A DNA stretch of 64,000 bases, from the NCBI GenBank assembly GCA_973895155.1, contig OZ316898.1, positions 6,497,079-6,561,078 on the forward strand. Direction: 5' to 3'. This document shows positions 1 to 64,000 of the stretch, piece by piece; the stretch's first letter is position 1, and each line of letters starts with the position of its first letter. Under the pieces are notes generated by a model. The model worked only from the letters and a program-made list of their open reading frames with translations. It did no database searches and was not told the origin of the DNA. The position numbers and the translations under genes are program-made. Source of the stretch: Marsupella aquatica (lineage: Eukaryota; Plantae; Marchantiophyta).

Positions 1-3000
1 ACTATCTTTTGCGAGACTAGCCTTTTGTTCAGCTTGTAATGAAGCCATTCCTGCAGCTTCTGCCGCTTCTTGTGCCTCCTTTGCAGCCTTGCAAACTTCA
101 TCCAGCCTCTTGGACACTGTAACACTAGCTTTATCTTTTACAAGTTGTTTTGCCAACATGTCGCCACCTAAAGCATCTAGTCCCTGCTCAGTCTCAACTT
201 CAGCTAGCTTGGCACACCACAACTTATGAGCTACATCATTAGCAAGCTTCTTGGCGTTTTCTGCATTTACCAATGCCTCGGAAGCCACACCCAGTGCCTC
301 CAATCCTGCCTGGGCTGCTACTTTAGCTGCTTGTGTTTTGGACCATCCATCTAAAAACTTACCAGCAAGACGAATCGGCTCGACAGTGTCAATCATTGTT
401 TTCCCATCTTGTTCTAGCTGTGCGATTGGGAAGACGTTCAGAATGTTTCCTAAGTATTGGCTAAGACGGGGCCAAATTTCTAGTCCTGCAATGATCTTCG
501 GACGCACGACCTCCAACTCCTCCACTGGTACTAGTCGCTGAACAAGCCCTCTGAAAATACCCACGGAGAAAGCAACCGACAAGTATTAGAATTATTTTAG
601 TTTTCCAGTGAATGACGTTACATTTGTTTACCCCGTAACATGTACTTGTGTACTTCAAGCATTCGATGAGCTGGTCCTGCATTTCAATCCAGCGAAATTG
701 TATTCATCAGAGCATTGACTTTCATGAAGGGCGTTTCGGCTACTACTAATTCCTTTTTCCGGACTTTGCCTTGCATATTCTTGTGAGCACGTTAGGAGGC
801 TTACTTTTCTTTTGGATTACTCTTCATGGTAGGGGGTGGATCATAATCTACGTGGTATAGTCGGCCAGTCTTTTCATCCATAACTTTTCCCATTGCCCGT
901 CTTAAACATTCATTCTCATCAAGACCTTGCAGTTGGAAATATCCATCAAGCCCGGATCTCAGCTTCATCATCTGTCCATGAAGTCAAGGTCATCTTTCCG
1001 TCTGACATGCATGGACTCTCCCTTCAAAGCAATGCTAGAAATATCTATTTCTGAAAAAAGAGCCTCTCTAGACATGGTTTCCGAAAGAGATTGCAATCCA
1101 CATCGAGCAAAAAATTAAAACCTTGAGGCTTATAAGTCAAAAACACTGCAGCACATAACTGTAACGTTCATTTGCATTATCCACATGATACTCACGTACA
1201 AGCTTAGGAGGAGGGGCGATTCTGGAAGCCGCGGCTTGATGATTTTGGATATGGTCCAGATCAATTCCTGATAACCTCCACTCTAACGCCTTTGCTTCTC
1301 CAAAATTTGTTGGAAACCCGTCCAAGATGAATCCAAACACCTTGACCTCTTGGTCATCCCTCTCAGACTTGGATATAGGTTTTACTCTTGGAGAAGAAGT
1401 TGGTGATTTTCCTTTTTGAGAGGTAGGGGTACCTGCCTAAATTTTTGGGCTTAGGAGGTATTGCATGCACTACACCATGTGTGTTACCTTGTGGTAGATG
1501 TATTTCTAGCCAAGAGCCGAAAAGAAAGTACCGAACAGCATCATTCTGAGGTTACAGTTCATGTCAATGACAGGTCATCTGATTCGAACATCTAAAATAG
1601 CATGTAGCCAAAGAGGAATATCATCTAGGGTGAAGAGTAGTCATTGTGACCCTTGTGACTTACCTTTATTGATGGCAGCTTTGGGATTCTTTTTTGCAGC
1701 AGACCCTCCTTTGCCTCCTGGTAAGATAAAGAGTAGGACGTGTGACTGTCAGCATCTGTTCAAATTGCTATGAAGGTTAAGGGTCTAAAGTTCAGTTATA
1801 ATTTGAAGAACGAAATAAATGATACGATTAATTTAAGTGATTACATATTTTGCATGCGCCTGTGGCAAAGAAATCCTTTAGCTTAACAAATGCCCAACAG
1901 AGAAATGTTTCGGAGTTCAGAGTCTTTAGGTTCTCACCCTTCTTAGTATCGCCCTTCTGTAAAATATCTGGTTGGGCAGGGTGTGCATCAGCTGGCTCCC
2001 GTACAAGGGGAATTGCAAGTGATGACAGACAGAAGAAGTATCAGATTCTCCGCCTACAGGTTCAAACTTGAAGAGATTTGCGCAAGAGGGGAACGCAAAG
2101 TTGTCAAAGGACCATGGCTGTTCCAAACATCAAAGTAACCAGGATACAAACTCTTCTAGTAGACACAGAAAAATCGCCCGTGGCTGAAAATCGTTTCGAC
2201 TAGTGCACACGACTCACCATATTCTTGAAGACTGGATAAAGTCTGCAGAACCAATTCTGCCAAAGCCTCTCCAGGGGCCTACAAAGAGAGAGTAGGAATT
2301 ACGAACTGCAGGATTGTGGTGAAGTTACATTTTATCGATATCGCATATAAACTTTTCCCCATGGGTAGACAGCCAATCTTACTTTAAGCTTCTAAAGTGG
2401 AATCAGAGTGTAATCAGAGTTCTGTTTACTTCTATGCAAAATGGCCCCACCTGCAAGCCTTCTGCCAGAGCAAGTTTAATCTCCATACCACAACGTGCTA
2501 CTGGTGTCAGATAGGCTAAAGGGTGGGGTGGCTCTGGAGGTGGTCCAAATGTTGGTGGTTCTAGCACTGGCTCCGGTGGAGCCTCAGTAGGAATGTCTTT
2601 CTCTTTCTTCTTGGCCTTATCTGGTTTCTTCTTCTCTCCACCCTTCTGTGACTTCTTTGATTCCTTAAGATCACCCTTGCCCTTCTCATCCTTTGTGGCA
2701 GCGTTGACATCCTTCCCCTTTTCTTTCTCTACAACCTTCCCTTTTTCTGTCTTAAATTCCTTGCCTTTCTCAGATGTATAGTCTGCCTTTAGATCAGCCT
2801 CTACATTCTCAAATTGTGGTGACCCTGGTGAGCCAACTTCTGCCCTACTTTTTGACCTTAAGTAAATCCCTTTTAACCCCAGAGCTTCCTGCTTAAGATC
2901 AAATTCTAACTTCTGTTTTTCTTCTAAAATTCTCTGAGCTTCGGCCTCCTCCCTCTTCTTTTCCTCTTCTGCCAACTTTGCTTTGTGAATCTTCTCCTCT

Positions 3001-6000
3001 GCACTGGTTAAACTTGATTTCTCATTAGAAGGTAGAGATCAGTTTTTGAAGGCAATGCCAAGTACCTCCATGTTTGTACTGCAGCTTCCCGTTCTTTGGT
3101 TACAGTTAATTCAAAAGCAGGACCTTCTGTTTCTTCTAATAATGGGATAGGTACTAAAGACTTAGCACAAAGCTTGCATGCAAAACTTACCAACATCCGC
3201 AAGAGCTAGAGCAGCAGTAACTACATTCTGCATCTCAATTCTTACGCACTCAAAGTCATTCTCCACTTTTCTAGCAACGGTGGTCTTCCCTATCCATCCA
3301 GAACAAGCAACAATAGCTATTAGAATCATAATTGAAGATTGAGGATAGGGAGGGGAACTACGGAGACACAAACCAAAAAGAAAGCTTATGTTGTCAAACG
3401 CCGGCTTTTTTTGCATATTCTTGCGGCACATTACCTTTCTACACGTTTCAGGGTCTGTGACGCAAAACGTAATGAAAAGGGTGCAAGAACTGCCATTTTC
3501 TGTACACAGGCATCGATCTAGAGGGAAAATGACCTAGAAGTTAAGGACAGGAGGTCAACGCCAAATAAAATGAAGGATGAAACAGAATACTTTCAATTAA
3601 GATTTTAACTGACCTGCAAATGGAGTACCAACAACTGCGATTTTGAGCTTAAACTGTGTGAGATTGGGCAACGCTGGTGGCTTCGGAGGGCTGTCTGCAA
3701 CATCATGTACCTCAGCCAGAATCAAGCCTAGCTCTTTGTTCTTGCCTATCACATGGGCACCTTGCCATTCTCCTTGCTCCTCAAGATACTCATCCACAAC
3801 AGCCTGCCAATGCATCTCGATTTAGCAAAGAAAGAGCCTTGAACTATTGTGTCCTGGAAGATATTTCTATCCTCTCTAGGAAGTTCTCTACTTCAATTGA
3901 AGATAAGATATGAGTCTCCACAAAATAACCGGAAACAAATAAATCATTTCATATTTTATGGATTGATTCAGGAGCCTGATCCATGACAAGCAATGTCCTT
4001 TGGTATGAAATTGGAGACAACCTTGTGGGATAGAAAGGGCAATCAAATAATGGGATACTGAAACGGAAAGCCGAGCTAGTACTCAACAATACCTAATGCA
4101 ATATAGAGAGAGATTGACCACCACATATGAGCAGGTTCCTGAATCTAACAATCGTGACACTGTTACGAGCATTCACGAGCTCTTCATTGATGTTCATATT
4201 TTGAAGCTCATGTGCACCCCCCAGCAATCAATTCAGCAATGAAATTGTTGCAGTAGACAATCACCTTGGCAAAGATTGAATTTGGATCGGCAGTTGGCTG
4301 CTCATTGGTTATCACATTACCAAAGATTGGACAGGGAAGAATCACTCCTTGGACAAATATTGTCTTCCACCCACGCCAATTTGTTGCAGATATTTCACTG
4401 TTGAACTCGGCTTTGTAATCAATTCGAATTTCCATCATGGTGACTATCTGGTTTCAGACAAATCATAAAAACAGGACAACTGAAATAAGCAAACATTTGT
4501 AGAAATCCTATATTGCAAGACCTTGGAGGCAATCAGCAAAGACATAAGAAGATCCGAAATGAATTGCACCTTAAAAATGGCAGATACCGTATAACGGATA
4601 TGAGGGGTCATACACTTAAAACAAATTCAGTCCCCAAACACTAATTAAGACAAATGCAATGTTCTTTGGATCTGGGATGTACTGGCAGCCAAAAATGTAC
4701 AATTCTAGGACCTACATAGAAGAGGAGAAAAGGTACCTGCAACATAATCTCTGTGCACAAAGTAAATCTTTTAGCCTTTCTATCTTCCTCCTTCTTTTTC
4801 CTCACTGCCTGGATAGAGAACATGGATATCAAATCTTGTTGGGATAAGGGAAAAGAACTTTTAGAAGATTTACAAGACTTGAAACCAGTGTAACTGATCC
4901 AACTAAAAGCAGTGTCATGTGGTGGAATATGATGGAGATTCCTTACTATCAAGACAAGTGAATTTTTGCTTGGATTCAGATGATTGGCCGAGAGTTTTGC
5001 GTATTGTGATTACGGCAGTCTATAAGCAGTTTCCAGAAAATGCTAACACTGTATAAATTCTCCTGATTATTCTCGGACATTTGCACAAAACCTGTTTTCC
5101 AAACGAAGTTCAGTCTCCAGAGAGCATCCTGTGCAGTGACTAGTGTCAATGTGGCGGGTAGCCTTTTCTGGAGTATCTTCAGCAATTTATATGACTGTGT
5201 ACTCTGTACCCGTACACAGCCTAGCAATCCATTTAGCATTTCCCACATGCCTGGAAGGGGTATTAAGAGGCAGAAATAAGGACCTCCCATAGAAGCCATT
5301 CCTGATAGACTTCATCCAAACAATCCTCCCTCATCATAGATAACAACTCATGATCTCGATTGGTCGCTTCATCCCACTCGGCTTGTCTTTCCTCCATAAG
5401 TGCTCTTGCCATTTGCATCCTGTAGTCCACCTTCTTTTGTTCCTCTTCTTCAGCAATGCGTTGTTCCTCTTTTTTCCTCAAAGCCTCCTCCCCCTGCTCT
5501 CTTTCCCAATGTAAATCCTGGACCTTCTTCTCTTCAATTGCATTCTTGAGCAGCCGTTCGGCCTCCTCTTTCTCTAACCTCTCCTGGCATGGCCAAAAGA
5601 TTGCATATTATCTAAACGAATTGCATCAATGAGTCAGACAAATGTTCCTGGTTTAAATGGTGAACGCTAGTTGATCTAGGTACGGAACCAGCTCAAAATC
5701 CCTTCGTGATGCCCTTTTAGGACAGGACACCTCGGAACAAACCTGGGAAGGCTACATGGCTGCATGGCTTAAAGAACTCCAAGAAGCTTCTCCTTTTGAA
5801 AATTTTTTCGGCCAGTAAATGCACACAACTATAGAAATATCCATCCTTCAGACTAACTTGTCTTAGATTCTTTTTATATCCTCAGACAGCAGGGCAATTT
5901 GAGCACTTTCCAGTCTCTCAAGCAAACTCAAATATTTGTGCGAGATTAAATTTCGATGTGAGAATTAAAATTTTATAGGAATCTGCATCGGACAATCTCC

Positions 6001-8848
6001 TAGGAGCAAGCGAATACGTAAATTGTAGCCTAAACGTCGCTAAGGGTAGCGCTTGGCTTTATTTTATTCTCTTCGTTAAATTATAGCGCAATGGCCACTT
6101 TTGTTACACCTACCTCTTGCTCCAGTTTAAGTTTGTGACTAATAAATAAAACTGTAAATCAGGAAAGACATACTCTTCTCTCAAGCTGCTGGGCCTCAAA
6201 CTTCTCCTGAAGTTCTTTCGATTTTCGAACCTTCACATCTTGAATGTATGCCAGGGCTTGCTGAAAAATGAGCACACAGGTCAAATAGATTAGCCAGAGA
6301 TGAAGAGAGACAAAGAGCTACTTGAAAGCTAATTCCAAACAGTTGGTGGCAGCAAGCCGACTGAAGACCGTCCATGGGATGAGTGAAATCACGCAAATAT
6401 TGACAGCCTGAGTCAAATTGAAAGGGCCTCATCATTACAGTTCGGACGATAGGAAAGTCTTGATTAAGACCTTGTAAGCCGTCATACACAGTATTTATAG
6501 TATTCTCTGATTCTGATGATGTGGATACACTACGAACTTTGGCCTCATCAGATGCTCTTTGCCACTTTGCAGGACAGAAAGGATCCAAGAGAGAGAGAGA
6601 TAAGCATAGCTGTACGAAAAGTTTACCTTCCCCCAAAGAAGAGGATCTGGTAAGTCGTTGGGATCCGCTTCCACTTTTTGAGGAAGATTCTTGTGCAATT
6701 TTGCCCCCTTCGCAACTTTTGAATCCTTTGGCTTTGGAACGGGACCTGGCGGTGCTTTTTTTTCTTTGCTCCCTTTCGCCCCTTTGCCTTTCTCCTTCGC
6801 TGGTTCAATTTCCTCCACTTGTTCATGCTTCAGATCCCATTTGTCAAGTTCTTTCTGTGTCTCCAACCACTCCTCACGATTTTTATTTGAAGTTCTTGTA
6901 GCAGCCTGTAGTCCCAGGCCACGAGGCAGAAGAGTACTCTCGATGTAAGCCCTCTACAGAATGCCTAATCACCAAAAACGCTTTCGGCAACCATATGACA
7001 TAGGCCTCTACTCGCGAATGAACAAAATAGTCCCCTCCATAAAGACTCTGCAAAGACTTATCAGAAAGCAGACAGAACGTCAACCCATGTCCTTTCTCCC
7101 CTAGAGATTCCCAACTTCAATTCAACGATCCTCTTTAGAAGACGTGGAGCTACCAATTTTAACCTTGTACGAAATGACAAACAGACTGTAGAAGGCGAGG
7201 TACTAAGTGAGACTTGAATCATTGTCTCCCTAGTACATGATCAATTACGATCTTTCCAGGTCGAACAGAAACGCCCAGGTTTTGTAGTTCACTGGTGATT
7301 CTACACGCGTAATGTCTCAAGTAGGTTACTGATCCCTCTTGTAGTCAATGGTTATACCTTTTCGACAGGATATTGATATGTCAACTCATCTGTATTGGCC
7401 ATAAATTGCCATGATGTCTGCAATAACAAAATTTATATTCTATGTCAGTAGTGAAAGTCTTGCAGCTTGGATATCACCAGGCAATATGTTCGAAATTCAC
7501 AGCAAAGCAGACCACCAACTATTGCGCTTAAGCCTGTCAATTAAGGTGGATCAATGCTAATAGAACTTTGTCAAGGAAGGTAGGGTTTTAGATGCACCCG
7601 CAAAGCTTCATGTATAGCTTTGGCGTACTCGTCCTTGAGCCGCTTGGCATGTAGTTTTCTGTGATAGTCCTGAAATTTAGCAATCGCCACACTCAAGTTT
7701 GATCAAACTCTATACACAATTCCATGCGAAGGCTAAGCTACAATGAATAGCAAATATCAGGACAGACGATAGGGTCTTTGAGGACAGGTGTTGTTTAGTC
7801 AAAATGAAAACGAGGGAAATTATCCAGCTGAACATTTGGACCCGAGAAGGTGTGTCGAGTTACTCATAGGAAACGAATGGAACTCTTTAATACCAAGAAG
7901 GTATCCTGGTAGTTCCTATAGTGCTAACACAGATCCAAAGTTTAGCTTAGTCTGATGTTCAAAGCTGTGATATCGTTCTACCTAGCGGTGTCAGGGGCAT
8001 GAAACCTTTATAGGTGAAGTCAATACTTGATTCTCCTAGACTTGAAGATTAGTTTTGCCCTTGACTGAACTTGTCCAAAGATATTATGGTAGTACTGAAT
8101 TTCAATAGCATGCCCCTTAGCTCTATCTAGCAGAAACTGGCTCTAATCATGCCTTCTCGTTCTTGATGTATAGAATCTTGAAACTGAAGAACTAGAGCTA
8201 AATGACTCCTTTTGACTAAACCTCAATGGCTATCTGATGATGCTCCAGTCATGCAAATCAGACTCACATCATATGCCTTCCTTCTCCTCGTCAATCGAAA
8301 GAACTTTTCCCGCACAAATACTGATTTAAAATAACGCTCGCGAGCAGCTTCCTGTGTTGTGGAAAAGATGACCAGAGCCTCATTAGACCTTGACCCCTCC
8401 TCCGCGATGCAGAATTTGACAAAACAAAAACAGCGGGCTGCCATTCTACCTAGTTCCTACGCTACCATGGGACTTCAATTGAGTACAAGGCATCATCTAA
8501 ACGAGAAATGTTTGACGAAACCATGTCAACAGAGTGGCAGTCTACCTGGTGACTTCAACAAACGGACTCAAAAGTAAGAGAAGGCTACGTAGACACTTGG
8601 GATTTCGTTTCCCGACGGAGTGATAACGACTGAAGAAGCAAGCAATGACGTCAATAGATGGCACAACTATTGTGTTGCTGAGCTGAAAGGAAGAAACGTA
8701 CGGCGCGCTCTGCTTCAGTCTGGAATCTCGCAAGGAGATAGTCTTCGTCTTTCTGCTTGTTTGTTCGCTGATTCCAGGGGTACGGTCCTCGCGGCTTACC
8801 GGACCAAATTGTCGACGGCATTGTGCTTTCTTGCCTCCGTCCGCACAC
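1..8848 (-). CDS. SPEF2: Sperm flagellar protein 2 / CPC1-like, multi-exon; 3' end runs off the window, 5' end uncertain
   Basis: GT-AG bounded exons give SPEF2-like blocks in the expected order: coiled-coil E/K/R exons (5290-6260); RFTLCTEIMLQ|IVTMMEIRIDYK; NWRGWKTIFVQG; VVDEYLEEQGEW; an adenylate-kinase-like P-loop split by an intron (KIAVVGTPFA-G|KTTVARKV, about 3615 and 3290); FGFILDGFPTNFGEAKALEWRLSG (about 1260-1340); GRLYHVDYDPPP (about 830-870). The exon at 1-550 is still open at base 1. Confidence 0.85.
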
Positions 8849-9094
8849 TTAAACTTTCAAACAGCTCCCAGATTCCGCATGGCTCCCTTCGGCTTGATTC
8901 CTTGGTTTGCTTTCGCGGCAAGAGAAGCCTCGAACAGACAGTTTAATGCCACCCGACCTCTGGTAGGATTCTCTGCGTTACCGTAGCCTTGCCTGAGGAT
9001 TAACGATCTCCATGCAGCTGAGCATTTTAGAGGAGTAGTTATCAGGACTATAAAAGCTCTTCAATGCATAGAGATTTCATTCTCACAGAACAGG

Positions 9095-9579
9095 CTAGAA
9101 TTGTTGTTGACGTCTGTTCGCTCTTCGGAAAGCAGCTTTTAATTTGTTATGAGCCCAAACGCTTGATTCAATAAGCTCTTGCCAATATCCACGAATAGAC
9201 ATGATCTCTGGCATCAAACTTTCAAGAATTCTTAACGATGTCCGGACGCCTTTTTCCCGAATTCTAGATAAACTCTACCGGCAACATCAGGAGGAAAAGC
9301 CAGAACTGATGAATACTACAGTTGTGATCGACGGACCAATCAAGTCAGTAAACTAATAGCCGCCTTGACAAACGCCTCCAAAAAATCCGTTTCTGAACAG
9401 AAAAGTACGAAAGCCCCAGTGAACTCCTCCCTATACTTGTGAGCTACCTGCAAGTCCACATATATTTCTTCCTCATCCAGGCAATTCAAGAAGGCTGAAG
9501 ATTCTACACAAAATCCCCTTCTATTAACAGTCCCGCTAGATTCCTGATGTATGCTTTCGATCACACATGAGCGACTTGC
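9095..9579 (-). CDS. Possible small spliced ORF of unknown function, or upstream exons of the SPEF2-like locus
   Basis: An exon ending ...[12 protein letters not shown]|gtagct (about 9448) joins in phase 0 to tag|[59 protein letters not shown] (about 9275-9095). No start codon or homology was identified. Confidence 0.3.
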
Positions 9580-11263
9580 CTGCGATCGACGTTTCTAGTC
9601 TCCAGTTTCTTGCACCGAGTTCGTGTAAAGAACACCGATGCAATCTATCCTCGAGCAACAGTTTCCTTATGGGTCCCCTTGCCACAACGTCAGGACTTCG
9701 CTAGTTTTGGTGCTTTGAATGGTCCTCAAGGATTCCGAACCATTCTATCCCCTGAGAATTCTTTTTGCTCAGCCCAATCCAATTTTCTTGACTTCTTCAG
9801 TTATCTTGCACCGAATTCTCCTCGAGGATTTCAAATCCTCTTTCCATTGTATTTTGGTGTGGGCGGAACCCTAGCAACATTCCGCATCAGATGTTTAGCT
9901 CTCATTCTTGCCTCAGAAGTTATCTAATAAATTGCGGTTGCAACAGAGACAGATGCTGGTGTAAAGATAGATGCAACACGACTGCCGAGAACGAAGGTAC
10001 GATGTCTCTTATGTCGATACTTTGTGTCTGATGAAGGAAATCAAACTGTACACTATTTTGTCGCAATGCGACAGAGAATTCGCAACTGAATTTCCTGAAC
10101 CCTATCCGTCAGCCAACTCGTAAAGTACATCCACGACAGATGCCAAAACGGACTTCAAGCTCCCTCCTCACTTAGCGGGGCAATATCGGTTGCGTTTGGT
10201 TTCTCATCGATCGATAAAATTTCTTTCCGCGGCCAAAAGCACCGTACACTAGTTGCAAACGAGAGTTTTCCAGCGAATTCGTTTAAAGACGATGCTTATC
10301 TAATTTGCAAAGAATTCGACACATCCGTCTGTACATCGGATATGAATTTCAGAGACTTGTCGCCATGTGAGAAATACTCACAATATGAAGTTATATATAG
10401 AAGATTTCAAGCCAGCATTGCACTCTCTTGCGCTTGAAAGCGAGGCAAGAGATTGATATGTCGAGCGCGAAAAGGAGAGCAAGGGGATTCTGTTGGGAGG
10501 ACGGGAGACGTCTCCTTTCGGTAATCACGGCTCATCGAAGGTGATGACGAGACAGATTACTCGATTGAGCTCTTCGCATTCCTCTTCTATCCATTTACGC
10601 TTAACTCCTATTTCTCTGCCTGGTATGGCAAACCCTCCCGAGATTCTTATCAAACCGAGTCAAATTATCAGCCACTGCTCTCACAACTAGTGCAAGGGAC
10701 TCATTTGGCGTACAAGGGCGACGAGTAACGGTGCATTCTTCTCACGTATGAGTACGCCAAGCACAAACCACTCACTAGACTGTTCCAAGACACAGCGACA
10801 GAAAGCAAAGCGATGCGGACTAACTTCACAAAAATCGAATACATTCGAGAATCTTTAGATATGGGTCTTCGATCTTGAATATGGACGGGTCAGATTCGTC
10901 AGGATAGAAGCACTCGAACATCACAGGTGCGCGGGGTCTACAAGCAATTGTGGCCTTTACTACAGTAGTTGTCGATACTCAGTCGAATTCTATGCTTTCC
11001 AAACCTTTCGTTCGGGCAGTCAATCTAAAAGCAAAACGTTGCAAAGGGAGTGCCATTGAATAGAAATCGAGTTCTTCTTGCTATGAAACATTTCGAACAC
11101 AAGTTGCTGAAGGGTTTCGTAAACCCTACGAAACAAACTAGTATCTCAAACCATCAAGTTTGGGTACCAGCATTCACACTTGAACCTCACCAGTGGCATG
11201 ACCGAATGTAATGTACAGTGCACTCCTTTTCCCACTGCCAACCGCCAGTGGATAATGGCTTAA

Positions 11264-12241
11264 CTAGAAAGATAAGTTCAGCTGGTTTTTGGCAAATTCC
11301 TTGATTGCAGGATCGTTGAAGATGAAGTCAGAACTTGCCGCGAGAACCGCGTTTACGGTGAGTAGAACTACGGAGGAACCCAAAATCATGGCCACCACTA
11401 CCCCAGTCGTCCCCAAAACCTTTGAGAAAACTGGCCAATCTATCAATTTCGTCTCCTCAGTCACACCTCTCCAAAAATCGGTCGTGCTGGAGGGGTCCTG
11501 ATATCCCATTGTTGTTCTTTCCTTCCTTAGCTCGCTTATGGCGGTACCGATTTCGTCAATAGAATCTGGACTATCACTAGTGTTTTCATCCTGTTTTCTT
11601 TCTGAGACCTTCGATTCTGTACTGCCAGCCTCGCTAGCAAATGCCTCAGCAGCCAATCTATCGTCCTTCTCGATGTCCTCGTCCTCAACACCGACGGAAT
11701 TCGTGGTAGTCGACGGCTGTGGTGGAGACGAGGGAATGTTCTCTACTATCCGCTTCTCCTCCTTGCGGTCACCACCAGACGCTCTCATCGCCCTCACAAC
11801 GGTCAGAGCAGATCCTAACCCTGGTCGTCTTCTTCCTCGTCCTCCTGTCACCGAAACTCTACAGCCGATAGACAATCAAATGACTTCTACTTAGAATCCT
11901 TGTGTGATGTAAATTCCAATGCCAAGATATTCACAATCCTCACACCAAAATTAAGTCGCCACTGATTTCTTGCATTCCAAGCTTAGAAGAAACTTCAACA
12001 GGGTACACAATTTTCACATGGTAGTTGCTGAAATCCAAGTCGCAACAACGACATAACAGAGGATTTACCTGAGTCCCTTTCGGCAGGCCACAGTCACATT
12101 CGCATCGAGATTCGAGCACCCCAACGATGGGCAATGCACTGTGCTGCTGCTGCAGCTGCTGCTCAGCCCAGTTGCAGCTCTCCCCTGTGCCTCTACTGAG
12201 TACGAGCACACAGAACCCCACGCGAGACTGGCTGTTGCCAT
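11264..12241 (-). CDS. SECE1: Plastid preprotein translocase subunit SecE1; join(12241..12069, 11858..11264), 255 aa
   Basis: Ser/Ala-rich transit-peptide exon MATASLAWGSVCS..., phase-2 intron CAG|GTAAAT...CTGTAG|A, and a C-terminal SecE motif FWRGVTEETKLIDWPVFSKVLGTTGVVVAMILGSSVVLLTVN with one TM helix. Confidence 0.9.
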
Positions 12242-13192
12242 TCCTCCCTCCGTCAGCTCGGTCCTCCTGTACCTCTTGCCACTCCACTCGACTCAGCTCC
12301 CTTCAACTCCACTCCGCCTTCGAATTCACCACTACGAATCCACTCCGAAACACTCATGCCATTCCGAGCTGAACCTCAACCTGAACAGCAACTGAAATAG
12401 GTCGAGCTGACAACCAGACCCCAACGTGAGGCGTCACTCGAGAGACAGGCCAAGACGAGGCAAGGATTGGACAGGACGGAAACTCCGACTGAGAGCCAAC
12501 TAGCCAACTGAAACTCGAGCTAAACCTCAAGCAAAAGCTCCAGCAGAGGCTCAAGCTCAACTTCGAGTAGAACCTCGGCAGAACGTCCAGCAGAAAACCG
12601 TGCCACACTAGATAGAGAGTCAATGCAAGGAGCTCAAATCCATCAGAAAAATCCCATTCCCGGGAAGATTACTCCAGCAAACGAAACGATATCAACCCAA
12701 AACGAGAGAGCAATCTGGAATAGATGCGCAGGACTTCCAGACAGGGTGGCGCCGCTGCCAACCTTCTCGAACGAACTTGTGGCGATGGAGCTTCTCGACG
12801 AAGATGGCTATGGTGGAGAGAAGAAGGTCGGGAGAGGAGGCAGGGAGAGGAGGCAGGGAGCGGACGGGCATTCACTCGGTAGGAGTGGCGTTGTGGTTTA
12901 ATTAACTCGTAGGAATCGCGAGACAGTATCACATCCACAACTGTTTGTTGTCAAGTGGGGCTTCATGAACAACAGAAGAGCGTACGAGGACTGTAGTCGC
13001 GAATTCGGAGTTCAATCTGGGGATATGGAGTGATGAGGAAACTCAATGAGGACGTGCGCAGAGCATAACAGTGGGGAGAAGGCGGATTGGGGGATAACAC
13101 TGTGGGGGGAACGAAGCTTTGCTTCGGCCTTTGCTTCGGGCCTTTGCTTCGGCATTATGTGGATAGAGGCTTATGAGTGGGTGGGTGTCTTA

Positions 13193-13600
13193 GGGTGGCT
13201 TTACAAGAACTTGGGGAGAGCAATTTGTTTTTTTTCTAAGTGAGATATGCAATCCTAGTGATTCATATATGGGAACTGGCCACACTTCACTTTACATGAA
13301 CTTGGGGGCACAATCAAGCAAAAGCATTACCTAACCTAGTCATCTTTCAGTGGGCCCCTTGTGGGTCCATTTTCTTTTTGCCAATGTGTGCAAGCTTTTT
13401 GGTCAAAAATTTAGACCTCCTCTTGAGGTGATCTAAAAACCTGGAGCAAAGTGACGCTTATTTTCAGGGAATTGCATTGATTACTTCCAAACCTGACACA
13501 TTTTGGCTCAGGCATTATAACTTTTGTGTAAGGAAATGGCCATCAGTTTTGCTTTGGATGGAGAGACATTGAATGGCCCCAGGGTCTTGTAAAGCCCCCC
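13193..13600. mobile_element. PIF/Harbinger (Tourist-like) MITE, 408 bp
   Basis: 16-bp TIRs GGGTGGCTTTACAAGA / TCTTGTAAAGCCCCCC (1 mismatch), flanked by TTA on both sides (13190-13192 and 13601-13603). No coding capacity. Confidence 0.8.
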
Positions 13601-14021
13601 TTAGTCAAGGTCTCTGGGTGGGAGATTAATCTGGGCACTTTTTACCCCAAATAGCCGGACTACCTGTTCTTTAAACGTGAGGAAATGTTCCCCTTATGAT
13701 TGCAGCTGACCTTTTCACAGGCGGCCTTCCTAATCCATCAACTCTCAACACATGCAGCCCCTACTCCACCGACTCTCTTCACAGGTGGCCCTATTTCAAA
13801 TACGACGCACTACTCCTAGCACTACTCCACGCCCATCCCCATTTTTCACCCCCGCCCGAAATTATTTTATTGCCCCCTAAGTCCTTGAACATAAATAGAG
13901 ACCAAAATAAAGAATCCTGTAATAGAAATGATTCCATACTATTTCTGGATCCTTTTTGCCCAATTTTTGTATTTTGTCCACTTTACATTTATGTTTTGTC
14001 CTAATTGAGAGTTATGGTCTA

Positions 14022-14494
14022 GAGGCTTCACTCAACATAGTAACCCTCAAAAATAGTTTTGCATTGTGCTTTATTAGTAAGATCTAATCTAAATATATAA
14101 TTCACAAAGGTCCACTTACATGCGAGTTGGGCCCAAATTTGAAAACGTCCCATAACACACACATGAGGATAGTAGAGAATGAGGTTGTCTCTCCTTGTCA
14201 GTTGCTTCGACACCAAGAGTCTTCTTTGATTCCTCACAAAGAGTTGTTGCAGTGATCATTGTTGCAAAACAGTTAAGCTGCTTGTACAAGGAGTTGTTGC
14301 ATTGACTCTTCTTGAGTTGCTGATGTCGTCTACACTGGGGAAGGGTTGAAAATCTCAATGACATGGAAAGCGGGCATTTCCTGCGGCTGTTGTGTGCAGA
14401 CCAGTCCTGGCTGACTGTTCTTCCTCTGATTGCATTCGTGCCAAACTTGCTATGGACTACCCAAAAACATCGCGGGCTCAATATTGAGGCCCCC
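14022..14494. mobile_element. Putative degenerate MITE of about 475 bp, related to the element at 50097-50572
   Basis: The right end, reverse-complemented (GGGGGCCTCAATATTGAGCCCGCGATGTTTTTGGGTAGT), matches 50097 GGGGGCTCAATATTGAGGCTGCAATGTTTTAGGGGCAGT and is followed by TAA. The opposite end GAGGCTTCACT is only a weak TIR. Confidence 0.35.
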
Positions 14495-16374
14495 TAATGC
14501 ATAGGATAATGACCCTATGGGCACAGGGTACTGGGCCCTAATTTTCTCACCAGAAAATGAAGAAAAGTTGACAAAAGTGACCAGAAAGGAAAATTTAGTT
14601 GACAAGTGTGACCAGAACGTAAAGAAAAGAAATCTGGTCATAGGATTAAGATTAAAACCCCAACCCACATCAACATTACAATCATGATTTTCTAGAAGAT
14701 AGATTATGGAAATAACAGGGACCTCAAGGAATGGTCACACACTGGGAACCTTTGTTCAACACTATATTTAAATATAGGATAATGAAGGTCTGGGGATAAG
14801 GTTACTATGCTATAACCATATGACCAGAAAGTGAAGAAAAGGTGACGGGCAGTAGCATGGTTCAACAAACAATTAACAATCATGGTTTTTCAGGCAAGAG
14901 ATTATGGAGATAGCATAGACCTCCAAAAATAGTTCTACATTGGTAACCTTTATTCTGTGCCAAATTTATGGGTAGGGTAACCCATGGCCCTAAGGTGATT
15001 ATGGGATGTAATTTCGAGGGTGGTGAGCCTGAACAGGTTGCAACCAGCACCCCCCCCCCCCACCTGGCCATGGGGTAAAGAGCATAATTCCCTAATATAC
15101 TTTTGCTCCATTTTGACCTGAAATTGCATCTGACATTGGATAGCCCTCAAGGGTGGGCTAGTCTCTAGACCAACCGTCTGGCCAGGCTGGCAGGGGGTTA
15201 TGGTGCCTAACAATCCATAGATATGTAAAGAAAAAACTACAGGAAAGGTTTACAGCAATGAGAACTACATCTGGCACTCTTCAAGTCCTATTGTCTAGAG
15301 TAAAAAAATCTAACATAGTTGGGGGTGACTGAGTAGTAAGTTAGTGTATATGGGTTAGTGTGACACAAGATGATCTAAGGTGGCCTTTCGTTGGTCCATG
15401 ACCACCTAGCAAACCCTCATTGGTTCTCTTGAAAACCTAGGCTTTTGTATCCCTGTCACCCTGGCTCCCATTGCAAACATCAGATCCACCTCCTCCAAAG
15501 CTTCCTTCCACTACACAACTTGCACCCAATGTAACTCACCCTGAACCCAGCTCTAATGCAGTTATGTGCAAACATTTTGGGTGCAGGTTTTGGAGTATAA
15601 GTTGGGGAAGAGTGTGGGCGACCGCAAACCTTAGATGCACTACTGGTTTTTAAAGCCTACAGATCTCTGAACTCCCAATGTCTTTCATTGGCAATGGGAG
15701 TTGGGGTGGTTGGGTGGAGGTATGGGGGATTAGGTGAATGAGGCTCTGCCAGGTGGCTACAGCCATATGATATATCATGTTAGGTTAACTTCCATAAAAT
15801 GGGGGTCGGGCTGCTAATTAAAATAGTTTTGAGGACAGGGCAGAAATTACTACCAGTGTAGTTTGGAGATGAGGTTAACTAGTAAGACACACTTGCTCAG
15901 GAAGAAATCATTTCAAGGCAAAAAACCAGAGAAATTGGTTGAGAATGCCTCAGGATGTCTTTCAGCCACCCCAGGTCCTAAAGTTATTTGTAAATGAACA
16001 ATGACTGGGTGACTTGACTTTTGCCTGCAGAACTTAAATACACGAGAATTTTTGAAAAGGTGAAATAGCAAAAACAAACTTCAGGATTGTCAAACCCTTA
16101 GTCACCGTATTTTCGTGTTGGCATCCAGAAACAACAATTGAGAAACATCAATCTACTAGCAGCAGGGCAAGGTCACATTAGGAGCAACAAGACGGCAAGA
16201 ACATGGATTGAGCAGCAGCTACAAAGCTTCAAATAGCAATGATGACCACAATGACACATAACATGTCTTAAAGCACCACAGCCCCCCCAAGCAAGCAAAA
16301 TCTGGTGGATCCAGGTTACTAAAAAAGAAACCAATGTACTCAAAATACTAAAAATGTGCTCTATTTTATCCTTC

Positions 16375-16712
16375 CTGGGCCTGGTGGACAGTGGTGGTTT
16401 AACATTTACTTGCCTCTATTATATTTATTTATGACCTGGTGGACAGTGGTAGTTAAACCACAACTATCCACCAGGTTAGGGAAGGACAAAATATAACATT
16501 TTGTTTTACTGTTTTGAGCCCATATTGGTTTATTTTAGTAATCTGGATTCATCAGGTTTTTGCTTGGGGGCTGTGGAGCTTTAACATTTCCTTGCCTAGG
16601 TTACATTTATATAGCATTGTCAAAAATTTCCAAAGTAAGTTGGACAATGTAAGCAGAGCAAATTTTATGACCTGGTGGACAGTGTGGTCTAACATTTCCT
16701 TGCCTAGGAAAA
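16375..16712. repeat. Degenerate dispersed short repeats (CCTGGTGGACAGTG x3; AACATTTMCTTGCCT x3)
   Basis: The motifs recur at about 16381, 16435 and 16671, and at about 16401, 16583 and 16691, just upstream of the hexosaminidase gene. Confidence 0.55.
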
Positions 16713-16968
16713 TTTATTTGTTTGTCTTGTGGCAACATCTTTTGTGAGAGGCACAAGCATTGGGATAGTGTTTCCATCGAACAGATAGATACTAGGCGAA
16801 CTTAGAAATCCCATCGGGGAAAACGTTTGGGAAGAGAATACCATCCGAGCTTATAGCTCTGGGAGTCGGAATTGGGACAGAGCTTCGAACATTGTCTTTA
16901 CTCTGTCTCTGAGTGCGCATTGAGCGAAGGGATTGAGGAGGAATTCAATTGAAGGCGCACTCCCGAAG

Positions 16969-19900
16969 ATGGAGAAAGCTTGGAAGACGATGGCGCTGTT
17001 CACGATTGCGGTAGGATTCATACTCGCAATCGCCTGCGGATCGAGGCTCCTAGATGGCTTACCGATGACCTCCATTGATGCTACGAAGTCCACCGAGTCG
17101 CCGTTGGAGGCGAAGCAAAGAGAAACAGTAGAGAGCTCTGCTTTGCCCGAGGGGTGGCACGAGGAACGTCTTCGTGTGCAGACGAATGGAACCTGGATTT
17201 GGCCTCTGCCTGCGGAATGGTCCAAAGGGACGACAACGCTGGTCGTCGATGCGCAGCTGGAGCTCGTGATGCACGGCAATGGAGGCAAGAGCGGCGGCAT
17301 TTTTGCTGAAGCTTTCGAGAGGTATAGCAAGCGCATGTACGCTCATCGGAGGGAGCACGACGTGCTGCGGAAAATACGAAGGCGGAAAGCGCCCGTAGGC
17401 CCTGCGCTGCAGAAGCTCATTGTCAATGTGCTTTCCACTGACGGAACGGTGAGCGTCCGGCCGGACCAGTGCGGTTTGGAGCTACATTTGAAGGACATGG
17501 CAATTCAATTCTGTTCAATGTAACTCATATTAGTGGAATGGATGTTAACTCAACTCAATTCTCCAAACAGTAAGCATGTAATGCCAGCAGTCATTGCACA
17601 GGCCTAATGTTGCATCGCAGATGCTGTTCACCATATTTTTACGCATCTTGCATGTATGCCATCTTACACTCTCCGTCCCTCGAGGATCCATGGACCTTCG
17701 ATTAAATTATTTCTCTGTCACCTCGTACCCTGCCTCCCTCGAGTCATTTGGAATATTGGAACTTCAAGTAAAATAGTTTCTCTGCCACCTCGTACGTTCC
17801 GTCCCTTCAGTCTTTTGGTGAGCCCTGTGCTTAAATCAACCTCAAATCTCAGCCTCCTCCATCCCCTGGGTCTTGGGGATCCGATATCATGAAAGGTAAC
17901 TCAATTCTCTGAATTTGCCAAGGCTCAGATGAATTCCCTTCAAACGAAATCATCTGGAGTGTGCGTTCAGAGCTATTGCAAGAACGATAGTCCTGTTGAG
18001 CGAACGAGCCCATGCACCAAAACCGTTCTGAACGGGCTAGCAACAGAAACGTCTTTTAAATATGGTAAACTGCCTTCTGAGTCATTTCTATGCTGTGACA
18101 CAGCTGAATTTGGGAACAGATGAGAGTTACACTCTCAGCGTACCTGCCCCTGGGACGCCAACAGAAGCAATCCTGGAGGTATGTACTCGTAAGTCGAAGG
18201 ACGCTAAATCGCAGGCATGATTTGTCTCTGGGAATCTTCCATCAGTGTCTATATGAATTCCTCCCTTCTATTCACGAACTCTGTTAGTGATATCCATTGC
18301 TTACAAGGGAATCAAATACGCATGACATTAGTGGTCTTCAATACCATCGTTGAGGGTGAACTTGACATTGGGAGGCTACCTAGAAAGCGAAAGTGATAAC
18401 TATTGGAATTCATTGGAAGCAAGCGTGTGGTCCAGTGAGTTTTACATTGTATGTTTGACGATCTCATTCTGCAGGCTGAAACTGTGTATGGTGCCTTACG
18501 GGGGTTAGAGGTATGACTGTCACAGCTTCTCCCTTTTTGGAGGTTGTTTATCTCTTTTCTTGTGGCAGTTAGAGTTGTTGTTTCGCACTCTGTTTTCTAA
18601 CTGCTGATACCAATCAGCTTTGTACTGCTATGGACTGTGATCAATGCATATTGCTTCATACACTGGCGTTGGCCGTGAGGGCTTAACTGCGTGTGAATGC
18701 TGACATATCTCTCTCCGACGAGTGGTTTGATCTCAGACTTTCAGTCAGCTCGTTCGGTTTAACTTCACAAATAAACAAAATGAGATAGTCGAAACACCGT
18801 GGGTGGTGAAAGATCAGCCCAGATTCAAATATAGAGGACTCCTTATTGGTATTTTCTTTATTGCTGTATCCCATATATTTGTCTTCCTCTGAATTTGATT
18901 TTGTTTATGATTGCAAGTGCTGGTTTACCATTTTTGATGCTGTAAAAATCTTACCTTGCCCATCGGTGGCTCTAAATACATTTCTCACAGGGGAGCAGAA
19001 ATTGCACTCAGCATTTTTTACACATCAATGAAAAGAATCTTGATGGGCTTGAAATTCTGGCTCAATACTGCACGATTCATTTGTGGTTTCGATCCCCCTG
19101 CCAATGAGAGTCTATTCTGATTTGAGTGCATGGAAATTCTCCCGTGCAGATACATCACGGCACTACTTACCAGTGGAGACAATTAGAAAACTTATCGATT
19201 CTATGTCATATGCTAAGCTTGTAAGCTCTACCCCTCAAATACAATGCTATGTTTGAGAGTTTGGGGGGCCTTTTTGGAGGCTGTCTGTAGCCTTTCCAGA
19301 GAGCTTGATCGTAATATTCAATTTTTTCTGAAGGTATGCCTAATGGTGATTAAATGCAACTTGTTATCACATGTTTGTCGCAGAATGTCCTCCACTGGCA
19401 CATTGTTGATAAGGAATCATTTCCCATAGAGATTCCTTCATATCCCGACTTGTGGAAGGGTGCATACAGCAATGAGGAGCGCTATACAATCGAAGATGCC
19501 CAAGATGTTGTCGAGTAAGAATCCTACAGAGATTTTGCTCTAGTTCAGGAAGTTCAGGGACACATGGTGATCAAAGACCATCAATTGTAATTTCACTATG
19601 TTATCTTGAATATTTGTTCTCTAATAAGCCCTGTATTTTATACTTATATCAGCTGTAGCCAATGAGGGTGAAGGTTGGAATGTACCCACAGACCAGGACA
19701 TATATTGAGATATTGCATTCAGAAACCTTGGTATGGTCGTGATGAGTCAAGTTGATCGATTAGTAATTGTGAGTATTGTTCGTGGTTTTTTGCAGGTATG
19801 CACGCAAACGAGGTCAGGGAGAACACTTACACGCTAACAGCATTTTTGAATTCAATTCTTGCATAAGTCAGCTGTGAAGTAAATTTCCGCATTGCAGATA

Positions 19901-22900
19901 TTGCATAGAAACAGTGCGGCGGACACAGTAACTCTTCATGTTATTTTTTCGCCCCCTTAAGCCATCAAGAATGGGCATGTATTCTTCCGTGTCATTATGT
20001 CGCTTCTCCATTTGGTTTCTGGTCCTGTGGCTCTACTCCATTGATATTCTACTGTTTTTGTATTTGTTTTTCGACCATGAGTCTACGGCGTTGTGCATTT
20101 AAATGCCATAATAAGACTGCGGAGAGATTTATGTATTGCGAAAATATGAAGTAAAAGTTAGGTTGCATCGCATGTTTTTGAGAGAGTGTGGGGTTGGTGA
20201 GCTGGCAGGAATAAATATCATGGCCGAGCTAGATGTTCCAGGCCATGCTGCTTCCTGGTATGTGCATTACTTTCCACTAGCTTCATCATACAATGGACAG
20301 ATGCAATGATCAGTAAAAACTAGTTTCTGTTATGTTTTTTTACTGATCAGAAGTTGAGACAAGACAAGTTACGGAAGGCAGGGGCGGGGGCCGGGGCATC
20401 ATGTTTGAATTGTGGGTGTTTAATAGTAAGCATTTTGTGTCAAGAGTAAGATTCACAATTTCTTAATTTCAGCATGCGAGGTTTTCAAAATTTTCCTTCA
20501 GGGGCAAAGGATATAGTGAGTTGTGGCCATCTGCAACATGTCAACAGCCGCTAGATGCGAGCAAGAACTTTACATTTGAAGTCATTGGCAGCATCTTGGC
20601 AGGTATATCCCGAGTCCATGATCTGAGAGCAACTATTCTCGAAGGTGTTGTGTACGGAAGCTCTTGACCCGGACTCCAGTCTCATTTGGTTAAAGTTCTG
20701 AAGGGCCACTTTAAAAGTATCACAGGAACTGTGATAGTATCCGGTCGTATATGCAAGTGAAAATAATCTATCAGTCAGGAGTTTTTAGAACTTTCCACGT
20801 CCGACCGATTTGTAGTTGGAGGTAATCAATAGGTTTCTCTGTCTTTGATCCAAGAAGTTGATTTTAAAATCTCCTTTAGTCGCGTATTGTACATGTCAAA
20901 ACTCCTTGGTTTCTCTGTTGATGCAAAGCTTTATCCTCTCCTGCATAGGATAAGCATAATCAATCCCATCCGAATCATCTTTTATATTCAATCTCATGAC
21001 TATCTACAGCTTCACGTTGAATGGATCATTTCAATATTTGGTGCGCACCATATTTAAATCAGTCAATTATCATCAGGGAGGATCTCCTAGCCACGTCAGT
21101 ATGCTGGCGTTTTAAGCAGGTCTGTCCTGCTTCCAAACCGGGTCTGGGAAGGACACTAACACTGTGCATCGGCTGTAACAGATCTCCGCAAAGTCTTCCC
21201 TTTTGATCTCGTTCATCTTGGTGGAGATGAAGTCGATACATGTAACGAACCCAGCTGACCCTATCTCCTCGTCGCTTCTTAGCTGCAGCTTACGGTCAAA
21301 TGATATAAAAATTACCATGACCAGTTTAGCATGTCAAGGCCCTCTAAAGTGAGTTAACATTGTTACTCGCCCTACGTCAGTTTCTCTTACTTTTGTGATC
21401 TTGTGAAAATTCCTTGCTGTGCAGCCTGCTGGGAGAACACGCCTCATATCAGTGAATGGTAAAGCTTCGTTCTCAAACTATCGTGAAATTTCAATCAAAG
21501 CCGATGCCTCTTTAAAGGATGATTCAGACTTGTTTACCCCGTAAAATTTGCGTTGAAATTGTACTTTTTAGACTTTGAGAATTAAGGAAGCCAAAACAGA
21601 ATTGAATAATTTTACAGGACGAATCACTTCAACATTGGAATCTTCCGATTTCGATGCTCACCAAACAAGGGACCAAAACTTCAAGTAGAAATTAAAAGTT
21701 TCAAAAGCTGAAGCTAGGAATCAGGACAACTTGAGAACCACACAAAACAAAGATAATTGCTTAAACAAGTATATCATGGCAGGGAATGATGTGAGCTTTT
21801 CAATCTCTTTACTTATCTCATTGTCGTGGATACCTTGCAGGCTTGCAGATCGCAAGCTCACTCCTCAGGAGGCCTACGCAGATTTTGTTTTACAAGCACA
21901 AACTCTAGCCCTCGACCTGAACTGGACTCCTGTCAACTGGTATGTTTTCTTCAGTCCTCGTTCTGAGATGCACTCTTTGATTTCATATTGCTTTCATCTG
22001 GCTTCATAAATTTATGCTTATTCGTGAATTTCCTGTTAAAGTGCATCATCCAGCTTGAAGTCCTTTCCGGGTCAAGGAGATCTAGGGGGAAGGTGCTTAA
22101 TGATGCCTGGCAAGGATGCAAAGCATTCGATAAAACTTAGCAAGAGAATTGGTGTTTGGAGTTAGGATTAAATACAGTGAACTTCTGGAGGTGATTCTAT
22201 GGAGCAAAGTTGTCATTTGACGAAGCAGGAACGAACCTAGAAAGGAAGGAAGATTTGTTGGATGTTTCGAAATAGTCCTGTTTACTACGTTAACGTCCTG
22301 TCTGGTTGCCTTGTCAGGGAAGAGCCCTTCAATATTTTTCCTGATCGTTTGGACCCTCGCACGGTCATCCATGAATGGTATGCAGTGTCCTAATTACTGT
22401 TTCTATCGTGGTCTTCTACTAGAGTTTGACTTCGGCAAAATACTCAGGTTTATAGCAAAGCTTCGTCTCCTTTTCGAGCACCTCATACTTACTACAATTT
22501 TTAAATAGGCAGTGATTAAAATTGATAGGGGCCTGTCGGAGAAGTTGCTCAATATTGTCGCACAAACTACAATAGCCGTTTTCCCAGCTACTGAAGGTGG
22601 AATCTTGCAGGTTGTCCAGTGATATTGTGCCAAGCATACTTGCGCACGGATTCCAAGTTATTGTGAGCAACCAAGATGTGTGGTATCTTGACCATGTAAA
22701 TGTACCTTGGGAGTCTTTCTATCTCAATGAACCACTGACCGGTGTCCTAGATATAGGCCGAGTAGAGCTTGTTTTAGGCGGGGAAGTTTGTATGTGGGGA
22801 GAAACAGCAGATCCATCAGATATTGAGGCAACCATCTGGCCACGAGCAGCAGCTGCAGCAGGTATGTAAAAGCCTTTGAAATCCTCTATACACCTCTTAT

Positions 22901-23221
22901 ACTCCAGAAAGACAAAGATCTTAAGAATCCAGCCTGTAGCTGACCTTCTAGTATAGTTGAAAACTCCAAACTGCCATTCTCTGCTGTCTTCGTTCTTATT
23001 TCGATTCAGGTGAGAACTGCTATATGAAATGTGACCACACTGTCGTTTACACAGAACGGCTGTGGAGCCCAGCAAGTACAACAAGCTCCACCCAGGCTGC
23101 ACGGCCCAGGATTCACAACTTCAGATGTTTACTAAATGAACGAGGAGTGGGTGCAGCTCCGGTTGAGAACAAGCTCGCAAGGGATGGACCTCCTTATCCA
23201 GGTTCTTGTTATGACCAATAA
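16969..23221 (+). CDS. Beta-hexosaminidase (GH20, HEXO1/HEXO3-like), about 15 exons including a 17-nt micro-exon near 19797
   Basis: N-terminal signal/TM segment. Spliced exons give IWPLP, GTDESYTL, AETVYGALRGLE|TFSQL, DQPRFKYRGLLI|DTSRHYLP, NVLHWHIVDKESFP, AELDVPGHAASW, catalytic HLGGDEV, WYLDH, LGGEVCMWGE, IWPRAAAAA|ERLWS, ending GSCYDQ*. Confidence 0.95.
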
Positions 23222-25701
23222 CGAGGTGCAGTTTCAGATGGAGCTAACAATCTCAGTTTGGAGAAAATCATGCAGAGACTGCTGGAACTACATTCTGATT
23301 GGTGTACAGCTTGAGACAAGTATCCGGGATTCCAACCTCCTCTAGACCTTGTAGATGAGATTGTAAGCAGTACTTGTAGCGGTTCATTTGCTCATTCCAA
23401 CAACATGTCTTATTGATAAACCGGGCCTGAACTAAGATTCTCAATCGAGATTTTCAGGTCTGAATAGGGCAGCCTCCTAAACTGGCTGATTTGTCCCGTC
23501 GTTTCTTTGGAGACTACTGATAACCCCAAACGGACGAGGACAAATCACCCAAGCTTGTAAATTCGTCTGATCTGTTTCGCTTCTAGTACCCTAGATTCCA
23601 CACCCCGTTGAACAGGACTGAGTTTCCATCGAAGTGATATAATTTTCTTTGTACATAATGTTTATTTTTAATGAAACTTGCTGGAGATTTGGCCTACCAT
23701 TTGTTGTGTATTTTTTTTCTGAATGGGGTGCATTTAAACTTTTGGTATGTCTAGTCTGTCTCGTCACTGGTGTGGGCTCCTTTTGCGGTGTCTTTCGATG
23801 AACATTTGACGTAACTGGTGATCGAAACAGCTCTTGCACTCGTAAACCGTTTCTGAGTGTTCTTCCCGGGGTTGATTTTCGTAGCCATTTGACTCCGTTT
23901 CGTGATCCACTTGCAATGAAGAGTGGAAACCTCATATGCAGTTGGGCGCCCAGCTCCTTCAAATTGAGTTGATTTCAAGCGCAGCCGGTGAAGACAGGTT
24001 CATGGAATATAATGAAGTCATCTTTTTGGAAGGTAACTTCCGAACCGTGTAGGCGATTATATTATAGCTTCATTCGCGGCAATAAAATCTTGAGTGGATG
24101 AGTGAGGAAGACTCTGCAACAGGACATGGTCACACAGTTATGAAGTCTGACAACCTTTGTTTTTATCATGTCACATCCAGTCACATATTGAGAACCATGA
24201 TTGCAGTCGAGCAGAGAAATCTCAACCTATTTCTCAAGGAATTGTCACATATCCTGTGGTTTTAACAAATACTCGTCTTGCAACAGCAGAATTGGAGAAT
24301 TGTTTCAGCAACAATGCCGCATTAGTCATCTTCTTATGAAGGGTCGACGCTTCGGCCGGAGTTCGAACAGTTACCCACCTGAAGTCGAGAATGTCATTCC
24401 AGAGTTGATCAAAATTCTCTTCTAGTCTTCACTCTGAGATCCGAAAAATCGAAACATTGAGGTGATGAAGGACTGCTCAAATGATAAGCACAGACACGGA
24501 ATACTCAGAGACAAAATCTCATTCATTTTGCATCAGGGGGCAATCTTTACCCCGGGAAAAATGGTTACAATCTCCCCGGAGACACTGCCTGCTCTCCTCA
24601 AGGTACGTCTTTCACCCAGTCATGACAGCTAAATTTCAGAACTGACTAGCACGACAGACCATCGCCACCCTGATGAAAACTCTACATGGTCAAAACAGTC
24701 GCAAAAAACTTCTTCTAATAATCCCCCCGCTTGAGACCAGACTGCGGTCGCCACTGTTCAATACTAAGTGTGCTCGTCAAGATCGAGAGGCAGTGCGTTC
24801 GTTGGGATAATAGTAGAAGGGATGGACCAGCCCCAACTAACTTCAACCAGATTTCTATATCCGCTTGGCGATCAGCTGTTTGGAGTGATCGTCTTCCATG
24901 TTTCTCCGGTCTCTCTGGTAAACATGCTCGTCGCCCCAATTCAGAACTGACATGCCAGTGAGCCGGCTCGATAATATCGACTCTGAAGTATGCTGAATTT
25001 GTATTTTCCCCACAGACCAAGGGGTTTCCTTCCCCTCCCTACATGACAAATTTCAAAAGTGTCCTTAGCGGTCTGTATCGAAAGAAGGAGGATTTGCTTC
25101 CTCAAAAAACACTCACGTTCAGTAGAGAGCCAACTCAACTTCGAGAGGCTCTGCTGAAAATTTGAGATAAATTCCAGATTGCAACGTCTCCAGCGCTTGG
25201 ACCTCCAAAGACATGCACAGATGGCAGTCCGATAAATCTATCACAAAATATGTAGCACCTCCAGAGTCCAGAAAGTGGTGCCGAAAATTTGAACTGCAGA
25301 TACTGTTGTGTCCGATTGTAGAAAACAGGACAAATTTGTACAGATGCCAACGAGATCGTTTTCCAGAAAACAAAATAGCCAAGACTTGCAGCTGTCGAAA
25401 AACCAAGCATGGTCGAGAGTGTCGTCAGATTCCAAACTATAAGCGTGAATGCAGTGAACTTCTACCACAATTGGTCCACGTAAAAAATTCACTAGTGCCT
25501 ACATGAGAGCATTCGTGTGAAAAAAGTGGGGAATGTTCACACTGATATCTACATGTGAATAAGGCCCCACCTTCCCAGCTTTCGATAGACGTGAGGTGTC
25601 CACAAACTCAACCAGATACCGAACTTGGACTTGGACGAGAGTGAATTTAGCTGTTGTGCCTCCGGAACTCGAAATGCATGAGGAAAGGGTTCAAACGTTC
25701 G

Positions 25702-26640
25702 CTAGCTCACGCAAATAGAAGCAATCTGCACTTTCAGAGACTTGGGACAAGTAATGCTCCGCCTCTTCCACAGAGGGTCTCCTGGTGGTGATATTGGGGA
25801 TACCAAGGCCGGCCGTACTGCGGAAGGAGGAAGGACAAGAGGAGCTGTAGATTTCAAGATGGGGATGCTGTCTGCTAGTAATCTCATCATCAGCTCTGCT
25901 TCCGCGTTCACATTGGGCTTAATCGACGACCTCTTCACATTACTAGGTCTCAAACCCTGTCTCGGACGGGCCTCCTTTCTGGGTGGTAAGGAGTAGTGAC
26001 TGTTCCCTTTCAAGGGGGCAGCCAGCGGCTGACATCGACCAGGTTGTCGAACCGAAATGTCGATAGGAGGGTTAGGAATCCTGACTGTCAAATTCTTCTC
26101 TATTTGGAACAGATGCCATTTGTCGACTCCAATCTCCTCTACTCCTATCTCCTCTGCTCGTTTCGGCCATAACTCATCTCCTTGCGCTTCGCCACCTGCC
26201 AAACCCCTCCCCTCAGCAGTTGTCTCCCCAGTTAACTCGATTTTCTGACCGTGACTATCCTTCGATGCATCACGAAGCGAAGGAGGGTCAGCTTCCTTGA
26301 TGTCGGGAGTTCTAACTCCGAAAGATAAAACTGGGCTGTTCCCAGCACTAGTGGTCTTTGATGCACTACACGGGGGGGAAGTTATAATGTGGTGGCCATT
26401 CTCCGAATTTACTGGTCCCAGAACAGCTCTTGGCATTCCTGGAAACAAGGCCCTCGGGGAAGCACCTCGGCAGAACCTTTGTTGTGGTGAAGGGGCCTTG
26501 AGAACGACAATGCTCTCACACGCCCGCTGCAAATTCCTGTTCAGGCAAGTCGCACAAAGAGAGCGGTTCGTCTCCTTGGCTGGCGATTTGCAGGTACCAC
26601 ATTCCTCAGTTAATATACGCCCCATAGTTGCTGCAGCCAT
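25702..26640 (-). CDS. Uncharacterised protein, large first coding exon; N-terminal C-x2-C-x11-C-x2-C motif then Pro/Ser-rich disordered region; further small exons likely toward about 24900
   Basis: 312-codon ATG-initiated ORF. A downstream candidate exon cag|LNSLSSKSKFGIWLSLWTPHVYRKLG|gt lies at about 25570-25650. No family recognised with confidence. Confidence 0.55.
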   Translation of the reverse strand: MAAATMGRILTEECGTCKSPAKETNRSLCATCLNRNLQRACESIVVLKAPSPQQRFCRGASPRALFPGMPRAVLGPVNSENGHHIITSPPCSASKTTSAGNSPVLSFGVRTPDIKEADPPSLRDASKDSHGQKIELTGETTAEGRGLAGGEAQGDELWPKRAEEIGVEEIGVDKWHLFQIEKNLTVRIPNPPIDISVRQPGRCQPLAAPLKGNSHYSLPPRKEARPRQGLRPSNVKRSSIKPNVNAEAELMMRLLADSIPILKSTAPLVLPPSAVRPALVSPISPPGDPLWKRRSITCPKSLKVQIASICVS

Positions 26641-28782
26641 TGCCTGTCTTCAGTCCCTCTCTCACTACTGACTAGTAATACCTTGACCACGTAATCGCCC
26701 GCCAAGGGAGTACTTTACAGCAAAACTTCCCGCAAACAAAAGTTGAGAAGCAGAACTTTCGAACCCTCTAGCAACCAAATCCGTGACCACCAGCAAAATT
26801 AGAGCTAAGCAATCAGCAGCTCGTTGATCCCACCGAACACATGTTCCTCGGAGCCGTACGGGAAACCCACAGGAAGAGGATTTCGCCCGCTATTAAATTG
26901 TTCGGCGACTCGCTCCTGCGCTCACTCCCTATTTGTCACGAAATCATGCAAAGCCTGCACCGAAATTCGAGATCTAGACACCGTCATGTGTTTTAACAAC
27001 TCATTCCAGAATACCTCGAGTTCTGAAGCCTCCAAGCGCTGCAGATTGTCTCCAATGCTTCCTCAGACAATGTGTCCTCACAGAACAAAGTAAACTCATG
27101 AACCGACCCTGAAGTTGTCTCCAATGCTTCACAAGACAATCAGTCGCTCCACAAAGGAGAAGTGTCGTCTAGCAGGTACAGCAACTGCGTGCTCCGAAAA
27201 GCAGAATCCGAGGCGCTGGCTCCTTGTGCTCCTTCCTTCTAATGCGAGCTGCTGCAGTAAATTCGGCACCGTGTCCACTGCAAGGATCAACCTCTCAAGG
27301 CCGCTCGGCTCTTGCCCCCTAGAATCAGTGACCAAAGGACACCTTCAAGAGACTTGCTCCAGGTTCCAGCGTACACTTTACCTCCTCACCCAAGTGTCAT
27401 GGGCAACAGGAGAATGCGCTGTTTAGCTCCGTTCCACCCCACCGCCTCGAAATGCGGCCGGAGATGAGGGGCACTACAGAGCTCTGAGCCGTGCAAAGCC
27501 TACGAGTGGCCTATGACTCTCTTCTGACGCGAAAAATCTGCTCATCAGAACAAATACTCCACGAGCCCGAGCCACAAGCCTCCACCGGAGGCCACAAGAG
27601 GCGCCTCTCTCGTAGCCGTAATGCGGCGCACAACTTGCGGAGTTCCACCTGCAACAGAAAAGTTAGCATAACAGCAATAGGTGACGAGAGCAGCAGGAGA
27701 GCGACCCGAATGACGAGCAGGAGACACCCAAATCGGCAAAACCCTCCTCCAAAATGCGGAGATCACTCCTGCGTTTACATCTCCATCGAAGTCGACAGAA
27801 TTTCTTCCCCCCAACCGCAACGCGGCAAATCTGGAGAGAGAAATCGTCCGAAAAAGCACTCGACAGTACACTGGCAGTGGTGGATCAGAGACAGTAGTAC
27901 AACTGTACCGGCAGTATGATTATTGATTATTGTTCACCTCGACCGCGGCCAGCCACCTCAAAACGAGTGCAACGAGTGATTCTGCTGATCACACTCATAA
28001 AAAAACACTGAATGATGAGAAGATGTCACCTCCTACACACACCACGTCATGACGCCAGCTGCCTCTCTATCCGTGCTCTTGCCTTATTTACTCTTGCACA
28101 AAATTCGAACGCCGACCAAAGCGCGCAATCGCTCGCTCATTCGCTCATCCTTTCACATCTCCCACGCCGCGAAGAGTTCAATTCGGCCTCGGAATTCGGA
28201 GCACGAGGCGAACGCGCTCTCTTATCGCTTCTTCTGACTGTACCAGACTACGAGAAGGGAGCCCATCACCCATCAATGCAAATGCTCTGTTCCTCAAATG
28301 CTCTGTTCTGCTCTGCTCTGTTCTGCTCTGTTCTGTTCCCGAGCTTTTTGGTGGATGTCGTGGAGTCCGACCAGAGCCCGAGATCTTTGTCCTTCTGTTA
28401 GCCTATTTCGAGACTAGGGTGTACCGTGATACCGTCCGAAATCCAGACCCACATCTCATTCTGTCCGTCCGTGGGGCCCTGTAGCAGCGTATTTCTAAGG
28501 TTTTTACTTTTTTGGCAAGAGTGGCGAATGTCAAGTGTGTGTGCCAAGAGAAGATGCTCAAAAGATTCATTATCTGTTTATTCTCCTGACGGTCAGATTT
28601 CCCTAGATTTAAGGATGACTGTTAGATTCTGCCTAATGGGGCCTGTTATTAGATGGGACACTGGCTAAGGAGAAAAAAATATACTAGCAAAATTTGGCCA
28701 AATGTGACCAAAGCTTTTTGGGGAGGTGGGATTTGGCCAATTTTTGCCACTAAAAAAATGCTGCCCTGGAGGCCAAATCCAG

Positions 28783-29113
28783 TGGCTCTGTCCTACGGAT
28801 CCGGTGTCCTTTAGAGCTCTCTATAAGTGCACATCCCATAAGTGCTTGATAATTGCAAGGTGTTCTGTTTTTCCCCTTTTCGGACCATTTGCACATTTTT
28901 TGCAGTTTCTGTATATCGAAAGAGAATAGCACTGACAGAAAATATGTAAGTGCATAGGGCCTCTGGATGTCCCGCTTTTCGTCCAGTTTGGAAGGCTCTG
29001 TCCGACGGACTCTAATCTCTGGTGTCCTTTAGAGAGGTGGAGCTCTCTATAAGTGCTCACCTCATAAGTGCAAGAGCATGATAGTTGCAAGGTATCTTGG
29101 TTTCCGCTTTTTT
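28783..29113. repeat. Degenerate direct repeat pair (about 100-120 bp units, about 210 bp apart), probable TE remnant
   Basis: GGCTCTGTCC..CGGA..GGTGTCCTTTAGAG..CTCTCTATAAGTGC..CATAAGTGC..TGATA.TTGCAAGGT occurs at about 28783 and about 28993. Confidence 0.6.
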
Positions 29114-32100
29114 TGCAGGCCTGTTGAGGGGCATCTCTGTGCCGGGCCCTTCCATTAGGACCCCACTAGTGTTTCCTTTTGTGTTTTGAATGGTTGCACT
29201 TATGGAGAGCCGAGAAGCCTCCTCTTAGCAAAAAAATAATACTGAATTTATATGGTCACTCTATGACCCTTAGATGTATGTATGCTCATATCTGGAGCGT
29301 TGATTTTGGTGAATAAGTAACTCCTTTACTTATAAGAAAAGTAAAACCTTAAAAAAGAAGTAAAACCCAGTAAAAAGGAGGAGCTAAATGGCCAGACCAC
29401 ATGTAGTTGACGACAAAAATTCACCCGGAGACTAAAAACATTCAGTCCCAAGGACAAGGATAAAATCGGGGAGCAAAAGGGTTAAGCAAAAGCAAATTGA
29501 GGCCACCCTCACATCCGAAGTCACGCGCATGTGCCCAATCAACTCTTGCTTACACTCCACAGCCAAAGAAAGATTCACAATCCCTTGATTCCAAGCCATC
29601 TTCATATGTAGACTAATTTTTCAAACTGCTATATCATCAGCTTTAATCCTGTAACCAAGATCTGCAGCCCTTCTTTGTCTAAGGTGCATCTGGCCTTGAC
29701 AAATCTGCCAATTCGTGATTACTCTAACAATATGCCAGAGTATAAGCGGAAACCCCTTCAGACTGACAGGCTAAATGTGAAACTTCTTAAAACCTTGTTT
29801 ACCCTCTTGGTATCATTCAAAGGCCCCTCACCTACAGTACTAGAAAGGAAATATTATCAGGGTGTCTCACATATAAGGTTTGAGTAATTTTCCGCGCCCG
29901 GGCCTCCAGACAGGACTGGTTGGGCACCTATTGTGGTGCCGGACCAGTCACTCCCGGGAAAGCTCCCCCCGACCGGGATTACAAAAAATGAACAAGGAAC
30001 AAAAGGCTAACAAACAATAGGCCATTGGCATTTGCACCCGCAACTCGTGTCATAATTCAGTACTAAAAAAAATGTTGGCCCGCATCAACCCTGTCGCAGT
30101 GTGCCCGACTGCATCTCAGGCCGCCCGTGTATGAAGCTTTTTTTTCATATATAAGACGTCCTATTATTGAATCCCAGGGTCTCTTTCCGTCCACAACCGT
30201 CGATGCCGTGGGCACCGACGCTATGCCAACGGGACCACAAAAAGACACCAACAACTCTAGAGTTTCCGTCGACTCTCCGATCCCGTCCGCCAACAAGCTG
30301 GATGGACGGCGATGCGGGCCCTGTTGAGACTCCCGTCGTGTCCCCGAAACGGCCCTTTCGTGCTTTCGTCTACTATGGTCTCTTCTCCTTGGGTTCGGGG
30401 ACGCAGTACCGTAACGCGAATGCTCACGTAACCACGCTGTGCCTGGGTTTAGCTGACTACAGTCCTACAGTAGGCGACGACCCGGACACGGCAACCGCCG
30501 GGCCTACGGTTTGCGATCGGTACTGGACAGCCAACAGATTGCCGTTGATTGGAAGATCGGTCGGTTGCTGGTACCGGCAAGATCCGGTTCGCTGCGGCTA
30601 AGAACACGGCACCGGCAAGTGGCCAGCGTAGGCACTGATCAGCAGCCGGCCGGACAGACTTTCGCTGTCGGGAAACTGCCGTCCTTTGGAGCTTTTGAGA
30701 TAGTATCTGTTCTCGGGAATTTAATCGCTTCACATTTTTAGAGCCTTGTGTAATATTGGATACTCATAAATCATTTATTTTATTTTTATTTTTGGAAAAA
30801 GCGGGGGAGCGGGACCGTCAAAACAGGCGTGGGGAGCAACAACCACCCAGCAAGGGAAACAGAGGGGACCCAACACAGGGTCATAAATAATTACCATCTT
30901 CCCTAACACAATGCCTGGGTGTTGGGTGTTGCACTTTTTTGTCCCAGTAAGAAAAAGTTGTTTCATGTTTCAACTCGAGCATGTTAGAATGGCCTTGTGT
31001 TCGAGTTGAAACAACCTGTTGAAACAACTTTTTCTTACCGGGATCAAATAAGACGTTGTGCTGGTAGGCCCATACCATATAGTGGATACAAAAGTGGTGT
31101 ATTGGTATATCTAATGGTGCTAAAGAAACCATTTTATTTGATGAGTAGGCAGGATCGGCTTCCGCCTTGCTCATTTTGTAAATGGATAGAATAAGTGTGG
31201 GAAGGATAGGGTAGTATTGTGTTTGAAGATTGATTCCCTCTTGATTAATAGCTTAGATTTTATTTTTCATTGTTTCTATCAATCACGATGTTCTTGAGTA
31301 CATTAGTGCAACTGCAAGGGGGTGGGTCCTCCTTGGTCCTCACCCTCCTCCCCTCCTGCCCATGGATGGAACAGGGGAGGATCCTCCTAGTTCCTTGTGG
31401 ATGGGAGCTGGACCACTTTCCCGTACCCATTTGCACTCCCCTCCCCCTTTCCATTTCTTATTTGCTTCCCATTTTGCTTCCCTCTTTCTTTGGCCAGGAA
31501 ACCAATAGAGTCTGAAAGACGACCACAATAAAATAGGCGGGATCTCTACTTATGGTTTTTGATGGCTAAACAGGCATTTAGTTGGAAGATTTTCCGAGCA
31601 ATGATGGGCAGAGGGCACGTGCTCTACGAAGTTTAGCAGGGTACCTATGCTTAGCTAATCTAAGCTTGTGTCTATGCTTGGTCCAATTTAGATCCTTAAT
31701 TTTGTTAGCTTGACGAAAAGGTGTCCCTTAAAGAGCCACTAGCCATGACAAAAACATGGTTCCAAAAATTTCACCATTTTAGTATGTTTTCCTGAAATTG
31801 AGGAGCAAAACCTTGCAGGAGAGGAATGGGAAAAAGGTAGAAGTTTGGACACTCCTCCTTTTATATGGCCAGTGGTGGTTTAAGAGCATCCCCATGGACC
31901 AGGAGCTGCCTACATTCCTGACTAGACAATGAGAATGATGTTCTAGGGATTTTAATTTTATACAGATTGTCTGGTTCATAGGTTAATGGATCTGATTATG
32001 ATTAAATATCTTCTCAAGATATAGATGTAGTCAAATAAGATCTAATCATAGTATATCTCTCACTTCGTAGCTATAAAGTGTGACGAGAAGCTAGAGTTCG

Positions 32101-32129
32101 CATGTAGGCTTCTGGAGTGACATCTCTAG

Positions 32130-32427
32130 CCAGGTTTGGACTTGCTCGGCAAATAGAGGCTTTAGAGTCCGTCAACTGGCAACTCTTCACCCGGATCGTC
32201 CCAGCTGCCCGATCTTGACTTCCCGGCCCTTCGCGGTCCGGCCCGGCCATACCTCCCGGCCCCAGTCGGCTCACACCCTGCCCCGACCCCGGCCTGTCCC
32301 GGCCCAGCCCTGCACCCGGCCTGGGGAACAACAAGGAATATCCGACATTTGGGCCGATTTTCGCCCAGCAAATGACGAGTTTATGTGTCCGACAACTCAG
32401 CAAGTTGCCCATCCACTTCAAACCTGG
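32130..32427. mobile_element. Non-autonomous hAT element (MITE, 298 bp) related to the 52618-62470 transposon
   Basis: TIR CCAGGTTTG...CAAACCTGG with a perfect 8-bp TSD ATCTCTAG (32122-32129 and 32428-32435). The first about 70 bp and last about 100 bp align by eye with the ends of the large element. CCCGG-rich interior. Confidence 0.92.
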
Positions 32428-32884
32428 ATCTCTAGACATGATTCTAGGGCCCCACCATGTGGATGGAAAGAATGATAGATATGATCTATGTCAAATGATA
32501 ATTGTGCATATTTTTTGTCATTGTTTCTATTTACATTCAAAAAACAGGAATTCAGGCTCTACCCCTAAAGAAGTAGAACTAACACATTTGTCTTGTGCAA
32601 AAGCTGTACTGCCCTCACTCATAGAAATGAGGTGGTGCTCCACTTGAAAGTCTTAGAACCACCATCCTGACCGGTGGAGAACTCGGCCAATTTAGTTGTA
32701 TTGGAGTTTCACTCCAATGAAATCTTATCCTGTCTATAGTCTGACCTGCGGGGGTGCTCTATGACCATTGATCCACCTCATATTAGAGCTTCCCAACCAA
32801 TACAACTAACATCTTCTCTCAATAAAAATGTATTTTAATAGCTTTTATCTTGTGGGGAGTAAACATTCCCACTGTCGGTTCTTG

Positions 32885-33120
32885 GGGTGGCTTTACAAGA
32901 TTTTGGGAGCTCATTGCTTCGTTTCTTTCCATCTGAGATTAAACCAATCTGGACTAAATCAATCTGGACTGTGCAATGAGTGAAAATGGCTTCATTTGAC
33001 TTTACAAGAACTGAAGGCCCATTCAAGTATAGCCATGTGAGATTAAATCTGGACTGTGCAAAGAGTGAAAATGGCAACATTTGGCTTTACAAGAACTGAA
33101 GCCCCATACAAGTATGGTGT
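32885..33120. mobile_element. Truncated copy of the Tourist-like MITE family seen at 13193, with an internal duplication of about 90 bp
   Basis: Begins GGGTGGCTTTACAAGA, identical to the 13193 TIR. AATCTGGACTGTGCAA.GAGTGAAAATGGC...CTTTACAAGAACTGAAG occurs twice. No matching right TIR was seen. Confidence 0.5.
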
Positions 33121-35907
33121 CTACCTATCCTAGACGGCAAACAGCTGTGGTGGAGTACTTATTTTGACTAGAATTGTAGGGATTGGGTTTTTGAGAATCC
33201 TCAGGACATCTTTGTGCAGTAGATCTGTTCCTTTACCTCGCCTCAATTGGATCAGCAGCACGACTGTTTTGAGAACCTCAATTGGATCAGCAACTGTTTT
33301 GAGAAAACTGTTGTGAGACGGGAGATCTCCAGTCGAATCGCAGTTCGAATTTGGGATAGCGCAGCTCGGCTCACTTAGCTGGCTCAGTTCAGCTGAATTG
33401 CAAGTGATAGATCAAGGTTTGTGCGAGAAAATTCGAGGAATAGATGTGTTCAATCAGAGTCCCTTCTCAGGATTCCTCCTCCTCGCCACCAAGATCTCTG
33501 CTGAATCCAAGGATTCAGCAGAGCCCGGGAATGGCTACCCCAAATCCCGGGCTGTCGCAAGCTAACAATGTTTGTAGACCTCACAATCTGCTAAGAATTA
33601 CTCATCGTAGCTCACTATTTAATTTTGCTTAAGATGGGAGCTGGTACCGAGCTATGTGTAGCTGCGTGCTGACGAATCCAGTGACTCCTATTATGTTCGC
33701 GTTACCACTTTTACATGGCCTCTCGCGATGTCCTTTGGGCAGAGAATTCCACCCTAGCTATACTCGATGTTCTTCTGGATTTCAACCCTAAATTGCTGGG
33801 CAACAATACTAGTCAACTCTTCGTGCCTCCGGAAGCGGGACCGAATCTCGTTTTAAGCCCGAGATACATTTTCGTCACCCCATCCTGGTTCAAGTCTTGT
33901 TTCAATTCTTCGATGGCGTCTCCTGCTGTCTGCAATTATGTGCATTTGCCTATTTTTTTCAGACATGTAAAACTTTAAAGGATGTCTCCGTTTGTGAGCG
34001 ATTGCCCTTCACAATCTAGATCAATTTTGTTTCCACTTGCTTCAAATATTTGTTCTGAAGGAATTGTCGAGCTGCCCAATTTGCTACATTCACTGTCTGC
34101 ATATCACTTGTTCACAAGTTCTTCGTTGAAGAAATGTTGTCAATTTTTCGTTTGATCTGCAGGAAAGGTTTCTTTCTTGGAGGGCGATAAACAAGAGCAA
34201 TTGCGCCAAAGTATTTCAGAGGGTAATGTGCAGGTATTACGGTCGTTGCTTTTGAGATTTGAAAGGAACAAATTCCTTCTTTTTCCTTTCAAAACTTGGA
34301 GTTTTGATTCTCAAGTTTGGATGGCAAAGCTGGGATAATTCTTGAAAGCGTACAGCATTTCTTAATTCTTAGTGCAGGACAAAGTGATCCTGGAGAAGCT
34401 ACTGCTACTGCTATGCTTATAGGGGTTCTCCAATTGTTACGTTGAACTGAGAGTCCTCTGCCCGGGCAAGGTTTCCCCAACAGAGCCTTCGCCCAGTGAA
34501 TTTTCTTTCCTTACTCCAAGGGGAAGGAAAGATGAGACTTGAAATTTGCGTGCTCTGCAAGATTGCACTACTTATACTGATTTGAAAGTTTGTCAAGCAG
34601 GTACGATCATATTTCTCACAACTGTATCGTTAAGCTCTCTACTCCCGGGACGGGAACGGAGCTGACTTGATGGAAATTTTAAATATGGGCCGCTTTAGGC
34701 AACCCTCCACAGCCAGGTATGATTAATTTTTATGCATGTCATATTGTTGGAATATGATGTGATCAAACATCCTTGAATACATTCTCAACAAAGACGTTTG
34801 ATTTGCAGAGTTCATGCTTCATCTTCCGGTTTGATTGGCATTGGCATCAGCCATTGTTCTTGTACAAGGCCTCCAGGTAATGAGACTGAAGAGTGATTTC
34901 AACGTTGTGCGTACCAACTTTTAAACAAAAATACTTGTTCCAGCACCACGGTGGGATATTTATATTTGCGTGATATTTCCTGCTATGAGGCTTATGTGAT
35001 GAAGACTTGACTTGAACTTCAAGTTTGATTCTTTGTTCATCGCCAAGGAAGCACAGGGAAGGCAGGGTCGGGGGGCTGTCACATTCATGTCATATGTGTC
35101 TGTCGACGGATTCTATAAGAGCCAAACATAAAAGAATGCTTTATGTCTGAATTGTAGGAGAGGGAGGGGGAGCGCGTTCACATCCATGTCATTTGTGTCT
35201 AATCACAATGGATTCTCTAGAGCCAATCTACAGATGCTGCCTAGGCTTTATTTCTGAATTAGATTCTCCTTTCAAAATCCTGAGATTATGGTTTGTGTAT
35301 TGCACAGACAGGACAGTGTAGGGAACCTACGAATGAACGCCTGCAAGGTGCCCTAAGAGTCTATCCTTTACACAAAACAAGGATAACATGTGACTCCTAG
35401 CTGAAGGTTTTTTAGGTGCCAATTCGATTCGACAGGCTCTTGACTCTGTCCTTTCTATAGTAATAGTGAAATACCGGAGTATGAAGGAGCTAAGCTTGAG
35501 CTACCTGGATATGCCTTTCACAATTATACCGGTATTCTATTCTAAGATCATTGCATTCTTGACAGATAGCTGTTACTCTCAGTTGAAAAGTAGTCAGATA
35601 ACTTTTGCAAGTTATCTGTACCAAAGATCACAGCAGAGCACGGGAGACAAGAAAATACATCTTCGGAAGGAGGTAGGAATGCACGCTAGAACTCCAGAGA
35701 CTTACCGGTCTGCTCTCTACTTTTGGACATTCATTGTAGAAGATCATTGGGAAACATAGTCTTCAAGGAATAAGTACAAATTCATAGCATCTCGTGGAAT
35801 CTCCTGGATTTTATCCTGCTCACAGATCTGATCGTGGGTTGTGGTACTGACAGAGGAAGCCCAGAGCACCCAAGTTCAATCGTAAGCTGACAAGGAAAGC
35901 ACTTTGG

Positions 35908-37899
35908 GTGGATGGATGGTCAGCTCCAGCATGGGTTAAGGCAAGGGCGAATTTGATTACTCACAGCAGATTTCATTCTCATGCTAGTTATTCCACAAGA
36001 GATCGGTCTCAAGTCACTGCGAAAGGGAATGGCAGTAGGCATATGCATGATGCTGGTACCACGAGTGAAACAATTGCTGTTTTGAAAAATCGTCTACAGC
36101 GAGGCATTACTATAGACTCGTACACATATGTCGAAGTTCTGCAAATGTGCTTGCAACAGAAAGACCTTTCAGCAGCCAAGCAAATTCATGAATGCATCAT
36201 CGAGAGTGGAATGGATAAGAATCCATATGTGGCAATCACGCTCTTGAATGTGTATATAAAATGCGGAGGATTGTTAGATGCGCGTCGAGTATTTGACCAA
36301 CTTGAGAAAAAGAGTGTTGTTACTTGGAGCGCGATGATAGCAGGATATGCTAACAGTGATTGTGCTGATTCTGTACCGGAACTTTATAATCAAATGCGCC
36401 AAGAAGGCGTGCAGCCTAATGAGATCACATATCTGAGCATCCTGAAAGGATGTGCCAGCCCATTAGCTCTAACATGCGGGAAAGAAATCCATGAGCGTAT
36501 TCGACATGCCGGCTTTGAATCCGACGTGCGTGTAGGCACTGCCCTCCTACTGATGTACGCAAAATGTGGGTGCATCACCGAGGCAAGGATGGTTTTTGAA
36601 AAGTTGACCAATCGAAATCTCATTACATGGAATATTATGATTGGAGCATATGCAGAGCGTGGTGATGGTGTGGAAAGCACATCGACTGTTTCTACAAATG
36701 CGACGTGAAGGCTTCGAACCAGATGCATTTACTTATGTTAGTATTCTCAATGCATCTGCAAGTGAGGGTGCTTTGGAATGGGTGAAGGAAGTTCACGGCC
36801 ATGCTCGCAAAGCGGGACTGGATTCATATTTGCGTGTGGGTAGTGCACTGGTTCACATGTATGCACAGAGCGGCAGTATAGATGACGCCCGACTGGTTTT
36901 TGACAGAATGAGGAAACGCGACGTAGTCACATGGAATGTAATGATCGGTGCACTTGCAAAACACGGATGTGGGGATGAAGCATACAGACTGTTTCTTCAA
37001 ATGAGACGTGAAGGCTTCGAGCCAAATGCGATCACTTACGTGAGCATCCTGAATGCATCTGCAAGTGCGGGTTTGACAGAATGGGGAAACGCGATTAGTC
37101 ACATGGACTGTAATGATCGGTGGACTTGCACAACATGGATGTGGGCATGAAGCATATCGACTGTTTCTCCAAATGAGACGTGAAGGCTTCGCACCAAATG
37201 CAGTCACTTATGTGAGCATCCTGAGTGCATCTGCAAGTGAGGGGGCTTTGGAATGAATGGGGAAACGCGATGTAGTCACATGGGCTGTAATGATCGGCGG
37301 ACTTGCAACATGGATGTGGGGCTGAAGCCCTGGACCACTTCAGAAAAATGACCTTAGACGCTGTGAAGCCCAACGTGTATTCATTCGTGGCAGTGTTGTC
37401 AGCCTGTTGTCACGGAGGCCTTGTTGATGACGGTCGTAGAGTCTTTTCAGCTATGAGCACCATGATGCAAGACAGAGGTATTCGGAAGGAGCCAGGGCTT
37501 AGCTGGATTGAAGTTGATAAGAAGATCCATAAATTTGTTGTAGGGGATAGATCTCACCCAGAAGCGAGGGCGATATACACGGAACTCAATAAATTGATTG
37601 AAAATTTGAAGGCTGAAGGCTACGTTCCGGACACCAGACTTGTGTTGCACGACATCAATGAGAAGGATAAAGAACTAGCTCTTTGCTCTCATAGTGAGAA
37701 GTTGGCCATTGCTTACGGACTTATGCACATACCTCGGGGAAAACCAATTCGTATATGGAAGAACCTTCGGGTGTGTTCAGATTGCCATACCGCTACCAAG
37801 TTTATCTCTAAGGTGACGGGACGCGAGATTATAGCCAGGGACGCCAATCGCTTTCACCATTTTAAAGATGGCATATGTTCTTGTGGCGATTACTGGTGA
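35908..37899 (+). pseudogene. PLS-class PPR protein with a DYW deaminase domain (organellar C-to-U editing factor), disrupted by frameshifts and internal deletions
   Basis: P-L-S repeats (VVTWNVMIG...EAYRLFLQMRREGFEPDAFTYVSIL...VGSALVHMYAQSGSIDDARLVFDRM) are spread over three ORFs in shifting frames. PG box KEPGLSWIEV, HSEKLA, KNLRVCSDCH and terminal DYW* are intact. Frameshifts at about 36675, 37095 and 37305. Confidence 0.9.
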
Positions 37900-40609
37900 C
37901 CAGATTGAAAGTTGTCTTCGAAAGTGACTCAAAAATCAAAAAGCCAAGAAAGAACAATTTTAAGCACTGTATTCTTTCAGTTTTGCGAAGTTTGTGAAGC
38001 GCAGGTTGGAGAAGGGATACATGAGGAGAGAGCTGGCCCCTTTTGGCTACTGTCTACTCCCTAAACCCTGAACAGTGACGAAGTAACCTTCTCCTCCCTT
38101 ACAATTTGGGTGGGCAGTGTACGGTACTTCTTTTCCACATAGATCTCCTTCAATGTACCGTGAATTCTCGTGAAGTTCGTGGTCGTTTGCCATCCTGTAC
38201 ATTTTGAGTATTGAGCGAACTTTGACGATGGCAAGCATAATTGCCACCAAGCTCCTGCAGTAAGTTGGCTTCGAGGTGCTCTCTGCTGGGGCAATCGGGA
38301 CAGGACCTCCCAGCTGCGTCGTCGTCCCGGTCGAACAAGCAGTGTGAGAGAATCCACGATCTCTCTGCCTAAAAATCTCGTGAACCTGTGGGTTTCCTTC
38401 CTGTCCGCTGCGATTTCTCTTCACAACCAAGGGCCCTCGGCGATTTCTCTTTGCAGACAAGGGCCCTGCTGGTGGACAGTGTATTCGGGAGATCCTTCAG
38501 TGGACTCTTGGAAGGTCTAGAGGTGATACTCGTTGATTGGGAACTTTCTGGACGGTTCAAGCTGTTGGGAGTATGCTGTGCCTATGTTCCCATGGACCAA
38601 ATGGGAAAATGACTGGGATCGCTGGATCGCAATTTTTTAGTCGAACACTTGTTGGAATGGTCTTGGATGAATACATACCTTCTCAGAGTATGTTCATGAT
38701 GTGAGGAAATTGTGAAGTTTTCCTCTCCAATCCATGCGAATTGAGCAAAACAACTTCGTTCTGAATAAATCGTCGCTGATATACAAAGGAGAACATTAGG
38801 CGAGGGCTTTACGTAAGAGAGGACAAGATGTTGCACATATCAGATCACGTGCAATTGTGCACCTCCTTGACTTGTATTGGTAGTGTCGGAGAGCCAGGGG
38901 TATTTCGTTTCAGATCAGGAAATCATGGTTCCTCTGTTTAAGTGGAATGATTTCCAGCTTTTGCTTTATTGCTGACAGATTAAGAAGGAAAGATCATCTT
39001 CAGGCTACTTAATGCTAATTAGCTGATTAATCCAAAGTAGTTGCCACTGCCTGCCTATGCCAGATCATCTCAAGGCTATCAATGCTTATTAGCATTGAAT
39101 AATCCTAAGTAGCTGTCCACTGCCTGCCTATGCCAGATCCGATTATAAGTAAAAATATCAAGCTTGAGCGGTTGCTGCCATCACCTGGCCCCAGGCTGGG
39201 TGATAGAGTACCTTAGTGGGGTTGGGCAGGTCCTGGGTTTGAAACCTGTTGGCTCTTAAGCAATTTGACTCTAAGAAAAAATGTGCACTCAAAGGGCAGT
39301 GAAGGTGGGCAGATGTGTATGGGAGACTCTTAATGAGCCTCGAGATTGCTTTACTCGCTCAGTAGCTGCTGTGTCTGCCGTGAACTCATTATGGTTCCTC
39401 TATATAAAGTGGAAAGACTCCTCACATTTTGTTTTAGTTTTGACAGCTGAGGTGTAGCGAACTCATCCTACTTTTGGCCGTCCAAAGGGAATGTCTTTGG
39501 GCATTTTTCGAAGTTGTGTAGTACAAGTTCTGTCAGGATGAACCCTCATATCCTAATCATCTTACCATCTTCAGCTCAAAGGTTTTGAAGCAGGTCTTTC
39601 TATTATCAAACACTAATAGACTTGCTTGGGCACTTTCTAAAGTAGTGTAGTACAACATCTTACTCCTTCACTGTTGGCAGTCTTTACTTCCGCAACAGTA
39701 AGTGGTCGTTGCTTCCAGGGACGAGCTATTACTATGTCAAATTATAAACATTGGCAAATTCATGAAGCCGTTTCTTTTTAATCCAGCTCACTAACATACA
39801 ATAATTGGTAGTTCATGTCCTTTCAATTAAGTAACAAAATTAGTTCCAGCTATGTATCGTGTCTCAACATTTCTGTTCAAGTCCGTTAGCGTTCCACATC
39901 TTATTTTAAAGTTCACCTGTTTGTCACTTGTAGTCCAATGATATCTCGACTCTTACATTTTTTTTGTCTTAAAGAGGGCCCTTTCGTCTGCTTGGAGTAA
40001 AGCTCTCTCAGGTTCTCCAGGAACGATTCGGGGACAGGTTTATGAGTGAAGGTTCACTGAGACTTGGGTTGAAATAGGACACATCGACCAATTGTTAATG
40101 TCCAGAATTTGAATTACGTGAGTTAACCAGAATCCTGTGGCATACCCCACATGTTGTGGCCTCTGGTGCTTTTCAGACTAACCATGTGGTGGTGAACTAC
40201 TATTCACCAAACTATATATACACATAAACTGAATGTATCGAATCTGTTAATCAGAACTTTTCAGCAATATCCACCAGTCTCTTTCCACGTTGCATGACGG
40301 TGTGGTAGTGTGTGGTAGTTCACTTGAGTTGAGACTCCTAGGTTTAGAGTTCAAGAGTTAAGACTCATAGTTCTTGAGTTCAAATGTTGAAGCTGACTGT
40401 TCCCTTTCTAGAGGGTTTCATAGATTTACTCTCAAAATATTACAAAATTGTTCCCTTTCTGTGGTGTTTCATAGATTTACTCTTAAAATATACCCCAAAA
40501 ATATCGGTTCTTGGCAAAGTTGCTCAACTTCTACATCATTTCCTTATTTCCTTCCAGAATTCCGGCAACTTTTCTTCGTTGTACGTTACTGCAAACCCAT
40601 GCTGAGGCC

Positions 40610-42772
40610 TCAAAACCTCTTATTCTCATATGAGACCAAACCATGCACGTTACCCTCTGCTTGTGCAGCAGGTGTGCGTATCTGCATCAAAGTCCACCGT
40701 CCAAGAAGTTGGTATGAAAGAATGCGGATATTAGCCCCAAAACACAGAATTCCAATCAATGCTCAGTGCTGGCAATCTTAGACCTCGACCTGCCAATTCG
40801 GAAAAACGGTCAAGAACATGCAGCCTGGTGCAAAATAGTGGCAAGGTAGAGAGATGCAGACCTCCATTCTAATTTCTCCAGACCTGAGCGCCTGATGAAC
40901 TTTTTGGACTGACTTTACCCCCATATCTTGGAACCCTTGCCTTACTGCCTGCATTGTGAAGGGAACCAGACGGAGTATAGAGCCTTTATCTGCAACCACA
41001 CCTGAAACTCCTTGTGCTATTTTCAGTTGTAGTATGTTTGCCAAGTAATGATCATCACTTTCTTCTGCCAAGTAATGATCATCTCTTCCTTTTGCTTGAG
41101 CCTCTAAGGAGCCCATGGCTCGGTAAGATTTCAGCTTACGCCCATCCTGCTCACACAAACGGAATAAAAACCTATGAACGTAATTCCTGTCATGAAGAAA
41201 GGTTACCAGTGTGCAACCTTTTCTACTAGCCTGTGACCAGAAAGTGAGGAAATGCTGACTGGCTAGTATCCCCAGACCAAACCCTCAGTAGCCTATACAT
41301 AGTACCTCGTAGAGTTTAAGATTGGTCAATTCTTCCAAGACAACCAGAGGCCAACAACCAAACTGGATCACAGCAAAGATAGAAACATGTCCCACCTGGA
41401 AGAAATAATCTCCAGGAGCCTCTTCAGTCCCAGCAAGAAAGTTCCCCATCATGACAGTCGACGCACCCAAAGTAAGAGCCTTGACAATGTGCCCTGAATT
41501 AGAAATTCCCCCGTCTGCAATGATAGGGACATCAAAAGTGCTTGCAAAACGAGCTGTTTGATACACTGCAGTTGCCTGAGGCATAGAAAACCACGAAAGG
41601 GAGATTATGTTCGACAGAGCTTTCCAATCTTTCTACATACAGGACTAGTCTCATCATGCTCAAGTAATGACTTCAGGACTTGACAGCAACGGGAAAAGAG
41701 GGGGAATCCAGACTGGAGTGAATTTTAATCAAGGGGTACATGAAGAATGTACCTGGCCACGGCCAACACCGCAAACTTCCTGAGTGGTGCAAATGGAGCC
41801 AGCACCCATACCGACTCTTAGCGCATCAGCCCCTGCCGCGATCAACTGGTACGCTTGCCTAGCAGTCACCACATTTCCACCGATCACATCGAGCTGTGGG
41901 TACCTCTTCTTAACGTAGGACAGCATATCTAGTTGGTATTGGGAGTTGCCCTGGGCGCTATCCAGGATGACAACGTTCACGCCAGCATCCACCAGAAGCT
42001 TGAGCCTCTCTTTGTCACTGTCCCTAGTTCCCACAGCCGCTCCAACGAGGAACTTCCCATCAGGTCCGAGCGAGGGGGCACGCATCCTTGGGTTTGAGAG
42101 CATGCGCTTTAGGTCTGTTCTGCACAGCACTTCCACCACCTCGCCGTGGTCGTTCACTAGAGGCAACGAACACTTCTTGCTACAACTCAGAATTTGAGCA
42201 GCGTCCAACAAAGTCGTGTCTGCTGGAGCTGTGACAAGGTCGGTGCTCATCACACCCCCGAGCTCCGTGCTTCTACGCACAACGCAATCTATATCACTGC
42301 TCGTGACAATGCCAACGAGCTTTGAACCCATGGTACCATCCTCTGTCACAAGAACAGATGAGAAACCCTTGGTACTCTTGATGACATCAATGTGGCTAAT
42401 TGTGTCACTGGGCCGCAAGCACACAGGCTCATACACGAATCCAACTCTCTGATTCTTAACCTTCTTGACGAGATTGGCCTGCTCTACCGGCGTGTTGTTG
42501 TAATGCACGAATCCAATTGCTCCCACGGTCGCCATCGCTGCTGCCATGGACGATCCTGTCACTGTGTCCATAGGGGACGAGATGCAGGGCGTCCTCAGAA
42601 CGATGTTTTTCGTCAATTTCGATGAGAGGTCAACGTCATCTGCTGGGAAGTCGATGAACCCCGGATGCATGATCACGTCGTCGTAAGTGTAACTATTTTC
42701 TCTCCCAAAAACCTCTATTGCTGTCCACCCATCGTGCTCGAATCCAGGGAAACCTCCCCCATTTTGGCCCAT
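40610..42772 (-). CDS. IMPDH: Inosine-5'-monophosphate dehydrogenase; join(42772..41753, 41575..41396, 41146..40862, 40681..40610)
   Basis: [17 protein letters not shown] pair, [20 protein letters not shown], catalytic loop [32 protein letters not shown] and C-terminal [19 protein letters not shown]. All introns are GT-AG, phase 0. Confidence 0.95.
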
Positions 42773-43321
42773 CTCTCCCACACTCTCTCAAAACAGAAGT
42801 GCTCCCTATTCTCAGAACTTTGAGACCTCTGATTATGAGGATTGCTGCTCTTCAGAAATTGGACACCTCTGATTGTGAGGATTGCTGTGGAGACGAGGGT
42901 TGTTGACCGCAGCAGCAATGTCGCAAGCCAGCAAACAAAATTCTCGAGTCAGTCAGGGTTTAAGTTTTAGCACTCCGGGGTCTTAAGTAGTGGATACAGA
43001 TTACGGGACGATCCAAATTCTTGAGTCAGTCAGGGTTTAGCGTTTGGTGCTCGGGCTCTTACAGTGGTGGATACAGATTACGTTACCCTGGGATATGGTC
43101 GGTTCGCGCAATAAAAAGTGTTGAAAATGTCAGTGTATGTTGGGTACAATGTATGAAACTTGAAATATTGACATATTAAGTTTCATTTAGAAGAGGTTCA
43201 CCCTTCGAAATGACCACAAATTGTCCAGAATGACGAAGAGTCTTATGGGCTAAAGTATTGCGTTCTCAAGGATCTATCTCTTTTTTCTTTCTGTAGCACT
43301 GGAGCCAATGGTGCCTTCATT

Positions 43322-46300
43322 CATGTTGCATTGGATGCCCAGTAGCCCCAACAACCAGGGAGCAAGATTGTCACAAGATCACCTTCTTGCTTCACCTGTG
43401 ATCGATGTGTAGGCGGCCACCATAAGTTTATATCTACACAAGATGGCTATCACGGCGACTGTGCTTACGATTGATTTTCATTGAGGACAAGCGCTTCTTT
43501 GTTAGGAGGTTTTGGAACCTCACTTTCTCGTGGTGATGATCAATCTCATGCTTGTGATCAATGTCATGTTTGTGATCTTGATCATCATCGTGAAGTCTGT
43601 CGTCAATGGGCATAGAATTGAGGCGTCTGTCTCGATCAGCATAGCTATGAGGAAAGTGAGTATGGTGATGGCGTTTGGGGAATATCTTGCTATATAGTAC
43701 TGTTGGGAGGTCAAACACTTTCCCAGAAGGATGGTGCACGATGAAAGGATTCTCTACCATGTTAGGGAACTCTGCTTCTAATCTCTTTTGCTCTTCTTTT
43801 CGTAATCGTTCTCTTTGGCCAAACTCGGATAGTTGTCTCACAGTGGGATGTTCCAAACGTTGGTAATCTGTGTGAACATATGCGCTAGTGTTGAAGTTTT
43901 TCTCATGGGGGATCATCAGTTCCTTCTCCTTGTCCTTTTTCTTGAGGAGATCCCATTTGGTCACATAGGGCCCACAGTTTTGTGTTGTGATGTATGTGCC
44001 CAAACTGGAGGTAATGAGAGCTGCGTCTTCAACACGGCGGCGAGTGTCTATGCTTAGCTTTGAATGAGGCACCTTGCTTTGCTTGACAAAGAACTTGTTG
44101 TTTGCCATCTTGACGGGAATGCCATATTCATCAAACCCAGCCTTCCTCCAAATCTCCATCCCTGTCACCTGCCTTCTCCTGGCATCCTTGATGTGCTCCT
44201 CCAAATAGCTTCGTCCTCTTCCAAATATTGCAATCAGTGGTGAATAGAAAGCTCCTTTGCATGACTCCGTACCAACCTGTGGATGTATTCGGCAGATTCA
44301 TTGTATGTAAAACAACTTAACAATGTTCTCTTTCACAGGTTTATCAACAAAATCTGTCTCCTTTAGTGAAGTGAAAATGCTGTGGAATATCTCAAAAGCG
44401 AGAAATTGGATTGCAAAGCTAGCTCCAAAGATGTAACGGCTGTCTCAATCTAGGATGACTGGAACAAAACCAAATAATCTGCTAAATTCCACCAGAACCT
44501 ATCTTTCCTCAAGTTCAGACAGTCGTTCAAGAATCCCATCAAAACTGATCACAGATGAGGAGACAGGTGAAACAAACACATGAGACTGACTACGTTGTTG
44601 TTTACCCGGAAGTGGCTGGATTCGATGAAATTGTCAATCTCTGCTTTAACATTTTTTGTAGCCTCTTCTTGCTCTCGCTCCATTTGCTCAAGATAACTTC
44701 TCTTCAGATGTACTCTCACTTCTGTCCCTACCTTGACAATCTTCTCTATGTAAGCCTTTCTTTTGTAGAAGTCGTGCTTGTACTTCCTGCTGTAAAATCC
44801 TCGAAAATGGCGTTGAATTACAATTGCATTCTTTCCAAAATAGATCAAGCGTAAGAACTTGTCCACCCGTCGACGAACCTCCATGGCATAACATCGATGC
44901 AAGTGACCTCGATAACATTTCTGGATCCTGATAGCTTGTGTATGCATCCTCTTCAACCGGAGCCATGCTGCCTTCCTCCGCCATGCACACTGTCCCTCTT
45001 TACAAGGCACCCATGAATCTGATTATTAACAATGTGATATGGCTTGAATAAAAAATTCCCTTTTGCTACGAAAGGAATCACAGGCTCTAGTCAGTTGACA
45101 CAGTTCTTAGTCAACAAAACAACAACGCAAAGATCTAAAATAGATCCCAGGAGGGACTTTTTACTGTAACTCTGGCACAATGGCATTGGCAGCTTACATG
45201 ACTGTCCTGCCTTATTTAATTAGTTTGGTTTTCTATGTAAAATATTGAGATGCCCAACTTCAAAATGTATCGTCCAACCGAATTTACTCTTTGCCTCGGT
45301 GAAGTTAACGATTTCTGGAACGTCTTTTAGACTTGGAATGCGTGAGTGGTCTCGGCAAAGAATATGAACATTGAAATATTGTCCTGTTAATCTTACCTGG
45401 ATCGTCACAGCTGCTTTTGTCTCCTGGGGTCTATGTTCCTCTGCTTCCCTGTCAGCACGCACATGCATTTAGCGTCAGGCCACGGGATTCCCTTTGTTTC
45501 TATCAAAGGAGTTAACACAGAATTTTAGTAGGTGCATCGATCCTCCCACGGAAGTAGAAGAACATCTCGGCTGCCATCGGGCAAGCATTGAAGATTCTAC
45601 AACCCTAGTGAAGGAGTTAACACAGAATTTTAGTAGGTGCATCGATCCTCCCACGGACGTAGAAGAACATCTCGGCTGCCATCGGGCAAGCATTGAAGAT
45701 TCTACAACCCTAGTGTGCTGAGATGGAAAGGCATTTGCAATACAATTGGTTGTGACACGAAATGACAGGACGACGTGAATCGTCTTGTGCTGCAACTGGA
45801 TGGGTTCTGTTCAATGCCCGGAAAGGGCCGTCTTGTCGGAGAATCAACACTTTTAACAACGGTGAACTACTGCGTGACACAGTCGCGTGATAAATGATGG
45901 CATGAACTTGCTGGCTTTGCCTCGTCATGGCGTCGATGAAGTCCAGAACTTCATGCTATACAGTTCTGACATAGTGATCCAGACAGTAGAGGACTAAACA
46001 ATCCTGCATTTTGAGCTTGCAGTGAAACATGATGGGCAATCAGGTCTTCCCACGGACACCGACTAACGTCAGTTAGATACTTTAGTTGATCTGTTTTGTT
46101 ATAGATTGTCAACAAAAGATTCGTTACCGTGAAACATGAAAGAAGCTATTAATGATGTCGATTGTGCATTTTGGGAAGAAATCTCCATTCAACACCCCAA
46201 TTCGGTTCCCCACTATTTCTCGTAGAGGCTGGGGACGTTCTTCTACCTCCGTGGGAGCATCTCCTTCGATTACGTTTCCTTCCAATGTTCCTTTTTCGGA

Positions 46301-46375
46301 TGCTTTTGTATTTGGGTCTTCTTTTATCTTCGATGGAAGTGATGCCATCGCCTGTTCTTTCCCTTTTGGAGCCAT
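43322..46375 (-). CDS. SPATA17: SPATA17-like IQ-motif flagellar protein, 4-5 exons
   Basis: Exons join to EAEEHRPQETKAAVTIQ|CAWRRK...AIRIQKCYRGHLHR...NAIVIQRHFRGFYSRKYKHDFYKRKAYI...HFR|VGTESCKGAFYSP, which is the three-IQ plus H-x-x-x-T-x3-G-x-Y-SP layout of SPATA17. The last exon is uncertain (stop at 43434 if unspliced). Confidence 0.8.
45506..45715. repeat. Tandem duplication 2 x 105 bp in SPATA17 intron 1
   Basis: Units start at 45506 and 45611. One mismatch seen (GGAAGT vs GGACGT). Confidence 0.95.
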
Positions 46376-46963
46376 GATGGAGCACGAAAATCAGCACCAA
46401 GACTCCGAGTAGTGCAACTTCTTTCTGTTCCCTTGATTTTCGTCCTAAAATTTCCGTCGGATGTATCTAAACAGAGTCTCTTGCTTTTCCATTCTCCAAC
46501 CGTCTAATGTGGACTCCTGCACGCGTACCCATTCAGACGTACAACTAGCGCTTTGAACCCATACGATTCAACTTATCATCAAAGACTGTCCCACAGTTGC
46601 ATAATCACAAAACTTTGTGCTGCAAAACAGCTTCAAAACATATAGCCTCCCACATTTTCAGATACATTCTATTAACATGAGAGAAACGTCGTTATTTAGA
46701 TGCTCAGCACCACGGAATGTATCCCGCCAGTTTCTTGTTTGATACCCCTCGTCACTGTGTGTCCCATATTTGCTTGAGGCCAGGTTTAGGTATGCATTGT
46801 TCCCCTCACGCTCCTCGAAACGAGACGTCTTGGGTAGTACATAGAGTGACCCGCATCAGGCGTCCTGCTTCACTCAGCCGTGGAGCTTTTTCAGTTTTAT
46901 AAGTGATAAGCTTCGACCTTAGTTTGAACAGGATTGCCCATCAGTAAGAAATCTCGCATGTAC

Positions 46964-47155
46964 TGCATATAATCTGCAATGAAATTCAGAAACCAATTCT
47001 CCTAGTTTGTTTCTTGTAAAGTTTCATATCGCTGGTGTCCATGGTGTTAACCATCTATGTGCATATAATCTGCAATGAAATTCAGAAACCAATTCTCCTA
47101 GTTTGTTTCTTGTAAAGTTTCATATCGCTGGTGTCCATGGTGTTAACCATCTATG
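46964..47155. repeat. Tandem duplication 2 x 96 bp
   Basis: Units start at 46964 and 47060 (TGCATATAATCTGCAATG...CCATCTATG) and appear identical. Confidence 0.95.
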
Positions 47156-48180
47156 TATGCAACAAGGAAATCAGAACTTCAGTTTGGCCAGGAAGATGTT
47201 AGCATTCGATTCGTCCTCACGTTGTACAAATTGCCATTGGAGAGGCTGAGCTATTGATAGTGATATCATAGGACTGGAAACAAGATGGAGACGAACAACA
47301 CCTTCAGTGACATAGTGAAGTACGACTATGAATGGCATACTCAGTTCTCATCTTCGAGTACAGAGTCTGAATTTTGAGTTAGATCTGTGTGGTATTACAT
47401 GATTCAAACATGCTGCTCAATGATTCACACATTCCTGTATTACTGAAGGGGCTGAGATGACCAAATTGATTGACATCCAAGTAACTCGAGAGAAATCTGC
47501 CACGGATGTGGTTCAAAACGCCCATTAAGCGCAATTGTAAGGGTGTACAGCAGCACAAGGTTTACGTATTGCATTCACAATGATTTTCCAGACCAGATTG
47601 CCCATTGCTAAGCTATCGTCTGCAATGGAAACACTCATCAAATATTCGGACATCGCCAGCTCCAACAGCGAATGAGTGCGAATGAAGAGAATTAAAAATT
47701 GTGTATTACCTTTACTCCCACTCCCAATGGTTCTGATCATGCCACTAAATTTCATTATCATCATCCCCACTGAATGTTATTCTAAAGCTTTGCACTGAGG
47801 CTCTTGCTGACGCAAAGTCAATCTGTGCATTTTGATATTGCACGACCTACATCGGAATGGAGTACTCTGGAACAATTGGCGTAAGCTTCTGAAGCCACGC
47901 AACTATACTTTGAAATGACCAGATTTAGCTCGGTCACAATGGCGACCGGCTACCAAATTCATAAATTTGCTTGTCAGTCTTCGTGCTGGCAGCAACAACA
48001 TGGTAAACAAGACCGATGGAAAAGGTGGTCCCGAAAGATACATCACCTCTTTCTTCACTAGAAATCGACATTCAGCTCTCATCCATTTGACGGATTCAAC
48101 ACTAGTCTATTACTGACATGAACTTGATAGTATAAAAAGACCCGACTTCGAATGCTCACTGGAGCTTCCAATTCAAGGGC

Positions 48181-49821
48181 TCAGGCCCTAAACTTCCACT
48201 CTCTTCGGCACATGGGACAGTGGGGTCGTGGGCTTTGTGAATTTACCCACTTCAAAATACAGTGCAAATGAAAAGCATGATTGCACGCACCCCAAACTGA
48301 TCCAACGACAAACCAAAACAAGAATAGGCATCAGTACCAAATAAATCTCCAAAAGGATAAGGACTCAAGATATCAGAACCGCTTTCTATTAATCATTTGT
48401 GCAACTACCCATTCGGCATTTATTGACATCCAGTTTCACTAGGGCAGTCCTGAAGAGACTTCCATACCTCACAGTTAGTCCATAATGAGTGAATAATGTC
48501 CGACGGAATGACCATGGACAAAAACCACTGATAATACAAGTTCGATGTCTAAATGAGCACAATCGTAGCAAGAAATGCACTCCAGAAGAGAGCATTGGAA
48601 CACGTCCAATTTCAGGTACTTGAGAAGAACGAGATCTAAAGAGAGATGGCAGACATACTTAGAGGGCAATCATCTCCAGGCATCTTGCAATCAGGGCAGC
48701 AGCCATCAAACGCCATCCGGCAAATTCCACAGGCGTCATCATGTGCGTCCCACGTCCATGATGCTACTCCATGCCACCTACAAACAGATGGCCACCTTTG
48801 GTCATCAATCCATCCAATGCATCTCCTCCCCTAATTGGTACAGACAACCAATTGACTCTTCCAATGCCTTAATACAAACTTGGCCGTTCGAAAATCTACT
48901 GAGTGAAACTTTTCAGAAATCGAAGTCCAGTTCGCAACGATTCTCAAGCACTTGTGGCACAAGATTCGCGAGTCAAAGCAAGTCAAGCGAAATAGGGTAC
49001 AGATTCACCAAGCTACAACAATTTTCCTCAATTGAAATTTCTAAAACCAATTCGTGACGCTTTAGTCACTGCCAAAGCGAGAGAGTGGGGAAAAGAGATT
49101 TACTCTGATCAACGAAACGCAGAGAACGAGACATTTGCAATAGCAGTTGGTCAAGGACTACAACATTTTCGTCTGGAAAAAGGGAAACACGTCTCTATCT
49201 CATTCCCTTTAACCCTAACTCGCGATTGTATTGTTCCTTTCCAGACAAATTCCACTAAATTCCAGTCCTCTCATGCGTTCCTTCACTGTCTGAAATCACA
49301 GTCACTGCTACTCGAAAACATCCATATTCCTGCTCTGCTCCAAATCCTTCCCACAGCTTTGAACCCGTCCTCTAAGACACTAACAGATTACATTGAAATC
49401 CTAAATCGATTTTCAGTTCCCATTGCATTAATTCAAAATCAGTCTCCCAAAAAATGCAAAAAAAATGTGACTACCCTCACTAGTTCCAATCTTTCGCACA
49501 GCTTGATGTAAACAAATACCATCGACATTCAGTATCTATTTTTCAGTTCCCGTTGTATTCATTTAAATTCAATCTACCTCCAAAAAGATGCAAATTTTAA
49601 GAATCTGCCCCAAATGAACCAGTTCCAGTTTTTCGCACAGCGTTTTACGCTTCTCGCAGATAATATTTCCATATCACATCGATTCTGTATCTATTTCAGT
49701 TCCCCTTGTACTCATTCAAATTCCGAGTACCTGCAAATTCAGTCTACCTGCCAAAAAGATGCAATCCAAGAAATCTACTGTAAAGAACTGAAGGAAGGAT
49801 ACTGATGATTTTCACTTTCAT
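48181..49821 (-). CDS. APC11: Anaphase-promoting complex subunit 11 (RING-H2); exons 49821..(49748 or 49803), 48777..48659, 48296..48181
   Basis: Manual translation gives MKVKII / WHGVASWTWDAHDDACGICRMAFDGCCPDCKMPGDDCPL / IWGACNHAFHLHCILKWVNSQSPRPHCPMCRREWKFRA*, near-identical to plant APC11. Not in the ORF track because the exons are short. Confidence 0.93.
49410..49770. repeat. Degenerate tandem repeat (3 units, about 120-160 bp spacing) at the 5' end of APC11 intron 1
   Basis: TTTCAGTTCCC.TTG.A.T.ATT...C(C)AAAA.ATGCAA recurs at about 49410, 49541 and 49693. Confidence 0.6.
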
Positions 49822-50096
49822 ACTCCCTCCGCTCTTGCCCCCGGACCCCTTATCGCTGTGTCCGTGGCTCCCTGCGAGAGCAAGCGACTGCTTCGCCGGT
49901 CTCTCGCTCATTCGAAGATGATAGTCAAGTCGGCAATTCAAGATGGCTAGGCAAACCAAATAGTCAGCTTTTCTGTGATCTAAAACTAGTTATTCAGCTT
50001 TGTACATCTGGATACAGAACTAGACAAACTAATGAGTTTGTGTCCATCTAGTTATTTTTATTGTGTCTCACTCGTTATTTTCATGGTGTCTCACTA

Positions 50097-50572
50097 GGGG
50101 GCTCAATATTGAGGCTGCAATGTTTTAGGGGCAGTTCCGCATGCACACAGTCATAAAAATGGGGGTCAGCCCAAGGGTGGTCGACACACCATAGCCGCTT
50201 TTGCTACCAAAGGAGTTTCCTCCGTAAGGTGAGTTCTCCCCAGTTTGATTTCTGCTCGTTTTCCTCGCATTAGCTACATAAGTGCTCTGTGACAGCTTCC
50301 TAAATCCTGTAAAGCAGAAACCTGAAAATCTATACCTGCCAGGTAGGGTATAGAGACAGATATAGGAAGGGCGGATACCTGCCAAGTAAGGTATTACACA
50401 AGGTATAGCCAAATAATAGCTGTCCGGTAAGGTATTTTAAGTTATTGCAATACCTTACCTTTACGTGAATGCTATATCTTGCCGCCATAGTATACCCGCC
50501 TAACACTGATCTGAACCCCACTTTTTTTTTTTGGGGGGGGGGATTTGTGTTAAAATGCTCACAGTGAGCCTC
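50097..50572. mobile_element. Putative degenerate MITE upstream of APC11, with an end shared with 14022-14494
   Basis: Left end GGGGGCTCAATATTGAGG, weak right TIR CTCACAGTGAGCCTC, internal ATACCTGCCA.GTA.GGTAT repeats. Confidence 0.35.
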
Positions 50573-51013
50573 AAACCCAACACCTGAGTCGCCCAACTCT
50601 TGCATTCTACCAGTAGCCCATGGACTGCAGGATGTTCATAACCATATTTTATAGGTATTTACTTTGATTTTGCGGACATCTGACCTGCAAGTACCAGCTA
50701 CCAGCAGCCACCGACTAATGGAGCAGGTGCAACATAACAGCATTTAATGGGAATCCCGCACATTATTTAATGTGAATCCTGTGATTTATAGAAGGGTTTT
50801 TTATTGGCTGAACTATGTTCAGCTATGTGATGGGGGCCCAAAAAAAGCCCCCAAGATACTTTTGTCAAAAATACATACGGATTGCAATACTGGACTTCTA
50901 CACAGTTTCCCTTGTTCTAAAAAGACCAAAACAATATCCAATGTATTGTATTCAGGCAAGATCGTGACGGCTTACGTAGGAAGAGAGAAGAGACAAGGGG
51001 ACCATTTAAAGAT

Positions 51014-51316
51014 CTGTCGTTTGTGTTTACTTCATTCTTTTATTCTTTTTCACTTTGTTTGTCTTAAGCTCAGTATATTGAATACTTGCTCTTTTCAGTT
51101 CAGCCTAATGTGACCCCTTTGGTCAAGGCCCAGGGGAACATTTAATGATTTGTCGTTTGTGTTTACTTCATTCTTTTTGTTCTTTTTCACTTTGTTTGTC
51201 TTAAGCTAAGTATATTGAATACTTGCTCTTTTCAGTTCTAATGTGACCCACCCCTTTGGTCACTGGCCTGGTTGTTATTGGCTGAACTGAACCTGGTTGT
51301 TATTGGCTGAACTGAA
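51014..51316. repeat. Tandem duplications (2 x about 137 bp, then 2 x 25 bp)
   Basis: TGTCGTTTGTGTTTACTTCATTC...TAATGTGACCC at about 51014 and 51151. CCTGGTTGTTATTGGCTGAACTGAA twice at 51267-51316. Confidence 0.85.
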
Positions 51317-52679
51317 AGCTTTGTGGTGGGGGCTCCTCTTGCGTGTGATGCATCGATGCTCGTGATTCAACTATGGCAGTGACTACTGTAGTATGGTGAT
51401 GTTGTTTCACAATTCATTTCAAAAACTCATTTATTACAACCCTTCGGTCACACTCTAAATGTTGCCCCTCTTCCTGGTTCTATTATTTAGGTGATAGCAT
51501 TTGCATGAGCTATGTACTTGATGGACTCCCAAAATAGAAAGTTACTTGACTACACACCTAGTGATCCAGGTGGTTGATAGACCTTAAATCTAAGTACAAA
51601 AGCCTCAGGGGTCTATTGAGCATACTCCCATCCACACCGTGTTCTATAATCAGTGTGGAACTGGAATAATCGGCCTGTCCTAGCTAGGAGACCAAATTCT
51701 CGTTTGCACCAGAGGTAGGTTTAGGGTTTAGGATTTAGATTTATTTTCTGTGGCAGGATTTTGGCCACTTTCCCCAAGCAGAATACTTCCAGGTCAAGCC
51801 CTCGCAAAAATATTTGATGTTGGCCAGACTGCCACATGTACGCATCTGGGGCAACATGGAATCTCCCTCCCTTGTGTCAGCCATCAATAGATGTAGGGAG
51901 AGACTGGCTATGTCAACTTTCAGGCCCGAAAGGCTCCCATCCGTGCCAGTCAGGTCCTACTGTTCCTCGAACAATTACTCCTGAAAATGATATATGACAG
52001 CCCACAACCATGGAATGGTGCAGATACACGAGAGTGACCTCTTATTTCTCTTAGAGCCAAGTTGTTTTTGTGCATAAGAATTTAGTGAACCTCGCTTAAG
52101 GATGGAAGTTTGTGCAAAATTGATTAACTGATGCAGTTTGAACTTGGAATCTCACTTGTTGCAATGAATATCGCCTGGGCTACATCTGTTGGGACATCAC
52201 CTGGGCTCCATCTATTGGGACAACTAATTTCAAGCAAACTCTACATTTATGTAGTTCTGCCCACAACAGGTGGCACTGGGATGTGAGCGTCTCTAAGTAA
52301 TGGGCACCATTGAATGGTGGGACACAATAGACCACACTAAGTAAGTTTTGAAGTAACTTTAGTCCAAATCATTTAAGTGGAAAATAATTATGGTTTTCAA
52401 CTCAAAAACAGCTGTGCAGTATAAGCTCCTTTGGACAGCATTTGGCACCCCAAAGGTCAAACAGTCAAACAGAATCGTCTCTCCTTGGAGCATGGTTCAC
52501 ACTATGCACCGTGTATTTAACTCTCCATTTGACTCTCCATTTGCCTGGGGAAGATCAAGGCCCACCCAAATGGCACAGAGTTCCCATGGTACCGTCCAAT
52601 GATTCACCCAACGCAACCCCGGTTTGGACTTGCCCGGCAAATAGACCGTTTTAAGGCCGTCAACCGGCAAGCCGACACC

Positions 52680-53245
52680 CGGTCTCTCCCGATCGTCATC
52701 ATCCGGTCCCGGCCCGAGTAAATCCGGTCCCAGCCTGAGTACTCCCGGTCCTCTTCCCTCCCGGCCCCGGACCCTAAACTTCCTCCGGCCCGGACCCTTC
52801 ACCCTCCCGGCCCGGACCCTAACGCCCCCCCCCCCCCCCCCGCCCCGGACCCTTCACCCTCCCGGCCCGGACCCTAACGCCCCCCCCCCCTGCCCCGGAC
52901 CCTTCACCCTCCCAGCCCGGACCCTAAAGCCCCCCCCCCCCCGCCCTGGACCCTACAGCCCTCCCGGCCCGGACCCTAAAGCCCTCCCCCCGGCCCGGAC
53001 CCAAAAGCCCCCCCCCCCCTCCCAGCCCTAAAGCCCCCCCCTCCGCCCCGGTCCCTAAAGCCCCCCCGGCCCGGCCCACCCCCGCCCGACCCGGGCCCAC
53101 CATGAGGGACCGGGTCGGGCGGGGCCGGGCCGGGCCGGGCTTTAGGGTTAGGTTGCGAGGAGGGCAGCCGCCAGGGGGGATCGGGCTCGGCCACCCGGGG
53201 TCGGCTCGCGAGGTGGGGTGGGGGGGATGAGACCGGGACCGGGGC
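52680..53245. repeat. Left subterminal GC-rich array (CCGGACCCT / CCCGGCCC units with C-runs, switching to G-rich at about 53105)
   Basis: Units of about 50-58 bp, CCGGACCCTTCACCCTCCCGGCCCGGACCCTAACG(C)n, repeated 3-4 times. Confidence 0.9.
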
Positions 53246-53911
53246 TATAAAGTGAGGAGGTCTCCTCACTTTCTCTCATTACTAACTTTTCAACTAAAGT
53301 TTGCTTGTTTTGTAGGAGAGACCTTTGGTAAGTTTTTCTTGCTTTTGCTTATGTTTTGCTTAGTTTTGAGTTTAGTTTACTAGTTTTTGAATTGTTTTGA
53401 GTCTTTTTTTTGCTATGCTTTGCCATGTATGACTTTAACATTTAGTTTTAATTTGGAGGGATATTAGTGTTCTCACGTATGCGCATGCTTGGAGCTTATG
53501 CTTGGCATGTGGTATTTCGTATGAGAAAACCTAATATTGCCTTAACAGTTTAGTGTGATTTGTGAATTGAGTGGAGTATTTTCTAGGATAGAGATTTTCA
53601 TGTACGCATGCTTGGAGTTTCCGCTCGGCATGTGGTACTCTGCATGGATATCTCGATTTCCACAACATGACATCTAAACTATAGGTTTCACATAGATTGG
53701 AATAGGAATGTAACAACTTGAAGGAAAAGACATCTTTTGTGCGCATGCTTGGAGTTTCGGCTTGGCATGTGGTATTTCACATAGTTGTCTTTCCCCTTCA
53801 TCGTTGTTACTTTCAAAGTACTAAACAAACGAATAAAAAATTGAAAAAATATTAAAATTTCATTGTTTGGGTATTATTGGTACCAACACAAAGTGTGAAA
53901 TGACATTTCAG
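53246..53911 (+). promoter_or_regulatory. Putative cargo promoter and 5' UTR intron: TATAAA at 53246, donor G|GTAAGT at 53328, acceptor TTTCAG| at 53911
   Basis: The TATA box lies immediately after the GC-rich array. Consensus splice sites flank a T-rich 584-bp stretch upstream of ATG 54025. Confidence 0.5.
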
Positions 53912-54024
53912 GATTGTTGATCCAGCTTTATTGTACTTGCATCATCCATACCCTCGGCAAGCAGCCAACACACTCCGTAAGCGCCTATTCTTTGTCCTAC
54001 AACTTGTTGTGGTTACTTGAGAAC

Positions 54025-55683
54025 ATGGCCGCTGCAAATGTGAGTGTAGAGTATATGAAACTTTTTGAGGCAATGAAGACCATGCTAAACGAGGAATATC
54101 AACCAGATCCTCATGCCCTCAATGCTCTACGGAATGCTCACAAAACCTTAGAAATTTGTAAACATGGCAAAACCTTAGGGAAACGGAAACATAGAGGAGG
54201 AGCAATTGGTGCTGCATTGAAACAGAGAAGGCAACATGTGTTAGTTGCGATTTGGAAAAAGATTCTATATCCCTACACTTTGCCAGCACAGTATGAGCAG
54301 GATGGCTTTGAGAGGAAGTATGCTATGCATGGAGCAGAGGGTTACAAAAATCTTTTAAATGACATGGGACGTTGCATGCATGAGACTGTGGAGAAAGAAG
54401 AGGACATGACCCGAGATGAAATTGCTGCCTTAATAGGTGATTTTGAGAAGCCGGGTGGATTTGTTGAACATTTGGCGTTGAACTTTGCGGTAAATCTTTG
54501 GGACAAGTTGGAATCCAATTTGGATGAGGCTGGGGTCGTCATGCTTGGAGTTCCTGGGCTATACACACATAGAAGAGATTTGCTAGCTAAATGGAGCAAA
54601 GAGTTAGCAATGGCCAAATCGGAGAGTAATGTCAAATATGCGAGCAAGGTCGTGCAGTTTGGAGAGATTGGCGTGGAGGTTGCAGATAGAGGAACGCGTC
54701 CATCACGAGTTGTTCCCATGGTCAGGAGTATTCATTTCTTGAGGAGGGAGCAAGTATCGAATTTGCATCGCATTGGAAGCGGCATCCAAGGACATGTGTT
54801 CATATGTCATATATTGGATTGTCCATTGATTCCTCGAAATGCAACACTGGTTGCAAAACGATTTAAGGATGGAGACCGACACAAGAGACGAACAGATGCC
54901 TTACAAGAAGTGCTCATGAGAGGTTTGAATCACAAAGGAATAATTGGGGCCTTGGCAATGACTATCGAAGATCCACCGAAACTTATCTATGACCATTACA
55001 ATGGAGAAGACTTGGGAAGCTTCATAGATAAGTGTGGGAAATGGAGTAAGAGCAAAGGGAAGACACAATCCACTTCTGAGGTTGATATGACATTCATATC
55101 CAAAAAGAAACTCTTTTTGGAACATCGTTTGGGGATTGCTATGGCTCTATTGGAGACCTTGCAATATTTGCATGCACACGACCGTTTCCATTGTGATCTT
55201 CATTTTGGGAACATCCTTCTTCACTTTGATCACGAGGATGATTTGGCAATTAGAGTTTATGTAGGAATATGTGATTTTGGGTTGTCCAAACACAAGTCAC
55301 AATGCACATTACCACAAAATCGAATGTGGCCCACCCCTATAGAGAAAGCAGTTGCGTATCAAAAACAATATCCACAATTGGCGCCTGAGCTAGTTCGTTC
55401 CGATCCAGCAGAGTACAGTCAAGCAACTGACATATATGCTTTGGGCAATATCTTTGAGACATTACTCACAGAAAATTGGGATGGAATGACCCCAATGACA
55501 TGATTTTTGAATAGGGGTTGGAATGCTAAAGAGCATGGCCCTAAATTGGATATTATCATACGTGACATGATGGCCATTGATGTCAAGAAAAGAATGGATT
55601 GTGTTCATTGGAGTTTGAGAATGATGAGGACATTCCAAGATTGTAGATTAGTTCAGCACAATAGTCCTTATCTAAGAGATTAG
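54025..55683 (+). pseudogene. Transposon-borne protein kinase (ePK fold) with an unknown N-terminal domain of about 245 aa; one premature TGA at 55501
   Basis: G-loop IGSGIQG, LVAKRF, helix-C Glu (ALQEV), HCDLHFGNIL, DFG, APE, DIYALG. After TGA 55501-55503 the frame continues with subdomain-XI-like LDIIIRDMMAIDVKKRMD to TAG 55681-55683. Confidence 0.88.
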
Positions 55684-55856
55684 AGATTTCATAGTTTTAT
55701 CGTGAATGACAATGATAGATGTCATGAACTATTATCTATTTAATCATGTCATATGAATTAAATGTATTACTCATTTTGCTTCATTGTATTTTGTTATCAA
55801 TTTTATCTTGAAGGGTGTATGGTGAATGAATGCTAAAAATGTTTTTGTTATTGTAG

Positions 55857-57785
55857 AATCTGCAAGGATGGGATTTGGAATCCGACGAGGAGGAAAAACC
55901 TAAAAAGATTCCATATTTATATTTGCAACCTGCTCAGGATTTACACCTTTGGTCTCAGGATCAATACACTGAAGAATATTCTCAACCCATAGACGAGGAC
56001 ATTGGAATGAGTAGCAATCATGCAGGGCAAAGCATAACCAAAATGAATGAGGACACCAAGGATGTTAAATGGAATATCACAATGCCAAATGTGAAACCTC
56101 CTCACAATGAATGGCTCATCAACGCCAAAGAATTGGAGATATTGATGCCACGTGTGGAGTTCCAAAAATGGATGAAAATCATTTTTGATGATGAAAATTT
56201 ATGGGCCACAAGGTCTTGGATGCAAGAGAAGTACACAATGTCCAAGGTAACACATGTGGAAATTGGCAAGCATTGGTAGCAAAGATTTCAAGAGTATGCT
56301 CCAAAGAAAGCGCAAGGCAAAAAAAGCTCGGTTTATCCTCCTTTTCTCCGACTCCTAATTGCTGAATTTATTCTCAAGTGGAAGGTGGATTACCGTTGGG
56401 AAACAGAAGAGGGCAAGATGATTCACTCTGTACATCAGTCTGTCCTGGACATTGCAGGTTTCAAGAACAACAAAAATACTACAAAAGATATATCGAGTCA
56501 AGCAACCAACAAAGGGTCAAAAAAAAAGATACATGATGTGCAAGACATTCATGCACATCAGAAAGATAAGCTGACTGCACTAGAACGACTCTTCACTAAA
56601 TCTGAAAGTTTCAGCGCACCAAAACATGTGGACAAAACATCAAACATTGCAGCATCTACAAGTAACAATTTACCAGGAAAATTCACTGATGTTTTGGATC
56701 CAAAGAAAGAATCATTGAGCATGGAGATTGTGTGCAAAAGTTTGAGCACAGAGATTGGTCATTTGATCGAGAATAATCTCCGCACAAAGTTTTGTCTTGA
56801 CCTTTGTGAAGCTGGCAGCATTGACTACTACAAGTCAAAGTTGCAAGATAATATTTTGAAGATGAAAGCAATGGAAAAAATGCCCATTCAAAGTGTGACT
56901 ACTTCGGAGGTGAAGGAATACAAGGTGCAACTGTATGACAAGATGGAGGAGATCGCAAAGCTCAACAAACAACTTGCCCAAAAGGATGGTCAATGTAGTC
57001 AAATGAAACAAGTTCAAGAGGCAGATAGAGTCATTGAGGATTTGAAGAATCAGGTTGCATCACAAGAGGTGATCATAAGCAATCTGCAAGAGGAGATCGA
57101 GCAAATGAACACTGCTGAGGTGGATGGGCAGTCAGACAAGGAAAAATCAAGATGCAAGAACCACAATTATATGAACTTGCAAATGATTGATCCTACGGGA
57201 GAATCTCATTTTTTTCCGGATGTGGAGGAGGATCCAGAAGATGTAGAGAAATTTTTTGACAAGTGGAAGACCGATGAAAGTATGGCCCAATTTGTTCGAG
57301 AAAAGGATGGAAGATGTACTTGGTGCTTGTATCCATGGGGTCCTGAATCTGTTTCCATTTTGGGAACATGCGGTCACTTATGGCATCATGCTTGCTTGTT
57401 TCGGTGGATGAAGAAGAGCCGAAAATGTTGGTGTCGAAAACCATTTCATGAACGAGAGTATGAGCAACGAGGTTTGTTGAAACAAATGCCACCAATGGAG
57501 ACACAGCAAGACACTGAAGACATGACTCAAGAGAGTATTGCAATGGCACAGATCGATTCAAGGCCCATTGACAACTTCACAGTTAATGAATACAACTTGT
57601 CAGATGGTGACTTTGACAATTTGCTATTCAATGGTAGATTCCAACAGTGGAAGGAATATGCCATGGCCAATCGACCAACAATAGATGAGCAAAACATGCA
57701 ACGATCTATTCGTCGCCATCGTCGTCGTCAGCAACTGGCAGAGGTGAAAGCAGAAGCGCAAGACAATGACAACCCAAATGAGTAG
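55857..57785 (+). pseudogene. Transposon-borne coiled-coil + RING-H2-like protein; one premature TAG at 56277
   Basis: ORFs 55875-56279 and 56385-57785 are in the same frame and separated by a single TAG. Heptad-rich segment (YKVQLYDKMEEIAKLNKQLAQ...IEDLKNQV...LQEEIEQM) followed by C-x2-C-x14-C-x-H-x2-H-x2-C-x10-C-x-C at 57315-57434. Confidence 0.82.
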
Positions 57786-57897
57786 ATTGCACACACAATG
57801 TTTAGTATAACATATTTTATTGCATAGGACATGCACAATCCGGCATAGTATATCATAGTTTGTCGTATAGTACTAGCATGTAATACCTAAACAGATA

Positions 57898-60800
57898 TCA
57901 AGGTTGTGACGAAAAGTGTCTTGTGTTATTGTTCTCATTTTCTTGCAAGTGTCGATCAAATTGAAATTGTCTTGTCATCCATTGGATCGGATCTGCGCTA
58001 TGATATTCTTGAAATGCCCCAACACGGGCATGTATGCTTGATGTGTATGGATTTGTCATGTTCTGTCTTTCATACATATTTTGTGTTGGAGAAGCATGTT
58101 GTCCCCACTGTGCATCATCAGGTTGCGCAAACAAAGTTGATGTTGTTCTCTCAGGACAGAGCTCCGATGCAGCACCTCGTTGTTGAAATAAGTACGAAGT
58201 ACTTGCTTGGACATCATTTTGTAGATTCAATGTTGGGTATGTGAATGATGGGTTTGGTTGGGAAGGCACTACAAAGTTTGCATCAAATGAGTAGTCCTCG
58301 TCATCCTGAATTTGAGACTCATCGATTGTAGGGAACATCATTAAATCCATTTCATCTTCCCATTCTCCGACATCACTTATTTCAGTATCTGGTGGAATAC
58401 GAGTCAACATGTCACTATGAGTGTGTAATGATAATCCTTGCAAAGCCTCATCTGCGTCATCAATTGTATCAAAATCCTCCACATCATCCTCTCCAAGAGC
58501 CGCACATGTAACACCATGTTGTTCAGTGTGACATTCTTCTATGGAAGTAGGCCTCGGGCCATCATTTGTTGCTGTTCTTTCATCATATCGTCTATACATA
58601 GACGTATGAGGATTTCTCACCTTCGTGAGCCCTTTTTGCACCCTCGAATTTGTGAATACAAAAACCAAGTCTTTTGCTCGATCATTGGTCAACCTATTAC
58701 GGCTTTTTGAATGGATATAGCCGTACGAACTCCAATTTCATTTGCATGAAGATGCACACATTTGTTGATGCATGATTCTTCTCGCCATCAATCTTAGCTC
58801 CGCGTAATCAGCTCCATACAAATGCCACCACTCTCCTGGACTTAATTTCCCAATATTCGATTGTGCTCCTCTAATTGCAACCGATGAATTTGGCAATTTT
58901 TTTTAGCCTCAAATGCCTGCATTTGGATGTCAGAAATAAGTGTCGTCACATCTCGATCATGGTTGATTCCTGCCTTCACCTTGTGTTCTGCATATCTATG
59001 AACGTAATCATTGAAGCCTCTATACAGTTCTGCATCTCCTGCCACATCTTCATCTTCATCGAAGAAAAATTGAGGATTCAGATATGCTGCTGCTAACATG
59101 AAATCAGTAGTAAGTGATTTTCGTTGATCCATATACACTTTCATTATCTTTGGTTTTAAGTAATCTGTTACTAATGTACAACCCTCCATGCTCGCCTCCA
59201 GTTTAGCTATTCCTTTTTTCAAGCTCCAATATAGCCAAGGAGACTGTGGTGAAACTCCATCGAATTCTCGCAACATCTTCACCAACGGCAGAAAAAAAGC
59301 AACTGTAGATTTTACTTGAGCCCAAAATGTATCTTGTTGTATCCACGATTTAAGTTCGTCTGCCTTTCCCCTCGTCATATGCCCCTGTGACTTTGGTCGA
59401 ACTGGCAGGCGATCACGATTGGATTGCCACTTATCATAAATGACCATTTGTTGTAAAGCTCCTCTTAGCTCCAATGCTCTCTGCGCCATTAAAAAATTTG
59501 TTGCAAATCTCGTTGCATTTGGATTTAACAACTTCCTGTCACCAGATTTCCTCACAAATATTGCAGACAACTTTTGTGATGATGTAACTGCTTTAACTAT
59601 CCATCTCAAGTGCTTAAAAATCATTTTGAATGGATTTTTTTTCCGCTCATCTAGCACAACATTCTTGTGGCCACACATGTCTTCTAGCAACAAATTAAAA
59701 ACGTGGGCAGCACACCAACTCCATGTCACATGCAGATATTTTTTCATGACTATCTCTTCACCTGCTACACGATTTGCAGGCGCCCCATCGGTAACAATTT
59801 GTATGATGTGATCGGCGCCAATGTCATCTATGTATTTTAACCACATGTCACCAAGATACTTCCCATCTTTCTTGTCGGCTTGTGCAGCGTTCCAACTATC
59901 CAAAAAGAAATCTCCTTTTGAACTCAACAACATGACATTCATCAAAGGTTCCCTTCGGATATTTTCCCATCCATCGGATGAAAGGGAATATCCAAAAGGT
60001 TTTGCCTCCTTCATTGTTTTTGTCATGTCCTTTGTAAGATCAACTCTAGCCTCCTCCAATAATTTCATTCTCAAATTTTTCATACTCGGAAGAGAATATC
60101 CATTTACAATCCCTTTCAAGGTTTCTGTGACTGCTTCACGGAAGAAACACCAAGATACTTCCCATCTTTCTTGTCGGCTTGTGCAGCGTTCCAACTATCC
60201 AAAAAGAAATCTCCTTTTGAACTCAACAACATGACATTCATCAAAGGTTCCCTTCGGATATTTTCCCATCCATCGGATGAAAGGGAATATCCAAAAGGTT
60301 TTGCCTCCTTCATTGTTTTTGTCATGTCCTTTGTAAGATCAACTCTAGCCTCCTCCAATAATTTCATTCTCAAATTTTGCATACCCGGAAGAGAATATCC
60401 ATTTACAATCCCTTTCAAGGTTTCTGTGACTGCTTCACGGAAGAAAGGATTCTCCGACACATTGAACGGAATACCACTTGAATAAAAAGCTTTGGCCCAC
60501 AGCTTATCCAAATGAGCTCTATTTGGAATTTGATAAACATCCATGATTGGGTTTGCAAAATTTGATGCTCTACTTCGATGACTCATATTTCCATCCTCAT
60601 CGAGGTCAACAAAATTTGAGTCTCGAATTGATGCTTGCGAATTGGAAGATGGGTTATATGACCTACGACCTCTCATGGATAACAAAACATGACTTCCATC
60701 ACTTCGTTTGTACTTTATGGATGGGTCAACCTTTATGACATTGTACATTCTATTGATGTCATCTAAGTCAACAACTCCATACAAGCCTGTGCAAGGTGGC

Positions 60801-61054
60801 GCATCTCCTTTGTGTATGTTTCCCATCAAATGTGCTTTTGCTCGTGTTGCATGACGCGTTGTATATTTCTTACAAAATTTGCATCTTCGATATATACGAT
60901 TAATATCATTACACGCTGATGGCGTATCACATCGTTCAAAATATTTCCACACTGGGGAAAATTTTGCACTACGATCTCGATTGTGATTTCCACTGTGCCT
61001 AACAGGAGTAGAATGAGCTGATGAGTTGCCCGACTCATCTTCTTCGGAAGACAT
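57898..61054 (-). pseudogene. hAT transposase (BED finger, DUF659-type RNase H-like core, C-terminal dimerisation domain), disrupted
   Basis: SPVWKYF...CKFCKK...AKAHL; AFYSSGIPFNVSENPFF; SLSSDGWENIRREPLMN; QIVTDGAPAN; CAAHVFNLLLEDM; NATRFATNF; AAYLNPQF; PGEWWHLYG; CASSCK*NWSSY...RNRLTNDRAKDLVFV. Removing the 299-bp duplication and adding 1 nt at the T8 run (58897-58904) gives one 953-codon frame with a single internal stop (58738-58740). Confidence 0.95.
59849..60446. repeat. Tandem duplication 2 x 299 bp inside the transposase (frameshifting)
   Basis: Units start at 59849 and 60148. Two substitutions seen (LPSMKN vs LPGMQN). Confidence 0.95.
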
Positions 61055-61714
61055 GATCGAAAACAAGAACTTTACACACAAAGTGTCTTTTTATACGTCA
61101 CTAAACATAGTCACTTAATAAAAATTGAATGATTATTTGTTAGTCTTTTGAAATAACAACAATAAAACGAGAAAAAAAAACTACTGTGAAATATCACACG
61201 TCGAGTCAAACTCCAAACATGCGCACAGCGGTTCTCTTTTGTTTTCTGGTTGTTAACATTCCTATCTGACGTATGTGATATCTATAATTTAATGAGCATT
61301 TGTCGATATAGTGAAAACATATGAGACAATTAGTGATAATCATGTAAAATATCACATGTCAAGCTTTAGCTCCAAACATGCGTACATGAATGTCAACATT
61401 GTCGAAATTTGTTTCACGATACCCACAAGTACCACTAAATTGTTAAGGGATAAGAAGAAAATTATTATGTGGATTACCACATGCCGAGTAAAACCTCCAA
61501 GCACGCGCGCACAAAAGTCTTTTCTATCTCTTTACATAGAGTGCTCTACTTTTAGTGAAGTGTGTCTAATGAGAAAAAACTCAAAGTTTTATACAATTTA
61601 GAATGAAAAAATGTTCTATATTTAGCGGGGTTGAAATACTAGATAGGCGAGAAATCGTCACAACCCCAAATTAGCAGATATGGCTTATCTCAATTGAGTT
61701 TATCCATAACTCTA

Positions 61715-62370
61715 AAACCCGGGCTTATCTTCCCTTAACCCAGGCCGGGCCTCCCTCCTCCCTGCTCCAACCCCTCCCTTCACCCGGGCCGGGCCTCCCT
61801 CCTCCCCCCCCCCCCGGGCCTCCCTCCACCCTGGCCGGGCCTCCTTCCCCCCCCCACCCGGGCCTCCCTCCACCCGGGCCGGCCCTCTTTCCTCCCCCCA
61901 CCCGGCCCTCGTCCGCCCCCTCCCCGGGCCCCCCTCCACCGGGCCGGGCCTCCCTCCTCCCTGCTCCCACCCCTCCCTTCACCCGGGCCGGGCCTCCCCC
62001 CACTCGGGCCTCCTCCCCCCCGGGCCTCCCTCCACCCGGGCCGGCCTTCCTCCCTCCCCCCACCCGGGCCTCGTCCTCCTCCCCACCCGGTCTCCTCCCC
62101 CCCCACCCGGGCCCCCCTCCACCAGGGCCGGGCCTCCTCCCTCCCCCGCCCCCCCCCCCACCCGGGCCCCCCTCCACCCGGGCCGGGCCTCCTCCCTCCC
62201 CCCACCCGGGCCTTCCTTCACCCGGGCCGGGCCGGGATGTAAAGCCGGGGCGTAAAGCTGGGGCCGGGGCCGGGGCCGGGTGACAAGAGGTAGGGGGGGG
62301 CCGGGCCGGGTCCGGGAAGAGGCCGGGAGGAGTTCGGGCCGGGCCGGGAGAAGTTCGGGCCGAGCCGGGG
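61715..62370. repeat. Right subterminal GC-rich array (CCCGGGCCGGGCCTCCCTCC units, switching to G-rich at about 62225)
   Basis: Dense repeats of CACCCGGGCC(GGG)CCTCC. The strand skew mirrors the left array. Confidence 0.9.
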
Positions 62371-63519
62371 AATAATGACGAATATGCGTCAAATGAGAAC
62401 ATTTCAGGCCGGCAAATGCCGAGTTTACGTGCCCGGCAACTCGGCAAGTTGCCCGTCACATCAAACCGGGAACGCAACCTTCTGTTAATTCCAGTTTTGC
62501 CATGCCCGTTTATGTGACTCTGATCGAGATGGGACGATCGGTGCTGTCCTTGCAGTTTGGGGCTGGGTGGGGGCTGCTGCTGCACACCTCAAACCCACCA
62601 GTTCTGGCTTGGGGGAGGCACCTTCTGGTGAGCCTGGAGCTCGGGTTTGAAATTGGCACAGGCTGGTGGGGGTCAAAAAAGATCAACGGCAAGCACCTCT
62701 TGCTAAGGACATTGTCGTGCAAACATTCCCCTGGACGGTTGGGGATGCTCTTACTGTATATACAATCCAGCCCAAATCGGTCGAACAGTTAACAGAATCT
62801 TTCTTGGGCTGTAGTATGCAATCCCACCCAAATTAGGCCATGATCGATCACATACAACCCAGGTTTTGGACCGAACTTACACTGATGTAAGGGCAGTCCC
62901 AACAAGGCCAGGGCAGAAGGGAACCCTCCTTTGCTATTTTGATACAAAGCATCATTTGCACGTTTTGATTCCTCTTCCCATTTTCCCTGTCACCCTAGAC
63001 TCTCACGGGGGACACTTCAATTCATCAACCGTCTCCTCCGTCAACCCCCAGCCATTTTCGCCTCACATCCTTTCTACCTCTCTGTCCAGATGAACAGACA
63101 ACACCATTGTCTATCTAAAGCCCTTCCCTTGCTCGGGAAATGTTGGATTAAACTAATTGTTTTCCTGGCCAGTTGTGAATTTCGAATGCAGAAAACACTG
63201 TCCAGGCTGTGCTGGGGATTATGGAAAATACAGCAAACATACGAACAGCAAGTTCACACTGTCCTTTTAAGTCAAAGTAAACCTTGTTTCGACTCTTCTA
63301 CGCGCACCTCGCTGCTTTGCAAACAAATGTGCTTTGTACCTACCGGACCTAATGCTCTCTCACAGTCAGGTCATTATCGGGATAACTCAAGATGGGGGTC
63401 ATTGTAAGCCATGTCTTGATTAAAGAAAACCAGCTGCCTTTGATTGACATGATTTAGACTGACAGTGACAAGCAACAAGACCGCGAACTTTTGGAGTTGA
63501 ACTCAATCTTGTTGGATTG

Positions 63520-63930
63520 TCACTCACTTCTTTTGTCCACAAGTGCATACAGATCGCCTCTTCTTTGGCTGTCCAATGGCATGTTCAACCTGCAGATAGC
63601 ACAATGCATGGAAGGATTAGCTATTTTAGGCGCCAAACATCACCATTTAGCAAGACCGCGCGAGGACTACAGAATGACGACAAATCCTCCATAATTGAAA
63701 CTCCTATCGCGCATAAGCTCAGGATAAAGCAGGTCTACAAAGAAATTGCGTTTCTTCAACAGAAGACTTGCCTGCCATGGTTAGATATTTACGAAACAAA
63801 GTACAACCTTGTTGCTGAGCGCTTCAGGCAGGGAAGTTAATACAAACCTTCTTTTACTAATTTGCGAGTAATCAATCTCGCCAAATATGGTGGCTTCTTT
63901 GTCCTCTGTTGTTGCCACAATCTCTCCAAA
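63520..63930 (-). CDS. Omega-amidase (NIT2/NLP3-like, nitrilase superfamily), last two exons 63930..63848 and 63589..63520; gene continues beyond the window
   Basis: Translation FGEIVATTEDKEATIFGEIDYSQISKR|RLNMPLDSQRRGDLYALVDKRSE* matches the plant omega-amidase C-terminus. GT-AG, phase-2 intron. Confidence 0.85.
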
Positions 63931-64000
63931 CTGTCAGCGAAACAAAAACTTAATTAAACCATGATGTTGATATTGTTGGTCGATTGACTCATCATGGTGG

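Follow-up and report, generated by a model that had tools for sequence, protein, structure and literature searches.

The locus analyzed here, in the genome of Marsupella aquatica, raises the question of why a hAT transposon should contain, in addition to its transposase gene, genes for a predicted protein kinase and a predicted RING-type protein, and whether these are maintained parts of the element, remnants of host genes or an unrelated insertion. An earlier note on this DNA stated that hAT elements normally encode a transposase alone, which holds as a rule but has published exceptions (PMC12730594, PMC6710886, PMC12957317). A kinase and ubiquitin-ligase-like cargo is unusual for hAT transposons.

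An inactive hAT insertion in Marsupella aquatica

The window (the entire 64,000-nucleotide stretch of M. aquatica DNA that was analyzed) contains, at positions 52618-62470 (9,853 bp), a single insertion of a hAT-superfamily DNA transposon that is now inactive. The boundaries can be read directly from the target-site duplication (TSD) and the terminal inverted repeats (TIRs): two identical 8-bp copies of AACGCAAC flank the element (52610-52617 and 62471-62478), and the left TIR, CCCGGTTTG (52618-52626, plus strand), which is followed by a conserved subterminal block (TTGCCCGGCAAAT), has its exact reverse complement at 62462-62470 (minus strand). The perfect TSD and the TIRs described earlier are both present, but the TIRs are perfect over just 9 bp; past this point the ends are patchily alike, and the right end includes an additional 19-nt block. 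The TIR 9-mer occurs three times in the window, against 0.25 occurrences expected; the third site, at 21134, lacks subterminal similarity and is attributed to chance. A single pattern finds homologous ends in two Calypogeia fissa scaffolds (L002 and L003) and in a MITE-like element in the window (32130-32427, 298 bp, plus strand; TSD ATCTCTAG at 32122-32129 and 32428-32435), which is a deletion derivative of this family. Next to the TIRs are G+C-rich short repeats, at 52690-53240 (CCCGG-rich, ~22-50 bp period, GC 0.72) and at 61730-62370 (GC 0.75), which are likely candidates for transposase-binding sites.

Inside the element, a kinase gene (54025-55683, plus strand, delineated by frame continuity) is followed by a coiled-coil/RING-H2-like gene (about 55860-57785, plus strand) and a convergent BED/DUF659/hATC transposase gene (61054-57898, minus strand). 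The coordinates bear out the 112-bp distance previously given between the stop codons of the latter two genes (57783-57785 and 57898-57900, with the spacer at 57786-57897). The three long reading frames reported before can also be traced, but none is intact in the window copy. The kinase gene is interrupted by one nonsense codon (TGA, 55501-55503). The RING gene is interrupted by TAG at 56277-56279 and has probably lost its start, with CTG at position 55860 where the relatives have the initiator ATG. The transposase gene is damaged in three places. A 299-bp tandem duplication (59849-60147 and 60148-60446), whose two copies differ only at positions 60080 and 60086, shifts the frame; a further shift, of 1 nt, lies in an A8 run near 58,900; and the putative catalytic-Glu motif, which here reads K-stop, contains a nonsense codon (58738-58740). 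None of the three proteins can still be made from this copy.

The transposase comprises a putative BED finger, a DUF659 core of predicted RNase-H-like type, the hATC dimerisation domain and a long acidic C-terminal tail that extends for ~230 aa after hATC and is conserved in the family. The window sequence matches the Pfam DUF659 profile with 104 bits. In the broken window pieces, zf-BED reaches 17.2 bits against the cutoff of 20.6, and Dimer_Tnp_hAT (PF05699) reaches 19.7 bits against 21.4; a C..C...H..H-type block is conserved in the BED region of the relatives, and in two intact relatives, P0017 and P0019, PF05699 scores 36.9-41.7 bits, well over the same cutoff, which L003 and L002 exceed too. 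The blocks SDGWEN, TDGAPAN, CAAH and CERNWS are conserved among the relatives; we take the first, second and fourth of these to be the positions of the hAT catalytic D, D and E. A comparison of the family transposase profile with the PDB detects the Hermes transposase alone, with a weak match over the hATC motif (E about 0.09); of the three presumed catalytic blocks, only the one with the E could be aligned to Hermes. Three independent insertions have perfect 8-bp TSDs, each different (that of the window element, that of the MITE, and GCGGATTG in L003), which is evidence of mobility, and the TIRs are short (perfect over 9 bp in the window element; 10 bp in L003) and accompanied by subterminal blocks that are conserved. 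On the strength of the 8-bp TSD, the short TIRs and PF05699, the element belongs to the hAT superfamily.

The kinase and RING genes

The predicted kinase consists of a family-specific helical N-terminal domain and a TKL/TK-like kinase domain. The window sequence scores 59.4 bits with Pfam Pkinase (cutoff 31.7) and also matches PK_Tyr_Ser-Thr, and the characteristic motifs, namely GxGxxG (G-loop), VAK, HxD..N, DFG and APE, are kept across the members. An AlphaFold2 model (pLDDT 79) identifies Roco4, LIMK1, Fyn and JAK2 as the best Foldseek matches, with the probability of 1.0, and the best PDB relatives detected by profile reach E values of about 1e-7 at most, too distant to place the protein in any named kinase family. 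The protein is a member of the eukaryotic protein kinase superfamily, of the TKL/TK-like type, and represents a very isolated, highly divergent lineage. A profile search among 1.84 billion representatives yields just 17 proteins at E<1e-30 and 64 at E<1e-10; 20 of the matches were looked up, and the named ones all come from C. fissa. All matches to the N-terminal domain in this set are family members, and the search found no close cellular parent of the cargo.

The RING protein ends with a RING-H2-like finger, for which zf-RING_2 gives 21.6-25.7 bits in the five members tested, all under the cutoff of 27.3. The ligand pattern C-x2-C-x13-C-x-H-x2-H-x2-C-x10-C-x-C is conserved across members, with six ligands at canonical spacing and a final pair C-x-C rather than C-x2-C. 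The AlphaFold model of this protein (pLDDT 44) is unusable. Both basic patches pointed out in the initial reading of the locus are present: GKRKHR is semi-conserved in the kinase, and RRHRRR is conserved at the C-terminus of the RING.

Other copies and selection on the three genes

The kinase and RING genes recur outside this copy, to which the earlier note had allowed that they might be confined. The order kinase, RING gene, convergent transposase is found in three C. fissa scaffolds (L002, L003 and L011), one of which, L003, has its own TSD and the TIR CCAGGTTTGA, so that further three-gene copies, which it had been proposed to seek, do exist, one of them with a distinct 8-bp TSD. The three-gene order is also present, whole or in part, in three environmental/SRA contigs. 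All three genes follow in the same order in L001; L004 and L009 have the kinase and then the RING gene, and these contigs stop before any transposase. Adjoining kinase and RING reading frames are intact in L001 (636 and 624 aa) and L004 (540 and >645 aa), and partly so in L009. The intact frames sit on short contigs, and none of the elements recovered is both complete and fully intact; the window copy and the C. fissa copies examined are all pseudogenes. So far, the family is known from the M. aquatica genome, the leafy liverwort C. fissa and a few environmental/SRA contigs. In L007, the 2.7 kb beyond the stop of an intact related transposase (62% identity) contain neither a kinase nor a RING gene; some members of the wider clade may thus lack the cargo.

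A ~45-nt motif with the core GCATGCTTGGAGTTT is present in three copies upstream of the kinase ATG (53475-53795, plus strand) and in two to three copies upstream of the transposase ATG (61170-61520, minus strand). Because the motif precedes both genes and has the same orientation relative to each, these two outer genes are probably turned on together. A motif scan detects it in the window, L002, L003, L004 and L008.

In the C. fissa copies, ~4 kb of extra inverted-repeat-rich DNA separates the RING and transposase genes, and in L011 this DNA includes a nested TIR-like end. Nesting is therefore known in the family, which lends some weight to the possibility that the cargo is a separate element inside the hAT, or consists of host genes located between two hAT ends. 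However, a repeat scan of the window found no TIR/TSD pair that encloses the cargo alone, the RING and transposase stops are close together, the same gene order is enclosed by the TIR/TSD pairs of independent insertions in two genomes, and the promoter regions of the kinase and the transposase are linked by their common upstream motif. A composite or nested origin of the locus, which had been considered from the outset, is therefore extremely improbable.

Estimates of dN/dS, obtained by the NG86 method with bootstrap, argue for long-term maintenance of the cargo. Between the window and C. fissa copies, the ratio is 0.17 (0.09-0.24) for the kinase, 0.29 (0.21-0.37) for the RING gene and 0.19-0.21 for the transposase, and no bootstrap upper bound exceeds 0.37. 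These values are rough, since most between-genome pairs are saturated at synonymous sites (dS above 1). The intact L001, compared with L004, gives 0.21 and 0.23, and the ratio nears 1 for L002/L011 alone, a nearly identical pair, as expected from decay after insertion. Thus, the kinase and RING genes have co-diverged with the transposase under purifying selection of about equal strength. Given that the two genes lie within the TIRs, have co-diverged with the transposase and are under similar purifying selection, they form a maintained accessory module and are not captured debris, in accord with the original proposal. Comparison of the copies shows that this hAT family carries a fixed two-gene module, with a predicted kinase and a predicted RING protein, that is read from the left end towards the interior, has been kept long-term and moves with the element.

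Passive capture, of the Pack-type or transduplication kind, would imply that the host kinase and RING genes were acquired once and have been carried along functionless. Capture of host genes by hATs does occur, as in the case of histone H3 in a ~9.5-kb DUF659 hAT of Dothideomycetes (PMC6710886), and the pseudogene state of all copies in both assembled genomes is what this scenario would lead one to expect. The scenario is nevertheless already disfavoured and very improbable: both genes are complete and free of introns, and L001 and L004 have them intact; their order is kept across copies with saturated synonymous sites at omega of 0.17-0.29; the catalytic and zinc-binding residues are conserved; and no close cellular homologue is detectable in the 1.84 billion representatives. 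The cargo thus does not fit the Pack-type picture, in which a piece or retro-copy of a recognisable host gene evolves neutrally. All the checks proposed in the earlier note that were run favour its interpretation, and a dead hAT insertion with a maintained kinase-RING module, together with the architecture and mechanism proposed for it, is overall the best explanation of the locus, in which we have considerable confidence.

Possible functions and comparison with known elements

As for the role of the module, the kinase and the RING protein might act as a pair that phosphorylates and then ubiquitinates a nuclear host protein. Most plausibly, the target would silence or restrict the element, and its modification would allow transcription and movement of the element to continue; we put this forward tentatively. 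If true, this would be a case of transposon counter-defence by phosphorylation-coupled ubiquitination. The favoured functional models are VANC of the VANDAL (Mutator) elements, which relieves silencing of its own element (PMC10398659), and AACRNL, encoded inside non-autonomous teleost hATs, which modifies EZH2 post-translationally and promotes its degradation, relieving silencing (PMC12957317). The similarity would be one of logic alone, since VANC is a DNA-binding protein and AACRNL is an ADP-ribosyltransferase, both unrelated to the kinase and RING proteins.

Alternatively, the module could act on the element's own machinery, for example, by phosphorylating and ubiquitinating the transposase, and could thereby control when transposition takes place, keep dosage low (autoregulation) or direct the repair of excision gaps. 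The conserved acidic tail after hATC, which is absent from typical hAT transposases, the upstream motifs common to the kinase and transposase genes, suggestive of co-expression, and the similar selection on all three genes are all compatible with this possibility. However, in L005, L006 and L010, a paralogous kinase without the family transposase adjoins a different gene, DUF6729; therefore, the kinase is not bound exclusively to the hAT family, which fits a target that is not transposase-specific. Action on the element's own machinery thus appears rather unlikely, even if by no means negligible. The broader hypothesis that the kinase and RING-ligase system of this plant transposon lineage tags a silencing or restriction factor of the host for degradation and, in addition, that the kinase with its promoter is a mobile module common to the hAT family and a second, unclassified type of element built around a ~1,250-aa DUF6729 protein is doubtful but worth considering.

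Mobile defence or addiction genes often move with varied partners, and the association of the kinase with another partner gene, along with selection on what is predicted to be a two-gene enzymatic pair, could also indicate a selfish addiction (toxin/antidote) pair or cargo beneficial to the host (e.g., in immunity), maintained for reasons unrelated to transposition efficiency. This is improbable, given that the window and C. fissa copies examined have all decayed, which is unexpected for a beneficial or addictive locus, and that the present data give no sign of toxicity. Action of the pair on a nuclear silencing or restriction factor is the reading that we prefer.

Full-text literature searches found no description of a hAT family with a kinase-RING architecture, in agreement with the earlier note; the new element here is the maintained two-gene module, as hATs with extra genes are already known. 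The hAT7 families of rust fungi stably carry a TET/JBP gene beside the transposase (Kojima 2025, PMC12730594); this gene, for which a role against epigenetic silencing has been suggested, is common to several transposon superfamilies (PMC12730594). The resemblance extends to an extra enzyme gene and, in the present case, to a kinase that likewise also adjoins a different large gene, but the rust families are fungal, have a 7-bp TSD and contain a single dioxygenase gene in the transposase orientation, with no kinase or RING gene. The IS3EU transposons of rusts (PMC12730594) have a kinase gene opposite in orientation to the transposase but belong to another superfamily, with a 6-bp TSD, an alpha-kinase instead of the eukaryotic protein kinase fold, and no RING partner. 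The histone-H3 hAT of Pseudocercospora and Cercospora (PMC6710886) is similar in size (~9.5 kb), in its DUF659 transposase and 8-bp TSD, and in having an extra coding sequence; its cargo, however, is retro-copied from an obvious host parent and inactivated in all copies, whereas no parent can be detected for the cargo described here, on which selection is purifying.

The present family shares with Ac, Tam3 and Hermes/hobo the 8-bp TSD, the short TIRs and hATC, and its transposase is predicted to resemble theirs in the BED finger and the RNase-H-like core with an insertion domain. Those elements encode one protein, whereas here two more conserved genes lie on the opposite strand; the present elements are also long (~10-14 kb) and have the acidic tail. 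The present family begins with CCNGGTTTG, as against the CAGGG/TAGGG-type start of Ac-type ends.

Boundaries, genes and lesions of the element

The boundaries proposed in the earlier note, a duplicated target site of 8 bp (TSD) and terminal inverted repeats (TIRs), can be read directly. The TSD AACGCAAC is present on both flanks (52610-52617 and 62471-62478), and between them the TIR CCCGGTTTG opens the element at 52618-52626, while the exact reverse complement of this 9-mer closes it at 62462-62470; only these 9 bp of the TIR are perfect. Beyond them, the two ends have only blocks in common, the right one containing an additional block of 19 nt, and both are adjoined by G+C-rich short repeats (500-650 bp, GC 0.72-0.75). 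A pattern built from the ends identifies a MITE-like deletion derivative of 298 bp at 32130-32427 (32122-32435 with the TSD), whose ends match those of the window element, down to the additional 19 nt on the right, and which has its own perfect 8-bp TSD, ATCTCTAG. In a Calypogeia fissa scaffold with all three genes (L003), the ends are CCAGGTTTGA... on the left and ...TCAAACCTGG on the right, and the perfect 8-bp TSD GCGGATTG differs from that of the window, so that the kinase, RING and transposase genes all lie within a 13.6-kb element of another genome. Thus, the window element, the MITE and L003, each with a different perfect TSD, represent three independent insertions. The left end of another C. 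fissa scaffold, L002, is homologous to the family end. The earlier note had also considered that the cargo (the kinase and RING-type genes) might be a separately nested element; such a nesting artefact is a less likely reading, and no inverted-repeat/TSD pair brackets the cargo alone in the window element. CpG depletion in the element is the same as in the remainder of the window. The 9-mer CCCGGTTTG occurs three times in the window, with 0.25 occurrences expected; the one at 21134 was rejected as a further family end and attributed to chance as it lacks subterminal similarity.

All three genes of the window copy are damaged. The kinase frame (54025-55683, plus strand) contains one TGA (55501-55503), and the coiled-coil/RING frame (~55860-57785, plus strand) contains one TAG (56277-56279) and has CTG where the relatives carry ATG. 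The transposase gene (61054-57898, minus strand) has three lesions: a 299-bp tandem duplication (59849-60147 and 60148-60446) that doubles the start of the DUF659 domain, shifts the frame and, with 2 mismatches, is very recent; a frameshift of 1 nt, located within a run of A8 near 58,900; and a TGA at 58738-58740, where the CERNWS block of the relatives has become CK-stop-NWS. This copy is therefore dead. The cargo, claimed earlier to be no more decayed than the transposase, is if anything less damaged, with one nonsense codon in each gene, apart from the altered RING start, versus three lesions.

The distance between the convergent RING and transposase stops was measured as 112 bp (57786-57897), the same as reported before. 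With so short a spacer, overlap of the two 3' UTRs is unavoidable, and the sole AATAAA-like signal there is on the minus strand. One might speculate that overlapping transcripts give rise to siRNAs directed against the element.

The window also contains a gene for a PPR-E+-DYW protein of the RNA-editing type (35908-37899), which is split into three overlapping or adjacent frames (35908-36708, 36641-37150 and 37303-37899) and is either a pseudogene or frameshifted, and, on the minus strand, an IMP dehydrogenase exon with CBS domains (41729-42781) and an ORF with a SecE/Sec61-gamma-like C-terminus (11264-11875; 21.9 bits, just under the threshold of 22.7). The latter two are ordinary host genes near the element, and the PPR gene together with the IMP dehydrogenase exon identifies the window as land-plant nuclear DNA. 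PPR genes of the DYW type are not known from marchantiid liverworts, so that the presence of this gene would be in keeping with a land plant outside the marchantiids.

Recurrence and conservation of the three-gene unit

Protein searches, in which stop-free pieces of the broken frames served as queries, yielded few relatives of the kinase and RING pieces, and the contigs of the matches were then examined. In the contig L001 (Logan SRR18067545, 5.4 kb), the kinase (636 aa) and the RING-type protein (624 aa) are both intact, and the C-terminus of a convergent transposase is also encoded. The contig L004 (ENA ERZ27311014) begins in G+C-rich subterminal sequence and encodes an intact 540-aa kinase followed by a RING-type gene that is open to the contig end. 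A scan of metagenomes with the RING alignment identified a sole, short locus, L009 (JGI), in which the C-terminus of the kinase precedes the N-terminus of the RING protein. Three C. fissa scaffolds contain the kinase gene, the RING gene and the convergent transposase gene, the last separated by an inverted-repeat-rich spacer of ~4 kb (L003:12000-16100, L002:13200-17300, L011:12810-17170), compared with 112 bp in the window; it is partly common to the copies and holds nested repeats. In L011, the spacer contains an additional insertion of ~600 bp with a hAT-like end; this internal TIR-like end was rejected as the end of a cargo-less element, given that its flanks lack a TSD and that it lies within the L011-specific insertion. 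Protein models matching the kinase or the transposase are found on about a dozen C. fissa scaffolds. Thus, the cargo, which the earlier note took for maintained accessory genes, recurs in L001, L002, L003, L004 and L011, and in part in L009, with intact ORFs in L001 and L004, so that the kinase and RING-like genes form a module that this hAT family has maintained.

The dN/dS ratio (omega) was estimated from codon pairs taken from tblastn alignments of stop-free segments (Nei-Gojobori, NG86; 1,000 bootstraps). Between the window and the C. fissa copies, omega is 0.17 for the kinase (95% interval 0.09-0.24), 0.29 for RING (0.21-0.37) and 0.19-0.21 for the transposase (0.16-0.26), so that the cargo values, proposed earlier as a check, are close to that of the transposase; these between-genome estimates are rough, with dS >1 in most such pairs, and since saturation makes dS too small, they are overestimates, if anything. 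The intact L001 and L004 genes give 0.21 for the kinase and 0.23 for RING. Among the C. fissa copies (dS 0.2-0.38), the omega values of all three genes are 0.31-0.46; for the kinase of the nearly identical pair L002/L011, the value is 0.64 (0.39-1.20), as neutral decay of copies once inserted would predict. Identity ranks alike for the three genes, window-C. fissa pairs being closer than window-L001 pairs, which is consistent with co-divergence of kinase, RING and transposase as one unit. Passive capture of the cargo is less likely than a function of the module, and a profile search of 1.84 billion representatives, with 20 matches looked up, yielded no candidate host parent for the kinase, which the earlier note had allowed might be closest to host genes.

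The kinase and transposase genes also have a ~45-nt upstream motif in common, with the core GCATGCTTGGAGTTT and a CATGC element. Three copies lie at 53475-53795, 230-550 bp upstream of the kinase ATG, and, upstream of the transposase ATG, two to three copies at 61170-61520; relative to their respective genes, both sets are oriented alike. The motif occupies the same places in L002, L003, L004 and L008. That it is conserved at a distance at which synonymous sites are saturated suggests a regulatory element common to both genes, i.e., a candidate promoter element.

Predicted proteins and their possible function

Comparison with Pfam assigns the window element DUF659 (104 bits) and, below the respective cutoffs, zf-BED (17.2 bits versus 20.6) and, for a 54-aa transposase piece, Dimer_Tnp_hAT (19.7 bits versus 21.4); two intact transposase relatives, P0017 (801 aa) and P0019 (807 aa), clearly exceed the DUF659 and Dimer_Tnp_hAT thresholds. 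A PDB search with P0019 as a single sequence gave no match, so that a profile was required; with the family profile, Hermes transposases are the only match, a weak one across the hATC block. Together, these results identify the window element as a hAT, in line with its structural features. The same hAT clade includes an intact transposase of 807 aa, with 62% identity in the core, within L007:673-5868. The 2.7 kb downstream of its stop contain no kinase or RING homologue, long ORF or G+C-rich subterminal repeats, the locus has no recognisable ends, and it may be a cargo-less or domesticated relative.

The window kinase matches Pfam Pkinase with 59 bits, and the kinase alignment retains the glycine loop, the VAK lysine, the alpha-C glutamate and the HxD...N, DFG and APE motifs, with a conserved domain of ~190-230 residues N-terminal to the kinase domain, before a disordered linker. 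Accordingly, in an AlphaFold2 model (pLDDT 79) the N-terminal domain is all-helical and is followed by a disordered linker and then by a canonical kinase. The closest Foldseek neighbours are Roco4, LIMK1, Fyn and JAK2 (13-20% identity). A single-sequence PDB search with the kinase query P0002 gave no match, and here too a profile was required. Only 17 proteins among the 1.84 billion representatives match the kinase profile with E<1e-30, and 64 with E<1e-10; all matches to the N-terminal domain are family members, ordinary kinases start at about E 1e-23, and the named proteins among the 20 looked up all come from C. fissa. A scan of viral contigs with the kinase alignment gave no match, Foldseek against viral models retrieved generic kinases only, and NCBIfam gave no meaningful match. 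The kinase clade is very divergent and compact, with a private N-terminal domain. For annotation, this means that gene models labelled 'serine/threonine kinase' or 'unnamed protein' in liverwort assemblies can belong to transposons.

The RING-type protein has a conserved N-terminal region with no recognised fold and long predicted helices (low-confidence AlphaFold2 model, pLDDT 44). It retains the finger C-x2-C-x13-C-x-H-x2-H-x2-C-x10-C-x-C, followed by a conserved REYEQRGLL block and a C-terminal RRHRRR-type tail, the basic patch pointed out before. All members fall just under the Pfam RING threshold (24.5 bits versus 27.3 for the window finger), and the protein is therefore called RING-H2-like and a putative, not proven, ligase.

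These features are compatible with a mechanism in which the outer genes, kinase and transposase, would be co-regulated, and the kinase and the RING protein, with their conserved basic patches, would act in the nucleus as a phosphorylation-coupled ubiquitination pair with predicted activities. The target that we tentatively prefer is a host silencing or restriction factor. VANC in VANDAL elements provides a model for this logic (PMC10398659), and the hAT-borne enzyme AACRNL modifies EZH2 and promotes its degradation (PMC12957317). The main alternative, that the module acts on the transposase of the element itself, is rather doubtful, a point in its favour being a conserved acidic tail of ~230 aa on the family transposases, which is unusual. 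A role as an addiction or host-benefit cargo is less likely than action on a host factor. Host manipulation of this kind is directly testable, since Marchantia and other liverworts can be transformed and their silencing machinery is simple.

Relation to other transposons

Conserved accessory enzymes have mainly been described in Mutator, CACTA and Harbinger elements and, recently, in fungal elements with TET/JBP. The generalisation of the earlier note, that hAT elements normally encode only a transposase, holds for Ac, Tam3, hobo and Hermes, from which the present family is set apart by its length, its ends and two additional conserved genes; it does not hold for the TET/JBP-positive hAT7 of rust fungi (PMC12730594), for a DUF659 hAT of ~9.5 kb with a dead histone H3 retro-copy (PMC6710886) or for the non-autonomous hATs in which AACRNL is located (PMC12957317). 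In IS3EU elements, an alpha-kinase gene lies opposite the transposase (PMC12730594). These published elements, none of them of plant origin, have neither a eukaryotic-type kinase nor a RING protein. Full-text literature searches retrieved no description of a hAT family with a kinase and RING module, in agreement with the earlier note, which knew of none. A hAT lineage that keeps these two genes under purifying selection across genomes points to a new route of host manipulation by transposons, in which a protein of the host or of the element is post-translationally modified and probably degraded.

At three further loci (L005:500-4480, L006:9600-16600 and L010:9280-21300), a kinase paralogue with ~50% identity and the same upstream motif region precedes, on the same strand, a DUF6729 gene (PF20499), which replaces the RING gene. 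The DUF6729 gene encodes ~1,250 aa with the blocks CxxC...CxnC, DHHH, CCDD and DNHH; neither Pfam nor PDB identifies the remainder, and no mention of DUF6729 was found in the literature. Near these paralogues there is neither a hAT transposase nor a hAT end, and a search for such ends upstream of the kinase gene, made in L006 and L010, gave none. These units may represent a second, unclassified element type with the same kinase module, and the kinase may thus be exchanged between element types, which hints at exchange of enzyme genes between plant transposon types, as for TET/JBP genes in fungi.

Follow-up and report, generated by a model that had tools for sequence, protein, structure and literature searches.

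The window analysed here is a 64,000-nt stretch of contig OZ316898.1 of the liverwort Marsupella aquatica. It contains a 9,853-bp hAT-type transposon at 52618–62470, which holds a kinase gene and a RING gene as cargo (Table 1). The ends of the element were located via a small 298-bp relative at 32130–32427, which has its own perfect 8-bp target duplication and is non-autonomous. The element is assigned to the hAT type by its 8-bp duplication, short inverted ends, subterminal repeats and DUF659 domain. An earlier, sequence-only reading of this locus had proposed that the kinase and the RING protein are spliced from one start codon.

Table 1. Features of the hAT-type element and its flanks (positions in the window)
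Feature	Position	Strand	Remarks
Left target-site duplication	52610..52617	.	8 bp, perfect match to 62471–62478
Left terminal inverted repeat	52618..52626	+	9 bp, perfect; the relative at 32130–32427 has the same end
Left GC-rich CCCGG-type subterminal repeats	52690..53240	.	From sequence and self-BLAST
TATA-like box, candidate cargo promoter	53245..53251	+	CTATA[AT]A occurs nowhere else on the element's + strand
Donor-like GTAAGT, where leader intron 1 likely starts	53328..53333	+	Best of 141 GT sites by the rough score; position not covered by L001
30-nt hairpin repeat, three copies	53482..53771	+	53482–53511, 53605–53634, 53742–53771; sense to cargo genes
Candidate acceptors of leader intron 1	53909..53964	+	CAG ending at 53911, 53925 and 53964; none scores high; each lies past the last upstream ATG (53900)
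Donor-like GTAAGC, proposed start of the kinase-holding intron	53977..53982	+	48 nt before the kinase ATG; same hexamer at same distance in L001
Kinase gene, 552 codons	54025..55683	+	Helical N-terminal domain and protein kinase domain (Pfam Pkinase, E 4e-16); premature TGA at 55501–55503
Donor-like GTGAGT of the sequence-only reading	54040..54045	+	Not conserved in relatives
AT-rich spacer ending in acceptor-like TGTAG	55684..55856	+	Like sites in L001 (2581) and L002 (1451)
Site lacking 8 nt, which in family copies contain the RING start codon	55867..55868	+	From run contigs X1–X5
RING gene remnant	55868..57785	+	Acidic N-terminus, conserved helical region, coiled coil, RING-H2-like finger at ~57312–57428; premature TAG at 56277–56279
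Broken hAT-type transposase (BED-like finger, DUF659)	57898..61054	-	299-bp tandem duplication at 59849–60446; stops and frameshift at ~58740–58860
Hairpin repeat, three more copies	61195..61507	-	Sense to transposase
Right GC-rich subterminal repeats	61720..62370	.	CCCGG-rich array
Right terminal inverted repeat	62462..62470	-	9 bp
Right target-site duplication	62471..62478	.	8 bp

The element, its family and its cargo

The transposase matches DUF659, which we take to be linked to hAT transposases, with a Pfam E value of 8.5e-30, above the cut-off; its match to zf-BED (E 0.0054) is below the cut-off. The C-terminal (hATC) region is broken by stops and a frameshift into open pieces of 37 aa and 279 aa without a Pfam match. 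Comparison with PDB sequences gave no match at E up to 1. Among known systems the element presumably stands near the Ac/Tag1-like plant hAT elements, whose transposases have DUF659 and BED. The only Rfam match was a weak one to a microRNA family at 53080–53124, far below the gathering score.

Five public runs from three organisms (X1–X5) contain the element family, and their contigs look like DNA. Of the 8 contig joints listed, none links 54039, 53976 or 53327 to 55857, which in DNA-like contigs has no bearing on splicing. X1–X4 have 498–954 family contigs per run in several identity classes, indicating that the family is multi-copy. The window copy is a decayed member of this family, broken in all three of its genes. 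The premature TGA is codon 493 of 552 in the kinase frame, and the premature TAG is codon 146 of the joined 647-codon RING frame. Because of these two stops, which were missed when products of about 552 aa and 647 aa were predicted from the sequence, the window copy yields neither a full-length kinase nor a full-length RING protein. At both 55501 and 56277, all the family contigs listed (X1–X4) read C, not T, with the depth of the other base equal to all depth. This indicates that both stops are private to the window copy.

The motifs of the kinase are all kept: GSGIQG at 251, AKRF at 277, LQEV at 293, HCDLH at 389, DFG at 417 and APE at 453. The glycine loop, beta3 Lys, alphaC Glu, catalytic Asp, DFG and APE expected of an active kinase are thereby present in the predicted protein. 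Eighteen proteins at E up to 1e-30 came up in a profile search, along with a more distant sister group. There are open, full-length relatives down to 44–50% identity, and two from the liverwort Calypogeia fissa are fragments. Named protein relatives come from C. fissa only, and relatives are absent from the viral-contig and genome-contig collections searched. A longer fused form is absent among proteins of 1127–3215 aa, which is weak evidence.

In the structure model of a kinase relative (P0003; mean pLDDT 82), ~200 N-terminal residues form a helical domain, which is followed by a kinase domain. In the fold search with this model, the top match has Z 22.9 and rmsd 2.9 Å over 245 residues, with many matches tied among plant receptor-like, IRAK and tyrosine kinases; an Atlas search likewise returned generic kinases. 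The modelled fold is shared with receptor-like cytoplasmic, IRAK and other TKL/tyrosine kinases (PDB 8ho6, 8jup, 8v1o, 3bkb); the differences from them are the low identity (~20%), the HCDLH catalytic loop and the 200-residue helical N-terminal domain.

DNA of distant relatives was available from two metagenome loci (L001 and L002), out of 218 pattern matches. Between the window kinase and that of L002, dN is 0.33 and dS is 2.25 (dN/dS about 0.14), and the kinase is evidently under purifying selection. The kinase of L001 is 47% identical to that of the window, with saturated synonymous sites (pS 0.82). It is followed by a different downstream gene, with DUF6729, on which no literature was found. 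The window transposase and the downstream ORF of L001 show no similarity. The 33-aa downstream peptide of L002 weakly resembles the N-termini of RING proteins (scores 23–40).

The finger of the RING protein matches Pfam zf-RING_2 with an E value of 4e-5, and its 24.3 bits are below the curated cut-off of 27.3. Eight ligands are present, the last pair being C-x-C instead of C-x2-C, as in the relatives. The model of a relative (P0029) is poor, with a mean pLDDT of 48 and a pLDDT under 50 in the finger region; it matched generic coiled coils only (Z up to 5.2), and its residues 60–200 had no match in the Atlas search. The RING relative of C. fissa is without a finger. It is possible that the predicted RING protein is a ubiquitin ligase. 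A kinase relative (P0008) and a RING relative (P0014) are each recorded on a 5,391-base contig of the same source, which suggests kinase-RING linkage in a distant relative.

The start codon of the RING gene

In the sequence-only reading, a donor at 54040 joins the first five kinase codons to the RING frame, with the kinase left in an intron. The sequence motifs behind it are all there: ATG at 54025, GTGAGT at 54040, and TGTAG ending at 55856, preceded by GCTAA and a T-rich tract. The intron would be 1,817 nt, and in the window copy the join is in frame (MAAAN to NLQGWDLES). The spacer is short and AT-rich as described, measuring 172 nt with 74% AT.

Behind 55867, contigs of all five runs contain 8 extra bases, ATGGGAAA or a decayed variant. 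They are carried by 700.7 of the depth of 700.8 in X1, 69.6 of 69.6 in X2, 654.8 of 955.2 in X3, 316.2 of 316.2 in X4 and 2 of 2 in X5. For about 300 of the 955 depth units in X3 no insertion is listed, and the loose ends there are compatible with one, which is no proof. The 8 nt provide the RING frame with an ATG that lies 11 nt downstream of the acceptor at 55856. The RING frame had been read as being without an ATG, which holds for the window copy but not for the family copies.

Proteins related to the RING protein begin with Met at the same column: MGKWDL in P0016 and P0029, MGRWDL in P0015, and likewise Met in P0014 and P0025, with MSRWQL and MAEVPW also among the starts seen. Gene callers start at an ATG by design, and these residues mean that an in-frame ATG exists, with its use not implied. 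As judged from contigs and relatives, family copies of the RING gene possess an ATG of their own, the independent start that speaks against a shared one. In the window copy, one of two short direct repeats is lost. The RING ATG went with it, and NLQG, which lies upstream, came into frame.

In copies that have the 8 nt, the splice from 54040 is shifted by 2 bases and runs into a stop after about 50 codons. The donor is not kept either: Val is seen at its codon in none of the 13 kinase relatives with an N-terminus, and the DNA of L001 has no GT there. Among the 141 GT sites in 53240–55860, 54040 ranks third, so that it is fair-looking and yet unremarkable; GTRAGY occurs at 0.5 per kb on the + strand of the element. 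All splice scores given here come from a rough plant consensus table, not from a trained predictor. Because the join is out of frame with the 8 nt and the donor Val is absent from relatives, and with the RING relatives having their own Met, the shared ATG with its five shared codons was rejected, and we consider it most improbable. The apparent shared start codon is an artefact of the 8-nt deletion in a dead copy.

Candidate splice sites and leader hairpins

A different donor-like site is found upstream of the kinase. GTAAGC lies exactly at -48 from the kinase ATG both in the window (53977) and in L001 (497), the two DNA sequences in which it could be compared, as L002 stops short of it. In L001 it is the sole GTAAG in 544 nt of leader. 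The score of this site is 1.5 in the window (rank 63 of 141) and 6.5 in L001. The T content after versus before it is 0.38 versus 0.23 in the window and 0.33 versus 0.40 in L001. Paired with any AG before the kinase ATG, it would define an intron no longer than 45 nt. Since usual plant introns are longer than this, a distant acceptor is likely.

An acceptor-like YAG precedes the downstream ATG in all three loci, by 11 nt in family copies, by 11 nt in L002 (TGTAG) and by 2 nt in L001 (CAG). By the rough score it ranks first or second among the spacer AGs in each locus. Among the contigs listed, TGTAG is changed in only one, from X3, whose depth of 130.9 is the same as that of the ATG-mutated contig.

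The spacer is 171–172 nt long in the window and L002, and that of the window may hold a putative poly(A) site of the kinase. TATA[AT]A is absent from the spacers of the window, L001 and L002; plant promoters often lack a TATA box. Each of the three spacers has a weak donor-like site (scores 5.6, 6.1 and 5.6), with which a transcript from its own promoter could have a short leader intron. Between 54025 and 55867 there are 70 ATGs, ruling out leaky scanning to the RING ATG. All upstream ATGs precede a candidate leader acceptor in both the window and L001.

The 30-nt hairpin repeat of the leaders is found twice in full in L001. All 8 copies fold on the sense strand to nearly the same stem-bulge-stem, with z of -1.8 to -3.4, and folding is poorer on the antisense strand (z +0.4 to -2.7). 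In the alignment, 95 of 96 cells pair, and 4 of the 12 pairs are changed on both sides. The covariation score is reached in none of 500 shuffles, and slid controls pair at 44% or less; these controls are generous, as the structure was derived from the same 8 sequences, which are related. One U-G pair is invariant and one G-U pair is kept in 7 of the 8 copies, which favours an RNA hairpin over a DNA palindrome. In the 71 kb searched, the hairpin model hit nothing beyond its 8 training copies, and the hairpins have no match in Rfam. That they act in splice choice is a guess.

Expression of the cargo genes and comparison with known systems

Established at this locus are the ends of the element, the existence of two separate genes, a RING ATG in family copies, the 8-nt loss and both premature stops of the window copy, and the selection acting on the kinase. 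Our modest preference is for an arrangement in which the kinase and the RING gene each have their own start codon and probably share one promoter, and splicing from a non-coding leader would remove the whole kinase as an intron. The GTAAGC at -48, the acceptor at the downstream ATG, the spacers without TATA and the 70 ATGs together point to one promoter, a leader and a choice between reading on and splicing. This arrangement is based on sequence conservation in two to three loci. Counting against it, the -48 donor is seen in two DNA sequences only, scores just 1.5 in the window and has mixed T-richness around it. The earlier idea that the kinase lies inside an intron of the downstream gene's transcript, under one promoter, is plausible with a non-coding leader and donor 53977 or 53328, but not with donor 54040.

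Transcription would start near 53275, and leader intron 1, from donor 53328, would remove 18 upstream ATGs and the hairpins. For the kinase mRNA, the RNA would read through 53977 to the kinase ATG and end in the spacer. For the RING mRNA, donor 53977 (or 53328) would be joined to acceptor 55856, and the first ATG would be the RING ATG 11 nt on. Each mRNA would give one product or the other, and no codons would be shared. More speculatively, the kinase and the RING protein might modify host or transposase proteins and keep the element active, a role that accessory genes have in other plant transposons.

Alternatively, the two could be ordinary tandem genes, the RING gene having a TATA-less promoter in the 3' end of the kinase or in the spacer and the acceptor closing a short 5'-leader intron. 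The RING gene's own ATG and the weak donor-like sites in all three spacers agree with this, and so do the different downstream genes of the window and L001, which would be expected if the genes were independent. Split-gene Spm families exist, and in Arabidopsis the Spm families alternate between spliced and split arrangements (PMC13547354; bioRxiv 10.64898/2026.08.24.746577), which keeps tandem genes alive as an explanation. On the other hand, the spacers of the window and L002 are just 171–172 nt without TATA, and the conserved GTAAGC at -48 would be left unexplained. Tandem genes are possible, though rather doubtful.

One read-through RNA could also contain both ORFs, with the RING protein made by re-initiation or internal entry, and the acceptor being a 3'-UTR intron end or chance. 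The short spacer, the same strand and the lack of an evident second promoter fit such an RNA, but it is improbable given the 70 upstream ATGs, the acceptor-like site beside the ATG in all three loci and the general inefficiency of re-initiation past a 552-codon ORF. That the kinase and RING genes are inert captured host fragments, as in Pack-MULEs, with the splice-like sites being noise, is very unlikely: it would suit the three broken genes of the window copy, the two fragmentary C. fissa kinases and the fingerless C. fissa RING relative, but is largely refuted by the purifying selection on the kinase, and the open full-length relatives, the kept catalytic motifs and the absence of both stops from family contigs also oppose it.

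As in plant hAT elements, the liverwort element has an 8-bp duplication, short inverted repeats and subterminal repeats, its transposase combines DUF659 with a BED-like finger, and there is a small relative that is non-autonomous. Typical hAT elements encode a transposase only, whereas here two additional conserved genes face the transposase and hairpins are repeated in the leaders. A hAT element with kinase/RING cargo was not found in the open literature searched. The element is real and unusual in combining the hAT type with selected kinase and RING cargo, a probable splice past the kinase from a non-coding leader, and conserved leader hairpins.

The proposed splicing resembles that of maize En/Spm. 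The tnpD ORF of maize Spm lies inside intron 1 of tnpA (PMC2613891), and several Arabidopsis Spm families have two separate tandem genes instead of splicing (PMC13547354). In both En/Spm and the liverwort element, one transposon promoter likely serves two proteins, with a whole ORF in an early intron of the other transcript (PMC2613891; PMC13547354). En/Spm belongs to the CACTA superfamily; there the nested ORF encodes the transposase, and a DNA-binding protein is its partner. In the liverwort element, the putatively spliced kinase and RING genes are non-transposase cargo, and the hAT transposase is on the opposite strand with its own leader. CACTA ends, a 3-bp duplication and TnpD/TnpA products are not found there; the ends and the duplication are hAT-type and the products are a kinase and a RING protein.

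Another parallel, for which no homology is shown, is VANDAL/VANC of Arabidopsis, described as DNA transposons with extra selected genes and family-specific non-coding repeated motifs (bioRxiv 10.64898/2026.08.24.746577). VANC is there a sequence-specific transcriptional regulator on Mutator-like elements, with an anti-silencing role (bioRxiv 10.64898/2026.08.24.746577). In contrast, the cargo here is a kinase and a RING gene, and the repeats resemble RNA hairpins, with an invariant U-G and on the sense strand only, rather than DNA sites.

It can be speculated, with considerable doubt, that bryophyte DNA transposons share a portable kinase-in-intron switch. With three leader hairpins and the -48 donor, every transcript would end up as mRNA either for the kinase or for the next gene (RING in this hAT family, DUF6729 in L001). 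Through the hairpins in the transposase leader, one RNA-binding factor of the element or the host might set the splicing and output of both arms. If true, this would be a transposon-borne phosphorylation and ubiquitination circuit under RNA-level control.

For genome scans, the locus is a caution that an 8-base deletion in a dead copy can give a convincing but false model of a shared start codon. Should the proposed nested splicing and hairpin function hold true, a bryophyte transposon would offer a small, testable RNA switch. A hAT family that keeps a kinase and a RING gene under selection suggests that transposons may rewire host signalling or protein turnover, beyond chromatin.

Leader repeats and splice-like signals

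The leaders, which are the non-coding stretches 5' of the kinase or the transposase, each contain three copies of a 30-nt repeat, always in the sense orientation to the downstream gene. The repeat folds into a single bulged hairpin that is conserved, shows compensatory changes and retains G-U pairs. A search of Rfam with this hairpin repeat gave no match.

Positions of the leader repeats and of two features elsewhere in the window
Feature	Location	Strand	Remark
30-nt repeat	window 53482-53771	+	leader before kinase
30-nt repeat	window 61195-61507	-	leader before transposase
30-nt repeat	L001 107-300	+	kinase leader
Non-autonomous, MITE-like relative of the element, 298 bp	window 32130-32427		ends of same type
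IQ-motif exon	window 44549-45022	-	Pfam IQ, E 1e-6

A perfect branch-like motif (TACTAAC), a T-rich tract and TGTAG are seen at 53280-53315, 12 nt upstream of donor 53328, and are accompanied by a weaker donor-like site, GTGAGG, at 53252. If transcription starts further upstream, a 12-nt leader micro-exon ahead of donor 53328 is possible. In P0008, a protein relative of the kinase, residues 76-90 are an in-frame stretch N-terminal to the true Met, where F-G-K, about 15 codons upstream, could mark, at about -44, the GGTAAG donor that also precedes the kinase ATG in the window, judging from the protein sequence.

Transposase duplication and neighboring features

The transposase frame is broken by a 299-bp tandem duplication at 59849-60446, whose copies are 99.3% identical; it is either recent or an assembly artefact. 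The MITE-like relative has a perfect 8-bp target duplication. The IQ-motif exon probably belongs to a host gene near the element.

Kinase relatives

P0051, P0061, P0063 and P0066 represent a distant sister family of kinases, 440-470 aa long, that share the DLH/DFH catalytic loop and have a different helical N-terminus. In the metagenome locus L001, what lies downstream of the kinase and its leader is an unrelated gene that appears to have two exons and carries DUF6729 (2584-5521). It contains a D...DxxH pattern, and we take it to be possibly another kind of transposase. Because the same kinase and leader precede this unrelated gene, the kinase cassette may pass from one type of element to another.
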